Of a stretch of 64,000 nt of DNA, positions 1 to 64,000 are shown piece after piece; the first letter of the stretch is position 1, and each line of letters opens with the position of its first letter. Made by a program: the position numbers and the translations under genes. Location of the stretch: contig CM114271.1 of the NCBI GenBank assembly GCA_050084515.1, forward strand, positions 21,204,001 through 21,268,000. Reading direction: 5' to 3'. The notes under the pieces were generated by a model. That model was not told the origin of the DNA. It made no database searches and was given only the letters and a program-made list of their open reading frames with translations. Origin of the DNA: Blasia pusilla. Taxonomy: Eukaryota.

Positions 1-956
1 CTTTACCTCATGAAAAGTGTCACAACCTTGAATGAAGTCCCGCGTGTCACCCAACAATATTTGTGTTTCTCTTAAGCTTATCGAGAGTTTGGTATAAGAA
101 AGTCATTATCTCCATCGCATGAAAAATACATGGTCAACCACTTTGAATGAATCGAATGGTAATATCAATGTCCCTGTCCTTATTTTTGGTGCCGACTTTG
201 GTAGGGTGGAGTGATTATCTTCACCCCATGAAGAGCACCCGAACTTAGAATAATCCGTTGGTTAATCTTTGGATTTGCTTTGTATTCGCTCAAAAAAGAG
301 AAAATTGAGAAAATAGTTTTGTGATGGCCTATTATATTCACGTCGAGGAATTTACCAAAACTTTAAATGCACTCTATTGAGTGTTACCAATCAATATTTG
401 TGGTTCTTAAAGAGTTTAGCTTTTGGTGTAATGGAGCGGAGATTTAGGCTCCAACGTCCAATCAAAATGGACTATCAACTACCACAGCCTCATAAAGACG
501 CCTTTCGCTAGATAAGAAAGTGTTTACCACTCTCATGCATCCTTTGGGCCCAACAATTGGTCGTCGACAACACCCTTTGTAGTTAGTGATTGGAGGGCTA
601 GTTTCTCCAACGCCTTACGGCATTGCAAAACCCCATCCGCTTGACGATGAATCTTTTCTCCTATCTAAGTGGTCACCTATGGAGTTTCCTCGTTGCAAGT
701 CCTTCAATCAACGAGGAGTGAAATCCCATTAGAAGAGCTCCTCACATAACATGGCTCCAAATACTACTCACAAAGAGTGGCTTTAACTCCAGCTCGTCTC
801 CACCATCACTACTACTACCCAGTCTCTTCAAAACGTTCAATATTTAGTCTTTTAAATTTAGATGAAAATCATCCCACATGGACCACATGGACCCCTAGTC
901 ACATCCAAAACTTTCATATTTCAAGTCTTGGACTCTCTCTATCTATCTCTCTCTCT

Positions 957-1400
957 AAACTATGGGATGGGAAAACAGCTAAACTCTTGCGCCTTGTGTG
1001 ACGATGGGGATGAAATCTCTGGTCATTACTATGTCTCCTGCACAAAATTCACAACACACAGAGCAAGAGCATATGCTGATATTGCTAAGCTGGTAACACC
1101 AGAATTGTTCAACACATTCAGTAGCCTTGATTCATTGCCCAAAGCTGCTGCACTGGTAAGTAAGGGATCCCCATCAGGTAAAGTAGATGGTGTGGTGAAG
1201 AGTTTCTTGGTTGACACTTGGAAGCTCCGCACAAACACGTTGTTTGGTCAGCACTCACACTGTATGAGAGTGTCTCCCTCCTCTCACATGGTACCTTCTT
1301 CACTTGCTTCTCTCTCTACACCCATCCCAGTCTCAAGCACCGTCCAACCAGGGCACGGGGTCATGGTCGCAAGGCTATGACAGGCACTACTTAATGAGTA
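957..1400 (+). mobile_element. 5'-truncated non-LTR retrotransposon (L1/Tx1-like) 3' end with CCHC zinc-binding tail
   Basis: Translation CALCDDGDEISGHYYVSC...DTWKLR fits the C-terminal CxxC..E...H....C / W..R pattern of LINE ORF2. Stop at 1380. Preceded by a CT-rich microsatellite (931-956) and followed by CT repeats. Confidence 0.6.
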
Positions 1401-1550
1401 CAGTCTCTCGCTCTCTCTTCAAGCACCGTCCAACCAGAGCCTGGGGTCTATGGTCGCAAGGCTACCACAGGCACTACTTAATGAGTAGAGTCTCTCTCTC
1501 TCTCTCTCGCACGGGATACTGCGACTGGCACTACTTAATGAGTCCAGTCT
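1334..1550 (+). repeat. Tandem copies of the LINE 3'-terminal unit separated by (CT)n
   Basis: caagcaccgtccaacc...ggtcgcaaggct...caggcactacttaatgagt at about 1334-1399 and 1420-1486; a shorter ggcactacttaatgagt copy at about 1527-1543. Confidence 0.85.
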
Positions 1551-2462
1551 CACTCGGGATACTGGCATCATAAGTCAGGATATGTGAGTTACATGTATGA
1601 CGAGATTGGCTCCTCATGAAATAGAAAATGCAAAGTTCATGTGGTTATATACATCCAAACCAAATCGGTGAAAGATGTGCGCATCGCAATGGCAATTGAG
1701 TGATGGCAATTACCTCAAAAGAAGGAAATCTCTGCAAGTCACAATATGTAAATGATGCAAATGATATGAGTGGACCTCAAAATAGGTCGTTTTGTGGGTG
1801 CTGGCATATCCCTAAAAAATTGCAACCTTGCCACAACCGCTGTTGGAGAGGCAGATCGACACGACACGAATGAATGGGATACAAGAATTGAATACATCAT
1901 CAGTCGAGATAAGAAACAACACCTTGTTCATGACACAGTCCATGAGACAGTAGCAAAGACTTGTGATCCAATCTTAGAATTGATGAGTGTGCCAAAGTTT
2001 TAGTAGTCTGCAAAGTCAATTCAGACAGCCATAGTAGTCCTTCCACTAACGTCACATTTCTAGTGCTCGAGTGGAAAAGAGCGTTGGACTTTCAAGGGAA
2101 AACAATGGCAGTTTAACCACATTCACTGAGATGTTGAACTCGAATCTTAAGGGGAAGAAACCAGCATCCATGGATAAAGGGGAAACGCAACAACCTAAAG
2201 ATATGCAGCTACCCAACCAATCGGGTCATTTCGACCAGATCCCCATCTCATCATGTAGAGAAGAACATGCAATCAACAACTAGACAGAAAGCTCGTAGGC
2301 CGTGGCAGGAAAATCTCCAGCACTGCAATATAATCATTTCCTCGGCACGGAACTTAGTTTGACAAAAACATTTCTTGACATTTCTTGCTCCACTATGTGT
2401 AACTTTTTGGTATGTTTTGTGAACATACCAAAAAAGCTAAATTAGCAGACGGCAGTAGAACA

Positions 2463-5400
2463 CTAAGAGTGAGGAGGACCGGCTCCATGAGGATGAGGAG
2501 GTACACCCATTGCCATTCCCATGACCAATCCCACATTCATTCCATGTCCCCGAATGTCCATCATGTTTGGTGGCGCGCTTCCCTATCAAGCAATGAATGG
2601 CAGTGAAACCCATGTCAGAAAATGTAGCTCAGTCCCTCCACTAGAGTGAACATAACTCATAAATCTCCATCCCCATGGTCCTCAAACTTCCATAAACCCA
2701 CCTACTTACAGCAATGGAAGACAGTTTAAGAACTTATAGGGGTTTTTAAACTGGAAGTTGAAAAATCCCTGCTCCACAGATAAGTGGAGCTGCCAAGGGA
2801 GAACTGTTGAGTTAGCCTACTCTACTATTTCTCATTTTAGTGACCAGAACATGGAGCGGTGGTATCAATCATACGAGAAACATAGATTCTACAGTCTATA
2901 GTAAACAAGCGAGTATCAAGCAACTGATCACATACTCATGTCTTGCATGAAGTTGTATCTAGCTGCACTACTAACTCACCTCACTGTAGAGCTGAAGGGG
3001 TTTTATTTCTATGGAAAGAGTTGAATGGTGAACTCTCACTAAAACTTGAAACATGAAGTGCCATCACCTCACTTTGGAGAATACACTCAAGTTGACTACA
3101 AGTGGGATCACTTTCGTCAAAAATATCATTCAACCTGACTGCTCATTAAAACGAATTCATATCTCATATCTTGACTCCCTTGACCACCACCTTGATATTC
3201 ATTCCCCTCTTTGGGTTTTGAATCTCCGAGAACAATGTGATACACAAAATCATTCTTCAACACCCCAAGACCTTTATTGAACTACTCCGTCATAGACCAG
3301 ATGAAATTGTCTTTTGATAATTCACCAACGAGCCTGCAAGTGTATGCTCCACTTATAAAATGTCAACAGTCAGTTCATTTATCCAGAATAAGGATCTACC
3401 TGGAATGTGTTGGAGACTGGAGCACCAACCATAGGAGCTTGCAAAGGCTGTGCTACAGAGGCCCCAAAGGCTGCAGAAACACTTGGGACAGCTATTCCAG
3501 GGGGTCGAGGTGGCACAGCCCCAAAAGGTGCTCCAGAACCCAAGCCCGTCTGCACACCTCCTACATTGGGTCCTGAGTGCATTTGTGGTTGTCCCATGGA
3601 AGGTGATGGACCCATTATCTGTCTCATGGGTGGTGGAGCCTGAGCAAAAGGACCAGTATTTGGCATAGGTGTTTGATTTAGTCCTGAGGCACCGGAGGGC
3701 ATCGAAAGCACGTTTTGTTGCATCAAATGCGGGGGCAAGCCGGGAGGTTGCTGAGGAAAGTTGGACACCACTGGTAAAGCTTGTGTGGGAAAACCATGAA
3801 GAGATTGCTGCAGATGTTGCTGTGACTGCTGCTGCTGCTGCATTTGCTGGTGTAGCTGCTGTTGCTGCTGCTGTTGTTGCTGCTGCTGTAAGCTGGATTG
3901 AGCTGCAGAAGGATAGGGAGTGTTGGGAGGTGGAGGGGGAGGAGGAGTATTGGAAGTCATGCCACCTAGAACTGCTTGAAGCACTGGTGCTGCTACAACC
4001 GTGTCTACTGGGACTTGGGGCATCGGCATGGCCATGCCAACACCAGGAATGGATCCCTCACCCCGATTTGGTCCTCCCCCCCCAGTGAATACCCCAGGTG
4101 TCATTGATCCATCTGTTGCTATCGCATTCGAAGTGGTCCGGCCACCAGATGAAGCTTGGAGGTCACTTGGATTTCCTGGTCAGAGCAAAAGTTTGTTGGA
4201 AATTAGTGAGCAGGCTGACATGCATTTAACACATTATCATGCAGGTCTACAAGAACTCTTGTGATGCACACTCACAGGAAATATTCCTGTATCACGTTAA
4301 TCTTGTCCATGAGACATATCAAGTTCGTAGACACCACCCTGTTCAAAATGGTCCATCAGCAGACTACAAATTCCCATCCAAGCAAAACCACCTCCTGGTT
4401 GGCAACCCCAGATGGATCCGGGTCACAGAACTCAATCCATGTGAGCTCAATAGCAACCCAGGAATGGAGCATCCACACAAGTCTCACCGAACAGTCACGG
4501 CTTCAGGAGATGCCCCCTTTCAGGAATCATCTTCCACTGACCTGTATGAATGCTTTACCAGTCCTGATATATCAAGGACCAGTTCTCCATTGGGACCGTT
4601 GCTTATCAGATTTATACTAGTCATTACACAATGTCTAGTTTCACACTGACATTCTTACAAGTCGACTTTGTTGCAATCAGGATACTGATAGAAAAACATG
4701 AACCGTGAAGCCTTTCATCTCCAGAATAAATATGCAAAATGCAGCTGGCACACAATACATCGGAAACCTCTTACCTTGAGTGTGAGGGATGGTCTGCCTG
4801 CAGTCTCGAAGTGAATCTCCGGGACGATTGCGGCACCAAAACTTTGTTGTGTGGTCATTGCTTCCACTGCAATGACACAAATAGTACCAGAAATCTCAAC
4901 CCTCGCTGCAAACTAAGAAAATTAAAACCAACTTGAAATAGTCCCACAAGCACAGTTTAGATCAGGATATATAGATCCCCATAGCTCCTTCAAAAACGAT
5001 ATCTTAATGAAAATTGCTGCTGCGAATGGAAAGAACAAATCGACATCTCTCCAAAAAGCATTAAGTACCAGCTCTTTATGTACCTGCAAAGTATATGTCC
5101 CATTGGGTGCCACGCCAAGTCCCAAACACTGCTTTCATGAGCGTTAGCAACCTCAGCTTGAGGAACCTCATGCCTGGAACATGGCAGAAAATAGCATAGT
5201 TTGATAATGAGTGCGTATGTCCTTAGACCCACACCCCAAGAAAATGATGGCCATAGTACCAGAGGTTCAATTACCCTTTCTTACTGTTCTTAGGCCAGTT
5301 GGATATGTGCTTACTACCTGACTTGCTCACCCCTCCACAGTACGAATAGATGGTATTCAATTCAAGTACCCTTAACTTTGGAAAGGCAACCAAGAAAATG

Positions 5401-8400
5401 TACATTAGATAGTTACAAGAGGACTTCGGTCAGTACCCAACAAGCCAGTGAATGATGCTCCCGTCATAGCTGCCACTGACAAAGAGTTCCTCATGAAAGG
5501 GATGCCATGCCAAGGCTGCCAAAAACCACAACTATGTTAGTCAAGGGGCTTCATGCCTACAGACACAATGAACACGTTCCTGTTGTACCAAGTTAGGAAG
5601 TCCAGAATTGAAAAGTATCAAAAGGGAGTAAAATAAGCACAACTATGAAGGCAGTGGTACCCACATGTGACCTCCTTCCGATGTCCTCTATAAGACTCCA
5701 GTTCTTTCAAAGTCCGAATGTCATATAGCTGCATGGACACGTGTAACAGGTCGATGAATGTTGCTTTAGTACACCCTACACAAGTAATCCACCAAAAAAA
5801 AAACCTGTGATCTTGACCTACTGAACAATTGTAAGGAGTAGTTACCTTAATAGTCTGATCACGGGAAGCAGTGATAACCCAGTTTCCATTACTATTCCAC
5901 TTAACTGAGAGAACTGTGTTTTTGTGTCCGTGTCTGCAAGGCAACAGTCATGTGAGCAGAATTCTAATGAATGGTTTTTAGTCACTGATATTTGCAGCCG
6001 TTTCAATCACCCATTTGGTCCATGCCATCAAATGAACTATACAATCTGCTGTGAATTTGTTCTATCTTGAATTGGAACATGTACACTGACCAACAAATCC
6101 CACGACAAACAGAACAACACAGGCAGTCAGTTACTCACAATGTGCTGAGTTCACGTCCTGTTTTTGCATCCCATAGCTTTACCAGATTATCCTTTGCTCC
6201 TACAGTAGCCCAAACCACAAAGAGTTACCCATCAATTCGAATTCAGCTGCCATGGTCATGCACCAAAGAAGAACCACAAGGATCAGCTTGGAGGTTACCT
6301 GACACAAGCAGAGACTTTTGAGGATGCCAATCAACACTCTTCACATCCCAGCCATGGCCTGCCCGATTGAAAAAGCACATCCACGACCCTTGTCAATTTC
6401 CGTCTGCAGCTCGTGAACATTCTCCCTGTCCAGTTTGCCCTCACTGCACACGGGTACATCATATGAGCATGTAAGGTCTCTCCAGACCCTACAAAACTCC
6501 CTCTCCCTTATCACTATCTCTACCATTGATGGATAAAAGGCTATCATTTACATTGATTGACAAGTATCCCTTTCCCACCAGCAACCAAGCATTGAGCACA
6601 AATTCAATGGCTTGTCGTTGTGCCCTGAAGGAAAATGATCCACGCCTTCTTTCATGCCTTTAGGGCTGGCTCAATGGAGCTATAAATGCAGACTTTCACC
6701 CAAGAGACTGGGAGTCCCCACACAGCTCCAACAACTGGATTTAGACCAGAGTTTGAAGCATTGAAAATTTGCAGTAACATTATCCCCATAGTTCTCTGAA
6801 ACGCTTTCAAAGGTAGTCCCAGTACAAATCTGGAACACCGTGTGATATCATCATCATTCCTGCTCTCATATCCCCATCCAACCTTTTGAGTTTTGTTTAG
6901 TACAAATAGGGTCTGGGATCCAAGGCCAAGGGGCTATAGCAGGAAGAAAGAGTTCTGGAGCTTTGCCCTGCTTCCAATGTCAGATTAACTCTTCAGAATC
7001 TTCAATTCTGCACCTCCAAATTGAACATGAAGGGTAACTTGAGGTTGAATTGCACTGTACCACGAATGATCCCAAGCAGATGAGAATAACACTCTGAGAT
7101 GGACGTATTTGAGACAACTTTCTATGTCTGAAGACAGTTTTAATTTAAGCTGGCTACAAGTTTTGATATTCATTTGGTTGAGGATGGCATAGATAGGCTC
7201 TGGTTGTGTCTGTTCACCCCGGTTTATGTTCCTCCCTTTTCTATTGGCAACCCATGAGAAAAGGATTCTCACCCATTCACTCGTCTTTAACTCCTTTAAG
7301 CATCCTGGATCATTATTTTACTACTGCTTTGGCCCACAATGCATCCACCAAAGAAAGGTCACTGTTTAAGAGTGAAACAGCGAAGGAAAATGCCAGTTCC
7401 AAAGCTATAACCGTACATTCAATTGGATCTCTTGGCCTTTCAAACAAAGCCTCCATTTTGTGGTGTAGCCCAAATAGAGCGTGATAGGAGAAAAGTTCTA
7501 AAACATGAACCTCAGTACAATATAATCTCTAAATAAAATATCCCTTGGGTTGAGCAGAAAAAACCAATCTGACCCAGATGCCTACAGTAGATTCCTCAAC
7601 ATAATCATTCTGAGTTTCTCAATTCCAAGTGACTTTTCTTGTTCCAATTTGTGCATGAAGACTTACTTTCATCTGCTATTGGCTGCAGTTGTCCAAACAA
7701 AGACTGTGAATCCTAAACTAAACACTTCAGAAGATAACAGACTCAAAAAAGAAGGCGAGGAATTGTATCATACCAGCTAGTGATCGTTCCTCTTGACAGC
7801 GTGCAAAGTCCCACACTTTGACAGTTGTGTCGTCAGAACACGAACAAAACTTCAGGTCTGTGCTGGAGAAACTGGAAATTAACCCACAGATTATGGTAAA
7901 ATAAGTGCTTCAAGTCTTTGAAAGTAATCAGAATTGTTAGGCAAACACAGATTACATGTTTGTAATCTGTGTTTGCCTTCCGCAAAACACAGATTAAGAT
8001 CTTCCGCAAAATCAAAATAAAATTATCTTTAGCCATGCTCCATTGCCACTTTTGGCAGACCTGAAGCTCTCATCTCTTAAACAAGGACCTACTATATTAC
8101 ATGACTAAGCATAATCCAACACAAGAACAAATAGACAAAACTATTACCAAATATGTGAATGCGTCTTAGAGAATTTGATTGTGTGCCCTGGATCAAAATC
8201 TCTGACACGGTCAAAAAGTTGAGAGCTCATACCTCAAGTCCCGCACCGCCTCCTTATGGGCCGTCTTGTTGGCCTTCACATTATTCATATTCGTCTGCCA
8301 GTACCTACAGAACAAGAAGATAGTGTTATAACCAGTAGCACTTCAAGGAGAAAGCATCAGGAACCTATCACCAAGAAAGCTCCTGTTTCCTTAAACGCGC

Positions 8401-11400
8401 TCTCTTCAGTAAACTGCACACTCACTTGATGCAGCCACCATCATCTCCTGTCACCATCCAGTTTTCATTGTGACTCCAGACCATTGATCTGACTGCCAGA
8501 TCATGTGCCTGCAACTCAGTCTAAAGGTTTCAGTAGAAGCCAGCAAAAGCCTCATATCCTTAACGAAACACAAACACAATCTGCATACAAGGGTAAGGAT
8601 CATGAACTACCACACTTAAATCACGCGCTTGCAATGTTGCTCATGCGATACCCTATTATTCCAGGACGCCCATACAGCAAATTGGAATGGCACATTCAAA
8701 TAGTCACTACATGGAAAAACTAACCTGATTTTCCATGATTTACGGAAGAAGCTACTCCGACCAGTGAGTACCACAAGCAAACTTATGTGACAACCAACCA
8801 GAGGATTCACACTAGCATGCTACTCCAAGAAAAGGAATGCACCGGCATTATCACCTCAAAATTGAATGACTTTTCTACCGACCAGAAAACCTACTCCAGG
8901 AAAAGCAATACACACATACCTGCAAAATCATTTCAAAATTGAAAGAAAGGCCATTCCACAAAGTGAATTCTCCACTTTGTGATCCTGTAATGAGCCTTCG
9001 TCCCGTAGGAGTCCACTGCAAAAGTTATGAGAACCAGATAAGAAACTCACAGCATTACCAGAGTGGAACCAGGAAAAATAAGGAGCCACAAATAGTTTAC
9101 CAAGTGATGATGAACTACCACTTCCACTTACCAGTACTCTGTTGATGGAACATCGTACTTTGTTGGTGGAGGGATGGACAAATTTGGTTGCAAAACTGGT
9201 TGAAGGATTATCAGGATATGCTACCGCTGGTAGCAACTGCACAATCGCCAAAACAGGTCAAGATCACACACTTTTGCCTCATCTGGATGATACACTATCC
9301 ACTGGTTTTAGCTAAGGAGTGACACGATAGGCTTTGAGCTGTGAATCTAAAATGCAAAGATTTTGAGCTGTGCTCTTATTAAGTTTTAGGATCCCTTCAT
9401 CAAGGTCTGGTTGCTACATTTCAACACCTGAAACAGTGAATTACTTTTGACTTCACTGCCTCTTTTGGCTGTCAAATATCTTGCTTGATCTGGCATGCTC
9501 TGATCCCGCAAGTGTTGTAACTCCAAGTCCATGGGTCTCTTGTGTCCAGGTGGAAAATTAATTTGCTCATTCGCTTAATTTTTCACCATCACATACACCT
9601 CTCAGCATAAAGTCCTTCCTCCCAGGGAACCCAACCTCCATTTTCTACATTCCAATCACAACATACTGCCATGCACAGCCAAAGGGCCCCTTGCATCACC
9701 AGAAAGGAGCAAAAAGGAAGGCTGCTACCAGAAACACACCAACAAGACATGCAGAATCAGGTTATGTTGATGAAGTGATAATGTGAGTTATTCCTCATTG
9801 CCCACAAGAAAAACATCAGGCTTAGAAAATTACGCACATCCACAGCAGCGGCAGGTGTTGGCTGTAATATGTGGGCATCACGGACGTCTCGCTGCCACAT
9901 GCGTACCTGTACCATCCTCTTATTAGTAGAAGCTCCTGAGTCAATAACATCTACCCAAGAATCACTGAGAATCTATTCCTGTTGTAACAACCTGCTGAAG
10001 CAATGACTCTTCCATGACTGCACCGCTTGTGCTAAGGCAAGGGAAATTAGCACTGAGCAAAAGCTTCAGCAAATGTGTGCCGGATTACACCTGAAGGTAC
10101 CGCACCACAGTGGAACTGTAATCAACTGTTCTCCGATGGACTGGCTTCCGCATTCGCTTTCCTGAAGAACAGCAGAAATTTGATTATCAGCTCTATTACT
10201 TGAGAGCACTAAAACTGAGACTGACACTCCGAGTGATTCATTCAAAAATGATAAATGCACAGAACATCTGTTGGGCAGACCACATGCTCTCAGGCATGAT
10301 CCAGACCTTAACTATTCACTTATTGATCCATATTTGTTAAGTACTTGACAGAATAGAGTATCCAAAACCAAACAACATTCACCACTTGATCGAGCATTCA
10401 CAGAGGAACATTGGACCCAGATGTCATGACATGCAAGGATAGTTCGCCTGAACATCTGTAGGTGGGAGCACTGTATGATCTGGAAAATACCCCTATACAC
10501 CTTCTGAAGAAATTAAAAAAAACTACTTGAAATTCCCTTCACCACTAGGTAGGGTTCCAAGTATAAGTCCAATCATCAATCAATTTGCAACATTGTAGGG
10601 TGGATCCAGTGAAAGAAAATTCAGACCACGGGCTCTCTTCCATGGAGTGGAATGAGAGCTCTCTTCCGACACAGCTATGCTCTATGCAAACCCTGCCTCC
10701 CTCGATGGATGAGGACTACCATTTGATGCACGCAAGAGATGATAGATTCAAAGGAGGGTAAAACCTGAGGTTCGAAGAAGTGTGTGAACGGAAGAGAGAT
10801 GAAACTCAAACCTGTGGATTGACTGAACTCAGAGAGCATGCCCAAAGTACTTTTCAGTACGGCAGAAGGGCAGGCATGCGACTGGACACGACTTCGTGGG
10901 AGACGAGTGCCGGTCCGAATAGACTCCATGCAAACTTGTGCAATTTACCGCTGAGGCAGATTAAACCAGGAACCCACCTTCCAAAAAGGTCCAGCGTCGT
11001 GAAACGCAACCTCACTCACGAGTCACAAGAAGGAAAAGAAGAAGAAGAAGAAGAAGACTGGACCAACTCCGGAAGGTTAAAGTGGAGAGTGGAGAGGCTC
11101 AAGCAGCAGCAAAACCCATGCAGGCGAATTGGGGCCAAGAGATGCTGTGAAGGAAACGTACCAGCGCAGGCAGAGGACGAAGATTGGACGAAATTTCAGA
11201 AGGTTAGAATGAGAGAGGAGGGGTAGGGAAAGGGTCAATCAGCTCGACAAACTATGTCAGCGAATTGTGGGTAACAGATACTACGGATGAAATGCAGCAG
11301 CAGGAGCGGAAGACATAGACGAACGTTAGAGTGGAGAGGAAAGGAGTAGGGATAGGGATAGGGTAAGACAGATGGAAGACCAATGTCGACGAATTGTTGG

Positions 11401-11576
11401 TAAGAGATGCTGTGTAGAAAATGCACCAGCTTACCATCGAATATGACGTTGGGGCGGGAACCGAATTCGGAAGACTGAGGGGCAGTGTTCGCAGTGCCAG
11501 GACGGTTGCTATACTCGTGGCTCTGGCTCTGCAGGTTCCCCTGCATCTGGTTGCCTTCCCCATACATTCGCTCCAT
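2463..11576 (-). CDS. FY: FY / WDR33 / Pfs2 WD40 polyadenylation factor (CPSF subunit), about 721 aa, 17 coding exons
   Basis: Exons with GT-AG boundaries and consistent phases: 11576-11435, 10161-10091, 9906-9838, 9236-9132, 9015-8920, 8508-8426, 8304-8233, 7871-7774, 6358-6299, 6199-6139, 5933-5846, 5728-5665, 5515-5437, 5173-5084, 4866-4775, 4175-3400, 2582-2463 (2166 nt). Spliced protein: [91 protein letters not shown], then a Pro/Gln-rich tail. Confidence 0.96.
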
Positions 11577-11874
11577 GATCAACCACTATGCACTTTCATA
11601 ACGGCTCCATCTTCGTTTTCTGCACACACTCTCTATGATCTCTTATCATCATCATCATGACTGAAACGCTCCCCGCTCTATCGTGCTCCACTACAATCCA
11701 GGAAACCATCCTCTCAATCCAAACCTCGCCTGCCCTCAAAACCCACAGCTCAACGCGGAAAAGAACCGGAGACGCTTCAAAACATCATGCGCCATACAAT
11801 TGGTAGAACTCTCCTCTCGATCCCAACTTCACAGTGCCCTCCACTCCTAAACTTCCCACCCTTCCCTCCACGCG

Positions 11875-11880
<6 letters not shown>

Positions 11881-11924
<44 letters not shown>
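11881..11924. repeat. (CT/GA)n microsatellite in the FY 5' region
   Basis: About 22 perfect CT units; a second run at about 12080-12108. Candidate FY 5'-UTR intron from a donor near 12068 to an acceptor near 11586. Confidence 0.9.
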
Positions 11925-11928
<4 letters not shown>

Positions 11929-12076
11929 GCAAGCATTTCAAATCGAAGTCCCACAACCCCTTCGGAACCCGTGGACAGTCTCTTTCACTCACTTCAGCTA
12001 AGCTGACCTTGCAAGACGGAGGCAGAGGGTGAGACGAGGACGGTGTAGGACAGGCCAACTGCTGAAACCTGTCGTA

Positions 12077-12111
<35 letters not shown>

Positions 12112-13120
12112 GTAGGAGCTTCAAAATGCCCCCTCTCTGTGTCTCTCCTAGACCGCCTGATCGCTTGGAACAACAACGGTGACAGCAGCAGAAAATTCCT
12201 TCGGAGTCGAACGTTTCGAGATTCGCGGCATCATTCGCCAACTTAGCGTTCGTGGGCAGGGTTCGGGGAGTTTTCTCGCGGGACGCGGTCCATCGCCGGG
12301 AATGTCCAATCGGCAACGGTAATTCCGGATTTTGAACCGGTTTTGAGATACGAAATACAAAGGACCTTCTCGAATTCCAGCCGGTTTTCGTAGGCAACTT
12401 CAAAATCAATCGGGAATTCTCAACTTTAACCGGCTAGCAATATTCGTAACCCCGGATCTCCCCGTTCATTGTTCGTGGGAGCGACCAAAGAGTACTAAGT
12501 CCCAGTGCATTCATGAGCTTCTTCTTCTTCCTCTTTACTTTCGTTGTCTTGTTCCTCTTGTTTACGACGTTTGTTTCTTTGCTCATATCAAACCTAGACC
12601 TGGGACTTCCATTCCTTAGACTTCCCTTGTACGGCAGTGCGTGCCTTTTGGTCGTTGCAGCACCCAAGTTCGGCATGGCAGTTGTAGTTGGGTACGGAGG
12701 AAATTTTCTCACTATGGGAGTAGGAGACACCTGGAAAAATATGACGTCCCACAACCGAAGAGGATATTCGGTGACAGGATGGAGAAATTCTTAAGAGAGT
12801 ACAAGAGATGTTTTGGGGTGGGGGTGGAAGTCATAGGAAACATGTACGGTCATGGAGAGTGGAAATGGATTGATGTGTTGACTGAAAACGGACAGAAGAT
12901 TTTTGTGAACCGGAGACGAAAACATGGAAAATTTTGAGTGGAAACTTCCCTACAATTTTTGAAAATTTTGGATTTGGCCGTCCGAAGGAAAAAAGGATAG
13001 CAGCCATCTACGATTCGAGTCCCACGAGTGGCAATGCCTTTGCATGTGCTTGACAAGTGTCACTAAATGTCTCTCAAATACACTTTTGGTCACAATACTT
13101 GGTGACCTTGAAATATGAAT

Positions 13121-13334
13121 TACTGGTTACTACTCGTTAGGGATGGTGCGATGCTCGTTCCTATACATATACGCGCTCGGTCTTGAAATTATACATGTAT
13201 ATGCGCCGGGTTTGAAAAAAATGCCACGCGTCATATTTTGAAGATGTCGCCATTTCATAATTGCTCCTCAGATTATGGTATAGATTGTATAAGGATATGT
13301 GCATCCCACAATCCCTTACAAGCGATTACTAGTA
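13121..13334. mobile_element. Degenerate MITE-like element
   Basis: Imperfect terminal inverted repeats of about 34 bp: tactggttactactcgttagggatggtgcgatgc versus gcatcccacaatcccttacaagcgattactagta. No ORF. Confidence 0.4.
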
Positions 13335-13764
13335 ATACAGATGGAGAGATGCTATCCTAAACTAAAGAAGATGGGATAAGGTTATACTAAATTACTAATA
13401 ATTGAGAATAAAAATGTAATTCAAATTGATTACAACTCTAAGACATTGTTTTTACATATGTTATAGATCTCTTTTTTGTTGCCCATATTGTCATGTGTCA
13501 TATAACCAAGACATGAGTTTCGCCTCATATCATCCAACCAAGGTTTGGAAAAGTACGAACCCAATCTTGTGACTATGGTCTAAGTAATAAGTGAGTAAGG
13601 CAAGGCAAGACTTTGACCCTAACATAGGGGTGGATCCATTTAAGTAAGCAAAGAGAGACTTGACTTGGGACAATGCTATAGCTAAAGATAACTCATTTCT
13701 CCACTTGAGAAATGGGTAGTCAAGTCAAGTCTGCACGTTTGTATTATGCCTAGAGGGTCTCCAT

Positions 13765-14265
13765 TGTCTCATCTTTTAGGATAGATTGACAAGTTTTGAT
13801 AGAGCACCTTCAAGGATATTGGAGGACAACCTCAAGAGGTCGAGGATGACTTGCTTATGCCTTGGGTAACTTGAGCGAGCATGTTTCCCCTTCATTTCGG
13901 CTTATTTGGAGTAATATATAGAGAAGCTAATTTTTTCGGGTAACTTATCGTTAGAGGTAGAGTTTACTTTCCACTTTGGGAAGTCCCTATTAACCTCCTA
14001 CAGCATGTCAAGAGCCAAGGATGTGACCTGCGAGCATAGGTTACCATGGAGAGAGTTTGGGATAAAGAAGGGGCTATATCCAAGGAGAGAGAGCTTTGGA
14101 GCTCATTCTCTCTTTGTTAAACTTATTGGCATGAGGCGGAGAAGTTATGGTCCTCCTTACCTTATGAATAACCCAAGCCTCTCATTAGGAGAGTAGGTTT
14201 AGTTTGACATAAGTGAGAGAGAGAGAGATGAAGTTTGTGTGTATATTGTGAGACATTTGAGTGTT
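13765..14265 (+). repeat. Terminal repeat A (LTR-like), 5' copy
   Basis: Starts TGTCTC and aligns by eye with 22841-23335 and 56386-56870 (both start TGTCAC). Shared catagg ttacc/tatggagagag, gagctcattctctcttt and cattaggagagt...tttgaca. Confidence 0.85.
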
Positions 14266-15334
14266 TCGAATTACAAAGAGAGAATAAGAGATTAAGAGCT
14301 CTACAATTCGGAAACTCGTTGGTGTCTCACTGTTATTGTAGGTTAGGGAATGTGTTCCTTGTTTAGCGGCTCAAGGGAGTGCTCACAAGAGCAAGGGCCG
14401 TTCATTTGAGTGTTTTGTCAAGAAGATTTTCCTACATGAGAGTGGCACACAGAAGCACTACCCAATTTTTGATAGATTTTGAGTAAGGGGACTAAGTTCT
14501 CCATACACCTTGAAGTCATGCACGTTGTTAAAGAAACGGTGGGCAATTTTGATATTGGAGCTCAAAATTCTGGTCTTTCTCATATTGTTGTCATAGCCAA
14601 CGTATGAAATTAGAAATTTTGAGATCTTGTAACTCCTTTTGGTGGAGTTAGAAAAATAAAAATCCTTTTATTTTAGTGCACAAGGCAAAGGAAAATTTTA
14701 TTTGAAGGTGGAAGTGAGTGAAAACTTTCTTTAGTGGGTGTTGATCCAAGGTTTGTGGGGCTTAGTGGAGTAGAAGCCAAATTTGACATAATTTTAGTGA
14801 GTTGATCCTCCTTTTTAAGGGGTTAATGGAGGGGGAAAAAAAAACAAAAGACATTGACTCGTGAATAAGGTAAAAATAGAGCCATGTTTACCCATGTATA
14901 ACATGATATAATTACCTTTGATTTTCATTGACCATCTATCGTTTAACCACCGTCATCTATGTAAGAATCGTCAACGTACTACCGCTCATCGCTTCTTTGT
15001 TATTGCCAATGAATGGGGTCAAGTTTTGAGTATGGTGTGCCATACAAAGTGATTGGTATCCCCTTCACGTTGATCGAGTGCTATGGTGTGACGCGTGTAG
15101 CCTCAACGCGCCACCAATTATCACGTCGTGCTGCTCGTGGCTGCACTACACCGTCTCAATCTCGGAGCTGTACCAGTACTAAAGAGTATAACATATATTG
15201 CCAATAGAGAAGGAGATTACGCTCCTTGTTGAATCCCATCATCAAGTGCCATGTCGTTTGTAGCCGTTCCATGCCGCCTGTACCGCATTGTGAATCGAGA
15301 TAGTATGAGTATCGTTAACATCGGGGGATTAAGA

Positions 15335-15687
15335 CTAACATCCTACTCAACATGTCATGTCATGTAATGACATGGAAAGTGTAGTTATGATTGAGTCATT
15401 TAAGACACGTGTTGTCCATCATTAGTGACTATAATATCATCTTCATGCCATGTCATACGCGAATGTGGCATAGTGACGTGGCACTCACACATGGTAGATT
15501 AGTCATATATCCATGACTAAGTAATCAATGACTAGAGTTATTTACCAATCGGGTAGCCCTGGTTATTTCCTCTAAATGACTTGGTTTATATGAATCTAGC
15601 GGTCATGAGTCATTCTTAGTCATTTACCATGAAAAATAACTCGACCTAGTCATTTTTTTGTCATAAAAACCAAGATTTCCTCTAGTG
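15335..15687. mobile_element. CACTA-type DNA transposon end fragment inserted in gypsy copy 1
   Basis: Ends in gatttcctctagtg (reverse complement CACTAGAGGAAATC) with repeated tagtcat/atgacta subterminal motifs. Absent from the homologous position of copy 2 (about 58005). Confidence 0.5.
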
Positions 15688-17490
15688 TTGCCAACTGGAG
15701 AAGTTTTCACTATGACCGAGTTGGGATCAAGGTTTGCAATTATTAAGGAGCAACATCGAAATTATTTTTAGGTCTCCTATTCTTGTCTTTTACCCTACAC
15801 ATGTGAGGGATCTTCCAGTATTCGATAGTTATTTGGGATGTTGGGGTTTATGCAAATGTTGAAAGCATCATTGATCTATATGGTTAGGGGATATAGACAT
15901 TTGTGGGATGTCTAGAGTTGAGGGTAAGCCATGTCGATGAGATGATATACCAATAGGAATTTTTTTGCATCACGTCGCTTATTGTCACACTACCTACATC
16001 TTAGTGGGAAGTAGTGAAGATTGAGTGTCGCATGTTTAGTTTTAGTGATTGAGGGATCGATAACTTATAACTTGCGAGGTTGAGAGTGATCGTGTGAGGG
16101 AGCATGAGGATCCTCAAGACGTCTTTTTGGGACTTTGAGAAACAAGCTGGTGTGCTTAAGAGTAGCTCTCGAGCTTTTACATGCATTGGTGCGAGGTTTT
16201 TTAAGTCTCCACATGAGGGAGAATCTCAACCTCTATTTGTGTCATTCCTAGATGAGGGAGAGGGCACATAGGAGTTTTTTAGTACGTCACCACACATATT
16301 GAGTGGTCATATCATTTGGTCGTATGAGATGGATAACCGGGGTAGAGGATACGTGGATTTTGGGAGTTGTGGGTACTATAGAGTAGCACAAATTCATTGC
16401 GGAATTTAGGAGTTGGTGTGACTCACAAAGGGCTGGGAACTCCACACAGTTCAACCCTTTCACAACATGGAACGGGATGTTCCAACAACTAGAGAGGGTA
16501 CCCATGGACTATTACCATGAGTTTTCCCATAGACATGCATCTGAGATTGACGCCTAGAGACTCTACTATGACCCACATTATATGTCATGGACTGAGCCAT
16601 TTCTAGATAAGAAGGAGTTGCTAGGGGAGTCCACTCCCTCTACTACTAATGAGAGTTAGGAAGGGGTGAGTCAAAGTGGGGCAGTTGCATTGTCCAGTCA
16701 TGTTCATCCTAGGTTTAACCCCATGGTTGAGTTCTTTGCAGAGTTGAGGAGGAACTATTAGGATGTATAGATTGAGAAGTTGCGAAGCATCCACGAGTTC
16801 TCTAGGCGCACAAGGAAGAGTTTATAGGAGCCATTTACTCATCTGCATCAATTGATTAGTGTCACTTAGGCAGTGAGAGAGGCCAGGGTTGTTTAGGCAT
16901 GGTACGGGATGCTAGAACGAGACCTGCAGAAATGGGTGAGGGATGCAATATTGCGAATACGCACCTCACCTACGTTGAGAGATGTCTTTGAGTGGTAGAA
17001 TGCATTGAGCGTAACATGGTCGAGGAGAGTGTAGTAGGCATGAGCCACGTGCGAAAGTAGTCACGATTATCTGAACCACCAATGCAGCAATATGGATTTG
17101 AGAGAGGATTATAGCATTGCGAGTTCAGGGAGATTATTCTGAGTATGTGCTATAACAACCCATGCCATCATATGCAGGTCAACAACATCCACTAGGAATT
17201 ATTTGTTGGGCATGTATAAGAGCCAATCGTCAGCATGATTGCATCTATTAGGATATTGGACGCATGCTCCAGCTAGGAGGAGTACATGGGCCTATACTAG
17301 GAGTATATCAATATGACCATTGCCAGTGTTATGGTCATACATGCGTTAGGTGTTTTAGCTTACACCTTGAGTTATGAACGGATTGAGGGACAGAGAGGGC
17401 ACCAAAGCAAGTTGGCGGTCCAGGGTGGGCCTAGAGGTCGTGTTGTAGAGGGAAGAGGAGTTGAATTTGCTTGTGGGGATGGTAGATATA

Positions 17491-20360
<2,870 letters not shown>

Positions 20361-22393
20361 GCTTTAGAGAGTCCTAAAAAAGTCATGATGGAGATTTGAG
20401 AGGCATATATAGGCCCTAATTTCATAAGAGGAGATGAGCGTCGGATACATCAACACCTTAAGAGTCATATGAGTTGTTTTTTATTTTGTATGTATGATTT
20501 GGTCACTATGAAGGGTCTAAGGATCCCCATTGAGTTTTCTAGTGACACTCTGAATTTTTTATGATCTTGCAAGTATAATGATATGGAGAGGGCCCTGATT
20601 AAAGTAGAAGCCAAGATAATGTTGGAGCAAAACTAGTGGAGACGTTGCATGGAGAGTATGCATTTGCTATTGTCATGCCCCCCAAGAAGGATAGGCATGA
20701 TAATTAGATGGATAGGCATATGTATGAAGACTACCGTACTATCAATTGGTTGATGAAGTCCGATAGGTGTGCTATGCCCACTTATGAGGAGATCTTTTAT
20801 GTTATTGGGCATTCAAATTAGGTCTTCCATTTTTTAGGTCTCTAAGTCGGATACCATCAATTGCTTATCAGATTGGAAGACAAGTAGAAGATAGAATTTT
20901 GGGGCATCAATCCAAATGGAAAGGATTGCTTGTATTAGTGGCGATTCTTACCATTTGGGTTAAAGAATGCCCCGAAAGAGTTTCAAAGGGTCATTGAGAA
21001 TCTTGGCATGTCTGGATTTTGCTAGATGTTATATTATGGCATCATAGTCTTTAGCACCACGATTAAGGAGCATGAGCAATTTTTGGAGGACATGTTTTGA
21101 CAATTGCACTAATATGGGCCGAAGCTACAATCAGGCAAGTGCAAGTTCTTCTACAACCACATTGAGTATTTGGGTTATATGATATATCCAAAGGATTTTG
21201 GTATTTATCTTAGGACATTCAACGAGAACGCAGATGGGTTGAGTTGTAACCCATGCCCGAGTCAACAAGATGTGACTAGAGCTCGTTGGCATGGAAATAG
21301 TGATGAGTTGATGGTGCTTGGATGATATACATCAACCTATTTGGGCTTGTTGGATATGGACAGTTAGAGTGTTGAGATTTCGATGTTGAGGTCTAATGGA
21401 AACCCTTTAGATCCAAAGTCCGGAGAGGAGGCAACAAGTGGTCAAAATATCCATGAAGATAGGGTAGTCTTTGAGTACCTCCACATCATCAACTTCACAA
21501 GAACAGGGGGTGCTAGAGAGCATGATTAGATTCTCTAGCGAGCCATACGGTTTTGGTGGGAGGGAATACTTGTGTTACGAGTTTGGGAGGATATATAATA
21601 TATCGGTGATGGTTGAGCACTTCTCAAAATGGATAGAGTTGGTAATGTTGCTTGACAAAGCAAGTAAGGAAGTATCATATACCTTCCTAGATCGAGAGTT
21701 GAGTCATTTTGGCGCACCATCTGAGGTGTTAACAGACCAGGTACAGAGTTTCATGGAGAGTTTCAGACCTTGTGCGATCATGCGTTGATCAACCACTACA
21801 ATGGTCTGCGAAATCATCTTGAGATGGATGGACTAGTAGAGAGAGTTTTTTGGATGATGAAGAGAGCTTTACGCAAGTTTGGCTTGTAGAGAGGTCACCT
21901 AGGAGATTGCAACCTACATTTGCAATAGTTGGCGATGGGATACAAATTAAGTAGATAGTCATCCTCAACATCTTTCTCACCATACTTGTTGCTTTATGGC
22001 CAAGAGCCTGATTTACCTATAGTCACTTGTTGTGATGTTAGTAAGGTGTTGAACCTCGATGATCTTGATAAATGGATGTGAGCATGTTATCATAGGGTTG
22101 AGTTATTTGAGAGAGTTATGCCCATGATGTTTGAGAACTTGGCGATTGCACAACATCGAGATATTGTGAGGTATGCGACTCTTCAAGGAGGTGATTATTG
22201 ATCGGCAATCCATAGGTTTCATTGGGGAAACTATATCTACTTGCAGAAGACGACATCTACAACATTGGATATGACCGTGGGGCGCACCATCTTGAGAGTA
22301 TCTGATGTATTTCCATCTAATGTTCTCTTATTGGAGAGACGCAATGATGGTATAATTGATTCAAGTTTAGTAGTAGTTCTTATAGGCTTGCGT

Positions 22394-22528
22394 TGTATGT
22401 TGTGTGGGTCTACCCGTCGTGCGACCACTATGCTAGTCTGTGATGGGTGTTTGAGACGGTAGCACATGGCATGTCTGACGCTACCTCTCACTAGGGTTAC
22501 TCAAGGATGATGGATGTGCCCTACATAT
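22394..22528 (+). pseudogene. PHD finger remnant at the C-terminus of the retrotransposon integrase region
   Basis: CMLCGSTRRATTMLVCDGCLRR*HMACLTLPLTRVTQG*WMCPTY fits C4HC3 PHD spacing, with two stops and the last Cys changed to Tyr. Confidence 0.85.
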
Positions 22529-22840
22529 ACATAGAGTAGAGACTAGGCAGTCATAGATCTAGACTTTTATTTGTGGCATAGATGACAAGAAGGCGACGAA
22601 CGATGGGGCCACATGCGCATCTTGCTTTTTTGCTCTTAGCGTCCTAAAGATGTATGTTATGGAAGATAGGGATAGATGGTTATCTAGAAGTAGAGGGACC
22701 TAACCACCAGTTAAGGGGCGATTGGAGATATTTTGGTACTCAATCGTAAAAAGTTTTAGATCTCATGAGTTAGTATGGTATCTTGTGTGTATGTGTATGC
22801 GTATGTGTCTGCTGACAGCGATATATAAGTGCACAACAAT

Positions 22841-23335
22841 TGTCACATCTTTGAGGATATATCAACGAGTTTTAGAAGAGTGTCTTCAAGGATACTAGAT
22901 AACAACCTTGAGAGGTTGAGGATAACCTTCTTAGGCTTTGGTTAACCTAAGAGAGCATATTCCCCTTTCATTTCGACTAATTTGAGCAATATATAAAAAA
23001 TCTTTCTATTTTGGGTAAGTTATTGTTAGGATTAGAGTTGATTTTTCACTTTGGGAAGTTGCTCTTAACCTCCTACAAAATATCAAGAGCCAAAGAGATG
23101 ACCTGCAAGCATAGGTTACTATGGAGAGAGTTTGGGAGAGGGAAGAGGATACACCCAAAGAGAAAGAGCTTTTTGAGCTCATTCTCTCTTTGTTGAACCT
23201 CTTGGCATGAGGTGGCGAAGCTATGATCTTGCTTGCCTTGTGAAAAATCCAAAACTTTCATTAGGAGAGTGGGATGGTTTGACAAGAGAGAGATGGAGTT
23301 AATGTTTGTATGCACATTCTAAGACATTTGAGTGC
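22841..23335 (+). repeat. Terminal repeat A (LTR-like), 3' copy, flanked on both sides by repeat B
   Basis: Aligns with 13765-14265. Repeat B (attgg.gatatttt..tactcaat...tatggtatcttgtgtg...ag.gat.t.ta.g.gca) lies at 22721-22838 and 23345-23470. Confidence 0.85.
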
Positions 23336-25199
23336 GTGTGATTTATTGGGGATATTTTTTTACTCAATTGTCTCGATTTTTAGATGGCACGTGTCAATAT
23401 GGTATCTTGTGTGCTTGTTTGTGTATTCGGTGGGAACGATGTATGTTGTATAGTGATGTGTATGCGCATGATTCTACCGATGTAGAGCATGCTCAAGGCA
23501 ATGGGTTTATATGGCGGGCTTAGATTATGGAAGCAACCGTTGCTAGAGGCCCTCTTATTTGCAATAATATTTCCTTAGCTTTTATTGATGCTTTTTCTAC
23601 TCTTGATGGGGTGAGATTTCAAGGGGTTTTCCGAGTTTCTTTGGCCCCATGCAAGTCAGACCTCAATATTCTCTAATTCTCTTTATTCCCCTTCATGTTC
23701 TTATCACATCTTAGTTAGTCGATAAGTAGAGTTCTACCGCGTCGATGACATAGAGGGTTAGGGGGTTATTCAAGTGTCACTTTGTCCTAAGATGTTGGAT
23801 GAGCTTGGCGACAAGTCCGTTGCGTCAAGAATATAATTTTTAACATTTTCCTATTTTGATCTTAGTCAGTCAAGTGACTCGTTGAATGAGTCAACAGTCA
23901 CACGGTAACCTATGCACGCATGTTACCGGTGGGATGACTATTTTTGGGAGAAGAGACTTTTGGCTTTTCCCAAGGCTATAAGAGAGGGAGAGATGGCTTT
24001 CTAAAGCCATTTTTCTTATGTTGGATCTTAAAAGCACCTCTCTTACTTGTATATGTAGGAACTAGGACGCTAGTGTCAAGATTTCCTCATATATATTTCC
24101 TCATAGGAGGATGGATGTGGCTCGATATGGCGATGTAAATTCAAGAGTGGATTTTTAGGCTGGGTAAGCCGTTTGTACTCTACTTATTTTTGTGCAGTCT
24201 TGGTGTATATGCATGAGTATATTTCGTTCATGGATGGATCGACTTTTGTGTTGGGAAGATCGGTATCGTGTGGTATGTAGATGTGACCAACGATGTCGAT
24301 TGTGTAGCGATGTATATGCGCACGACATTCTTATGATGAATATGTTCCCCCAATCTTATTTTAGTCAAGCATTGTATAGAATACTTCTTGCAATGGATAA
24401 TTCAAGGCCCAAAAAATTCACACATATGAATGGTTGAATTTATGTTAACCCCCGTAAAGCTTATATACAAAATTTTTAGTCCATCCATGTAGCGTCATTT
24501 GGAATATATGAGTAAACCATGCTCATTTAGTGCATTGGCCCCCATTTTTCATATTATAATTTTTTTTTGAGTATTCAATTTTGAAGTTATGGTAATGGAT
24601 ACCATATATTAAATTTCCCAGGAGAATAAAAATTTTTGATTGAGGGGTCTAGAAACAAATACTTGAAAAATGACAACGATGAAAAATAGAAATGGAAAAT
24701 TTTCCCAATTGAAGGGAAACATCAAATTCTTGCAAGTGAACTCTTTCCAAAAAATACCTCTTAGGATGAAAATCAAATAACATATTTTTTTAGAGATATT
24801 CCTATAATAAAAGTTGATAGAAGTTTGAAAATTTTGCCTTATGAAAATTTAAATGTGTGAAACCCTGGTATACACAAGTTCTAATGCTAGATTTTAATAT
24901 GTGTAGTTAACAATAATATTTTTTTAAATAAAAAACATTTATTTGAAAATTTAAGACTCTTCACTTGCCCATACATAAACATCCCAAATCTTTTAAATAA
25001 CTTTTTTATTTGATCAAAAGTAAACCTTATTCTCTATTTTGTCAAGGTCGCCCAACCAAATGCTAAAGACTAGATCAAGAATTTTAAGAAGTTGAGATAT
25101 ACATATACATTCGGTACTTTAGTCCTAATTAGCCTATCGTGTGGCAACATGCATATGCAACTCATCTAGCTCCAAATAATTGATTAACTTCATCTTGGC

Positions 25200-26930
25200 T
25201 AACACACTACCATACAATCCTTTGATTTTATTACATTACAAACGAGCAAATTTTACAAGACCGAACATTGCATAATGGTCATTAGGAATGAGAGTTGCAC
25301 GTTCGTCATCTTGCAAGTCTTTTTTCACATTTACGAATCTACTTTGTGGAAGCCATTTGCAAGTCGAATCTAGCTTGTTACTATCATGAACTTTGCAAGT
25401 AAGTTTCGAGTCATGTACATTTTATTTGAAAGTCTCGTAAGATTCCAAAGACTCGCAAACATCTCAAGTTGAGATTTATGAGTATGCCTCATAAACCAGA
25501 ACCAGGTATCACAACCTGCGACTACTAGCTAGGAGAAAACCTCTCACAATGCAAGAGTCTAGGTACACTTGCACACCACTCGCAAATGATTCACATGGCA
25601 CTCATAACAAAAATTTGCAAACCACTTGCAAAATACTTGCTTACCACTTGTAAACACACTCACAAATGAACTCACATAGGCACTCACAAACGGCATAAAC
25701 TCAACTATAAATTCCCATTTTGCCTCCAAACTACTATATTTTTGCTTTTCTTCCCAACTTTCCAAGACTCCTCTCCTCACCCCTAAAAAGATTTTTTATA
25801 GACCCAAAAAGTAGTCCAAATTGAGCGAAAAAGGAGTAGAAACCACATGCTTTGCAAGTGTAGAAAACCAAGACTTTGCAAATCCTATGCAAGTCCAAAA
25901 CCACTACTTTGTGGGTCCTTTGCAAGTGTAAAACCCCACCATTAAGAATCATTTTTTGTGACTTTGTAGCAACTTAATTATTTGCAGGTATTTTGTGGCA
26001 ATTTGCAAGTCAATTTTTGTGATAGCTCAAACTTGTAAAACCCCACAAATGACTTACAAAGCTAAAACAAATTTATGAGTCATTTAGGAGCATCTTATAA
26101 GCCTTTTGCAATTGAACTCGGATTGAATTGCGACTAAACTACGAGTTTATGAAAAAAGAAATCAAAAATTGTGTTGCAATTACAAGTTGTGAGTTCAATT
26201 CTCAAATTTGTGAGTGTAAGGATTGTAAAGTTGCAATTGTACTGCAACTATATTTTGGATCCCACAACACACAAAGTGATATGAATGTAGTAGTTAGAAT
26301 CATCCTATTATACTTATATTAGACTCACAAAGAATTCCTTTAATCTCACAAATCAAAGGTTTCTTTTTAAGAGTAAAGCAAATGTTTGCCAAATTTTTAA
26401 TTATGCACTTGGAAGTGGATCTTCTATCAAAGGCATTCTCGATCCAATTTGCACATGCATCATTAATACATAAGTTTAACTTCAAAAGCTCAAAAAATAA
26501 TTAAGGAAGTCGAAATTGAATTATAAACTTCATATACCATAAAATTTGTCTGACTTCATCCACTACAAGGGATGTTGAAGTGAACAAAGTCATTTTGTAA
26601 GTCCTATATTCTCATGGACTAGTACTTTGCGAGTAAGTATTTTTTTGGAATTTTTATCATATGATTATCTTACGAGTACATTATCACATAATTGAACAAA
26701 TGTTTATGAATGGGAATATTTTACTGAGTATTTTTTGAGTATTTCAAAAGTGTTCCAAATTTATGAATGCATAGAGCCGCAATTGACTCGCAAGATAATT
26801 TGCTAGTCCATTATGATTATAGCTCAAAAAATGGAAAATTTTTCAAATAACTTTTGCAAGTGTATGGACTCACAAAGAACTTATATAAGTATCCCTTGGA
26901 CTCGCAAAGGACTTATAAGGCACTTGCAAG
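25200..26930. repeat. AT-rich non-coding repeat rich in ttgcaagt/gactc motifs (probable non-autonomous DNA transposon)
   Basis: 25707-25875 matches the reverse complement of 31590-31665 and 31310-31410. Boundaries are approximate. Confidence 0.55.
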
Positions 26931-26949
26931 GTACTAATTCTCTATCAAG

Positions 26950-28680
26950 CTAGAGATATATATGAGTTGATGGAGTAGGGGCACCCCGTAGTGTACTAGG
27001 CAGTGGTAGGGGTTATGGTGTAGGATCAAAGGGCGGTTGTGGTGGTTGTAGATTTGGTGATGGTTAAGGACCCCTGATCACTACAGGCGGTTCGGTCGAC
27101 AATTACCTCTTTACCATGATGAAAAGGATGGATCAGTATATGGATGCCTTATTGAGATTGCATCATTCACCTAGTGTTGGGCTGGGTGGTGGTTTGACTA
27201 TGATGCCAAATAGTGATAATGAGTTAGCGAGTTTGGGTTTCATGTGTGGTGTCATATAGGTGAATACAAGCATTATTATGACTAGTAGTGTGGCTAGAGC
27301 ATCTCGACCATGAGGTGTTGATGTGGAGTTGGACCCATAATGAGGAGAGGTTGGTTGGAATAGGAAATAGCCATAGTCTTCTATATTATCAAAGATAGTG
27401 TTGATCCTATCAATAGGTCCTAGTTAAGTAATTTGGTTTCTAGTGAGGGATCAAGTAAATCAATTGCGCTATGAATTTGTTGATCGAGAGTTTAAGAGCT
27501 CAAGAGGAGCTATGACCAACTAGGTTTTTGGGTGCGGAGATGGCGGTGAGCCAATCATCTTTATTTTCAACCATGTATATGGTGATGTTGAATGTAGGGC
27601 CAACTAAGGTATTTGGATCAGAGGCCACACTCAATGAGAGCTATGGCATGATTCCATCTTATTTTGAGTTAGTGGAAGATGCAATGGTATCTCTGGGTGG
27701 GGAGGCGAGTATGCAATTGTCAATTTTGGCAAAAAAAGGAGGCATATGATAGGTAAAAATAACTTGGATGGAGGAGATAGTGCACAACTCGCAATTGAAT
27801 ATATGTAGGCTATCCCTATTTTTTGCCTTTCTTGTTTACTCAAAGGGTGTGGTTTGTTAGGTTGGGCCCTTTCATATGGTGTATAAACTAAATCGCATCC
27901 TCCATGACTCTAGAGCACAATCCTTAGTTGGGTCATGCAAAAAAATTGGATTTGGCATTTATTAAATACTAGTTGGAGAGGAATTCATTTTAGATTCTAA
28001 CAGCCCTTGGTAATTCTAGCATGCTACAATTCATGATGCGGCAAGAGTTTATGGTGAGGATGCATTTAAAGCATCCTTCCGAGAAATTGATGGCGAGGGC
28101 TTGAGTGATGGTGACCATCATTGATTTGCATGATATGCTTGTTGGTGGTGTGGTGTTGTGTCCCATGAGGTTCAATTTGGATTATCGGGAGAAGTAGGCC
28201 TCCTACCTCCTACAATTAACACAACTAGTTTATGACTACCAATCCGATTGGTAGTCATAAACTAGTTGTGTTAATTGTTTTTAAGTGCGTATGATTTGCA
28301 ATGTCAATGGTAAGTAGCGGGCTACCATAGCAAATATTATGGCATGTTGTTAAGGGATGAGTTGGGTTGATAATGTGTGGAAGAATTGATTGGTATCGGA
28401 ATGGGATTTGCTCACAATATACCATGTTGTAAAGATGATGTTGGTTGGTATGACACTATGTGTGGATTAGGGCTTAGTGGTGGGTCTATGTGAGTTGTTG
28501 CAACATATTATGGATCAATACATCATCCAAGCATGGAGTGAGCCCTTCTTCCAAGAAAGTGAGGAAATTATCAATTTATAGAGGTGAAGTGGGACAAGTA
28601 ATGTTGGTGCATTTTGGTATGTGGGATTTTTTGGTGGATTGTACGCGACCACCATATCCTTGTTAGAAGGGTGATACTTG
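26950..28680 (+). mobile_element. Strongly decayed gag-end/protease segment, probably of the same gypsy group as copies 1 and 2
   Basis: Remnant HDMLVGGVVLCPMRFNLDYREK*ASY (28130-28206) resembles the retropepsin C-terminal D-h-h-h-G motif; G/T-rich decayed coding sequence; possible FFGGL motif near 28625-28650. Confidence 0.5.
28212..28278. repeat. Perfect palindrome: 33-bp arms, 1-nt spacer
   Basis: acaattaacacaactagtttatgactaccaatc-c-gattggtagtcataaactagttgtgttaattgt. Confidence 0.97.
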
Positions 28681-28829
28681 TATGATGACAATATTTATTG
28701 GCAATAGAATAATATTTAAGAATATTCAAATATAGGGTGCATATTAGACATACGCCCTACCAAAGGAATATCTATGAATCCATGCAATAATAAATTGGGG
28801 AAAGGTTTAAATTAAGGCCCAAATTGACA

Positions 28830-30720
28830 AGAGAACCTCACATACTACATAATCTTCTTCACATCATAAAGATGAAATTTTTGAGCTACTTGCATAAACT
28901 GACTTACCAAGCTAATTAGGTAGCTCAAGTTTGGTTTGATCTAGAGTTCAATACTTTTCAAGTAAGTCAAACTTCCAATCATGTGCCTATATGTGTTACA
29001 ATGTGCAAACATTTCTCCCTCATCCACTGTCAACTTCACACTCTTGTCTAATGATATAAAAATTGGCTTACAAGATGTCATATCATATTCTAAGAGCATA
29101 TGAAGAGCAAAATCTATACTATTATTAAAGCCCACTTCTTCAATTTGAAACATCTCGTTGATTGATAGGTGGTATTTTAGAAAAATACAACTTTGACATG
29201 TGTCTTAGGATTCAAATTCAAAAATATATCTATGTATACATTTTGGCACGAATATATCTATAGGGCATACGATTAAACATCATGTATTGCATGGGCACAC
29301 TAACTAGTATTGTTGTAACCAAATGCGCTCACCAACTCTAATAAACTCAAACTAAGGAAATGTTTAAGCTTTCCTACATTTTTTTATATCAATTTCTATT
29401 TATAATTATTGGATAGTCACAATAAAAAATTCAACTACTTGATTTGTTATACCATATGCTCACTACTTTCCATAATCATGAGGTCATCAACATACAATAC
29501 GATCACAACAATATGACCTCAAGATACTTAATGAAGAATATTAATCATAAACTCTACAACCAAGCTTTTATAAGATATTGTAATCTTGCCACATCGAGCT
29601 TTTGGAACTTGGTTGAGTTCGTATGGAGCTTTGTTTAGTCTACATACGTGGAATGGAAATTCTAGATGCTCATATATAGGTGGTGAATAAGGTATATTTC
29701 TTCACGAAGATCTCTATTAAAAAATGCAATCTTAACTTCCATATGATATTATCTCCACTTCGTCATCACTATAATTATAACCAATGTTCTCTTTATCATC
29801 ATCTTAATTACATGGCTAAATGTGTTTTTATAGTCCATACCATATTATTGTAAGACTACCTTTCAATTTGGCAACAATTGGACTTATATCTAACATTCAA
29901 ATATACTCTGCTAATTAACATATATCGATTGTGATCAACATATGCATTAGATGATCTATCTTATGAATTTTAGAAAATCTTTGTATAAATAATTAGACAC
30001 ACAAAATTAAAATTCCCTTTAGATAGAAAAAGATATTTATAAAGACAAAACCTTTTAGTCTTCTAATATTCAATTCACTGCTCATATGGCTCAAAAAACA
30101 AATATATATGAGATATGCTTCGAGTAAAGATATGAGAGTTAAGACTCAATAAAAATATAAAATATTTGATCTCTATATTAATTATAGTTCACTCTTAAAC
30201 CAAGAGACAACAAACGCAATACGCGAACATAACCTTGTTGCAATAAATTGCAAATCCCACTTCCAAGGTCTGTAATACATTATCCTTGACGAAGCTTCAA
30301 ATAATCCTCCTTAAGGATATAGCCCCCTTCAACAATTCATGAAAATTTGTATGAATATATTAACACTCTATTCAACATACCACTATTATTATGGAGTACA
30401 CTATATACTCTCTTCAACTAATTCTACACCTCATCCTCTAATCATAAAAAAGATATGTGGTCAACAAGGAAAAACATGTAATGAGAGATCCAACCCTATG
30501 ATAATATCCAACCAAAACCTCATTATCTCAAGAAGGACACACTACATGCATGACATTCACTAATGTGTCACCTAAGACTATAGGATGATATGTATACATA
30601 AGTCACCTCTAAAGTAGCATATCACATGAACTCTCTAAGCCTTGAAGTAATCTTGCTTAACTCTCTCTAGAGAGTCATGATATATCCCTGAACCATTCAA
30701 ATTACTTATTAATACAAGAG
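28830..30720 (-). mobile_element. Decayed Ty1/copia remnant (RT and upstream fragments)
   Basis: VVIVLYVDDLMI at about 29475-29510; HVCRLNKAPYELNQVPKA; MTSCKPI...YRHMIGSLTYL at 28950-29100. The upper boundary is uncertain. Confidence 0.75.
29150..29307 (+). mobile_element. Short Helitron-like fragment interrupting the copia remnant
   Basis: Degenerate 3' hairpin catgtattgcatggg followed by ...aactag|t, the usual Helitron 3' signature. Confidence 0.35.
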
Positions 30721-31049
30721 AAATTTCCAAGTTGAGAAATTAAATTGAAAACTCATGTGCGAGTATTAATTAGAAATAATAAATAGAATTTTTACCTAAA
30801 TATAAGAATACTTCTCATGGCACTTAGAATGCATTTGAATATCCCTTAGTTTCCAAACTAATTATCTAGTATTACTAGAATAATTTTTTTTTGATAATTA
30901 GAAATAAAATTATAGATTCTTTATTAAAGTAAAACATTCATGGATCGTATTCATAAACCATTCAAGTAACTCCTTAATATAAAAAAAGATTTTAGAGCTT
31001 AATAACGAACTTGTGAATCCTTTTTATGAGATCTTTTTAATTTGATCTT

Positions 31050-32061
31050 CACTCTTATTTTTCATGTAATTTTATGATTGTGACAAATGTAGCATAGTCA
31101 TACGACTATGATTTTGAGCTGCAATTGGCATCTACGTTGCGACTCTAAAGTGTTGTTTTATTACACTTTCAAACAATCGGAATGATTGGAAAATCAACTC
31201 TAATCCAAGTGCAACCCAACCGCCTAATACTTGCATTTGGCTTGCAAAGAGTGTATGACTTCGAGTTTGCATAGTTTGCAAATAAGTTTGCAAAAAAATA
31301 GTTATAAAGTAGTGGTTTTCTACATTGGTAAGCTAGTTTTTTTTCTACTCTTTTTGCATGCTCCTTTTGAACTCATTTTTGGGTCTATGAAATACTTTTT
31401 CATGGGGGATTTGGCTTCTTCCAATTGTTTCTTAAGGATGGATTTTTTCCTCCTTCATTTCAAAATTTTCGGAAGAAAACATGGGAGATAATGGACTTCT
31501 CTCATCTACGTGTCCCTCAACATAAAGAAAAAAATCCTACCCAATTAACATTTAGAGTTAGCTCCACTATAGAATGAAAGGGTTTGCAAAGTGAGGAAAG
31601 GAGTCTTGGCAACTCGGAGGAAAAGGGAAAATGAAGTGGATTGGAGGCGGGAGGGGAATTTATGACCAAGAATTCTATGATGCGACTTGCAAATCTTAAT
31701 TTGCAAGTCTCGAGACTTACAAAATAGTTGAAATTTGTGATTTCTAACACTTGTAAAGTAGTCTCAAGTTATGAGTCTCGGAATTTGCACTTTATGAGTC
31801 CGCACAGTCACATTTTGTGACTCCAAGATGATTGATAGTTGCGATGGAATATATGGATATCTTGCGGTTGTCTTGCGACTACGATTACTAGTAAATCAAT
31901 TGAAAGTTTTGGGACTTGCCAAAAAAACGAAAACTCACAAGTTGCAAATTAGTTGCACGAACTGCACTTGCAAATTGTATTAGCAAGACACTTGTAAAGT
32001 AGCCTCAAAGTTGATAATTGGAATCACGACTCAACCACAAGCAAAATGACAACCCCTAGTG
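31050..32061. repeat. Inverted second copy of the 25.2-26.9 kb repeat family
   Basis: Reverse-complement similarity to 25707-25875 and the same ttgcaagt-type motifs. Confidence 0.55.
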
Positions 32062-33973
32062 GTGCCCATACTAAGATGAAAAGTAGAATGAAGAGAAGGT
32101 TTTAATAATTCAATTAATTCCTTTAAGAAAATTTACATTTGACAAGTAGGAATTAGTAATACAATTAAATTGTAACTGAAAAAGATGTCATACAAAATTT
32201 CAATCGTCCTAAGTCTTCCTCATGTTCATTATCTTTGGAAAAAAATAGAACAGTAGGATGAGAATTATTCTTCAAAATGATGAGATCAATGCTTTTTCTT
32301 CTCTACTTTTAATTTTCAAGCTTGGTTGGGAGGAGAATTTAAATTCTATTTTAGAATTAAAATGAGTGATTTTATTTGTCACTACTAATAAATAAATTTA
32401 GTAGTAACTTTTCATTATTTATAATAAATAAACGCGTTTGTTAATTGAGAGAAGGCAAATGGAAAAGGAAACAAGAAAATTTCTATATCAAGCAAGGGAA
32501 AAGACATTTTTTTCCAGATCTAAGATAGAAACCCATTCTCATCAATATTCAAGCAAAAATTAACTTTTGCTATTTTTTGTCATCTGTTAAATTGCAGAAA
32601 TTCAGCATGTGCCAAATGTCACATGACTTCACATCATCATTGTCCACATGTTTTCATTTCCAACCATTGACCTAGTGCATAGCATGAGCCACAAACAAAA
32701 ATGCTAGTGAAGGTCTCGTGCAATCTTGGAGGTGTGTTAGCCTCCCAAACTCCCAAATGTGATATTTTTCCAATCAATTTTATTTTATGAAAATAGGAAA
32801 ATATGTTCCTAGAATCTAGAAATAAAAGAAAAAGTAAGGTGTGCAGTTTTCCTAAAAATTTGGGCAAAATTGGATGAAGTATTAATAAAAATTAAGTTAT
32901 TATAAAAATATGGTCGTGTTAATTAGGGACTCATATTTCAAACTGAAATATTAAAAGAATCGTTTGGTGCTACGAATAAATAAGGAAAAACTACCCCCGG
33001 TACTCATAACAAATCTGGACAAAATCAATCAGTTTGAATGATGGATAAAATAAACTTTACATGGTTGGAAATAAGAGATTGCGGGCGTGAACTATGCCAC
33101 AAGGTGCATTTCAATATCATAGAAAAATAATAAATACGACGTGATATTTGTCGATAAACTATCTCCATGGGACTTGCAAAGGTGCGGAGTTTCCACGCGC
33201 CCACCTCGAAACGCGCGGAAAAGAGGCGGCTTTGCTGAGGCAGGGCCGCGGGGGTCTCTGCAGAGTTCCGGAAGAGGCAAAACGCGGCGAGCGGTGACTG
33301 GAGCGCAGCGTGTCCGTTGTCCCCGATGTATGTTTCCTCCGATGCAGCGCTGCCTCCTGTGGACCTGCGTCCGCCGGTCGCATCGCGCAACCAGAGCATG
33401 CGTGAGCAAGACGCTGCGGGTAGTGCGCCGCAAGGTTGACGAGCCCTCGCCTCCTCGCAGCCCCGGAGGCCTCCAGCCGCGGAATTCCATGCCCCGCAGG
33501 TGCCGAGCGAGCGATGAGCGTTTATCAGTGCGACAAATGCGGAGTCGAATGCTTTCCGGAAGCCTCCTCGATCTGCTCCAGCACTTCTTCCTGAGGTCGT
33601 GTCACCGGCTGCTTCTGGTCATGGTCTGTTAGGTCACAAGCATCTGAGGAAATGTATCGTTATCTCGTTACTGTGGGTGGAAGAAGATACTCTATCCGCA
33701 AGAATCATTCATGAAAGTGGAAGATACTGCTGCAGCGGTGGGGCCCTTGCTGGTGCGTGGGGTGGCTGACTGACTGACTGACTGTGATTCGTCGTGCTAT
33801 GTCTGACTTCGAGCTTGATCACCTGTCCCACTTACAAGCAAGTTCTCGTGAGTTTGGCTTTGGCTTGGGGTTGATCTTTACTGCTGCAGCGCAAGTCCGG
33901 AGGGCGAGACGAGACGAGACAAGAAGAGAGGTGAGGAGTTTGGTGGGGTGAATGTGAATGCGAACCTGTAAAT

Positions 33974-35341
33974 ATGGCGACACGCACCAAGAAGCTCGGG
34001 CCTCTGGTCCGAAGGCGAGATGTGGATTCTTTCCTAGGCGGTCCGGGAAGGAGAGCGCTACGAATGCAGCATTGCGGGGAGAGCCTTGGTGGTGGCAGGT
34101 TTGAACTGGCTCGGTCAAGGAGGCTGCAGGGGCTGGAAAGGGGTCATGAAATCATGGATAGCATTGAGGTATGGGAGAACCAGCGAGAGGAGGGGCGCTT
34201 ACTAGCAGGGGTTCCGGATGAGATCACTCTCGATCACATTCTCACGAAACTGCCATGGACGATGCTGTATACCCTCTCGGTACTGAACCGCGCCTGGCGC
34301 GAGGCGGTGATAAGCAGGAGCGTCTATAACGCGCGAGTGCGCACCAATTCATCCCAGACCCTCGTTGCCATATTTCACGAGCCGCCAGCATCTGTCATTT
34401 TGACCGGTCGAAAGATGGCTATCTCTGTCTACGATCCGTCGACAGATAGGTGGCATCTCCTACCTCCTATTCCAGATGTTCGCAGTGGTATACCGAGCAG
34501 CTGCGGCTGCGTCTGCTTGAATGGTGAGCTCTACATCTTGGGAGGCTACGACGAAAGCAAGGGGTGCGAGAACTGGGTAGCCAGGAATCAAGTACACTCC
34601 TTCGATATCGGAGCCGCTCAGAGGAACTGGAGGCAACGTGCCAGTATGCACAGCAAGAGAATCAACTTCTCTTGTGCTGTGAAGGATGGCAAGATCTATG
34701 TGTTTGGAGGACAAGCCAGCTTTCGAGGCGTGTTCTCCGAAAAATCAGAGGTGTTCGATCCCGAGCAGAATTCGTGGCATTTCATCGCACCCGTGCTTCA
34801 CCATTGCTTAGGCAGGAAAGCAATAGTGGTCGGAGACGATATTTATGTGCACGGTGGAAACTTCCATAATCAGCTCGAGGCGGATTTCGCTGAAGTGTAC
34901 GATACCCTCAAGGATCAGTGGAGGGAGGTGAAGAAATTCACTCATCCCGAGCAAAGCATCAGATCAGACAGATTGGTGGTGGTCAATGGCAAACTCCATG
35001 AAATCTATGGCAATTACTTGCTCGTGTACGACGTGGCATTGAATTCGTGGAAAGCGATCCAATGCATCTCGTGGGATGTTCTTGAGCGATTTGAAGCCAA
35101 CCATTTCCGTGCTGACGAAGCTGTCACTGTTGATGGCCAACTCCTCTGTCTTGGATGCTGGAAGAAGTTCAGGATTCGCAGGACGGAGTACGGGATGCAG
35201 CAGATGATACTAGGCATGGGGCAGATTCTACTCAAAAGCAAAGGGCTGGGTTGCAGAGATCGCATACTCGACTGGGAGATCGTCAACTGTCCATACTCCT
35301 TCTGGATAATGTCGTATTGCCTATGTCTCGTTAGGGTTTGA
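33974..35341 (+). CDS. F-box/kelch-repeat protein, intronless, up to 455 aa
   Basis: F-box LLAGVPDEITLDHILTKLPW...LNRAWREAVIS; kelch blades GELYILGG, GKIYVFGG...EVFDPEQNSW, DDIYVHGG...EVYDTLKDQW. The true start may be a later ATG (34064 or 34154). Confidence 0.92.
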   Translation: MATRTKKLGPLVRRRDVDSFLGGPGRRALRMQHCGESLGGGRFELARSRRLQGLERGHEIMDSIEVWENQREEGRLLAGVPDEITLDHILTKLPWTMLYTLSVLNRAWREAVISRSVYNARVRTNSSQTLVAIFHEPPASVILTGRKMAISVYDPSTDRWHLLPPIPDVRSGIPSSCGCVCLNGELYILGGYDESKGCENWVARNQVHSFDIGAAQRNWRQRASMHSKRINFSCAVKDGKIYVFGGQASFRGVFSEKSEVFDPEQNSWHFIAPVLHHCLGRKAIVVGDDIYVHGGNFHNQLEADFAEVYDTLKDQWREVKKFTHPEQSIRSDRLVVVNGKLHEIYGNYLLVYDVALNSWKAIQCISWDVLERFEANHFRADEAVTVDGQLLCLGCWKKFRIRRTEYGMQQMILGMGQILLKSKGLGCRDRILDWEIVNCPYSFWIMSYCLCLVRV

Positions 35342-37579
35342 AGATTTGCTCAGATTTTGCGTCACTGGTCTGATTTGTTGCCGGGGTTGTCGGTTCTTGC
35401 TCGCACTATCGAAGATCTTGCATAGGTCTAAGTACTAGGGATTTCCGTCCCCTCATACTATGTGAATGTGGCACTTTGGCCGAAAGTGTCAACTTCGCTG
35501 ATTTTTTTCTTCCCATTCCGCACATGTAGTTCTGCTTTTGTAGGGTATCGTACCCACTCGGCGCACCAGAACGTAGGTCCTGAAGTCATGGGAATTAGCG
35601 AATCACAATTCTGCGATGGACATAGAATGAAGAAGGCAAGTCCAACTCGCAGCGTCCACACTCCTTTAACTCGCCTTCCGATTCCCTTGCATATGACCAT
35701 GTGGACCTCACAATTCTAAGGCGGTGTAGATATGCCACAGATATTATGAAAAATAGCTATGGATTCATCTCTTGTGTGTCTCCATTTCTAAACGTTTCTC
35801 TTAAACTCTCCAGCGACCTGAAGACTAGGGATCGCCACATACTCCAGTTTGGCATTCGAAAGAGGACGCCGCTTCCAATCTGGCCATCTCATACGTAAAT
35901 CGTCTCACATATTGACGTGCAAGGAATCTATGTTGGATCTTGGATTTTATGCCGGTAACCCCACATTTCTGTCCTCATCTTCGTCGTGAGTACCCGCTCC
36001 TTAACCACGTACTCACCGAACACCTGATGTTCTCCGCACATGGATCATTACTGCATGTGGTCCTCTATATCAGTAGCACAGTATCTCCTGCGAAGGTACA
36101 GTCCCATGAGGTTAGTAACTCCGGCCACGAGTGAAGGCGTGGTTTGTGTGACTTCCCCCGTAATTTCAGACAACTTCAAATCTTCAAACAGCCAAAGACG
36201 TCAGAGCGGACGAGAGAGTAGTAGTGGTGCCTACGTAACGCAACGCCGCACCTGTGGTTCGGGCTGTAACGTTCAGGAACTAGCTCACATCATAGTACCT
36301 ACGATAGCGAGCGCCGCGACCCTCGAGGGCAGTTTTGCGATAATCTGAGGATGCGAACCGTAGCATCTTAAACTTTATGATACGGTGTGCACACGCCATG
36401 GTCGTCGGCAATCCCTGAATGGAGGTGTTAGCGTCATGACCTGGGAAGTGGGAGCAGATGCACGGGGATCTCCAACTACTCGGCTCTTTAAGGGAATCCA
36501 TGTTGCGCAGGTCCCAAGGTGTCTGCTATGGAACTATGCTTTCCATCTTAGCTAGTTGAACTCCGAAGTTTTTTTCCATGCGTAAAGTCACGGTGTCGGG
36601 GTGCGCTTTCGTGTTTCGCTTTCAGCTTTAGCTTTATCCTTCAATCCCTTCATCATGTCGACGACGCCTTTACCTCCCTTCCATCTCATTCTTTGCATCA
36701 TTACGTAAACGGCTCCCCGGGTCCCCCTTGCCTTCGAGCTATAGTTGACCCCGCATTATAGCTACAGTCTTCGATCAGACGGACCGGCTTCAAATCGAAA
36801 GGAAGCGCGACGAGAGGCAACGTTGCATGTCTCGGGCAGGGCGGTGAATCTCGACTTTGAATTCGGCGCCTTATTGTGTACATTACTGGCTGTTACCTCA
36901 CTCAATTGCAGCATGGTGGTACCCGCATGCACGCGCGCAAAATAGGAGCTCGCATCGCTCACGGTTGCTCTGGTCTCTCCAGGCGTCGCGTCCTCCTCCC
37001 GATATTTCCCCCTCGTCCGCATGCTCCACCTGGAAGTCAGCCTGGTGTTTGCATTTGCGATCGATTGACACTCCAAAAGAACGATAAGGCACCTCCAGCG
37101 GCGTTCGGAACAACTACAACCGCAGTTGGAAAGTCGCTGTGACGAAGTGAGTGAGCTAGGATGTCTGTAATGACACGGAAGTCACTGCAGTAATCATCTA
37201 GGTAGACAAATATGGATAAGCCGCGGCAATGAGAGGGAGTTCCAGATAAATCTCTGGAGATTTATCTTTGTCATCGACGCACAGGCAGATCGCACCTCGA
37301 TGAAGATGTGCGACTAGCGCACGCTGCCGATTAACTAGCAGAACTAGCAGACCAGGGATTGCGATTTCTCCGCATTGGAGTCGTTTCCCAGAGCAGCGTG
37401 TCGTATTACAGGTTCTGGAGGACCGCCCAATTGGATTGGAAAGGGATGCTTCTTTTGCTGCAAGCGCGCGTAGGGAAGAGCAGTCTCGAAACTTTTGGAT
37501 TCTCAGCACAGTGGAGAAGCAAGGGATGAGCAATTTAAGACGTAAGCGTTCCTGCCCTGACGGGAGATTCTGTATGGTG

Positions 37580-37775
37580 AAGAGAGAGAGAGGAGCAGCG
37601 CGAGGATGAGTGGGGAAGGGAGTGGGGAGCAAATTAATAACGAGGCGTTCCTGACTAGCCCGCGAGATTCAGAGAGAGAGAGCAGCGGGAGGATGAGTGG
37701 TGAAGGAAGGGGGGAAGCAATTTAATAAGGAGGCGTTCCTGACTAGTCCGCGAGATTCAGAGAGAGAGAGAGAGA
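37580..37775. repeat. Two-copy tandem duplication, unit about 90 bp
   Basis: gagcagcg.gaggatgagtgg...attaataa.gaggcgttcctgactag.ccgcgagattcagagagag occurs twice. Confidence 0.85.
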
Positions 37776-37846
37776 CGGTACTCATTAAGTAGTGCCTGTC
37801 TTAGCCTTGCGACCATAGACCCCGCGCCCTGGTTGGACGGTGCTTG
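37776..37846 (-). mobile_element. About 70-bp retroposon unit (3' end of the LINE at 957-1400) inserted in a (GA)n tract
   Basis: Reverse complement caagcaccgtccaaccagggcgcggggtctatggtcgcaaggctaagacaggcactacttaatgagtaccg is nearly identical to 1334-1403, with GA repeats on both sides. Confidence 0.85.
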
Positions 37847-38837
37847 GAGAGAGAGAGAGAGAGAGAGTGCAGGCAGCGCGAGGGTGATAGAGATCGGAGA
37901 AGTCCTTCGGATCTCACCCTGTACACGTGTACAGCATTGCGTTTTAAATCTTCGTGCAGGCAGCAGCTGGAGCCTTAGAAGCAGATTCAGAGAGTTGACA
38001 GCACTCTGCGAGGAGTATATAGCACGTCCAAGAAAGGATCATTAAGCTCGGCCGAGTGCGCGGAATTTCTTGTACAACAAGCAGCGCGTAAGGTTGGATA
38101 GACCGCGAGGCGGAGAACGCCGATGTCAACTACAGTATGCGACATCTGATGACAATGGATTCAAACTGATTTACGTCGTCAACTACGTAGAGCAAATATC
38201 CAGGCGATGAATCTGAACGGGAAGGACGCTGAACTGTATTGCGAGGATTCTTGTCGAGGTAAAACTGTCAATAACGTCCAAGAAAGGCTGATGTCCATGT
38301 ACCAATTAGCAGTCTCTTTAATTTGCAAGCGGATGGGATATTGCAAATTAGCTTTAGTTCTCATATTATCTGGAAACGTGATGACAAAATCATGACTGAT
38401 ACTCACCTAGTTTATAGATCGATCTGGTAGTTTTAACGTTTTCGTATGATCGCACTAATAGATTTAGATCTGCCAATAAATTTATTCTCTAATGTCGTTG
38501 ATACAGTGCTAGATCTTGGAAGGAAATTGGAGTCGACATGATTCTTCGAACTAGGACTGGGCGCAACACAGCTCCTACGCTAGCTAGGCTGCCGTTATTG
38601 CCATATTCTAAAAACTCATTTCATAAATCTATTTGAATTGCAGTGTGTTGAACAGTTTTGCAGTCTATCTAGTCTTACGTTGTATGGAATTTCATGGAAC
38701 AACTCTTGTGGACCAGGTCGAGGTCGGATAATCCTGTCTGGCAGGCGTCTTGAACAACGAATGTTAAAAGGAAGCCATTTGACAAGGGGTCAACAACGCA
38801 CTATGAGCTTCTCGTAAGAAACAACAATTTGACATGA

Positions 38838-40546
38838 TTACATTGCCGTGAGTCTAGTTGTTCCACTCGCTTTCTCTTCACGGCCTTTGACTGTGGCAGG
38901 AGATTTTCCGGAACGTTTGTAATCTCTGATCTGCACACCCGCCATGGACGCAAAGTTCGTCATCGATTAATAGTCGACTCTAGAATTTCAACCGTGAAGG
39001 TCTACTACAGTGCATAGATCTCTAATCCATCGGCTTAGATCGCTGATTTTCACGCAGGATTGCAATAATTCTTGTTACAGTTTTCATAAGATGCTGTAGA
39101 ATTCCATCTGCAAGTTCAAAGGGCAGTTGAGAAGATTTGTGGAATAAAGCAGGCGGAAACGCAGAGACAGGTCACGCACCAGCTTAGCATAGTACTTCTG
39201 TGCATGCGTTCGGACTTGAGTGGAACTGCGCGTTCCTACGAACTTTGCTATGGCCGTAAAGTCTGTACCAAAGCTGTACCATGCATGAATGTCTCACTTG
39301 TTATCGACATGTGATCCGGACGCTATCAGTCTTTAAAGATTTTGCCAATAATACTCTACCGATTGTACGCCGAGCAATTGAACGTTAGTTATAAATTCAG
39401 TGCACAAGGCAAGGCAGCTGCGGCGGAGTTCTACTCACGTCTTCAAGGCTTTCTTGAACCGTTGCCGTTCTTCATTGGTCCAGTATCTGCTTTCCGAGAC
39501 CTGTTGCCAAAAGAAGGATGCGGTTTCGCGGATTGTGAGTTAAGCTTTCTTCATAACGATCTACCTTGTAAAGCTTGGGTGCTGAATTGTGATTGCACAG
39601 CGTTCAATGGAGCGCAAATCAAATGTGGTGCTTCGGATCCGAAAATTCTGATCGATGCCAGAAATTTGACCAATAAATTTTCTCGATACAGCCATCTGCG
39701 AAGTACCTTGCTTTCAGGCGACGAGGTCTCCCGATGCTCTTGAGCTCTCAACACTAAGATCTGCAAAAAGCATCCATAATCGTACTTCAAAGCTCAGTCT
39801 CAGCTGGTGTCCAGGCCTAGGACCCCCAGCTTCTATGTACAAGTGCACACACAGACAAAGATGAGGGAGCGGCTAGCTCGTCCAGTGCTCTGCAGGTACT
39901 CCCCAGATTATTGTTGGAAGATAATGATATAATGGATACTAGATAGAATTCTTTTTTATTGGTAACATTTAATTTCAAGTGGACGGAAATCTGACCGCGT
40001 TCACCTGACAGTGAATACCTTATGCCTTCATCGCAGATTCTAAGCAATGATCAAGCAAGCAATACATGATCAACTCGGCTCAAGGAGACAAATGCACTCA
40101 TGCGATCATTGGAGTGCTGCCGCTTGTAAGATGTGATTGTGAGACGCTACAGACGTTTGGGATCAATCTGTGCGCGAGAGGTGTGAGGTAATTATTCTCT
40201 CAATTTGAGCATGAGTACTGTGCATCCGTCTCGCTGCTGTTCTTAAAGTGTTTGGATGGATGCTCTCCTGTAGATTGGGGTGGTGAGTTAGGATGCTTTC
40301 GTGTACGTCTCATGGTTTCGTCCCGGCGCTCAAGCACTTAGCAGTAGAGAAATGAAAGGGGGCAAGGCGAACGATAAACTAAAGACTCGTGCAAAAGACC
40401 TTCTGTTTGGCTTGTTCAAGCTCTTTCTCGAGATGCTCCAGTTGTTGCAAACCCAAGGAATCCATCTGCATAAACTGCTGTTCGGGACCAGCTTTCACGC
40501 ATGATCTCGCGGAAGATGCCATTTGCATTGCGTCACTCTTATCCAT
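38838..40546 (-). CDS. Small single-repeat MYB-related (SHAQKY-class) protein with N-terminal coiled coil, about 149 aa, 5 exons
   Basis: Exons 40546-40400, 39760-39707, 39500-39439, 39273-39180, 38930-38838 (450 nt, GT-AG, phases consistent). Protein: ...MDSLGLQQLEHLEKELEQAKQKILVLRAQE...SRYWTNEERQRFKKALKTFGTDFTAIAKFVGTRSSTQVRTHAQKYYAKLIRDYKR... The start has gccATGG context, but further upstream coding exons cannot be excluded. Confidence 0.88.
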
Positions 40547-41979
40547 GGCTGTGTGATCGTCTTCTGCCGAAGCTCGGAAGACCTGACGATCTGTATGCAA
40601 CTGAGGCCCAGCCGGTACTGCTATCGCCGTGAAGGTACTTGATCGGGTCATATGAAGACAGCAACCGCAGTGAGGTCGCTTGCAGTGCAGCAGCAAATCC
40701 AGCTATTACAGCCCTGCCGCTCTGCCACTGGCTACCACCGGAGCCCTCATTTATCCATGGCTTCAATCTCTCGTTCAGTAGCTCACAGTATTCTTCTTCT
40801 TTTTCTTCTCATTCCTATGTAAATTGCTCGAGAGCAGTCAACCTCTCAGCAATGGAGGTTCCACCACACGGCATCGTGACCTGGATTCCAAGCATTCGAG
40901 TCTGGCCTGGAGACGAGTAGCCGCCAAGTGCACAGCAACATAATCCACGCAAGTCCACAAGGAATCCCGTCTTCTGATTCCAATCCCTCTCTGCGCCTGC
41001 CACTCTTCCCGCCTTCCTGCCTGTAAGACCTTTATTATGATCCTAGATGCAGCGCACCGTCTTCACTACTTACTTACACCGGGATGCATCCGAGAAGAAC
41101 ACATTCAGAGCAATCCGAGAGGCGTGCAGGGTTTGCCATGATCTTGTTTCCACGGCTTGCAATAAAAAACATCGACTAGGGAGGGAACGAGATGTGCGCG
41201 GGCTTCAGCGGTCTCCTGCCACGCAAGCTTTCAACTGCTTGTTTGCCACTGCAGTGCCACCTTGGCGCTTCTCGGCAGTTATTAAGACCACTGGGCAACA
41301 CAAAATACGAACGGATAATGCGAGCGAGCTGCAACTCGAGAGCGCAGGGAAGAAACATTGTCAATAGGTTTCCTCGTCACTCAAGTGACGACGAATCATC
41401 GTTCTAGCGCTGTTCTCCTTCCGACGACAACAAGAAGGTTCATGCGGTTAGCAATCCGCCCGCTCCCGTCAAGCTGGACATCGCTGCAGAGGATTTAATC
41501 CGATAACACGGCACGCTTCCAGAGATCTCAATCTTTCCACGCCACTAAGTGTAGCCTCTTGTGCCTTGTCTAATCAGTCCGTCCGTCTGTCGGTGGAAGA
41601 TTGATTGCAGAAACATTTGCAGGGGGTTCATGGTAACCGAGTACCATCGCATGAGACTGGCAGGTGTAGTTTGCTTAGTCTCGACTGTTGAATTACCTTG
41701 TAACGTATGGTTTGCCTCCCTCTCGGTTCATTGAAGGGTCCACAGAATAATCTGACCTCCACGTCACAAGTGCGCGGCGTAAGCTAGACGTTCTGACTTT
41801 TACCGTAAGTACCGATTGTCACCGGAAGTAACTGGCCTGAGTAAGCACATAGGGCGTGTATTTCAATTATCGCCTAGCCGTAGGTATGGAAATTAATTAT
41901 TAATTACGGCATTCCATATGTTTTTTTAAAACTTATACACGTGTTATAATTGTTTCCTCCCCACCCCTCTCAAAGGTTA

Positions 41980-42928
41980 CTAGTAAGGTGCAAGTGTTAT
42001 GCACGGGTGTAGATTTATAAGAGATTTGTTTCAAAAATTATTCTTTTATCATGAAAATAGAAAAAAATGTTTAATTTTTGGTCATGCAAAAACTTTTTTA
42101 TACTGCAACGCTATGGAGACCCGCTGCCTACAATACAGAATCGCAGTAGCTAAGGACAACCCATTTCTCGAGTGGAGATGATGGGCGCAGTCCGTAAGGA
42201 ACGAGTCGAACCTCTCCCCCATAGCCCCATACATCTCTATGGCCAGGGGGATGAAGATGTGTCCCTCGTGTAGTCGACTGTAGATATGTGTCTTCTTCGC
42301 CGCCGCCGCCGCCGCCGCTCCTTGTAGCATTCACCCTTGGGCCACCACTTGGGCTCGCAGACCGCCTCCGCGTAGGATCTCGTGGACTACCACGTCCGCC
42401 ACAACCACCTCGGCCTCACGTGTCATGTAGAGATCGGCACGAATGAGGGAATCCCGCATGGAGTAGTGCCTCTCTCTCACATGGAAGCCACTCTCCCGAG
42501 CAATCATCGAACATGATATCCCGCCTTTGCATCGTGAGTGGCTATCCTCTCACCCCAATCGACAGCGTGCCAAATGCACACCAAGTGGATCCAGGCTCCG
42601 GCGACACTCGCAGTGTGTCGAACCAACCACCGATGGTTGGGGGAGGCCCAAGCGGAACCGCATCGCTGTGCAAGGGCAGACGGAACTTCGTTCATAGTAA
42701 AAGGGCTCTCGCAGTCAATTCAGTACTCTTGTTAGACTAGGCCCACCCCATCTCACCTGTTTTTAAAAATATTAAAAATTAAATTAAAATTAGTAGGCAG
42801 CTTGGGACATGCATTGTTGACTGAAGAGATTAATATCTTATACACAAAATCTAAATTTTTTTGTCTACACACAAATTTTATTTTTTGTTGCTCGAGAAGG
42901 GGAAAATTTTTCTTGTATATAAGATAGA
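41980..42928 (-). mobile_element. Probable non-autonomous Helitron
   Basis: The minus strand starts TCTATCTTATATAC and ends cccgtgcataacacttgcac cttaCTAG|T. AT-rich arms surround a GC-rich LINE fragment. The 5' flanking base is not the expected A. Confidence 0.5.
42103..42700 (-). mobile_element. CRE-clade non-LTR retrotransposon fragment (zinc knuckle and restriction-like endonuclease)
   Basis: With frameshifts: MRFRLGLP...HCECRRSLDPLGVHLARC..GERIATHD...ARESGFHV...RADL...VVADVVV...HIFIPLAIEMYGAMG...RQRVSIALQ, the C-terminal signature of CRE-type RLE elements. Confidence 0.8.
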
Positions 42929-43318
42929 AAACATTTTCTCATTGTCCGTAGGCTAATGGGATTTTGCGGCGGGCTCAGGCTGTGGGAGACGCCGGCGCTA
43001 GAGGCCCACTTAGTAGTAGTCATAGCTCTCTTGTTGTTGCTGATATTGTCTCTGCTGTTGGTGAGTTTCGTCGTTAGGGGGAATGCCCCCTTCTTCCTTT
43101 TCTGGTCCTGTTGTGGCCTTCAGGTTTTGACTCTTTGAGTCCCCCTCTTTTGTATTTCCGATGGGTTTTCCATCACTCGTTTTTATCGAAGTGCATCTTT
43201 CTTTCCCTGGCACAGGTTCTAAAGAAGAAAGAATTACCTGGACCACAATGATGACAACATGGAGAAGACGACAAACGCTCGAACAAAAAGAGTTACCTGG
43301 AAGCGCCGTCACGGCCAG

Positions 43319-43709
43319 GCAACAATCTGCCGAGCTTTGAATCGAGGGAAGGACAGGTGGGGCATATCCGACATTGCCGGAACGATCTCCTTGTTGCCGT
43401 ATTGTTGTGCGGTACTGGTGTGACCGAAACTGTTCTGCGGACGCCATCTAGCCATCTGGGTGGTCCCATACACTTTGCTGGACTGGTGGGCCCCAGCCTG
43501 GCAACCCTGTCACTGACTCGCTCGCTGTTACGGGGTCGGGAAGGAACGTTCTTATACCGAGGGAAGTCCTTGCAACTGCCAAGACTCGCGGCCCCTGACT
43601 GGCAGTTGGCCGTGGCGTGGGATCTCCGCCATCGCGAGTTGACCGCGACGGCAATGTCGGATATGCCCCACCTGTCCTTCCCTCGATTCAAAGCTCGGCA
43701 GATTGTTGC
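43319..43709. repeat. Perfect 61-bp inverted repeat with a 269-bp spacer
   Basis: 43319-43379 is the exact reverse complement of 43649-43709. Confidence 0.95.
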
Positions 43710-44353
43710 GTTCTTGGATCATGATCGGTGACCTCCTCTCGGCGTTCTCCTGCGTGTGCTTCGCTTCCGAGCGGTGCGTTATCGATTTTGTTTCCCAGGC
43801 TCGCCTGTGTTGCAGAGAGAGAGAGAGAAAATCAAGGGATTCGGGGGAGGGAATGAATCACATGCATTATTGTCCACGAGGAGCCCAAGGGCCGTCGGAC
43901 CTTGATTAGCTCATTGAGAGAGAGAGAGAGAGAAGTGACTAAGGAAAGCGCACACGGCAAGAGGAGTGGGAAGGATTGTGCTGGCGGGAGGAGTGCGAGG
44001 TTGCGATCGGCGTACTCGTAGTCGACAGAAACGTTGAAGAGGAGGAAAGGGATACGAATTGCGAGGCCTGTTGCAGTGCTGCTGCTGCCGCGGAAGTAGG
44101 AATCCTGCGACTCGGCCGGAGCTCTTCGCGTCGTCCAGACCTCCGACTGCAAGGCTTCACCGCTCTCTCCCTACTCGTAGAGATGGTGAGAGCCGATCGG
44201 CGCACCGGAATCGGAAGCAGACACGTACAGATGGCGGGCGTGGTCTCCGAGCTCACGCGTCCGAGAGTGTGCGGAAGCGTCTGAAACGAGCGCGGGTCGG
44301 GGAGTAATCGCGGGAGGAATCGGTCTCCGACACGTTAGAGTCCGAGTCTCGAG

Positions 44354-45517
44354 ATGCTCGGCAAATTGCTCAGCAAGTGTCTGAGTTCGACGGGAGGGAA
44401 GGCGCTACGAGGCAACGACGGGAAATTCGAGTCGCTGTACGGGAGTCTGGCGAGCGGGATCGCCCGACTGGATGGGTTACTGGGCGCGGAGCCCGTTCCC
44501 CGATTCAGCATCCAGTGGATGCAGCTGGCGATGGAGTTCATCCAGTTCCTCCACTCCGCCGTGTTCCTCCTGGTGGAACAGACATGGCGACCGGCTCGGG
44601 AAACTCCTGGCGTCGTGGACATGGTGGACACGTACACCGACATGTCGAGAAAACTCCTAGACATGTGCAATTACATCAAGCAGGGCATCGACCAATTGGA
44701 GTCCTGCCAGATGTCCTTGGACCTCTGCCTTTCCACCCTCGTGTCGGGAATCGAAATCCTCGCAGTCCCACAGCACTCGACATCGCTTCCGGACTCCGCC
44801 ATCAGCAAGGTCGCGTCTTGCGTCGGCCAGCTGGAGAGGATGCAGGGCCGCACCAGTCGGAATTTGTGGGCGGAGATGCTGGCGAAGCTCGACCAGAGCG
44901 GCAAGAGCAGGCGGAGTGAAAAGCTCGTACATTTGCTGCAAAGATCGCACAGCGTGCTGCCGTCTACATCTCACCACCACAACAGTAGCAGCGATAGCAA
45001 GAAGGCGGCGGATCTGTCCGCAGTGATCATGGACGTTCAAGTGGTCGCGAGCTTCTTCTCGTGCTTGGTTCTGTGGGCGCTCACAGACCCGTCCGAGCGC
45101 TTCCGGTTCGCTTACCAGGTGGACGGGTCCATCGCCAACTTGACGGCGCAGTCGTGGGCAGCCTCGCTCTTGCGCTTGAACGAGAGGATGGTGTCGAGCT
45201 CGAGCAAACCCAAGGAGTCATCGAAGGGATCGCTCGCTCTGGTAGAGGTCCGCGAAGTGCTGGACTCGATCCGCGAATTGGCCGGGAAAATGGAGGTCGG
45301 ATTGAAGCTGCAGCAGCCGGAGGATGGCGATGGAGGGGGGGAGCGGGGCGTGCGAGCGATGGCGGAGAGCGCCAAGGCCAAGTTGGAGAAGATCAGGGAG
45401 GCCGTGCAGACGCTATCAATGCAGACCACCGAAACGTTTTCGGCGATTATTCAATGCCGCAAGAGAGTTTTGGACGCGGTCGTCGACAGTCAATTGCCTC
45501 GAGCCGTTACGCTATAG
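44354..45517 (+). CDS. BPS1 (BYPASS1)/ROH1-like DUF793 family protein, intronless, 387 aa
   Basis: FSIQWMQLAMEFIQFLH, MVDTYTDMSRKLLDMCNYIKQGIDQL, SWAASLLRLNERM and C-terminal FSAIIQCRKRVLD match the conserved blocks of this family. Confidence 0.85.
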   Translation: MLGKLLSKCLSSTGGKALRGNDGKFESLYGSLASGIARLDGLLGAEPVPRFSIQWMQLAMEFIQFLHSAVFLLVEQTWRPARETPGVVDMVDTYTDMSRKLLDMCNYIKQGIDQLESCQMSLDLCLSTLVSGIEILAVPQHSTSLPDSAISKVASCVGQLERMQGRTSRNLWAEMLAKLDQSGKSRRSEKLVHLLQRSHSVLPSTSHHHNSSSDSKKAADLSAVIMDVQVVASFFSCLVLWALTDPSERFRFAYQVDGSIANLTAQSWAASLLRLNERMVSSSSKPKESSKGSLALVEVREVLDSIRELAGKMEVGLKLQQPEDGDGGGERGVRAMAESAKAKLEKIREAVQTLSMQTTETFSAIIQCRKRVLDAVVDSQLPRAVTL

Positions 45518-46099
45518 TGTCGATCAAACATCAAACTTTCCCATCGCCATCCGCATCCGGTCCCTCATCCTAGAGCTCAATTTTCAAGCCCATGGTGTGA
45601 CTCCTCTCTTAAGATGATTTCGGTTTGATGCGCTTCTCTGCTGTGAGTACATCCTTTAGGATTTCATTTGTATCTGTCGGCTGCTTCCAGGTTCCCACTG
45701 GCCTCACTATGGGAAGTTTGTTTGCTTTCACTCTAACCTCGTCTTCTCGTGCTTCCATTCTCACGCAGGTGCGCTGCGTTTCTCACCCTGTTCTGTCAAT
45801 CCGGATATGTGGATGGCCCTGCTTTGGATCCAGGATAGCTACTCTGAAGGCACACAAATACGTCTGCGGTTCCATTACAAGAGTTTATGGTTGCCAGCTC
45901 CATGGTCGACTCGGGAGTGATGTATGTCGGATGCAGCTGGAGGAGGGTAAGGCATCCATAAATACGAAAGGGGGATGGGAAAAGAACCATGAAGAAAACG
46001 CCGTCAGGTAAGTGGGCTCACTGCTGTAATGCGGTTGAGTTGCCCTGTCGGATTTGGCCCCCTTTCGTTCGAAGGAGGACTGGATTTTCTCACTTAAAT

Positions 46100-47640
46100 A
46101 CCTGCAATTGTGGATATTCCCATGTTAGACGAGTCGTAGTGCTGTAAAGACTTGTAGAAGTGCTCACTTGCTGGAGAAAGCGGAACCGAACTGACAGAAA
46201 AAAAATTCGTGTCGATGAGCTAGTTCCAGTGTTGTTATGTTGGGCTCCCTTGGATGCTGGAAATGTCAAGATTTTAAATATGCTCACTTGCTGGAGAGAG
46301 TGGAATCGAAGGAACAGAAAAAAGTTTCGACGATGAGTTAGTTCCAGTGCTGGTATGCTGGGCTCCCATGGATACTGGACATGCACAGATTTGTGGAAAA
46401 GTAGTTCGCTTGCCGGAGAAAGTAGAATCGAACTATCATGTTAATGAGCTATTGCCGTTGCTAGTGTTTTGACCTCCCTTGGAAACTGGACATGCAAAGG
46501 TTAGTAAAAGTGGTCACTTGCTGGAGAAAGTGGAACCAAAGTAACAGAAAAAAATTTCACGTCGATGAGTGAGTTCCAGTGTTGGTGTGTTCATCTCCCT
46601 AGGATACTGGACCCGCAAAATTTGTGAAAGTGTTCAGTCGTTTGCGAAAGTGATGGAAAGAGGTGCAACGTCGATGATTTACTTTGTGTGCGGGTTTGTG
46701 GAGCTCTCATGGATACTCGACGTGTAAAGATTCGAAAAAGTGGGAAGTTCTTGAGAAAATGGGCTGAAGTGACGGAAAAAGCTGCAACATTGATGAGGTT
46801 GAGTGCTGGTATATTGAGCCCCATGCCTAGATTTGTAAAAGCGCCGAGTTGCTGGAGAAGTTGCAACCCAAGGGGTCAAGAAAAAGTCCCATGTTGATGA
46901 GCTGAAATTTTGGGTTTTTAAGTCCCGTGGATGGTGGACGTGTAAAGAATCACAAGGTGCTCACTTTCAGGAACAAAAGGGACGGTTGCGGGAAAGGGTT
47001 GCCTCAATCATTTTCAGTGCTGGGACGTGAAGATTCATGGATGGGGAAAGGGCTCATCTTTGTGAAGTTCTCCTGTACAGTAGAAGTGTGAGGAAGAAAT
47101 ACCGTATTCAAGAGGAGAACTGCCGGTATTAAAACTTCATGGATGATCGCCATGCAGCTAGTGGAGAAAGTGGCACAAAGAAACGCGTTTCTATTGATGT
47201 TTCTACTGTTGGAAATTGAAATCCCATGGATACTCTACATGCAAGAATTTGAATAAATATTCTATTGTAGCTGAAAGTTGAAGGATACACCATGAATTCC
47301 AATATTCGTATAAAAAAATTCCATTTACACTCGAAACGTGAAGATTTCTGAAACATATTAACTCCACGACAACGGGATGGAAAGCAATTCTATGTTGATA
47401 TACCTGTTAACTGGACTTGCAAAGATTTGGGAACTTGGAACCTAAATGGTGGTGTGTGAATCCCCATAAGTAGTCGTCGTGAACAGGTTTGTCCATTTGC
47501 CTGAGAAATGAGGGCCGAAGTGACAGGAGGAACCACCGGAGTCCCATAGTACTGGACGGCAAAGATTTATTAAAAGCGTGCTCGCTTGCTGGGAAAGTTG
47601 AAAACTAAGTTACAGTGGCTTGTTGATGAGTATCAGACGT
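46100..47640. repeat. Degenerate minisatellite, unit about 110-120 bp, roughly a dozen copies
   Basis: Recurring cttgctggagaaagtggaa...gatgagct..ttccagtg...ctcccatggatactggacatgcaaaga, with anchors near 46167, 46287, 46409, 46517, 46849, 47160 and 47586. Confidence 0.8.
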
Positions 47641-47706
47641 CACTTCATGATCTTGGGGCACTCAGGTCCCAAGTTCCATGAGTAAAACTTGGGTAATCAA
47701 GCCCGT

Positions 47707-50700
47707 TCACGCATCGAAAATAAGAAGCTGCTTTGGTGCACTCCCATGCATACCCAAGGACTTCTGCAGAGCCAAGTCAAAGGCAGAAAACGGCACCTTC
47801 TCCATTCTGTGAATCTCAGCAAGGCCTTTCGTTAGACTCTGCGGTAGTCACACCACATGGTAGAGAAGATGGGTAGAGAAGATGACAATACGATTGCAAA
47901 GGGCCAACTCAACGATTAAGATCAACAAGGAGAATCAACAGAGGAGGTCAAAAGGATGAGTGTACTAACGAGTATTTCAGATGTCCATCCCGGGCAAGTT
48001 CAAGCAAATAGTTGGTCATACTGAGGTATTCCGCTTGAGTATGTTTGGTGAGCCACTTATGTAGCCAAAACCCGTTCAGCTGCACATCCTGCAATGGATA
48101 CATCAGAGCAACATACAGCGTTAGAAGTGGTCCTGTATGCAAGTTGCACGCGAGTTTATATAATGGATGAAAGCAAAACCCTAAAATTCTACTCGGAATT
48201 TTAAGGAAGACCTTGAAGATGAGAGCAGAAGTGGACACAGTTATTGGCTTCTTCGCCATTCCCCCGTAGGTCACCATTGTCCCGCCTTCTCTGCGTATGA
48301 CGACACCAAAAGTTAAGGATGCGAGGTACTCCTGAATTTGGAGAGTGAAATTGATGACTGCGGAGACGAAGATTCATGGAATTAAATGGATAGAGATTCA
48401 GACAACCTCACCCAAGAAGCTTCAAAACTGCTGATGCTGCAGATCCACCTACGCAGTTGAGACCCAATCTAGGCCCAGACTTTCCAGCCTTCACCAGTCC
48501 CAAAATTCACTTGAGTTACACGAGAGAACACAAGAATGAGGTTCATTGTGACATAGCAAGTAATCTCAGGGGTTTGTTCCCTTGACTTTCTTGTATCCTT
48601 TAGTCAGTACTGTAGTTCCAACTGAGAATCTCAATGAGGTCTCCGACACTTGGTGATCCACTCAGATACGTTTGAAACTTGGAGGAATGAAAAATAGATA
48701 ATTAGATTGTCCAATTCGAAATCTGATTCACAAGGCCTCATGTCAAACCAACGGAGGAAGTAGCACTTACAAAAAGCTCCTTTCTGTCAATGCTCTCCCA
48801 TTCCACGTCGGTGAAGACGTGTGTCGCACCAAGTAACTTAAGTTGGTTTTTGACATCTTCAACATTGGCCCTACTCACATTCAATGCATGCTCCCATAAC
48901 TCGTCAGAATCTCTTGCATTAGTCATGTTATCATTGAGAGGGTGGTGACAAACAGTTGCGTTAATACATTGCGATGATCTGTGCTTCCTGTTTCTACGTG
49001 AACAAAATTAGGAATTTGTTGAGCTCTCTAACCAATAAAACATGTCGAAAAGGAGCATGACAATCGATAGAGTATCTACAGATGATAAAAATATCTATCC
49101 TCGAACATTCAGGATTTCTTGAGATAGTTGAACAATAAACCATGTCACCGAGAAACATGAGACTGGATATCGTCTATGGTATGAGCGGAGCATCTAACCG
49201 CAAATGACGTTGAGCATCACTAAAACAAAACCTATCAAAAAGAAGTATGAGGGTAGATATAATTAATCTACATACGACTGAAACAACCAGTCATGTTTGA
49301 AAATAGGCTTGTCGCTTGCCCCACAAACTGCAGGGGATTCTATAGACAACATTCCTATTCTTAATGAGAGTCAGGTAAGGAAGTGTCAGTGCAAAGGTAA
49401 GAGTGCCTGGCTCAATTCAAGCATTAGGATCGCAGGGCACGCTATGCTTTCTGTTAAGACAAATGGACATGCAAAAGCATTTATGGTCTGAAGTGGGAGC
49501 AAACAAATAGGAGAGACAGTACCTGTCCCTAATAAGGTTGACAGTCTGCAAACCCCACTTGTGAGCTAGTTGAATGACACATTGTCCAACCAAGCTGGTT
49601 GCTCCATTCTGTACCACCACGTCCCCTGAACCCCAATTCAAACATTCTCCATCAGCTAGAACGCTGCGAGGCAGTTCTTGAATGCTGTGGCAATTGATCA
49701 TGGTGTTATCCAAAATTCCACACGCTTTGGGAAGAATCTTTTCTTGCTGACTCGTGCTTTTGCCTCCAAACTGGTGGACTTATCCCATCTTCAGGAGATT
49801 ATCAAGCCTATTTTAATGACAGAAGCTCCAAAGTAGACAAACCAGCCTCAAGTGTCACGAAATCTTTCAGCATCCGGAATGCTGTGGTAGGGTTGATAGA
49901 AATCGTTGCAGAGTATTCTACAGGTACGTCCTTTGGAACCTTGTACCACACAGCCTCTTTCCCAATAACATATGTAGACCATGTCCCTGCAAGTCAAGAC
50001 AAGGTTAGCAGCTCTTAGACCAATGTTATGCTCTCATTTCCTTGAGACTGGTTCATAAAACCAGGGTAGTCATAGCTGAATGAGAACATAACTTCAGGTG
50101 AGTGTTTGACTTAAAGAGACTTAGAAGTTATGGTGTTCCATTTCCATGCAAAAAGAAATCAGTGAGGTTGAGAAGGCTCGGGAAGTCAAACCAACAGTTG
50201 AATGGGCTGGCACCACCCAATCATTCACTGCCACGCTTCGCACGTCAGGAGCCACAGCTATGACTGAAGCTACACCTTCATTCCCTCCAATGGCAGGGAA
50301 ATCGGAGGGTTTCACTGGGTAGACCCCTGCAAACCAGATTCATTCTAGTGCATCAGTGAGCTGACAAGAGTATTCACCATATATACATGCTATACAAGTC
50401 AGAAACTATCATGGATGGATCTTGCGAGGCCTTTTATTAGAGAACCAAGAATGACAGAACATAGAATTATGCCTCCATGACTCTCCTCTTCAAACTTCCT
50501 CCCATTGTTTTGCTTCGAAGGGATTCCATTTTGAGCCCATAAGAATATCTCCCCCCTACTCCAATCCAGCGTTTTGATTGGCTGAACCCTCTTTTCAAGA
50601 AAAGAATTCCAAGAGTTCTATGGCATGAAAGGGTTCTGTTAAATGTGGAAGTGGGATCCACACTCATTTATGCTCTGAATTACAGACGATTATGAACAGT

Positions 50701-52518
50701 TTCTGTGAGCTGTAGTTTTGAAAGATGAAAACGGATAACTGAAACTTCATAACTGGGCATAAAGACATACGAAAATCCAAATTGGTGCGTGGTCACCCAT
50801 CGTCTTCCTTGGTTACTCACAGGGAATTCGGAATTTGTTTATCGGGATGGCAAGTGGTTGGAATTTCGAGTCTCTTTCATGAGAGGAATGGAGACGAAGA
50901 TGGAGAAAAGCACTCGATAAAGAGGGTGATGGCATGAACACCATCAGATTTCATTTCTGTTTTGTTCGTGTACCAACTCTCTTGTCTACTCGTCTGCTGA
51001 TGAGCCCAGAACTCTATCAATTGGCTCATGAACTATGAGAGGAGCCACTTGCCCCCTATCAATACTTGAAACGGAACGACACCAGTTAGAAAATACCTTC
51101 AATTTTGTTGATGTCAGATGGATTGATTGGTGCCGCCAACATCTTGACACATACTTCCCCGTCCTGAAGTTTCCTCCCAGGTATTTCCATGGATCTGCTC
51201 AGAAACAACCAGATATGGAAACCTTACCAGCCAGAGCAAGTTGTGACCAAGGCAGCGACACTCTATCCGTGACCTGTCCTGTCTGTTGTACTTTCAAATC
51301 CTAGCCAGAAGACCTGCTGGAGGACGGGGCTGCACTACTAGGTATAAAAATTTCTTTGAATAAGATGGCTAATTTCCAAGGACCATGATTGACATGGAGC
51401 GGCAGCTGTGTTCTTCACCTACAGCAAACTGTCAGCTACTTGAAACGGTTCAGAGAAACGAATGAAATTGTGATGTTATCACGGTAAGATTCACTTCTAC
51501 ATATGAAACCTTTCTCTGATAGCCACTTGCCGACGAACATGACGGAAAGTGCACGTACAACCCATTACTGGCTGGAGAAAACTGTCACTTCGTTCAAAGA
51601 CTTTTCTCCAACTAAGTGTGGTATGCAAGCCACAAATGTAGCTGGATGAGAAATGCACTATTATCTATGAAATATTTCTATGACGATCACTTTCCAATCA
51701 ACAGTACAGAAATTACACCTCTGCCTGTGTACTTTTACCTTTAAAAAACTAGCAGCTACTCGAAACAGTCAAAGAAACTCATAAAAACCTGATGCACACG
51801 TCTTCTTCATCGAATGTAGTGGTTGGAATAATGCAGGTGTGGTATTGGGTGACAGAGACATGGGGAGCAGTCTGGAGAGATTCACAGTCAGATGACGTTC
51901 GAATGGTTCCCAAAACAAGCGTATGAAGTGGAAACTAGTCCAACAGTCCGTCCATAGCCAGAGATAGCTTAACAAAAGTGGGTAAGAATTGGAATACAAT
52001 CGGAAATCCAGATTAGCCATGAGAATGAACAAATGAATAGAGGAACACACAAATTGTGAGTTATTGAACGAACGAACAAATGAATAAATGCGAGTATGAC
52101 ATGGTAGGAAAGATCCAGGCTCGCAATGAGGAAGTAGGGGTTCTTAACGTGAGCATCGACTTTCCATTCCATCCGGACCACTCCACCGATGCGCAATTCA
52201 AACTTTCCATAGAGACCATTCACTGTAGCATTCCAACACGCAATGGAGAGCCATCGATCCGCATTAATCCCCATCTCTATGAGCTACGAGCTAATAAAAT
52301 ACAGCTGAGGAATAAAGGACTGACTTGAGAACGCGATCCGGAGCTCCATGAGAGTCGTAAACAAAAGCCTGTGCTGAAGGGGAGTGGAAGGCCGACGACG
52401 AATAGGAGCGAGTCGAGAAGTGGAGAGAGTGTGGGAAACGATGGAGATCACTGGATCTTCTGCGCACCACATGGAGCAGCATTCGGCTCAAGGAAGAAGA
52501 AGAAATAGCAGTAGCCAT
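47707..52518 (-). CDS. MECR: Mitochondrial trans-2-enoyl-CoA/enoyl-ACP reductase (MDR superfamily), about 382 aa, 10 exons
   Basis: Exons 52518-52325, 51194-51097, 50326-50192, 49986-49843, 49625-49523, 48870-48771, 48488-48412, 48290-48212, 48088-47970, 47806-47707 (1149 nt). Motifs VCVKMLAAPINPSDINKIEGVYP, PAIGGNEGV, INPTTAFRML, VVQNGATSLVGQCVIQLA, LGLNCVGG, MVTYGGMAKKP. Ser/Arg-rich N-terminal transit peptide. An in-frame upstream ATG exists at 52614. Confidence 0.95.
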
Positions 52519-52849
52519 GGTTGGTGCTGTCGATCTCGATCGCAACAAGCCCTGAAGCAGCCCCGCAATCTGATGATTCTTCAAGAGAAGAAGTCCACGA
52601 GCCCCGAACTCCAAATGGAATATTTTCTGTTCTGGTCAACTCACCTCTAAGAAAGCAAGCACACACCCCTGTCAATGTATACTTTGCGCGATACTATAGC
52701 TTTAGCTCGGATTCTGTGCTGCCAGAAATGACTCTCTGACAGGCACATCCGCCTCCTGCAATAGTGCCCTACTCCTTCAGTGTTCTCCCATCTGCTTTTA
52801 TGAAGGTTTCGCTGCTTTACTCCTTCGGTATCAGTCTTGTGTTTTATAG

Positions 52850-53600
52850 AGCTCGGGTTCTATACCGAAGAGTGGGACTCTGGTGGATGCGAGCTTATGT
52901 TCCAGGGGAGAAGAAGCAATTCAGTTGACGAAGCCTAGTTGGTGTTTTCCAACTTGGGCACTTAGTGAGAAGAAACTCCAGTAGGCACTGCCAGAAATGA
53001 CTCCCTAGGACCCAAGCCACAGCACCGAAGTTTGGCGTGTGCGAGCTTGGGTTTCTGGGGAGAACAAACAATTCAATAGAGGAAGTCTGGTGTGTATAAG
53101 CTGAGATTCCAGGATAGAAGAATGAATTCGATAAGCGGAGTCTGGTGTATGCGAGCTTGGGTTCAGGGAAGAATCAACACTTCAATGCGAGAGATCTGGT
53201 TGGTATGTGCGAGCTTGAGTTCCAGGTGAGAACTTGCCCAACAGGCGATGGTTCCAGGAGGTAAGACACAACCCAATAGACGAAGTATGCTTGGTGTGTT
53301 TGCGCTTAATCGAGTTCCGGGAGAGAGGAAAATGTCAGATTGGCGATAAGTCTCATGTGTTGGAGCGTGGTTTCCAGGAGAGAAGAAAGAAGTAGAACGT
53401 AAGAAGTTTGGTGTTTAAGAAAATTGGGTTCTCCATGCCAAGAGCAGCAACAATTCACCGGGAGGAAAGGTGAAACCATCCATAAATAAATAGAGGGTGA
53501 GAAAATCCCATCAAGTAAAAACCATGGGGACCCGAAGGGGATAAGTCAAGTACGAACAAGCCAAGTTTCCAGGAGAGAGAAGGAACAATCTACTAAGCCC
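52850..53600. repeat. Degenerate minisatellite, unit about 55-60 bp, upstream of MECR
   Basis: Recurring tctggtgt.tgcgagcttgggttccagg.gagaagaa...aattcaa.ag..gaag. Confidence 0.7.
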
Positions 53601-55074
53601 ATCAAGGATGGAGAAAGCCAACGAATAGTCTAGAGATCCACTGGGAACAGATCCAATCAGCCAGGAGGGAAAATAAAACGACCTTTGCCAGACTTACTTG
53701 GTTCTAGGAAAGTAGAGACCATCCAATGAAACTTGGAAACTTGGGAAAAAGCCCATTGAAAAAGACTTTCGGTTCAGCAGTCTGCTGTGTTAGTACCAGC
53801 TTGTGTTATGGGAGAGGGAGAAAAGAGAACTTGCATGAAAATATTGATGGGCGAAGCTCATGAACAAAGAAAAAGTTAAAGCTGGGGAGAGCTTAACAAG
53901 ACTGGTGAGGAGAGGGTATAGTAGAAGTGGAGGCAAAGCACGCACTCAAAGTTCACTCATACCCTCCCCTCTATGCTCCAACAGGCTTGGCGCTGTGCAG
54001 CTGAAAGCATTTCGGGGTATGATGTCGCCTTCCTCACAAACCTCAAAGGTTGGCGTGAGAACTGAATTTGCAAGAAAGCCACTGGAAGATAGACGTGACA
54101 TTGCCAAGGTGCAGTGGCAGGGGGAGCTGGAAGCACTTGCCCCACAACGATAGCCTAAGGTGTTGTGGAGACCGCTTGCACAGGATGCGTAGAATGCAGT
54201 GAAGCTGGCCAGATCTTCGACATAAAATATTCAAGAAATTGTGAGTTCCACAAAGCTGCGCTCCCTCCTCTACACTGAGTGTTAGTGGGGATCGTTTGGA
54301 CGTGAAGGGGCCCGTGAAGCTAGCTAGCCAAGATATTGTTACTTCGACAACGCTCCCTGGAGAACGTGAACTTTGGGAGCAAGAGGGCAAATCCTTTGCA
54401 CATATATTGTCTTAAGTATGGCAACCAAACCTGAAGACCTTTCTCCCTTGAATGTTTACCAAGACATTATTCCCTTTTGAACCAGTATGCGCCTTATGTT
54501 TGGACGCACTAAACACTAATACAGTTTGGAATAACACGGCGAGGAATAACAGTCTCTTCTCTGTTAATATATTAACACTGACATGGTGGACATTAACACA
54601 GAGAAATTATTGGGAAAGTTCATATTCACCGTTAGAAATTTCATATCCTAGGGTTGAGATCCCTCGAAAAAAACTTGCATTCTACAGGTTCTGTACTCAG
54701 AGTCAAGTATTGTCGGGGCAGTAACTACTTTATGTCGAGACGAGAGAGCATAACTCAAAGCATCCGAGATAACTTATTTGACATTACAGCCATGGTATAC
54801 TTCCAAAATAATCCAAATTTTCACTCATGCATGTAGAGTTCATTTACTCTTACAAACATTTTCAATTTTTTGAAAATAGCTTAAAGTTTTCTCGTTCTCT
54901 TTTTTTCTTTTTTCTTTTTTCGTTTTTAGATTCTGCAGTGGTCGTAAAGAGGATCATGAAAGTGATCAGACGCATGACAATTGTGCCATGCAACCGATCA
55001 CTTTATGTTGTTGTGTAAGGGAGAGTGATCGGTTGCATGACCACTATGAGTTCATGCGACCGATCACTTTCACT

Positions 55075-56385
55075 AGTAAACCTCTATGATTGAAAGTGTG
55101 TGACTTGATAAGAAGATGAGTAGAAGTAGAATGTTGCAATAAGAACTATTTGGAATAACAACCCTGTACATGAGCAAAGGGAGCACAAGTATTACTAAAG
55201 CCACCATGACGCAAAAGTGTCTAAGAGAGCATACCTCCCTTTTGCATTCTTCTATTGGGATCCAAAATACATGAGCATGATAAATGTGGGGTTTGTCGTA
55301 GACTTTGGAACCACAACTTATGTGAACCAGAAGAATGTAGAGAGGAACTTTTCATGTTCCTTGTGATGGTCAAAGATGGATTTCAAAGCTACATTGTAGA
55401 CCTAGGATTTTACTATTGGAGCAACACTCTTTTGGAAGAACAAAGTGTGTATACACTAAACTTGGATAAGCAGGAAATAGAGAACAACCTTGCGGTTTTG
55501 GAATATGGCTTCACGCCTTTGTAATCGACTATCGCCCAACTATTTTTCATGAAGTGAATGCTCACTCCAAGAAGTTGATAGGGAATACTCTTCCAAGTTT
55601 CCAACTCAAGGTTGTTCTAGGAAGGTCAATCTCAAACAACTAGCCCACAATAAAAAAGATGTAGGTTATCATGAGTGAGGAAATCCAAAACACTATGTGT
55701 GTCAAACATGAAACCTAAGTCAATGCCATCAATCAATATCAAAACTCCAATGACTTCAAGGGAAGTTATGCCAAAGGAATTTCAATGGTAGGGCAGAGAC
55801 AAGAGACATGAACAGATACCACATTTGCCATTGAAAACAAGTACAAAAGTCAGTGGGTATATCCAATGACAATTTGTTGGATATTAAGTGTTTCATCTAT
55901 CGTGAAGATGATCGAACAGGTAGGATTCACATAATCAAAGAGATTGATCAACTCCACATGGCCATGGAGAATGCATGTGAAAGAATTGCTTCTTGACAAT
56001 CCTCATGCCCTCACCATGCTATTTTGTGTTATTCCAGTTATTGTGCTTTAAGGTAACAATGGGATCTTTCTAAACCACACGCATTCAAGTATCATTTATT
56101 TGGAAGAAACCATGCTACATGGGCAAAGAGAGACCTTTACAATACCTACAGAAAGGCAAAATGGTCTTGTTGGAAATGTTGGGTCTATGAAAGTCTTCCA
56201 AATGAGGAGAAGAAAACCCTAGCTTGACAAAGAGAAAAAGAAAAACATGAAAACAATAGAGAGGATAACAACTTTTCATGAGCTCTTTATTAAATGTTAA
56301 GAAGTCCGATCTCCTCAATTGAGGGATGAATGCAAGAGGGAGCGCAGATTGGCCAATCGATTGGATTCTTGGAGACATAAAGAGT
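55075..56385 (+). mobile_element. Highly decayed, probably retrotransposon gag-like sequence
   Basis: Broken reading frames (FQSYIVDLGFYYWSNTLLEEQSVYTLNLDKQEIENN) next to other elements; no splice structure and no diagnostic motif. Confidence 0.3.
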
Positions 56386-59300
56386 TGTCACGTCTTTTAG
56401 GATAGATCGGTGAGATCTAGTAGAGTACCTTCGCGAGTAGTGGAGAACAGGCTCAGGAGGTCGAGGATGATCTGTTGAGGCCTCGGAAAACGTGAGAGGT
56501 TTCCCCTTTGTTTCGGCTCATGTGGAGCCATATTGAGGAACTTACTATTTTGGGTAAATACCATCTTGAATATATGGTCGAATTTCTATTTTGCGACGTG
56601 GCCCTTGACCTCCTACATCAGGTCAAGAGCCAAGGAGGTGACTTAGGAGCATAGGTTACCATGGAGAGAGCTTGGGAGAGGGAGGGGGTATACCTCAAGG
56701 AGAGAGAGCTTGAGAGCTCATTCTCTCTTTGTTGAACCTCTTGGCACGAGGCGGCGGAGCTATGGTCCCTTGCCTTGTGAGTGTAATCCAAGTCTCTCAT
56801 TAGGAGAGTGGGTTTGGTTTGACATTGAGAGAGACATGTGAGAGCTATGGTGTTGTGAGAGAGATTTGACCTTATTTTACAAAGAGAGGATGAGAGGGTG
56901 AGAGAGCTTCAATGGAGGAGCTCGGTGGTTACTCACTGTTGGTGCAGGTTGGGGACCGTATTCCCCATTGAGCGGCTCATGGGAGTGCTCACCGGAGCAA
57001 GCACTACTTGTTTTACTGTTTTCCATTGTCGATTTTTTGTGTGGAAGAGTGGCGCGCGGAAGCGCTTCCCAAATTTCTTTAGAGATGAAGTTTGGGCACG
57101 GATTTCCCCATTCCAATGCTTCGGGAGCACCAAGTAGCATGTTGGTTTGTGATTTTACAGGTCTGAAGTTTTGACTAGAAGAAATTAGAGTAGAAGCGCT
57201 ACCAATTTTGTCTTATGAGTGCAGATTTGAAGGGCTGTTGATAGTCCCGTCAATTTTTGTCGAAAACTCGAATGAAAAATAAATAAAAAAACTAGCGTCG
57301 TAGATCTCAAAGTTGTGCACGTTGTGGAAGAAATGGTGCGCGATTTTGAGCTATGAGCAAAAATTTATGGTTGATCTTGAAAAATTGCCATTGCTAGGCA
57401 ATTTTTAGGGTAAAATTGTTCAAACCCTAAACTAGCCGCCGTGCCGGCGGCAACCGTCGCCATCAACGGTCAACTGTCACCATCGACGGTCCATCGTCGC
57501 CTTCCACCGTCCGCCGTTGGTTGCCATTGTTGCCGTTACGGAGTGGACGGTCTTCCACGACGACCGTTGATTCTTTGACTTGAGCCGCCACCACGTACTT
57601 TGTTGTGGCCGCCATCGTCATCGTAGTTTCGTCATCAACCAATGATGGCAAGTGACCTCAGGTTGATGGTGTTTGAGTTTTCATTTCATTCTGCTATGTT
57701 GTGATTGGTAGCCGCTCGACGATGATCGAGTACCGTGCCGTGACGCCCGTAGCCGCAACGCGCCGCCGATTGCCGCGTCGTGCCGCTTGTGGTCGCGCTG
57801 CACCGTCTTGATCGTGGAGCCGCTCCTTCACTAAGGTGTAGAGCATGTGTATTTGATTGAGAAGGGCAAGCCGTGGAGTGCCGCATCCCATTTTTGAGTG
57901 CCGTAACATTTTATAGCCATTCTGTGCCGCCAATGCCGCACCGTACCGTTGGATCCGCACTGCATAATGAGGAGATTGAGCATCATCAATACGAGAGGGG
58001 TACGACTTGCTGATTGGAGGATTTTGTCGTCACAACCGAGTTGGGGTCAAGGTTTGCAGTTGCTAAGAAGCAATTGACATTTGTTCAGGTTACCCATTCT
58101 GGTCTTTTGCGTGTACGTGTTAGGGAATTCCGGATATTGGGTAGTTATTTGGGATATTGGGTTTCGTGCAGATACTAAGAGCATCGTTGATGTATGGGTT
58201 TAGGGGACATAGACCTATGTGGGGTGTCCAGAGTTGAGGGTATGTGTTGTTCATGAGATGATAGGACAGTAGTTGATTTGCCGCACCACGCTGCTTGTTG
58301 CCACACAACACACATCTTAGTGAGAGAGAGAGAGATTGAGTGCCGCATGTTAGTTTGAGTGATTGAGTGATTACTTGCGAGGTTGAGAGTGATCGCGTCA
58401 AAGGGGCACGAGGGTCATCACGACATCATTTTGGGACTTTAAGAGGCGAGGTGATGGACCTAAGAGTAGCTCTAGAGGTTTTACGCGGAGTGGCGCGAGG
58501 TTTCGAGGATCTCCACCTGAGGGACCGCCTCGACCTCCTTCTGTGTCATCTTCAGACGAGGGAAAGAGTGTAGAGGAGAGTGTTAGTGCATCACCGCACA
58601 CAATAAGTGGTCCTACGGCTTGGGAGTACGAGATGGACGACCGGGGTAGAGGACCGCATAGGTTTATGGGTGCTATAGGCATTATAGAGTTACACGGCTT
58701 CATTGCGGAGTCTAGGAGTTGGTGTGACTCACAGCGGGCTAAGAAATCTAGAGAGTTCAGCCCGTTTACAACATGGAATGGTATGTTCCACCACCTAGAG
58801 GGGGCATCCATGGACAATTACCATGAGTTCTTCCACAGATATGCCTAGGAGATTGAGGCATGACGACTCTACTATGACCCACATCATGTGTCATGGACGA
58901 AGCCGTTCCTAGATGAGGAGGAGGAGTCATGAGAGGCTACTTCCTCTTCCACTAGTGATATTTTAGGAGGAGTAACTTGCATTGGAGCAGTTGCACTCTC
59001 TACTCGGGTTTGTCCTAGGTTCAACCCCTTGGTTGAGTTCTTTGTTGAGTTGTGGACGAGCTACCAAGGGGTACGGACCGAGAAGTTGCGGAGCATCCAC
59101 GACTTCCAAAGGCGCCCGGTTGAGAGTTTAGGGTTTAGACGGTTGCAGTTACATGGGATGAAGCTACATCCAGGCAAGTGCAAGTTCTTCTACGAGTAGA
59201 TTGAGTACCTCGGTCATACAATATACCCAGGGGGCCTTGGTGTGCAGCAAACGAAGCTAGAGGCTATTTCACGCATTCCACACCCTACACATTTGAGTTG

Positions 59301-59732
59301 AGTTCGTGCATTCATGGGATTAGCGAACTTCTATTGACAATACGTCGAGGGTTTCAATTCGATTGTGAAGCCGCTAACCTTGCTGACCAAGGTGGATCAA
59401 GAGTGGCACTGGGGGAATGAGCATGAGAGAGCATTTCAGCTCCTCAAGGACAGATTGACGTCCGCGCCCATATTGAGGAGACCGATCAGGGGGCGTCTTT
59501 TCCAGTTGCATACCGATTGAAGCATGTTGGGGCTTGCCGCCGTGTTCACCCAGCATGACGATGATGGTAGAGAGTTTGTGGTGGCTTACGCTAGTCCCTC
59601 AAACAACACTATAGAGGCGAAGTATAGCTCGTAAGAGGATGAGTGCTTGGCTGCAATGTGGGTTGTCGCATATTTTAGGTGTTATCTATTCGGCAACCCC
59701 TTTACCATCATTACCGATCATCAACCACTTAA
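56386..59732 (+). mobile_element. Ty3/gypsy-type retrotransposon, copy 2 (same family as 13765-23470), internally deleted and interrupted by copia
   Basis: Repeat A at 56386-56870. Leader and gag are colinear with 14270-16830. At about 59130 gag joins late RT directly (LHGMKLHPGKCKFF), followed by RNase H (FQLHTD*SMLGLAAV, VVAYAS, FTIITDHQPL). Confidence 0.9.
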
Positions 59733-60044
59733 TATTGAAGATTGAGTTACAGTCAAGCTCATGAGACACATGAATTGCTATATTTGGTACTCACACAAAG
59801 TAGGGAAGTTTAATCTTGGTTAGTCACTTAAGCACGATTATCTTAACTATGGTTAGTTAATCACAGTTAGTCTAACTCGAGACTATGGTTAAGGTAAGGG
59901 TTAGGTTTGCTTGTACATACCCTATATAATTAAGAAGAGGACCAGCCTCCACTCATTCTCTCATTGAAAATTTTGTTCTCCATGGTGGTGTGGGTGTGTG
60001 AGAGCCGTTTTCCACCAGTTATGGTTGTTTAGCAGTTTTCCACA

Positions 60045-60056
60045 TGGTATCAGAGC
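60045..60056 (+). promoter_or_regulatory. Primer-binding site for initiator tRNA-Met
   Basis: TGGTATCAGAGC immediately after the LTR-terminal CA. Confidence 0.92.
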
Positions 60057-61543
60057 GATAGGAGAACATCACTTGAAATTCATGGTGTTTGAGGAGAGAA
60101 GAGAGGCAAGAGAAGGCGCAATTTCAGTTTGGGAGAAGGAAGTTTTCTTCAGAGCTCAGTGGGTGCAGATTTCAGGTGGAGCTTTGACGGTGATAAAACT
60201 TTGGAGGCGTTTTTAAAGGCTTTCTCGGTCGATTTAGCCGTCTGGTTCCGCAGCGGCTAGAGCCGTCAAGAGCTTTCCAACACATCCAAATTTGCTTGAT
60301 TCTGACATTCTGAGCTCCTGCAGTAGCAATTTGAGTGTATGAAAGTGCAATTAGTGAAGAAAAGTTGTCCAGTTTGCTCCCTACACGCCAATTTCAACTA
60401 GTTCTTTCATATAGTTGATCAATTTTGGCAAATTTCAGGTCGATTTCTATGTAGGAGTGGTCTATGCTTCAATTGGAGCAGTAAAAAGCCTAAAATTATA
60501 TTTTTGTGAGTGAAATCGTTCATCATGGAGTATTCCTCAACAGCAATCACAAGCGAGAAGCTAGATAAGCATAATTACAATGTTTGGAAGTTTCGCATCA
60601 AACAATTTCTCATGGGTCAAGAACTATGGGAGCTTGTCATAGGTGATGAGGCCAAGCCAAAAGGTGACTCAAAAAACTTGAATGTTCGCGCCTGGAACAA
60701 ACGCGCAAGGCAAGTAATCCACTACATTTCAATAACGATTAGTTCGCCAATGATAGGTCACATTCAAGATGTTGATATTTTGAAGGAGGCCTCGGATGCA
60801 TTGGAAAAGCTGTTCCAGATATCTACAAAAGCCAGAAAGCTTCAATTGAAACAGAAATTGAACGAAGTGAGAAAAGGATTGTAGAGCATGAATGATTATA
60901 TTTTGAGTATTAGACATATTGTTGATCAGTTGAATAGCATTGGAGTGATAGTAGAAGATGATGATCTGATTTTGTTCACTCTTCAAGGCCTTCCAAAGGA
61001 TTACAAATCCTTTGAGACCTCTATGTCTGTGAGAGAGAAGTATCCAACCTTTCAAGAGTTAGTTCCTTTGTTGATCAGTGAAGAGATGCGCCTAGTAGGC
61101 AGCGGTGGCTTGTTTAGTCTGCAAGAGAGTGCGCTATTTGCAGGTTATGGATCAAATAGAGGCAAGGGTCGTGGCAGAAACTTCCATGGTCGTGGTGGAT
61201 ATCAAGCATATGGAGGAAGAGTCACTCAATCAACTACGAACCAATACCAGACACAATCACAAGGTGGTGATGGTGGAAACCGTTGGGGTCGAGGTCAGTA
61301 GCAGAGGGTCCCTGGATCTTGCAATTACTGTGAGATAAAGGGTCACTATGCAAAGTTTTGCTTCAAGAAGAAGGCAGATATGAGAACAAGAGCCTTACAA
61401 CAACAAATATATGTGGAGCAACAACACCAAGAATAGTACCAAGAACAAAAATATTCACAAACGGAGCGTCTCTTGGTCATGACTCATCATATGGGAGCAA
61501 TGGTCAAGAAAGACTCGACAACAGATTGGTATATTGACTCTGG

Positions 61544-62330
61544 GTATCCTGAGTTGTTGTCGGTAGCTGTAGTACAGGGATATCAGCATACACTACCCGC
61601 CAACATCTCTTTGGTGGGTGCGTAGGATCTGGATAGAGTTGGCACCATTCATTTGGTAATTGATGGATGGCCATGTTAGGGTCATTCATCAACTGGCCGA
61701 GGATTTGGATTGCATGATCCGAGGTCAGGGATGTTTTGGGAGATGCTACGAGTAGTTCCACACTTGCATGAGAGTCAAACATGTTCTCCAATCTACATTT
61801 TGGAGAACGTGCCATTTTTTGGAGACACTCGTGCACGTGTGATGACAAATGTGCATCAGGTGAGGTCTTGGTTGGGACCTGCTGTGTTATTAGATGTGGC
61901 AAGAGTTGAATCACGTGCCCATCGTCCATGACTGTGGTGGACAAAGCTGATACCATCAGAGGTACTGAGTCGAGCATACTATGGAGGATGATATTTTGGG
62001 CTCAAGGCGTCGATCTAAGGTGGTGACACGGGATGATAGACCACCGTTGGCCATGGCCAATAGGGTGGGGGATTTGAGGGCAGCCTTACCTATGTTGGTG
62101 AGCTTCCCAACATCCCATGCCTTTCGTCAAGGAGGGCCAGGCATGATTTGGGATGAGGTGACCGAAGCATTGGAGGAGCCTACAGCAGATGAGCGCGAGC
62201 GCGCCATGGGGTTCGCTACCGGTACTACGGCCGTTCCAGGGATGACTGAGGCATCCCGGAGATAGGTGTTGGGGCAGGCGATGGACCTCAACTGTCTCAC
62301 ATGGATAGTCAGCCTATGTATGGCTGAGCA
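61544..62330 (+). pseudogene. Retrotransposon-borne C5 cytosine DNA methyltransferase domain (motifs IV-X), inactivated
   Basis: IHLVIDGWPC*GHS (motif IV, PC at 61671-61676); GLHDPRSGMFWEMLRV; YILENV (motif VI, 61803-61811); LLDVARVESRAHRP*LWW (VIII); EPTADERERAMGF (IX); RR*VLGQAMD (X). Confidence 0.88.
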
Positions 62331-62609
62331 GAGACAGATGCGAGTGTCATCCATGCCGTCACGTCCACGAGTTGGACCATTGCCTATAGGGTCTGTACAG
62401 GCATTGGATGGGGGCAAGAGGAGGAGAGATAGGCACCCATGGACTTCCTGGGACGTCGTTTGAGCAGAGAGTGCAAAGGCGGCCAGAGTAGCACATGTTC
62501 ATTTTTCAGATGTAGAGCATGGTGTAGGAGGTCAGAATGGAGTGGCTGTTGCGGAGATGGCTAGGGTTGCTACATAGCAACCAAAGCCGCAGGTTGCGTC
62601 CTTTCTGAG

Positions 62610-63209
62610 TGAGGTCACGATGGAGACTTGGGAGCCTATGATAGGTCTCAAGTTGATAGGAGGAGAGCGACGGTGAGTTCATAGGTTTCTGAGAGGGCAT
62701 GTCAATTTTTTTGCCTTCAGTATGAGAGACTTGGGTACGCTGAAGGGTCTCAGGATACGGATTGAGTTGGCTAGTGATACGCCAATCTTTCCTCGACCCT
62801 ACAAGTATTCCGATATGGAGCGAGCCTTGATTCAGAGCAAGAGTCAGGACTTGTTGGAGGCAGGACTTGTGGAGTTATCACATGGGGAGTATGCATCTGC
62901 CACAATCATGCCGACGAAGAAGGATATGTATGGCAATTGGACGGATAGGCGGATGTGTGGAGATTACCGTCCTATCAACCGACAGATGAGGTCAGATCGG
63001 TACGCCATGCCTAGTCCTGAGGAGATCTTTGATGCGGTAGGGCATGCAAAGATCTTCAATTCTTTAGATCTCCGTGATGGGTATCATCAGCTTCCTATTA
63101 GGTTGGAGGACAGGGAGAAGATAGCATTATGGGGGATAGATCAGTTCGGGAGAGATTGCTTGTATCATTAGCGGTTCTTACCATTTGGGTTGAAGAACGC
63201 GCCTGCAGA
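62610..63209 (+). mobile_element. Ty3/gypsy RT N-terminal part contiguous with the methyltransferase fragment
   Basis: LLEAGLVELSHGEYASATIMPTKKD...RRMCGDYRPIN...LDLRDGYHQL...FLPFGLKNAPA; the DNA is colinear with 20380-20980 of copy 1. Confidence 0.93.
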
Positions 63210-64000
63210 TGCATCAAATCACATGACCTCACAAGCTAAATGGTTAAGTAGTTTGGAGCCGGTGAAAGATCCTGCCATTGTGCTCACACGAGATGACGCT
63301 CAACATCATATCACGCATACCGGTGAAGTTCCAATAGCATCAGATGGTCTTTGTGCTCGTGGAAATTTTCTCTATGTTCCTACCATTGCAAGAAACTTGA
63401 TCTTTGTAGGACACATAGCAGAACAAGGTTATCAAGTGAAGTTTAACGCAGATGGTTATTTCATTGAAACAATGGATGACCAGACTACGATAGCCAAAGG
63501 AACTAGATCTGGCAGAATGTTCAAATTAGATGTTTCTATGCCAGAGATTCAAACAATAATGTATGGTCAAACAAGCTAACAAGTCACAGATCTAAATATG
63601 TGGCACATTTAGATCTGTGACTGGAGACTGTGATTGGAGAATACATTCTGAAATTGCGTTGTGATGGAGGAGGAGAGTATCTTTCAAAAGAGTTTAATGA
63701 CTATTTACGTCAGAATGACATCCAACATCCAGTGACTTACCGTTACAAAATGGAGTGGTTGAGAGGAAGAATGGACATATTGCTGAAGCGGCACAAGCTA
63801 TGCTAAATGAGAAGAACATGCCTAAGGTCTATTGGGCAAAGGCTGTAGCATGTGCAGTCTTCTTAATCAACCGAACTCCAACAGCAAAAGTGTTTGATAA
63901 AACTCCATTCGAAGTCTTCACAAGAAGTAAACCTGATTTTTCCTTCTTGAAAGTATTTGGCTGTATTTTTTATGCTCATATTCCTTCTGAGAGACGTCAG

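Follow-up and report, generated by a model that had tools for sequence, protein, structure and literature searches.

Textbooks treat split direct repeats as the mark of tyrosine-recombinase retrotransposons. The window analysed here (the whole stretch of 64,000 nucleotides) carries such repeats on a plain Gypsy backbone, which raises the question of how an element with a DDE integrase comes by these ends. Our results give good support to reading positions 13765-23471 as one old, decayed Ty3/gypsy retrotransposon insertion, of a family that encodes gag, protease, a Dnmt3-like cytosine methyltransferase, reverse transcriptase (RT), RNase H, a DDE integrase and a C-terminal PHD finger. Equally well supported is its layout A - primer site - genes - G-run - B - A - B, in place of two equal LTRs (Table 1). 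The A-ORFs-B-A-B arrangement is a property of the family, and chance neighbouring insertions are not its source. The best explanation, to which we assign a probability of about 0.6, joins an element of Gypsy-Dnmt3 type with a mechanism that yields circularly permuted LTRs.

Table 1. Positions within the 64,000-nt window of the element, its repeats and signals, and other pieces of the family
Feature	Position	Strand	Basis or remark
A1 (5' repeat)	13765-14275	+	opens TGTC, closes TTACA; upstream DNA unrelated
Block r in A1	14105-14117	+	ATTCTCTCTTTGT; complement of the site after A; proposed RNA 5' end and self-primer
Predicted self-priming primer-binding site	14273-14285	+	ACAAAGAGAGAAT; overlaps the final ACA of A1
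gag remnant	16363-16989	+	tblastn with Marchantia family protein, 45% identity, E 4e-45
Foreign chromovirus fragment (RT, RNase H, integrase, chromodomain)	17948-20363	-	Pfam matches
RT of the element	20382-21286	+	with stops
DDE integrase core, SH3-like part and C-terminal PHD finger	21600-22531	+	with stops; rve match
G-run, polypurine-like	22713-22718	+	AAGGGG; 4 nt before the opening TG of B1
B1	22723-22838	+	opens TGGAG, closes ACAACA
B1/A2 join	22837-22842	+	CA-AT-TG (palindrome CAATTG), read off the sequence
A2 (3' copy of A)	22841-23345	+	blastn and alignment to A1
Block r in A2	23181-23193	+	
B2 (terminal B copy; 3' end of the element)	23347-23471	+	alignment to B1; B profile
A4 (diverged A-type repeat of a sister subfamily)	23702-24213	+	starts TATCACATCTT; separate unit 230 bp downstream
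B3 (directly behind A4)	24214-24327	+	closes GACA, then unrelated DNA
Copy 2 (A3, self-priming site, leader, gag, RT end and RNase H)	56387-59733	+	rearranged; broken by copia pieces further on
A3 (second 5' A copy)	56387-56881	+	shares A and leader with A1
Block r in A3	56720-56732	+	
Self-priming site of copy 2	56879-56891	+	one G.U position
gag of copy 2	58648-59130	+	
End of RT and RNase H of copy 2	59134-59733	+	
Family fragment	61476-63429	+	Dnmt3-like methyltransferase and RT start
Dnmt3-like methyltransferase remnant	61476-62574	+	tblastn with L002 methyltransferase ORF, 60% identity, E 1.5e-62
RT start in family fragment	62584-63429	+	

The four blocks A1, B1, A2 and B2, first delineated in a sequence-only reading of this DNA, were recovered where that reading had placed them or a few bases away. 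With blastn, 13763-14263 matches 22839-23334 at 78.5% over 502 nt (E 1e-113), and the global identity of A1 and A2 (397/504, 78.8%) makes them mutually closest, other pairs reaching 67.8-72.7%. The same holds for B1 and B2, which share 81 of 114 positions (71.1%, vs 55-62% for other pairs) and align ungapped between 22721-22799 and 23345-23423 (76% over 79 nt, E 2.7e-12 against the 64-kb window). A profile of B run over the 64 kb found three copies only, B1, B2 and B3. At all three A-type 5' ends (A1, A3 and A4) the upstream DNA is unrelated and B is absent; the 5' A copies A1 and A3 do enter a common leader with no B in between or upstream, as had been noticed before (13764-14395 vs 56385-57001, 74.6%). 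At the other end, a closing ACA followed by unrelated DNA is found in four B copies, namely B3, those of the metagenome loci L001 and L003 and, less cleanly, B2. The canonical structure with two equal LTRs is thus absent: the 5' end is A only and the 3' end is B. The full A-genes-B-A-B layout is seen in one copy, whose repeats are 21% diverged and around which a search for a target duplication recovered none.

The coding content speaks to one possible reading of the split direct repeats, that of a tyrosine-recombinase (DIRS/PAT/Ngaro) element whose integrase stems from a nested foreign element. A foreign chromovirus fragment does sit in the copy, where protease and methyltransferase were lost, and the RNase H is nearly all deleted 3' of the RT. 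Pfam searches of the ORFs of two copies gave RVT_1 and rve on the plus strand, and the tyrosine recombinase domain (Phage_integrase, PF00589) was found neither in these 127 + 86 ORFs (213) nor in 12 relatives. Moreover, the plus-strand integrase-PHD ORF extends into the 3' UTR and then B; L003, a contig from elsewhere, shows integrase ORF, 3' UTR and B in this order too. The domain search and this continuity leave a tyrosine-recombinase origin scarcely credible. The integrase-PHD region matches residues 736-1063 of the relative P0006 (tblastn E 2.6e-70), for which Pfam places a PHD finger at 1022-1066, and P0213 gives a tblastn match too. The copy analysed here is dead and of no consequence to its host. 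A microsatellite occupies 17543-17660; searches for tRNA genes in the window and for Rfam families in 13000-25000 found none.

In bryophyte protein sets the family occurs widely, with named relatives from Marchantia, Sphagnum and Calypogeia. A domain scan of 12 relatives found RVT_1, RNase H, Integrase_H2C2 and rve in about eight to nine of them; rve is listed for P0004, P0006, P0012, P0028, P0035, P0047, P0061, P0080 and P0097, and missing from P0050, P0071 and P0099. Six of the rve-bearing proteins (P0006, P0035, P0047, P0061, P0080 and P0097) have a PHD finger, and DNA_methylase was found in 2/12. The metagenome locus L002 carries a methyltransferase ORF between protease and RT, and all 29 of its 29 PDB matches are DNMT3A, 3B or 3C. 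In the metagenome scan only L001-L004 could be aligned to the window as DNA (67-72%), while L022 is a remoter relative by protein (54% identity to P0006) with no DNA match to the window. Viral contigs yielded seven loci, all distant (29-40% identity). In prokaryote genome contigs an 18-nt block of A had 13 matches, all bacterial, a number close to the chance estimate for an 18-mer in 596 Gb.

Is B2 part of the element at all? The sequence-only reading had itself named the scenario that would undo it, a B2 derived from a neighbouring insertion, and had pointed to a third B-like end; this third B does exist and is complete (B3, 55-62% identical to B1/B2). Located about 850 bp downstream with an A-like segment in between, it could suggest an ordinary LTR element whose LTR is A, B2 having been left by a neighbouring older insertion. 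However, the neighbour A4-B3 begins 230 bp past B2, behind an unrelated spacer, and is itself an A followed by a B; B2 is nearer to B1 (71%) than to B3 (62%), and internal sequence of a host element is absent upstream of A1. This makes the ordinary-LTR reading very improbable, and the scenario fails because the third B lies in a separate unit that is itself A-then-B.

The assignment of A4 to the A type relies on a profile of A, which gave E 0.006 on the restricted A4 segment (1/200 shuffles as high); identity to A1-A3 is only 45-49%, and pairwise local alignments to them were not significant (z at most 1.1). In contigs of X1, a public DNA run, B ends are joined to position 23702-23708, the start of A4. 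Taken together, A4-B3 is well supported as an A-B unit of its own, corresponding to a solo LTR. Since the third B belongs to this unit, the order A-then-B recurs independently of the main copy. A possible 4-bp target duplication, TTCT, stands on both sides of A4-B3; it may be due to chance, as none was recovered for the main element and TTCT also occurs 3' of B2.

The inner join of the repeats was described correctly beforehand: B1 abuts A2 through CA-AT-TG, in the manner of an end-to-start junction, the full sequence being GCACAACA-AT-TGTCAC. Exactly two letters separate ...A.A from T.TCAC in 5/5 B-to-A joins, one in the window and four in X1 contigs. These four are single contigs of depth 3-5, placed at 80% likeness, and X1 is possibly the source sample of the window itself; its depth is no measure of copy number, and hence no argument is drawn from the A:B:internal ratio. 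A search of public runs returned one DNA run that shares sampled words (a small share, 0.11) and listed no RNA run as containing the locus.

The metagenome relatives introduce another possibility. Both relatives with a 3' end, L001 and L003, read genes-B-flank with no A-B behind, which needs either B x B recombination, a short cut by the assembler or a different basic layout. In L001, the 172 nt before B are at most suggestive of the tail of an A (best z 2.6, equalled by 5/300 shuffles); an nhmmer search of the same stretch with the A profile found nothing. These loci do not bear on the full layout: none of L001-L004 and L022 reaches a 5' end, and no B-A-B repeat occurs in the five loci examined (L001, L003, L016, L042 and L026). 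The basic element could be A-genes-B with unlike ends, A2-B2 and A4-B3 being short non-autonomous A-B elements clustered head-to-tail, as the genes-B-flank order in L003 (perhaps L001) and the solitary A4-B3 with its possible TTCT duplication would allow. Yet independent insertions would not be expected to leave a two-letter spacer in five of five B-to-A joins, nor to make A2 nearest to A1 and B2 nearest to B1. An RNA of this shape would also lack a 3' copy of R or U3, so that reverse transcription from the self-priming site could not be completed, and a printed precedent gives A-coding-B-A-B as the structure of an element (PMC5890265). We therefore regard an A-genes-B element as quite unlikely.

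The priming signals bear directly on how the repeats arise. The earlier observations of no TGG primer site and of no polypurine tract before A2 hold, yet two signals escaped that reading. There is no tRNA-type site, the nearest TGG being 43 nt from where A ends, nor does a purine run adjoin A2; but a predicted 13-nt self-priming site directly follows A, and a G-run precedes B1. Block r, inside A, is a perfect 13-nt complement of the site after A1, and in copy 2 the pairing comprises 10 nt, a G.U and 2 nt more. A complement of 12 nt was reached in 5/20000 shuffles. In addition, r lies within the longest stretch that is identical in the aligned A1, A2 and A3 and within the core 23175-23225, the sole part matched by many diverged X1 contigs, and in both copies the minimum-energy fold is closed by the stem that r forms with its site. 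With 6 purines in the window, the G-run is short; L003 has its own, AGGGGGG (7 purines), at the equivalent place 5 nt before the TG of B. As the end of B is mildly purine-rich in other copies (AAGAGA, GAAAA), plus-strand priming at B/A is also conceivable.

These sequence signals suggest the following steps. The RNA would start at block r inside A, and its first 13 bases would pair with the complementary site just after A to prime minus-strand DNA in a Tf1-like manner, plus-strand DNA presumably beginning at the G-run just upstream of B1. With self-priming after A and a plus-strand start before B1, the linear DNA would be (B-A)-genes-(B-A), with B+A as its LTR. The integrase would then ignore the outer cDNA ends and act at the inner B/A boundary (CA-AT-TG). 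Head-to-tail joining of the cDNA ends, in which the A end meets the B start, and a cut at one B/A boundary would produce A-genes-B-A-B. The split repeats would thus be circularly permuted LTRs, and the A-to-B join would be made anew in every cycle. A x A recombination could further generate A-B units, and B x B recombination A-genes-B. On this scheme the ends of reverse transcription (B-start and A-end) are offset from those of integration (A-start and B-end) by one module of 115-125 bp, with productive integration through a head-to-tail cDNA cut at the inner palindrome, a part of the explanation that we put forward tentatively, as possible rather than probable. 2-LTR circles are usually rare dead ends. 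Such a circle holds two B/A boundaries, and the alternative cut would give A-B-A-genes-B, of which none was seen.

The same layout could alternatively come from a DIRS/PAT-like replication, in which a read-through RNA that spans part of A1 to part of B2 is copied over its full length without LTR-type strand transfers, the B1-A2 join serving as template or splint and the DDE integrase inserting the restored TG...CA ends. The layout matches that of PAT/Ngaro elements and, in the main text of PMC5890265, of SymbioDIRS-Dnmt3; the B1/A2 join resembles an end-to-start junction, and a tRNA primer site is absent. Nevertheless, the limits of the repeats coincide with signals of LTR type (the self-priming site at the end of A and the G-run 4-5 nt before B), neither of which a splint needs, and this replication leaves the 3' end of B2 without a specified primer. 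We hold it to be unlikely. The earlier suggestion that the family regenerates its ends in a non-canonical way remains a fair description, although the signals favour LTR-type reverse transcription with unusual integration ends over a DIRS-like process.

The closest published likeness to the permuted-LTR element proposed here is KnitGypsy-Dnmt3, a Gypsy element of Klebsormidium nitens whose repeats are arranged as in DIRS, A-coding-B-A-B (Fig. 4c legend of de Mendoza et al. 2018, Nat Commun 9:1341, PMC5890265). According to the published description, the two have in common a Gypsy-type pol with DDE integrase, a Dnmt3-like methyltransferase in the polyprotein and the A-coding-B-A-B repeats. A-B-A-B termini are consequently not confined to tyrosine-recombinase elements, as the first reading of the locus had assumed (PMC5890265). 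The host is bryophyte-like here and a charophyte alga there, and the integrase ends here in a PHD finger, KnitGypsy-Dnmt3 being compared through the description in the paper. For KnitGypsy-Dnmt3 the main paper describes neither a primer site nor a polypurine tract, and it proposes no mechanism (PMC5890265). K. nitens was not named among our 34 protein-search matches. On split or permuted repeats in Gypsy elements, our literature search found only the main text of de Mendoza 2018 (PMC5890265) and a one-line mention in a 2026 preprint (10.64898/2026.05.21.726589), where the KnitGypsy-Dnmt3 type is named "streptophyte Gypsy-DNMT3"; the sections of PMC5784723 and PMC11982613 covered hold nothing on this family. 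For A-coding-B-A-B on a Gypsy element there is hence one printed precedent, without explanation there.

The layout A1-ORFs-B1A2-B2, with an inner join resembling two united ends, is shared with PAT, Ngaro, DIRS and SymbioDIRS-Dnmt3. These elements have a tyrosine recombinase and are not known to make target duplications on insertion, whereas relatives of the element studied here encode an H2C2/rve integrase, and the element itself has ends of the form TG...CA and, perhaps, a duplication of 4 bp. In its predicted priming the element resembles Tf1/Tf2 of Schizosaccharomyces pombe and the Tf1/sushi group, where the primer site adjoining the 5' repeat is complementary to a segment of that repeat and no tRNA is involved. 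Self-priming is also predicted for moss Tcn1 elements, in the section on the plant Tcn1 clade of Neumann et al. 2019 (PMC6317226). Tf1/sushi and Tcn1 elements, however, have two equal LTRs and a chromodomain, in contrast to the permuted repeats and PHD-ended integrase of the family. With canonical Ty3/gypsy elements it shares the order of the genes, ends of the form TG...CA and a G-rich stretch ahead of the repeat. One of these, the PHD-bearing L042, has a plain LTR with polypurine tract and primer-binding site (GGGGAGGA/TGTAAC...GTTACA/TTGGTCCC); unlike such elements, the inserted copies here have no 5' B and an extra 3' B.

The self-priming site and the G-run are so placed that they offer a concrete and testable account of the layout by ordinary reverse transcription. 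If the proposed offset between the two kinds of ends is true, this would be the first DDE-integrase retroelement to require a joined or circular intermediate, and would provide a mechanistic link between LTR elements and DIRS/PAT elements. In the model bryophytes Marchantia polymorpha and Sphagnum, proteins of the family carry hypothetical-gene annotations, and the ends are not paired LTRs, so that annotation pipelines seeking paired LTRs are liable to miss or mis-cut it. With a Dnmt3-like methyltransferase and a PHD finger of its own, the family is relevant to how transposons handle host chromatin. As a minor observation, part of the unrelated 230-bp spacer between B2 and A4 resembles 42950-43063, which lies outside any copy.

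Self-comparison of the window bears out the split repeats A1, B1, A2 and B2 that the sequence-only reading had described in the main element, with limits shifted by a few bases (see table). A1 (13763-14263) matches A2 (22839-23334) with 78.5% identity over 502 nt (E 1e-113), B1 (22721-22799) matches B2 (23345-23423) without gaps with 76% identity over 79 nt (E 2.7e-12 against the window), and A1 (13764-14395) matches A3, which opens copy 2 (56385-57001), with 74.6% identity, the match spanning A and continuing into the leader. By pairwise identity, A1 is most similar to A2 and vice versa (A1-A2 78.8%, A1-A3 72.7%, A2-A3 67.8%), and the same holds for B1 and B2 (B1-B2 71.1%, B2-B3 61.6%, B1-B3 55.3%); the A1/A2 and B1/B2 pairs fit repeats that were once identical, in a single insertion. 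A three-way alignment of A1, A2 and A3 gives TTGTC as their common start, and the DNA 5' of it is unrelated for A1 and A3 and is B1 for A2. Both 5' A copies had been said to lack an upstream B, and a profile made from the B copies indeed finds exactly three of them within the 64 kb and none ahead of A1 or A3. Equally, no purine run precedes A2, as claimed, and the B1/A2 junction, ACAACA-AT-TGTCAC, has the end-to-start-like form ascribed to it.

The joins and termini recur in other copies. When contigs of X1, a public DNA sequencing run that may come from the sample behind the window, were aligned to 17700-25000 at 80% likeness, two-letter spacers separated the B end (A.A.A) from T.TCAC in five of five B-to-A joins: the window has AT, and the X1 contigs have AC, AC, GA and AT, each X1 join being one contig of depth 3-5. 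Since these contigs differ from the window, they are other copies, and the alignment shows the family to be highly repeated in the X1 organism. Four metagenome contigs (L001-L004) are 67-72% identical to the main element at the DNA level. Some 200 nt 3' of the PHD ORF, where B1 lies too, the B profile matches L003 (E 1e-7) and L001 (E 0.005). These two contigs are 88% identical in the ORF and again in B; the likeness ends exactly at the B end ...GACA, and the DNA that follows in each contig is AT-rich and unrelated. On this comparative evidence, B ...ACA is an element terminus in four copies (L001, L003, B3 and, less cleanly, B2) and the A start a terminus in three (A1, A3 and A4). No A-B follows B in L001 or L003, which speaks against a simple family-wide A-genes-B-A-B reading. 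In L001, the 172 nt ahead of B, with TTTTCA-AT-TG as their last letters, may be an A tail, at a match that is not significant.

The sequence-only reading had also allowed, in view of a third B-like end nearby, that B2 belongs to a separate neighbouring insertion. This alternative fails, since the neighbour is itself an A followed by a B. Four X1 contigs pass from the B end, via a few letters, into 23702-23708, which carries the A-type start TTATCACATCTTAG, and the A profile is collinear with 23691-24215 (E 0.006 for the segment alone, with 1 of 200 shuffles as high; E 1.5 for the whole window). For these reasons 23702-24213 is an A (A4) that has diverged to 45-49% identity with A1-A3, with B3 directly 3' of it. 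Because the neighbouring insertion is an A-B unit, the third B turns into support for the A-B layout. B2 and A4 stand 230 bp apart; the DNA between them is unrelated, and a portion of it resembles 42950-43063.

The A end also carries a candidate primer site. Starting with the last ACA of A1, the 13 nt ACAAAGAGAGAAT (14273-14285) are the perfect complement of 14105-14117 within A1, a length of complement (at least 12 nt) reached in only 5 of 20000 A1 shuffles; copy 2 has the matching pairing with one G.U position. The inner block falls within the longest stretch, 20 nt, over which the A alignment is invariant, and within a core of 50 nt that is the sole part matched by many diverged X1 contigs, with 18 loose ends on each side. 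RNA folds from block to site close on the complement stem in both copies (copy 1, z -3.7, 0/200 shuffles equally stable; copy 2, z -1.9, 9/200). Site and inner block together have a Tf1-type self-priming anatomy: as in Tf1-type elements, a site by the 5' repeat is complementary to a stretch inside that repeat. Self-priming is predicted for moss Tcn1 elements in a passage of Neumann et al. (2019, PMC6317226). At the other limit, AAGGGG lies 4 nt ahead of the TG opening B1, within a block GGACCTAACCACCAG.TA.GGGG that L003 keeps, reading AGGGGGG 5 nt ahead of its own TG. The limits set by the repeats alone coincide with the end-setting sites of LTR-type reverse transcription, the A end with the candidate primer site and the B start with the putative plus-strand origin.

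In the permuted-LTR model, RNA would begin at the inner block and terminate in A2; self-priming, a first jump, a plus-strand start at the G-run and a second jump would yield a linear (B-A)-genes-(B-A), its LTR being B+A, of ~630 bp, with outer ends TG...CA. Because inserted copies begin with A and end with B, unlike this linear form, we propose that the linear cDNA is closed by linking its A end with its B start, in the style of a 2-LTR circle, and that integrase acts at one inner B|A boundary, the palindromic CA-AT-TG, so that A-PBS-genes-B-A-B would result. Retroviral integrases are able to cleave LTR-LTR junctions. At the primer site, CA is followed by A, and the TG of B1 is preceded by T; a blunt join with one extra base pair per end would therefore read CA-AT-TG, and the putative A-to-B join of L001 is CA-AT-TG. 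One letter separates A2 from B2 and none separates A4 from B3; such differing joins would fit their being made anew in each cycle, and decay fits equally well. Recombination between A copies would produce A-B units such as A4-B3, and between B copies A-genes-B, perhaps as in L003. The joined-ends route with B|A cutting, every step of which we infer, is the simplest and, in our view, the most likely mechanism. Its weak points are its dependence on a joined intermediate, the two possible cut sites that a circle offers, and the short G-run. A further weak point is that no target duplication was found for the main copy; TTCT stands on both sides of A4-B3, yet also 3' of B2. Since L042, a distant relative that bears a PHD finger, carries an ordinary LTR together with PPT and PBS, the permuted arrangement would be the derived one. 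This metagenome contig (6180 nt) encodes a PHD-bearing Gypsy polyprotein, has identical first and last 37 nt, and looks circular or collapsed.

Features of the window, with refined limits for the repeat blocks
Feature	Position	Strand	Remarks
A1	13765-14275		refined limits
gag remnant	16363-16989	+	main element
Long CT/GA microsatellite	17543-17660		adjoins chromovirus fragment, gag-RT interval
Chromovirus fragment (RVT_1, RNase H, Integrase_H2C2, SH3_Tf2-1, Chromo)	17948-20363	-	Pfam; within main element, gag-RT interval
RT	20382-21286	+	Pfam / three-frame reading
RNase H stump		+	main element
rve integrase core, then SH3-like part, then PHD finger	ends 22531	+	
B1	22723-22838		refined limits
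A2	22841-23345		refined limits
B2	23347-23471		refined limits
B3	24214-24327		refined limits
RT end and RNase H of family	59134-59733		copy 2
copia gag	60510-61298		copy 2 region
Family methyltransferase-RT piece	61476-63429		copy 2 region
copia Pol_BBD/integrase pieces	63172-64000		copy 2 region
WD40 exon	5621-5947	-	host gene
Intronless Kelch-repeat ORF, 468 aa	33935-35338	+	host gene
ROH1-like ORF	44339-45514	+	host gene

Pfam scans of every ORF of at least 40 aa (127 in 13000-25000 and 86 in 55500-64000), together with a three-frame reading, uphold a DDE integrase in the split-repeat element: an rve core lies on the + strand, and none of the 127 + 86 ORFs is a tyrosine recombinase. The main copy itself is dead, and interest attaches to how the family is laid out and to the reading of its repeats as permuted LTRs. 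An exhaustive search of proteins, using RT from copy 2 as the query, gave 27 matches below 1e-30, of which 12 long ones were picked for Pfam scanning; Integrase_H2C2 and rve follow RT and RNase H in eight of the 12, a PHD finger is present in six of these eight rve-bearing relatives, and DNA_methylase in two of the 12. Beside an RT start in the window, a methyltransferase remnant (61476-62574) is 60% identical to an ORF of L002 (E 1.5e-62), where the gene order is protease, methyltransferase, RT, and it also matches the protein relative P0050. All 29 PDB matches of the L002 ORF are DNMT3A, 3B or 3C, and its named relatives belong to Sphagnum troendelagicum (93%), Calypogeia fissa, Sphagnum fallax and Marchantia polymorpha, the last with many 'hypothetical proteins'; for RT, the closest fragment with a named source comes from C. 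fissa (73%). Since the named methyltransferase and RT relatives are from Sphagnum, Calypogeia and Marchantia, the family is, by homology, a bryophyte Gypsy-DNMT3 with a PHD finger. The methyltransferase lies 3' of RNase H in the relative P0099 and in the protease-RT interval in L002, P0050 and P0171, a difference that suggests either two acquisitions or a move inside the polyprotein.

Klebsormidium nitens has a Gypsy element, KnitGypsy-Dnmt3, whose Pol includes Dnmt3 and whose repeats, according to the legend of Fig. 4c, follow the DIRS arrangement (de Mendoza et al. 2018, PMC5890265), and an excerpt of a 2026 preprint (10.64898/2026.05.21.726589) mentions 'streptophytes (Gypsy-DNMT3)'. In our literature search, no paper accounted for the layout, recorded it from land plants or connected it to self-priming.

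Over 59134-64000, copy 2 is a mosaic of pieces, and a third, heavily decayed family fragment from the gag-protease region lies at 27071-28575 (+), 24-28% identical to Marchantia family proteins. Host genes flank the transposon islands; between host genes stands a perfect 61-nt inverted repeat (43319-43379 / 43649-43709) with arms 270 nt apart. An 86-nt tandem unit near 1400 (1333-1505) recurs inverted near 37800 (37759-37862) at 91-94% identity, and diverged tandem repeats of ~120 nt occupy 46143-46780.
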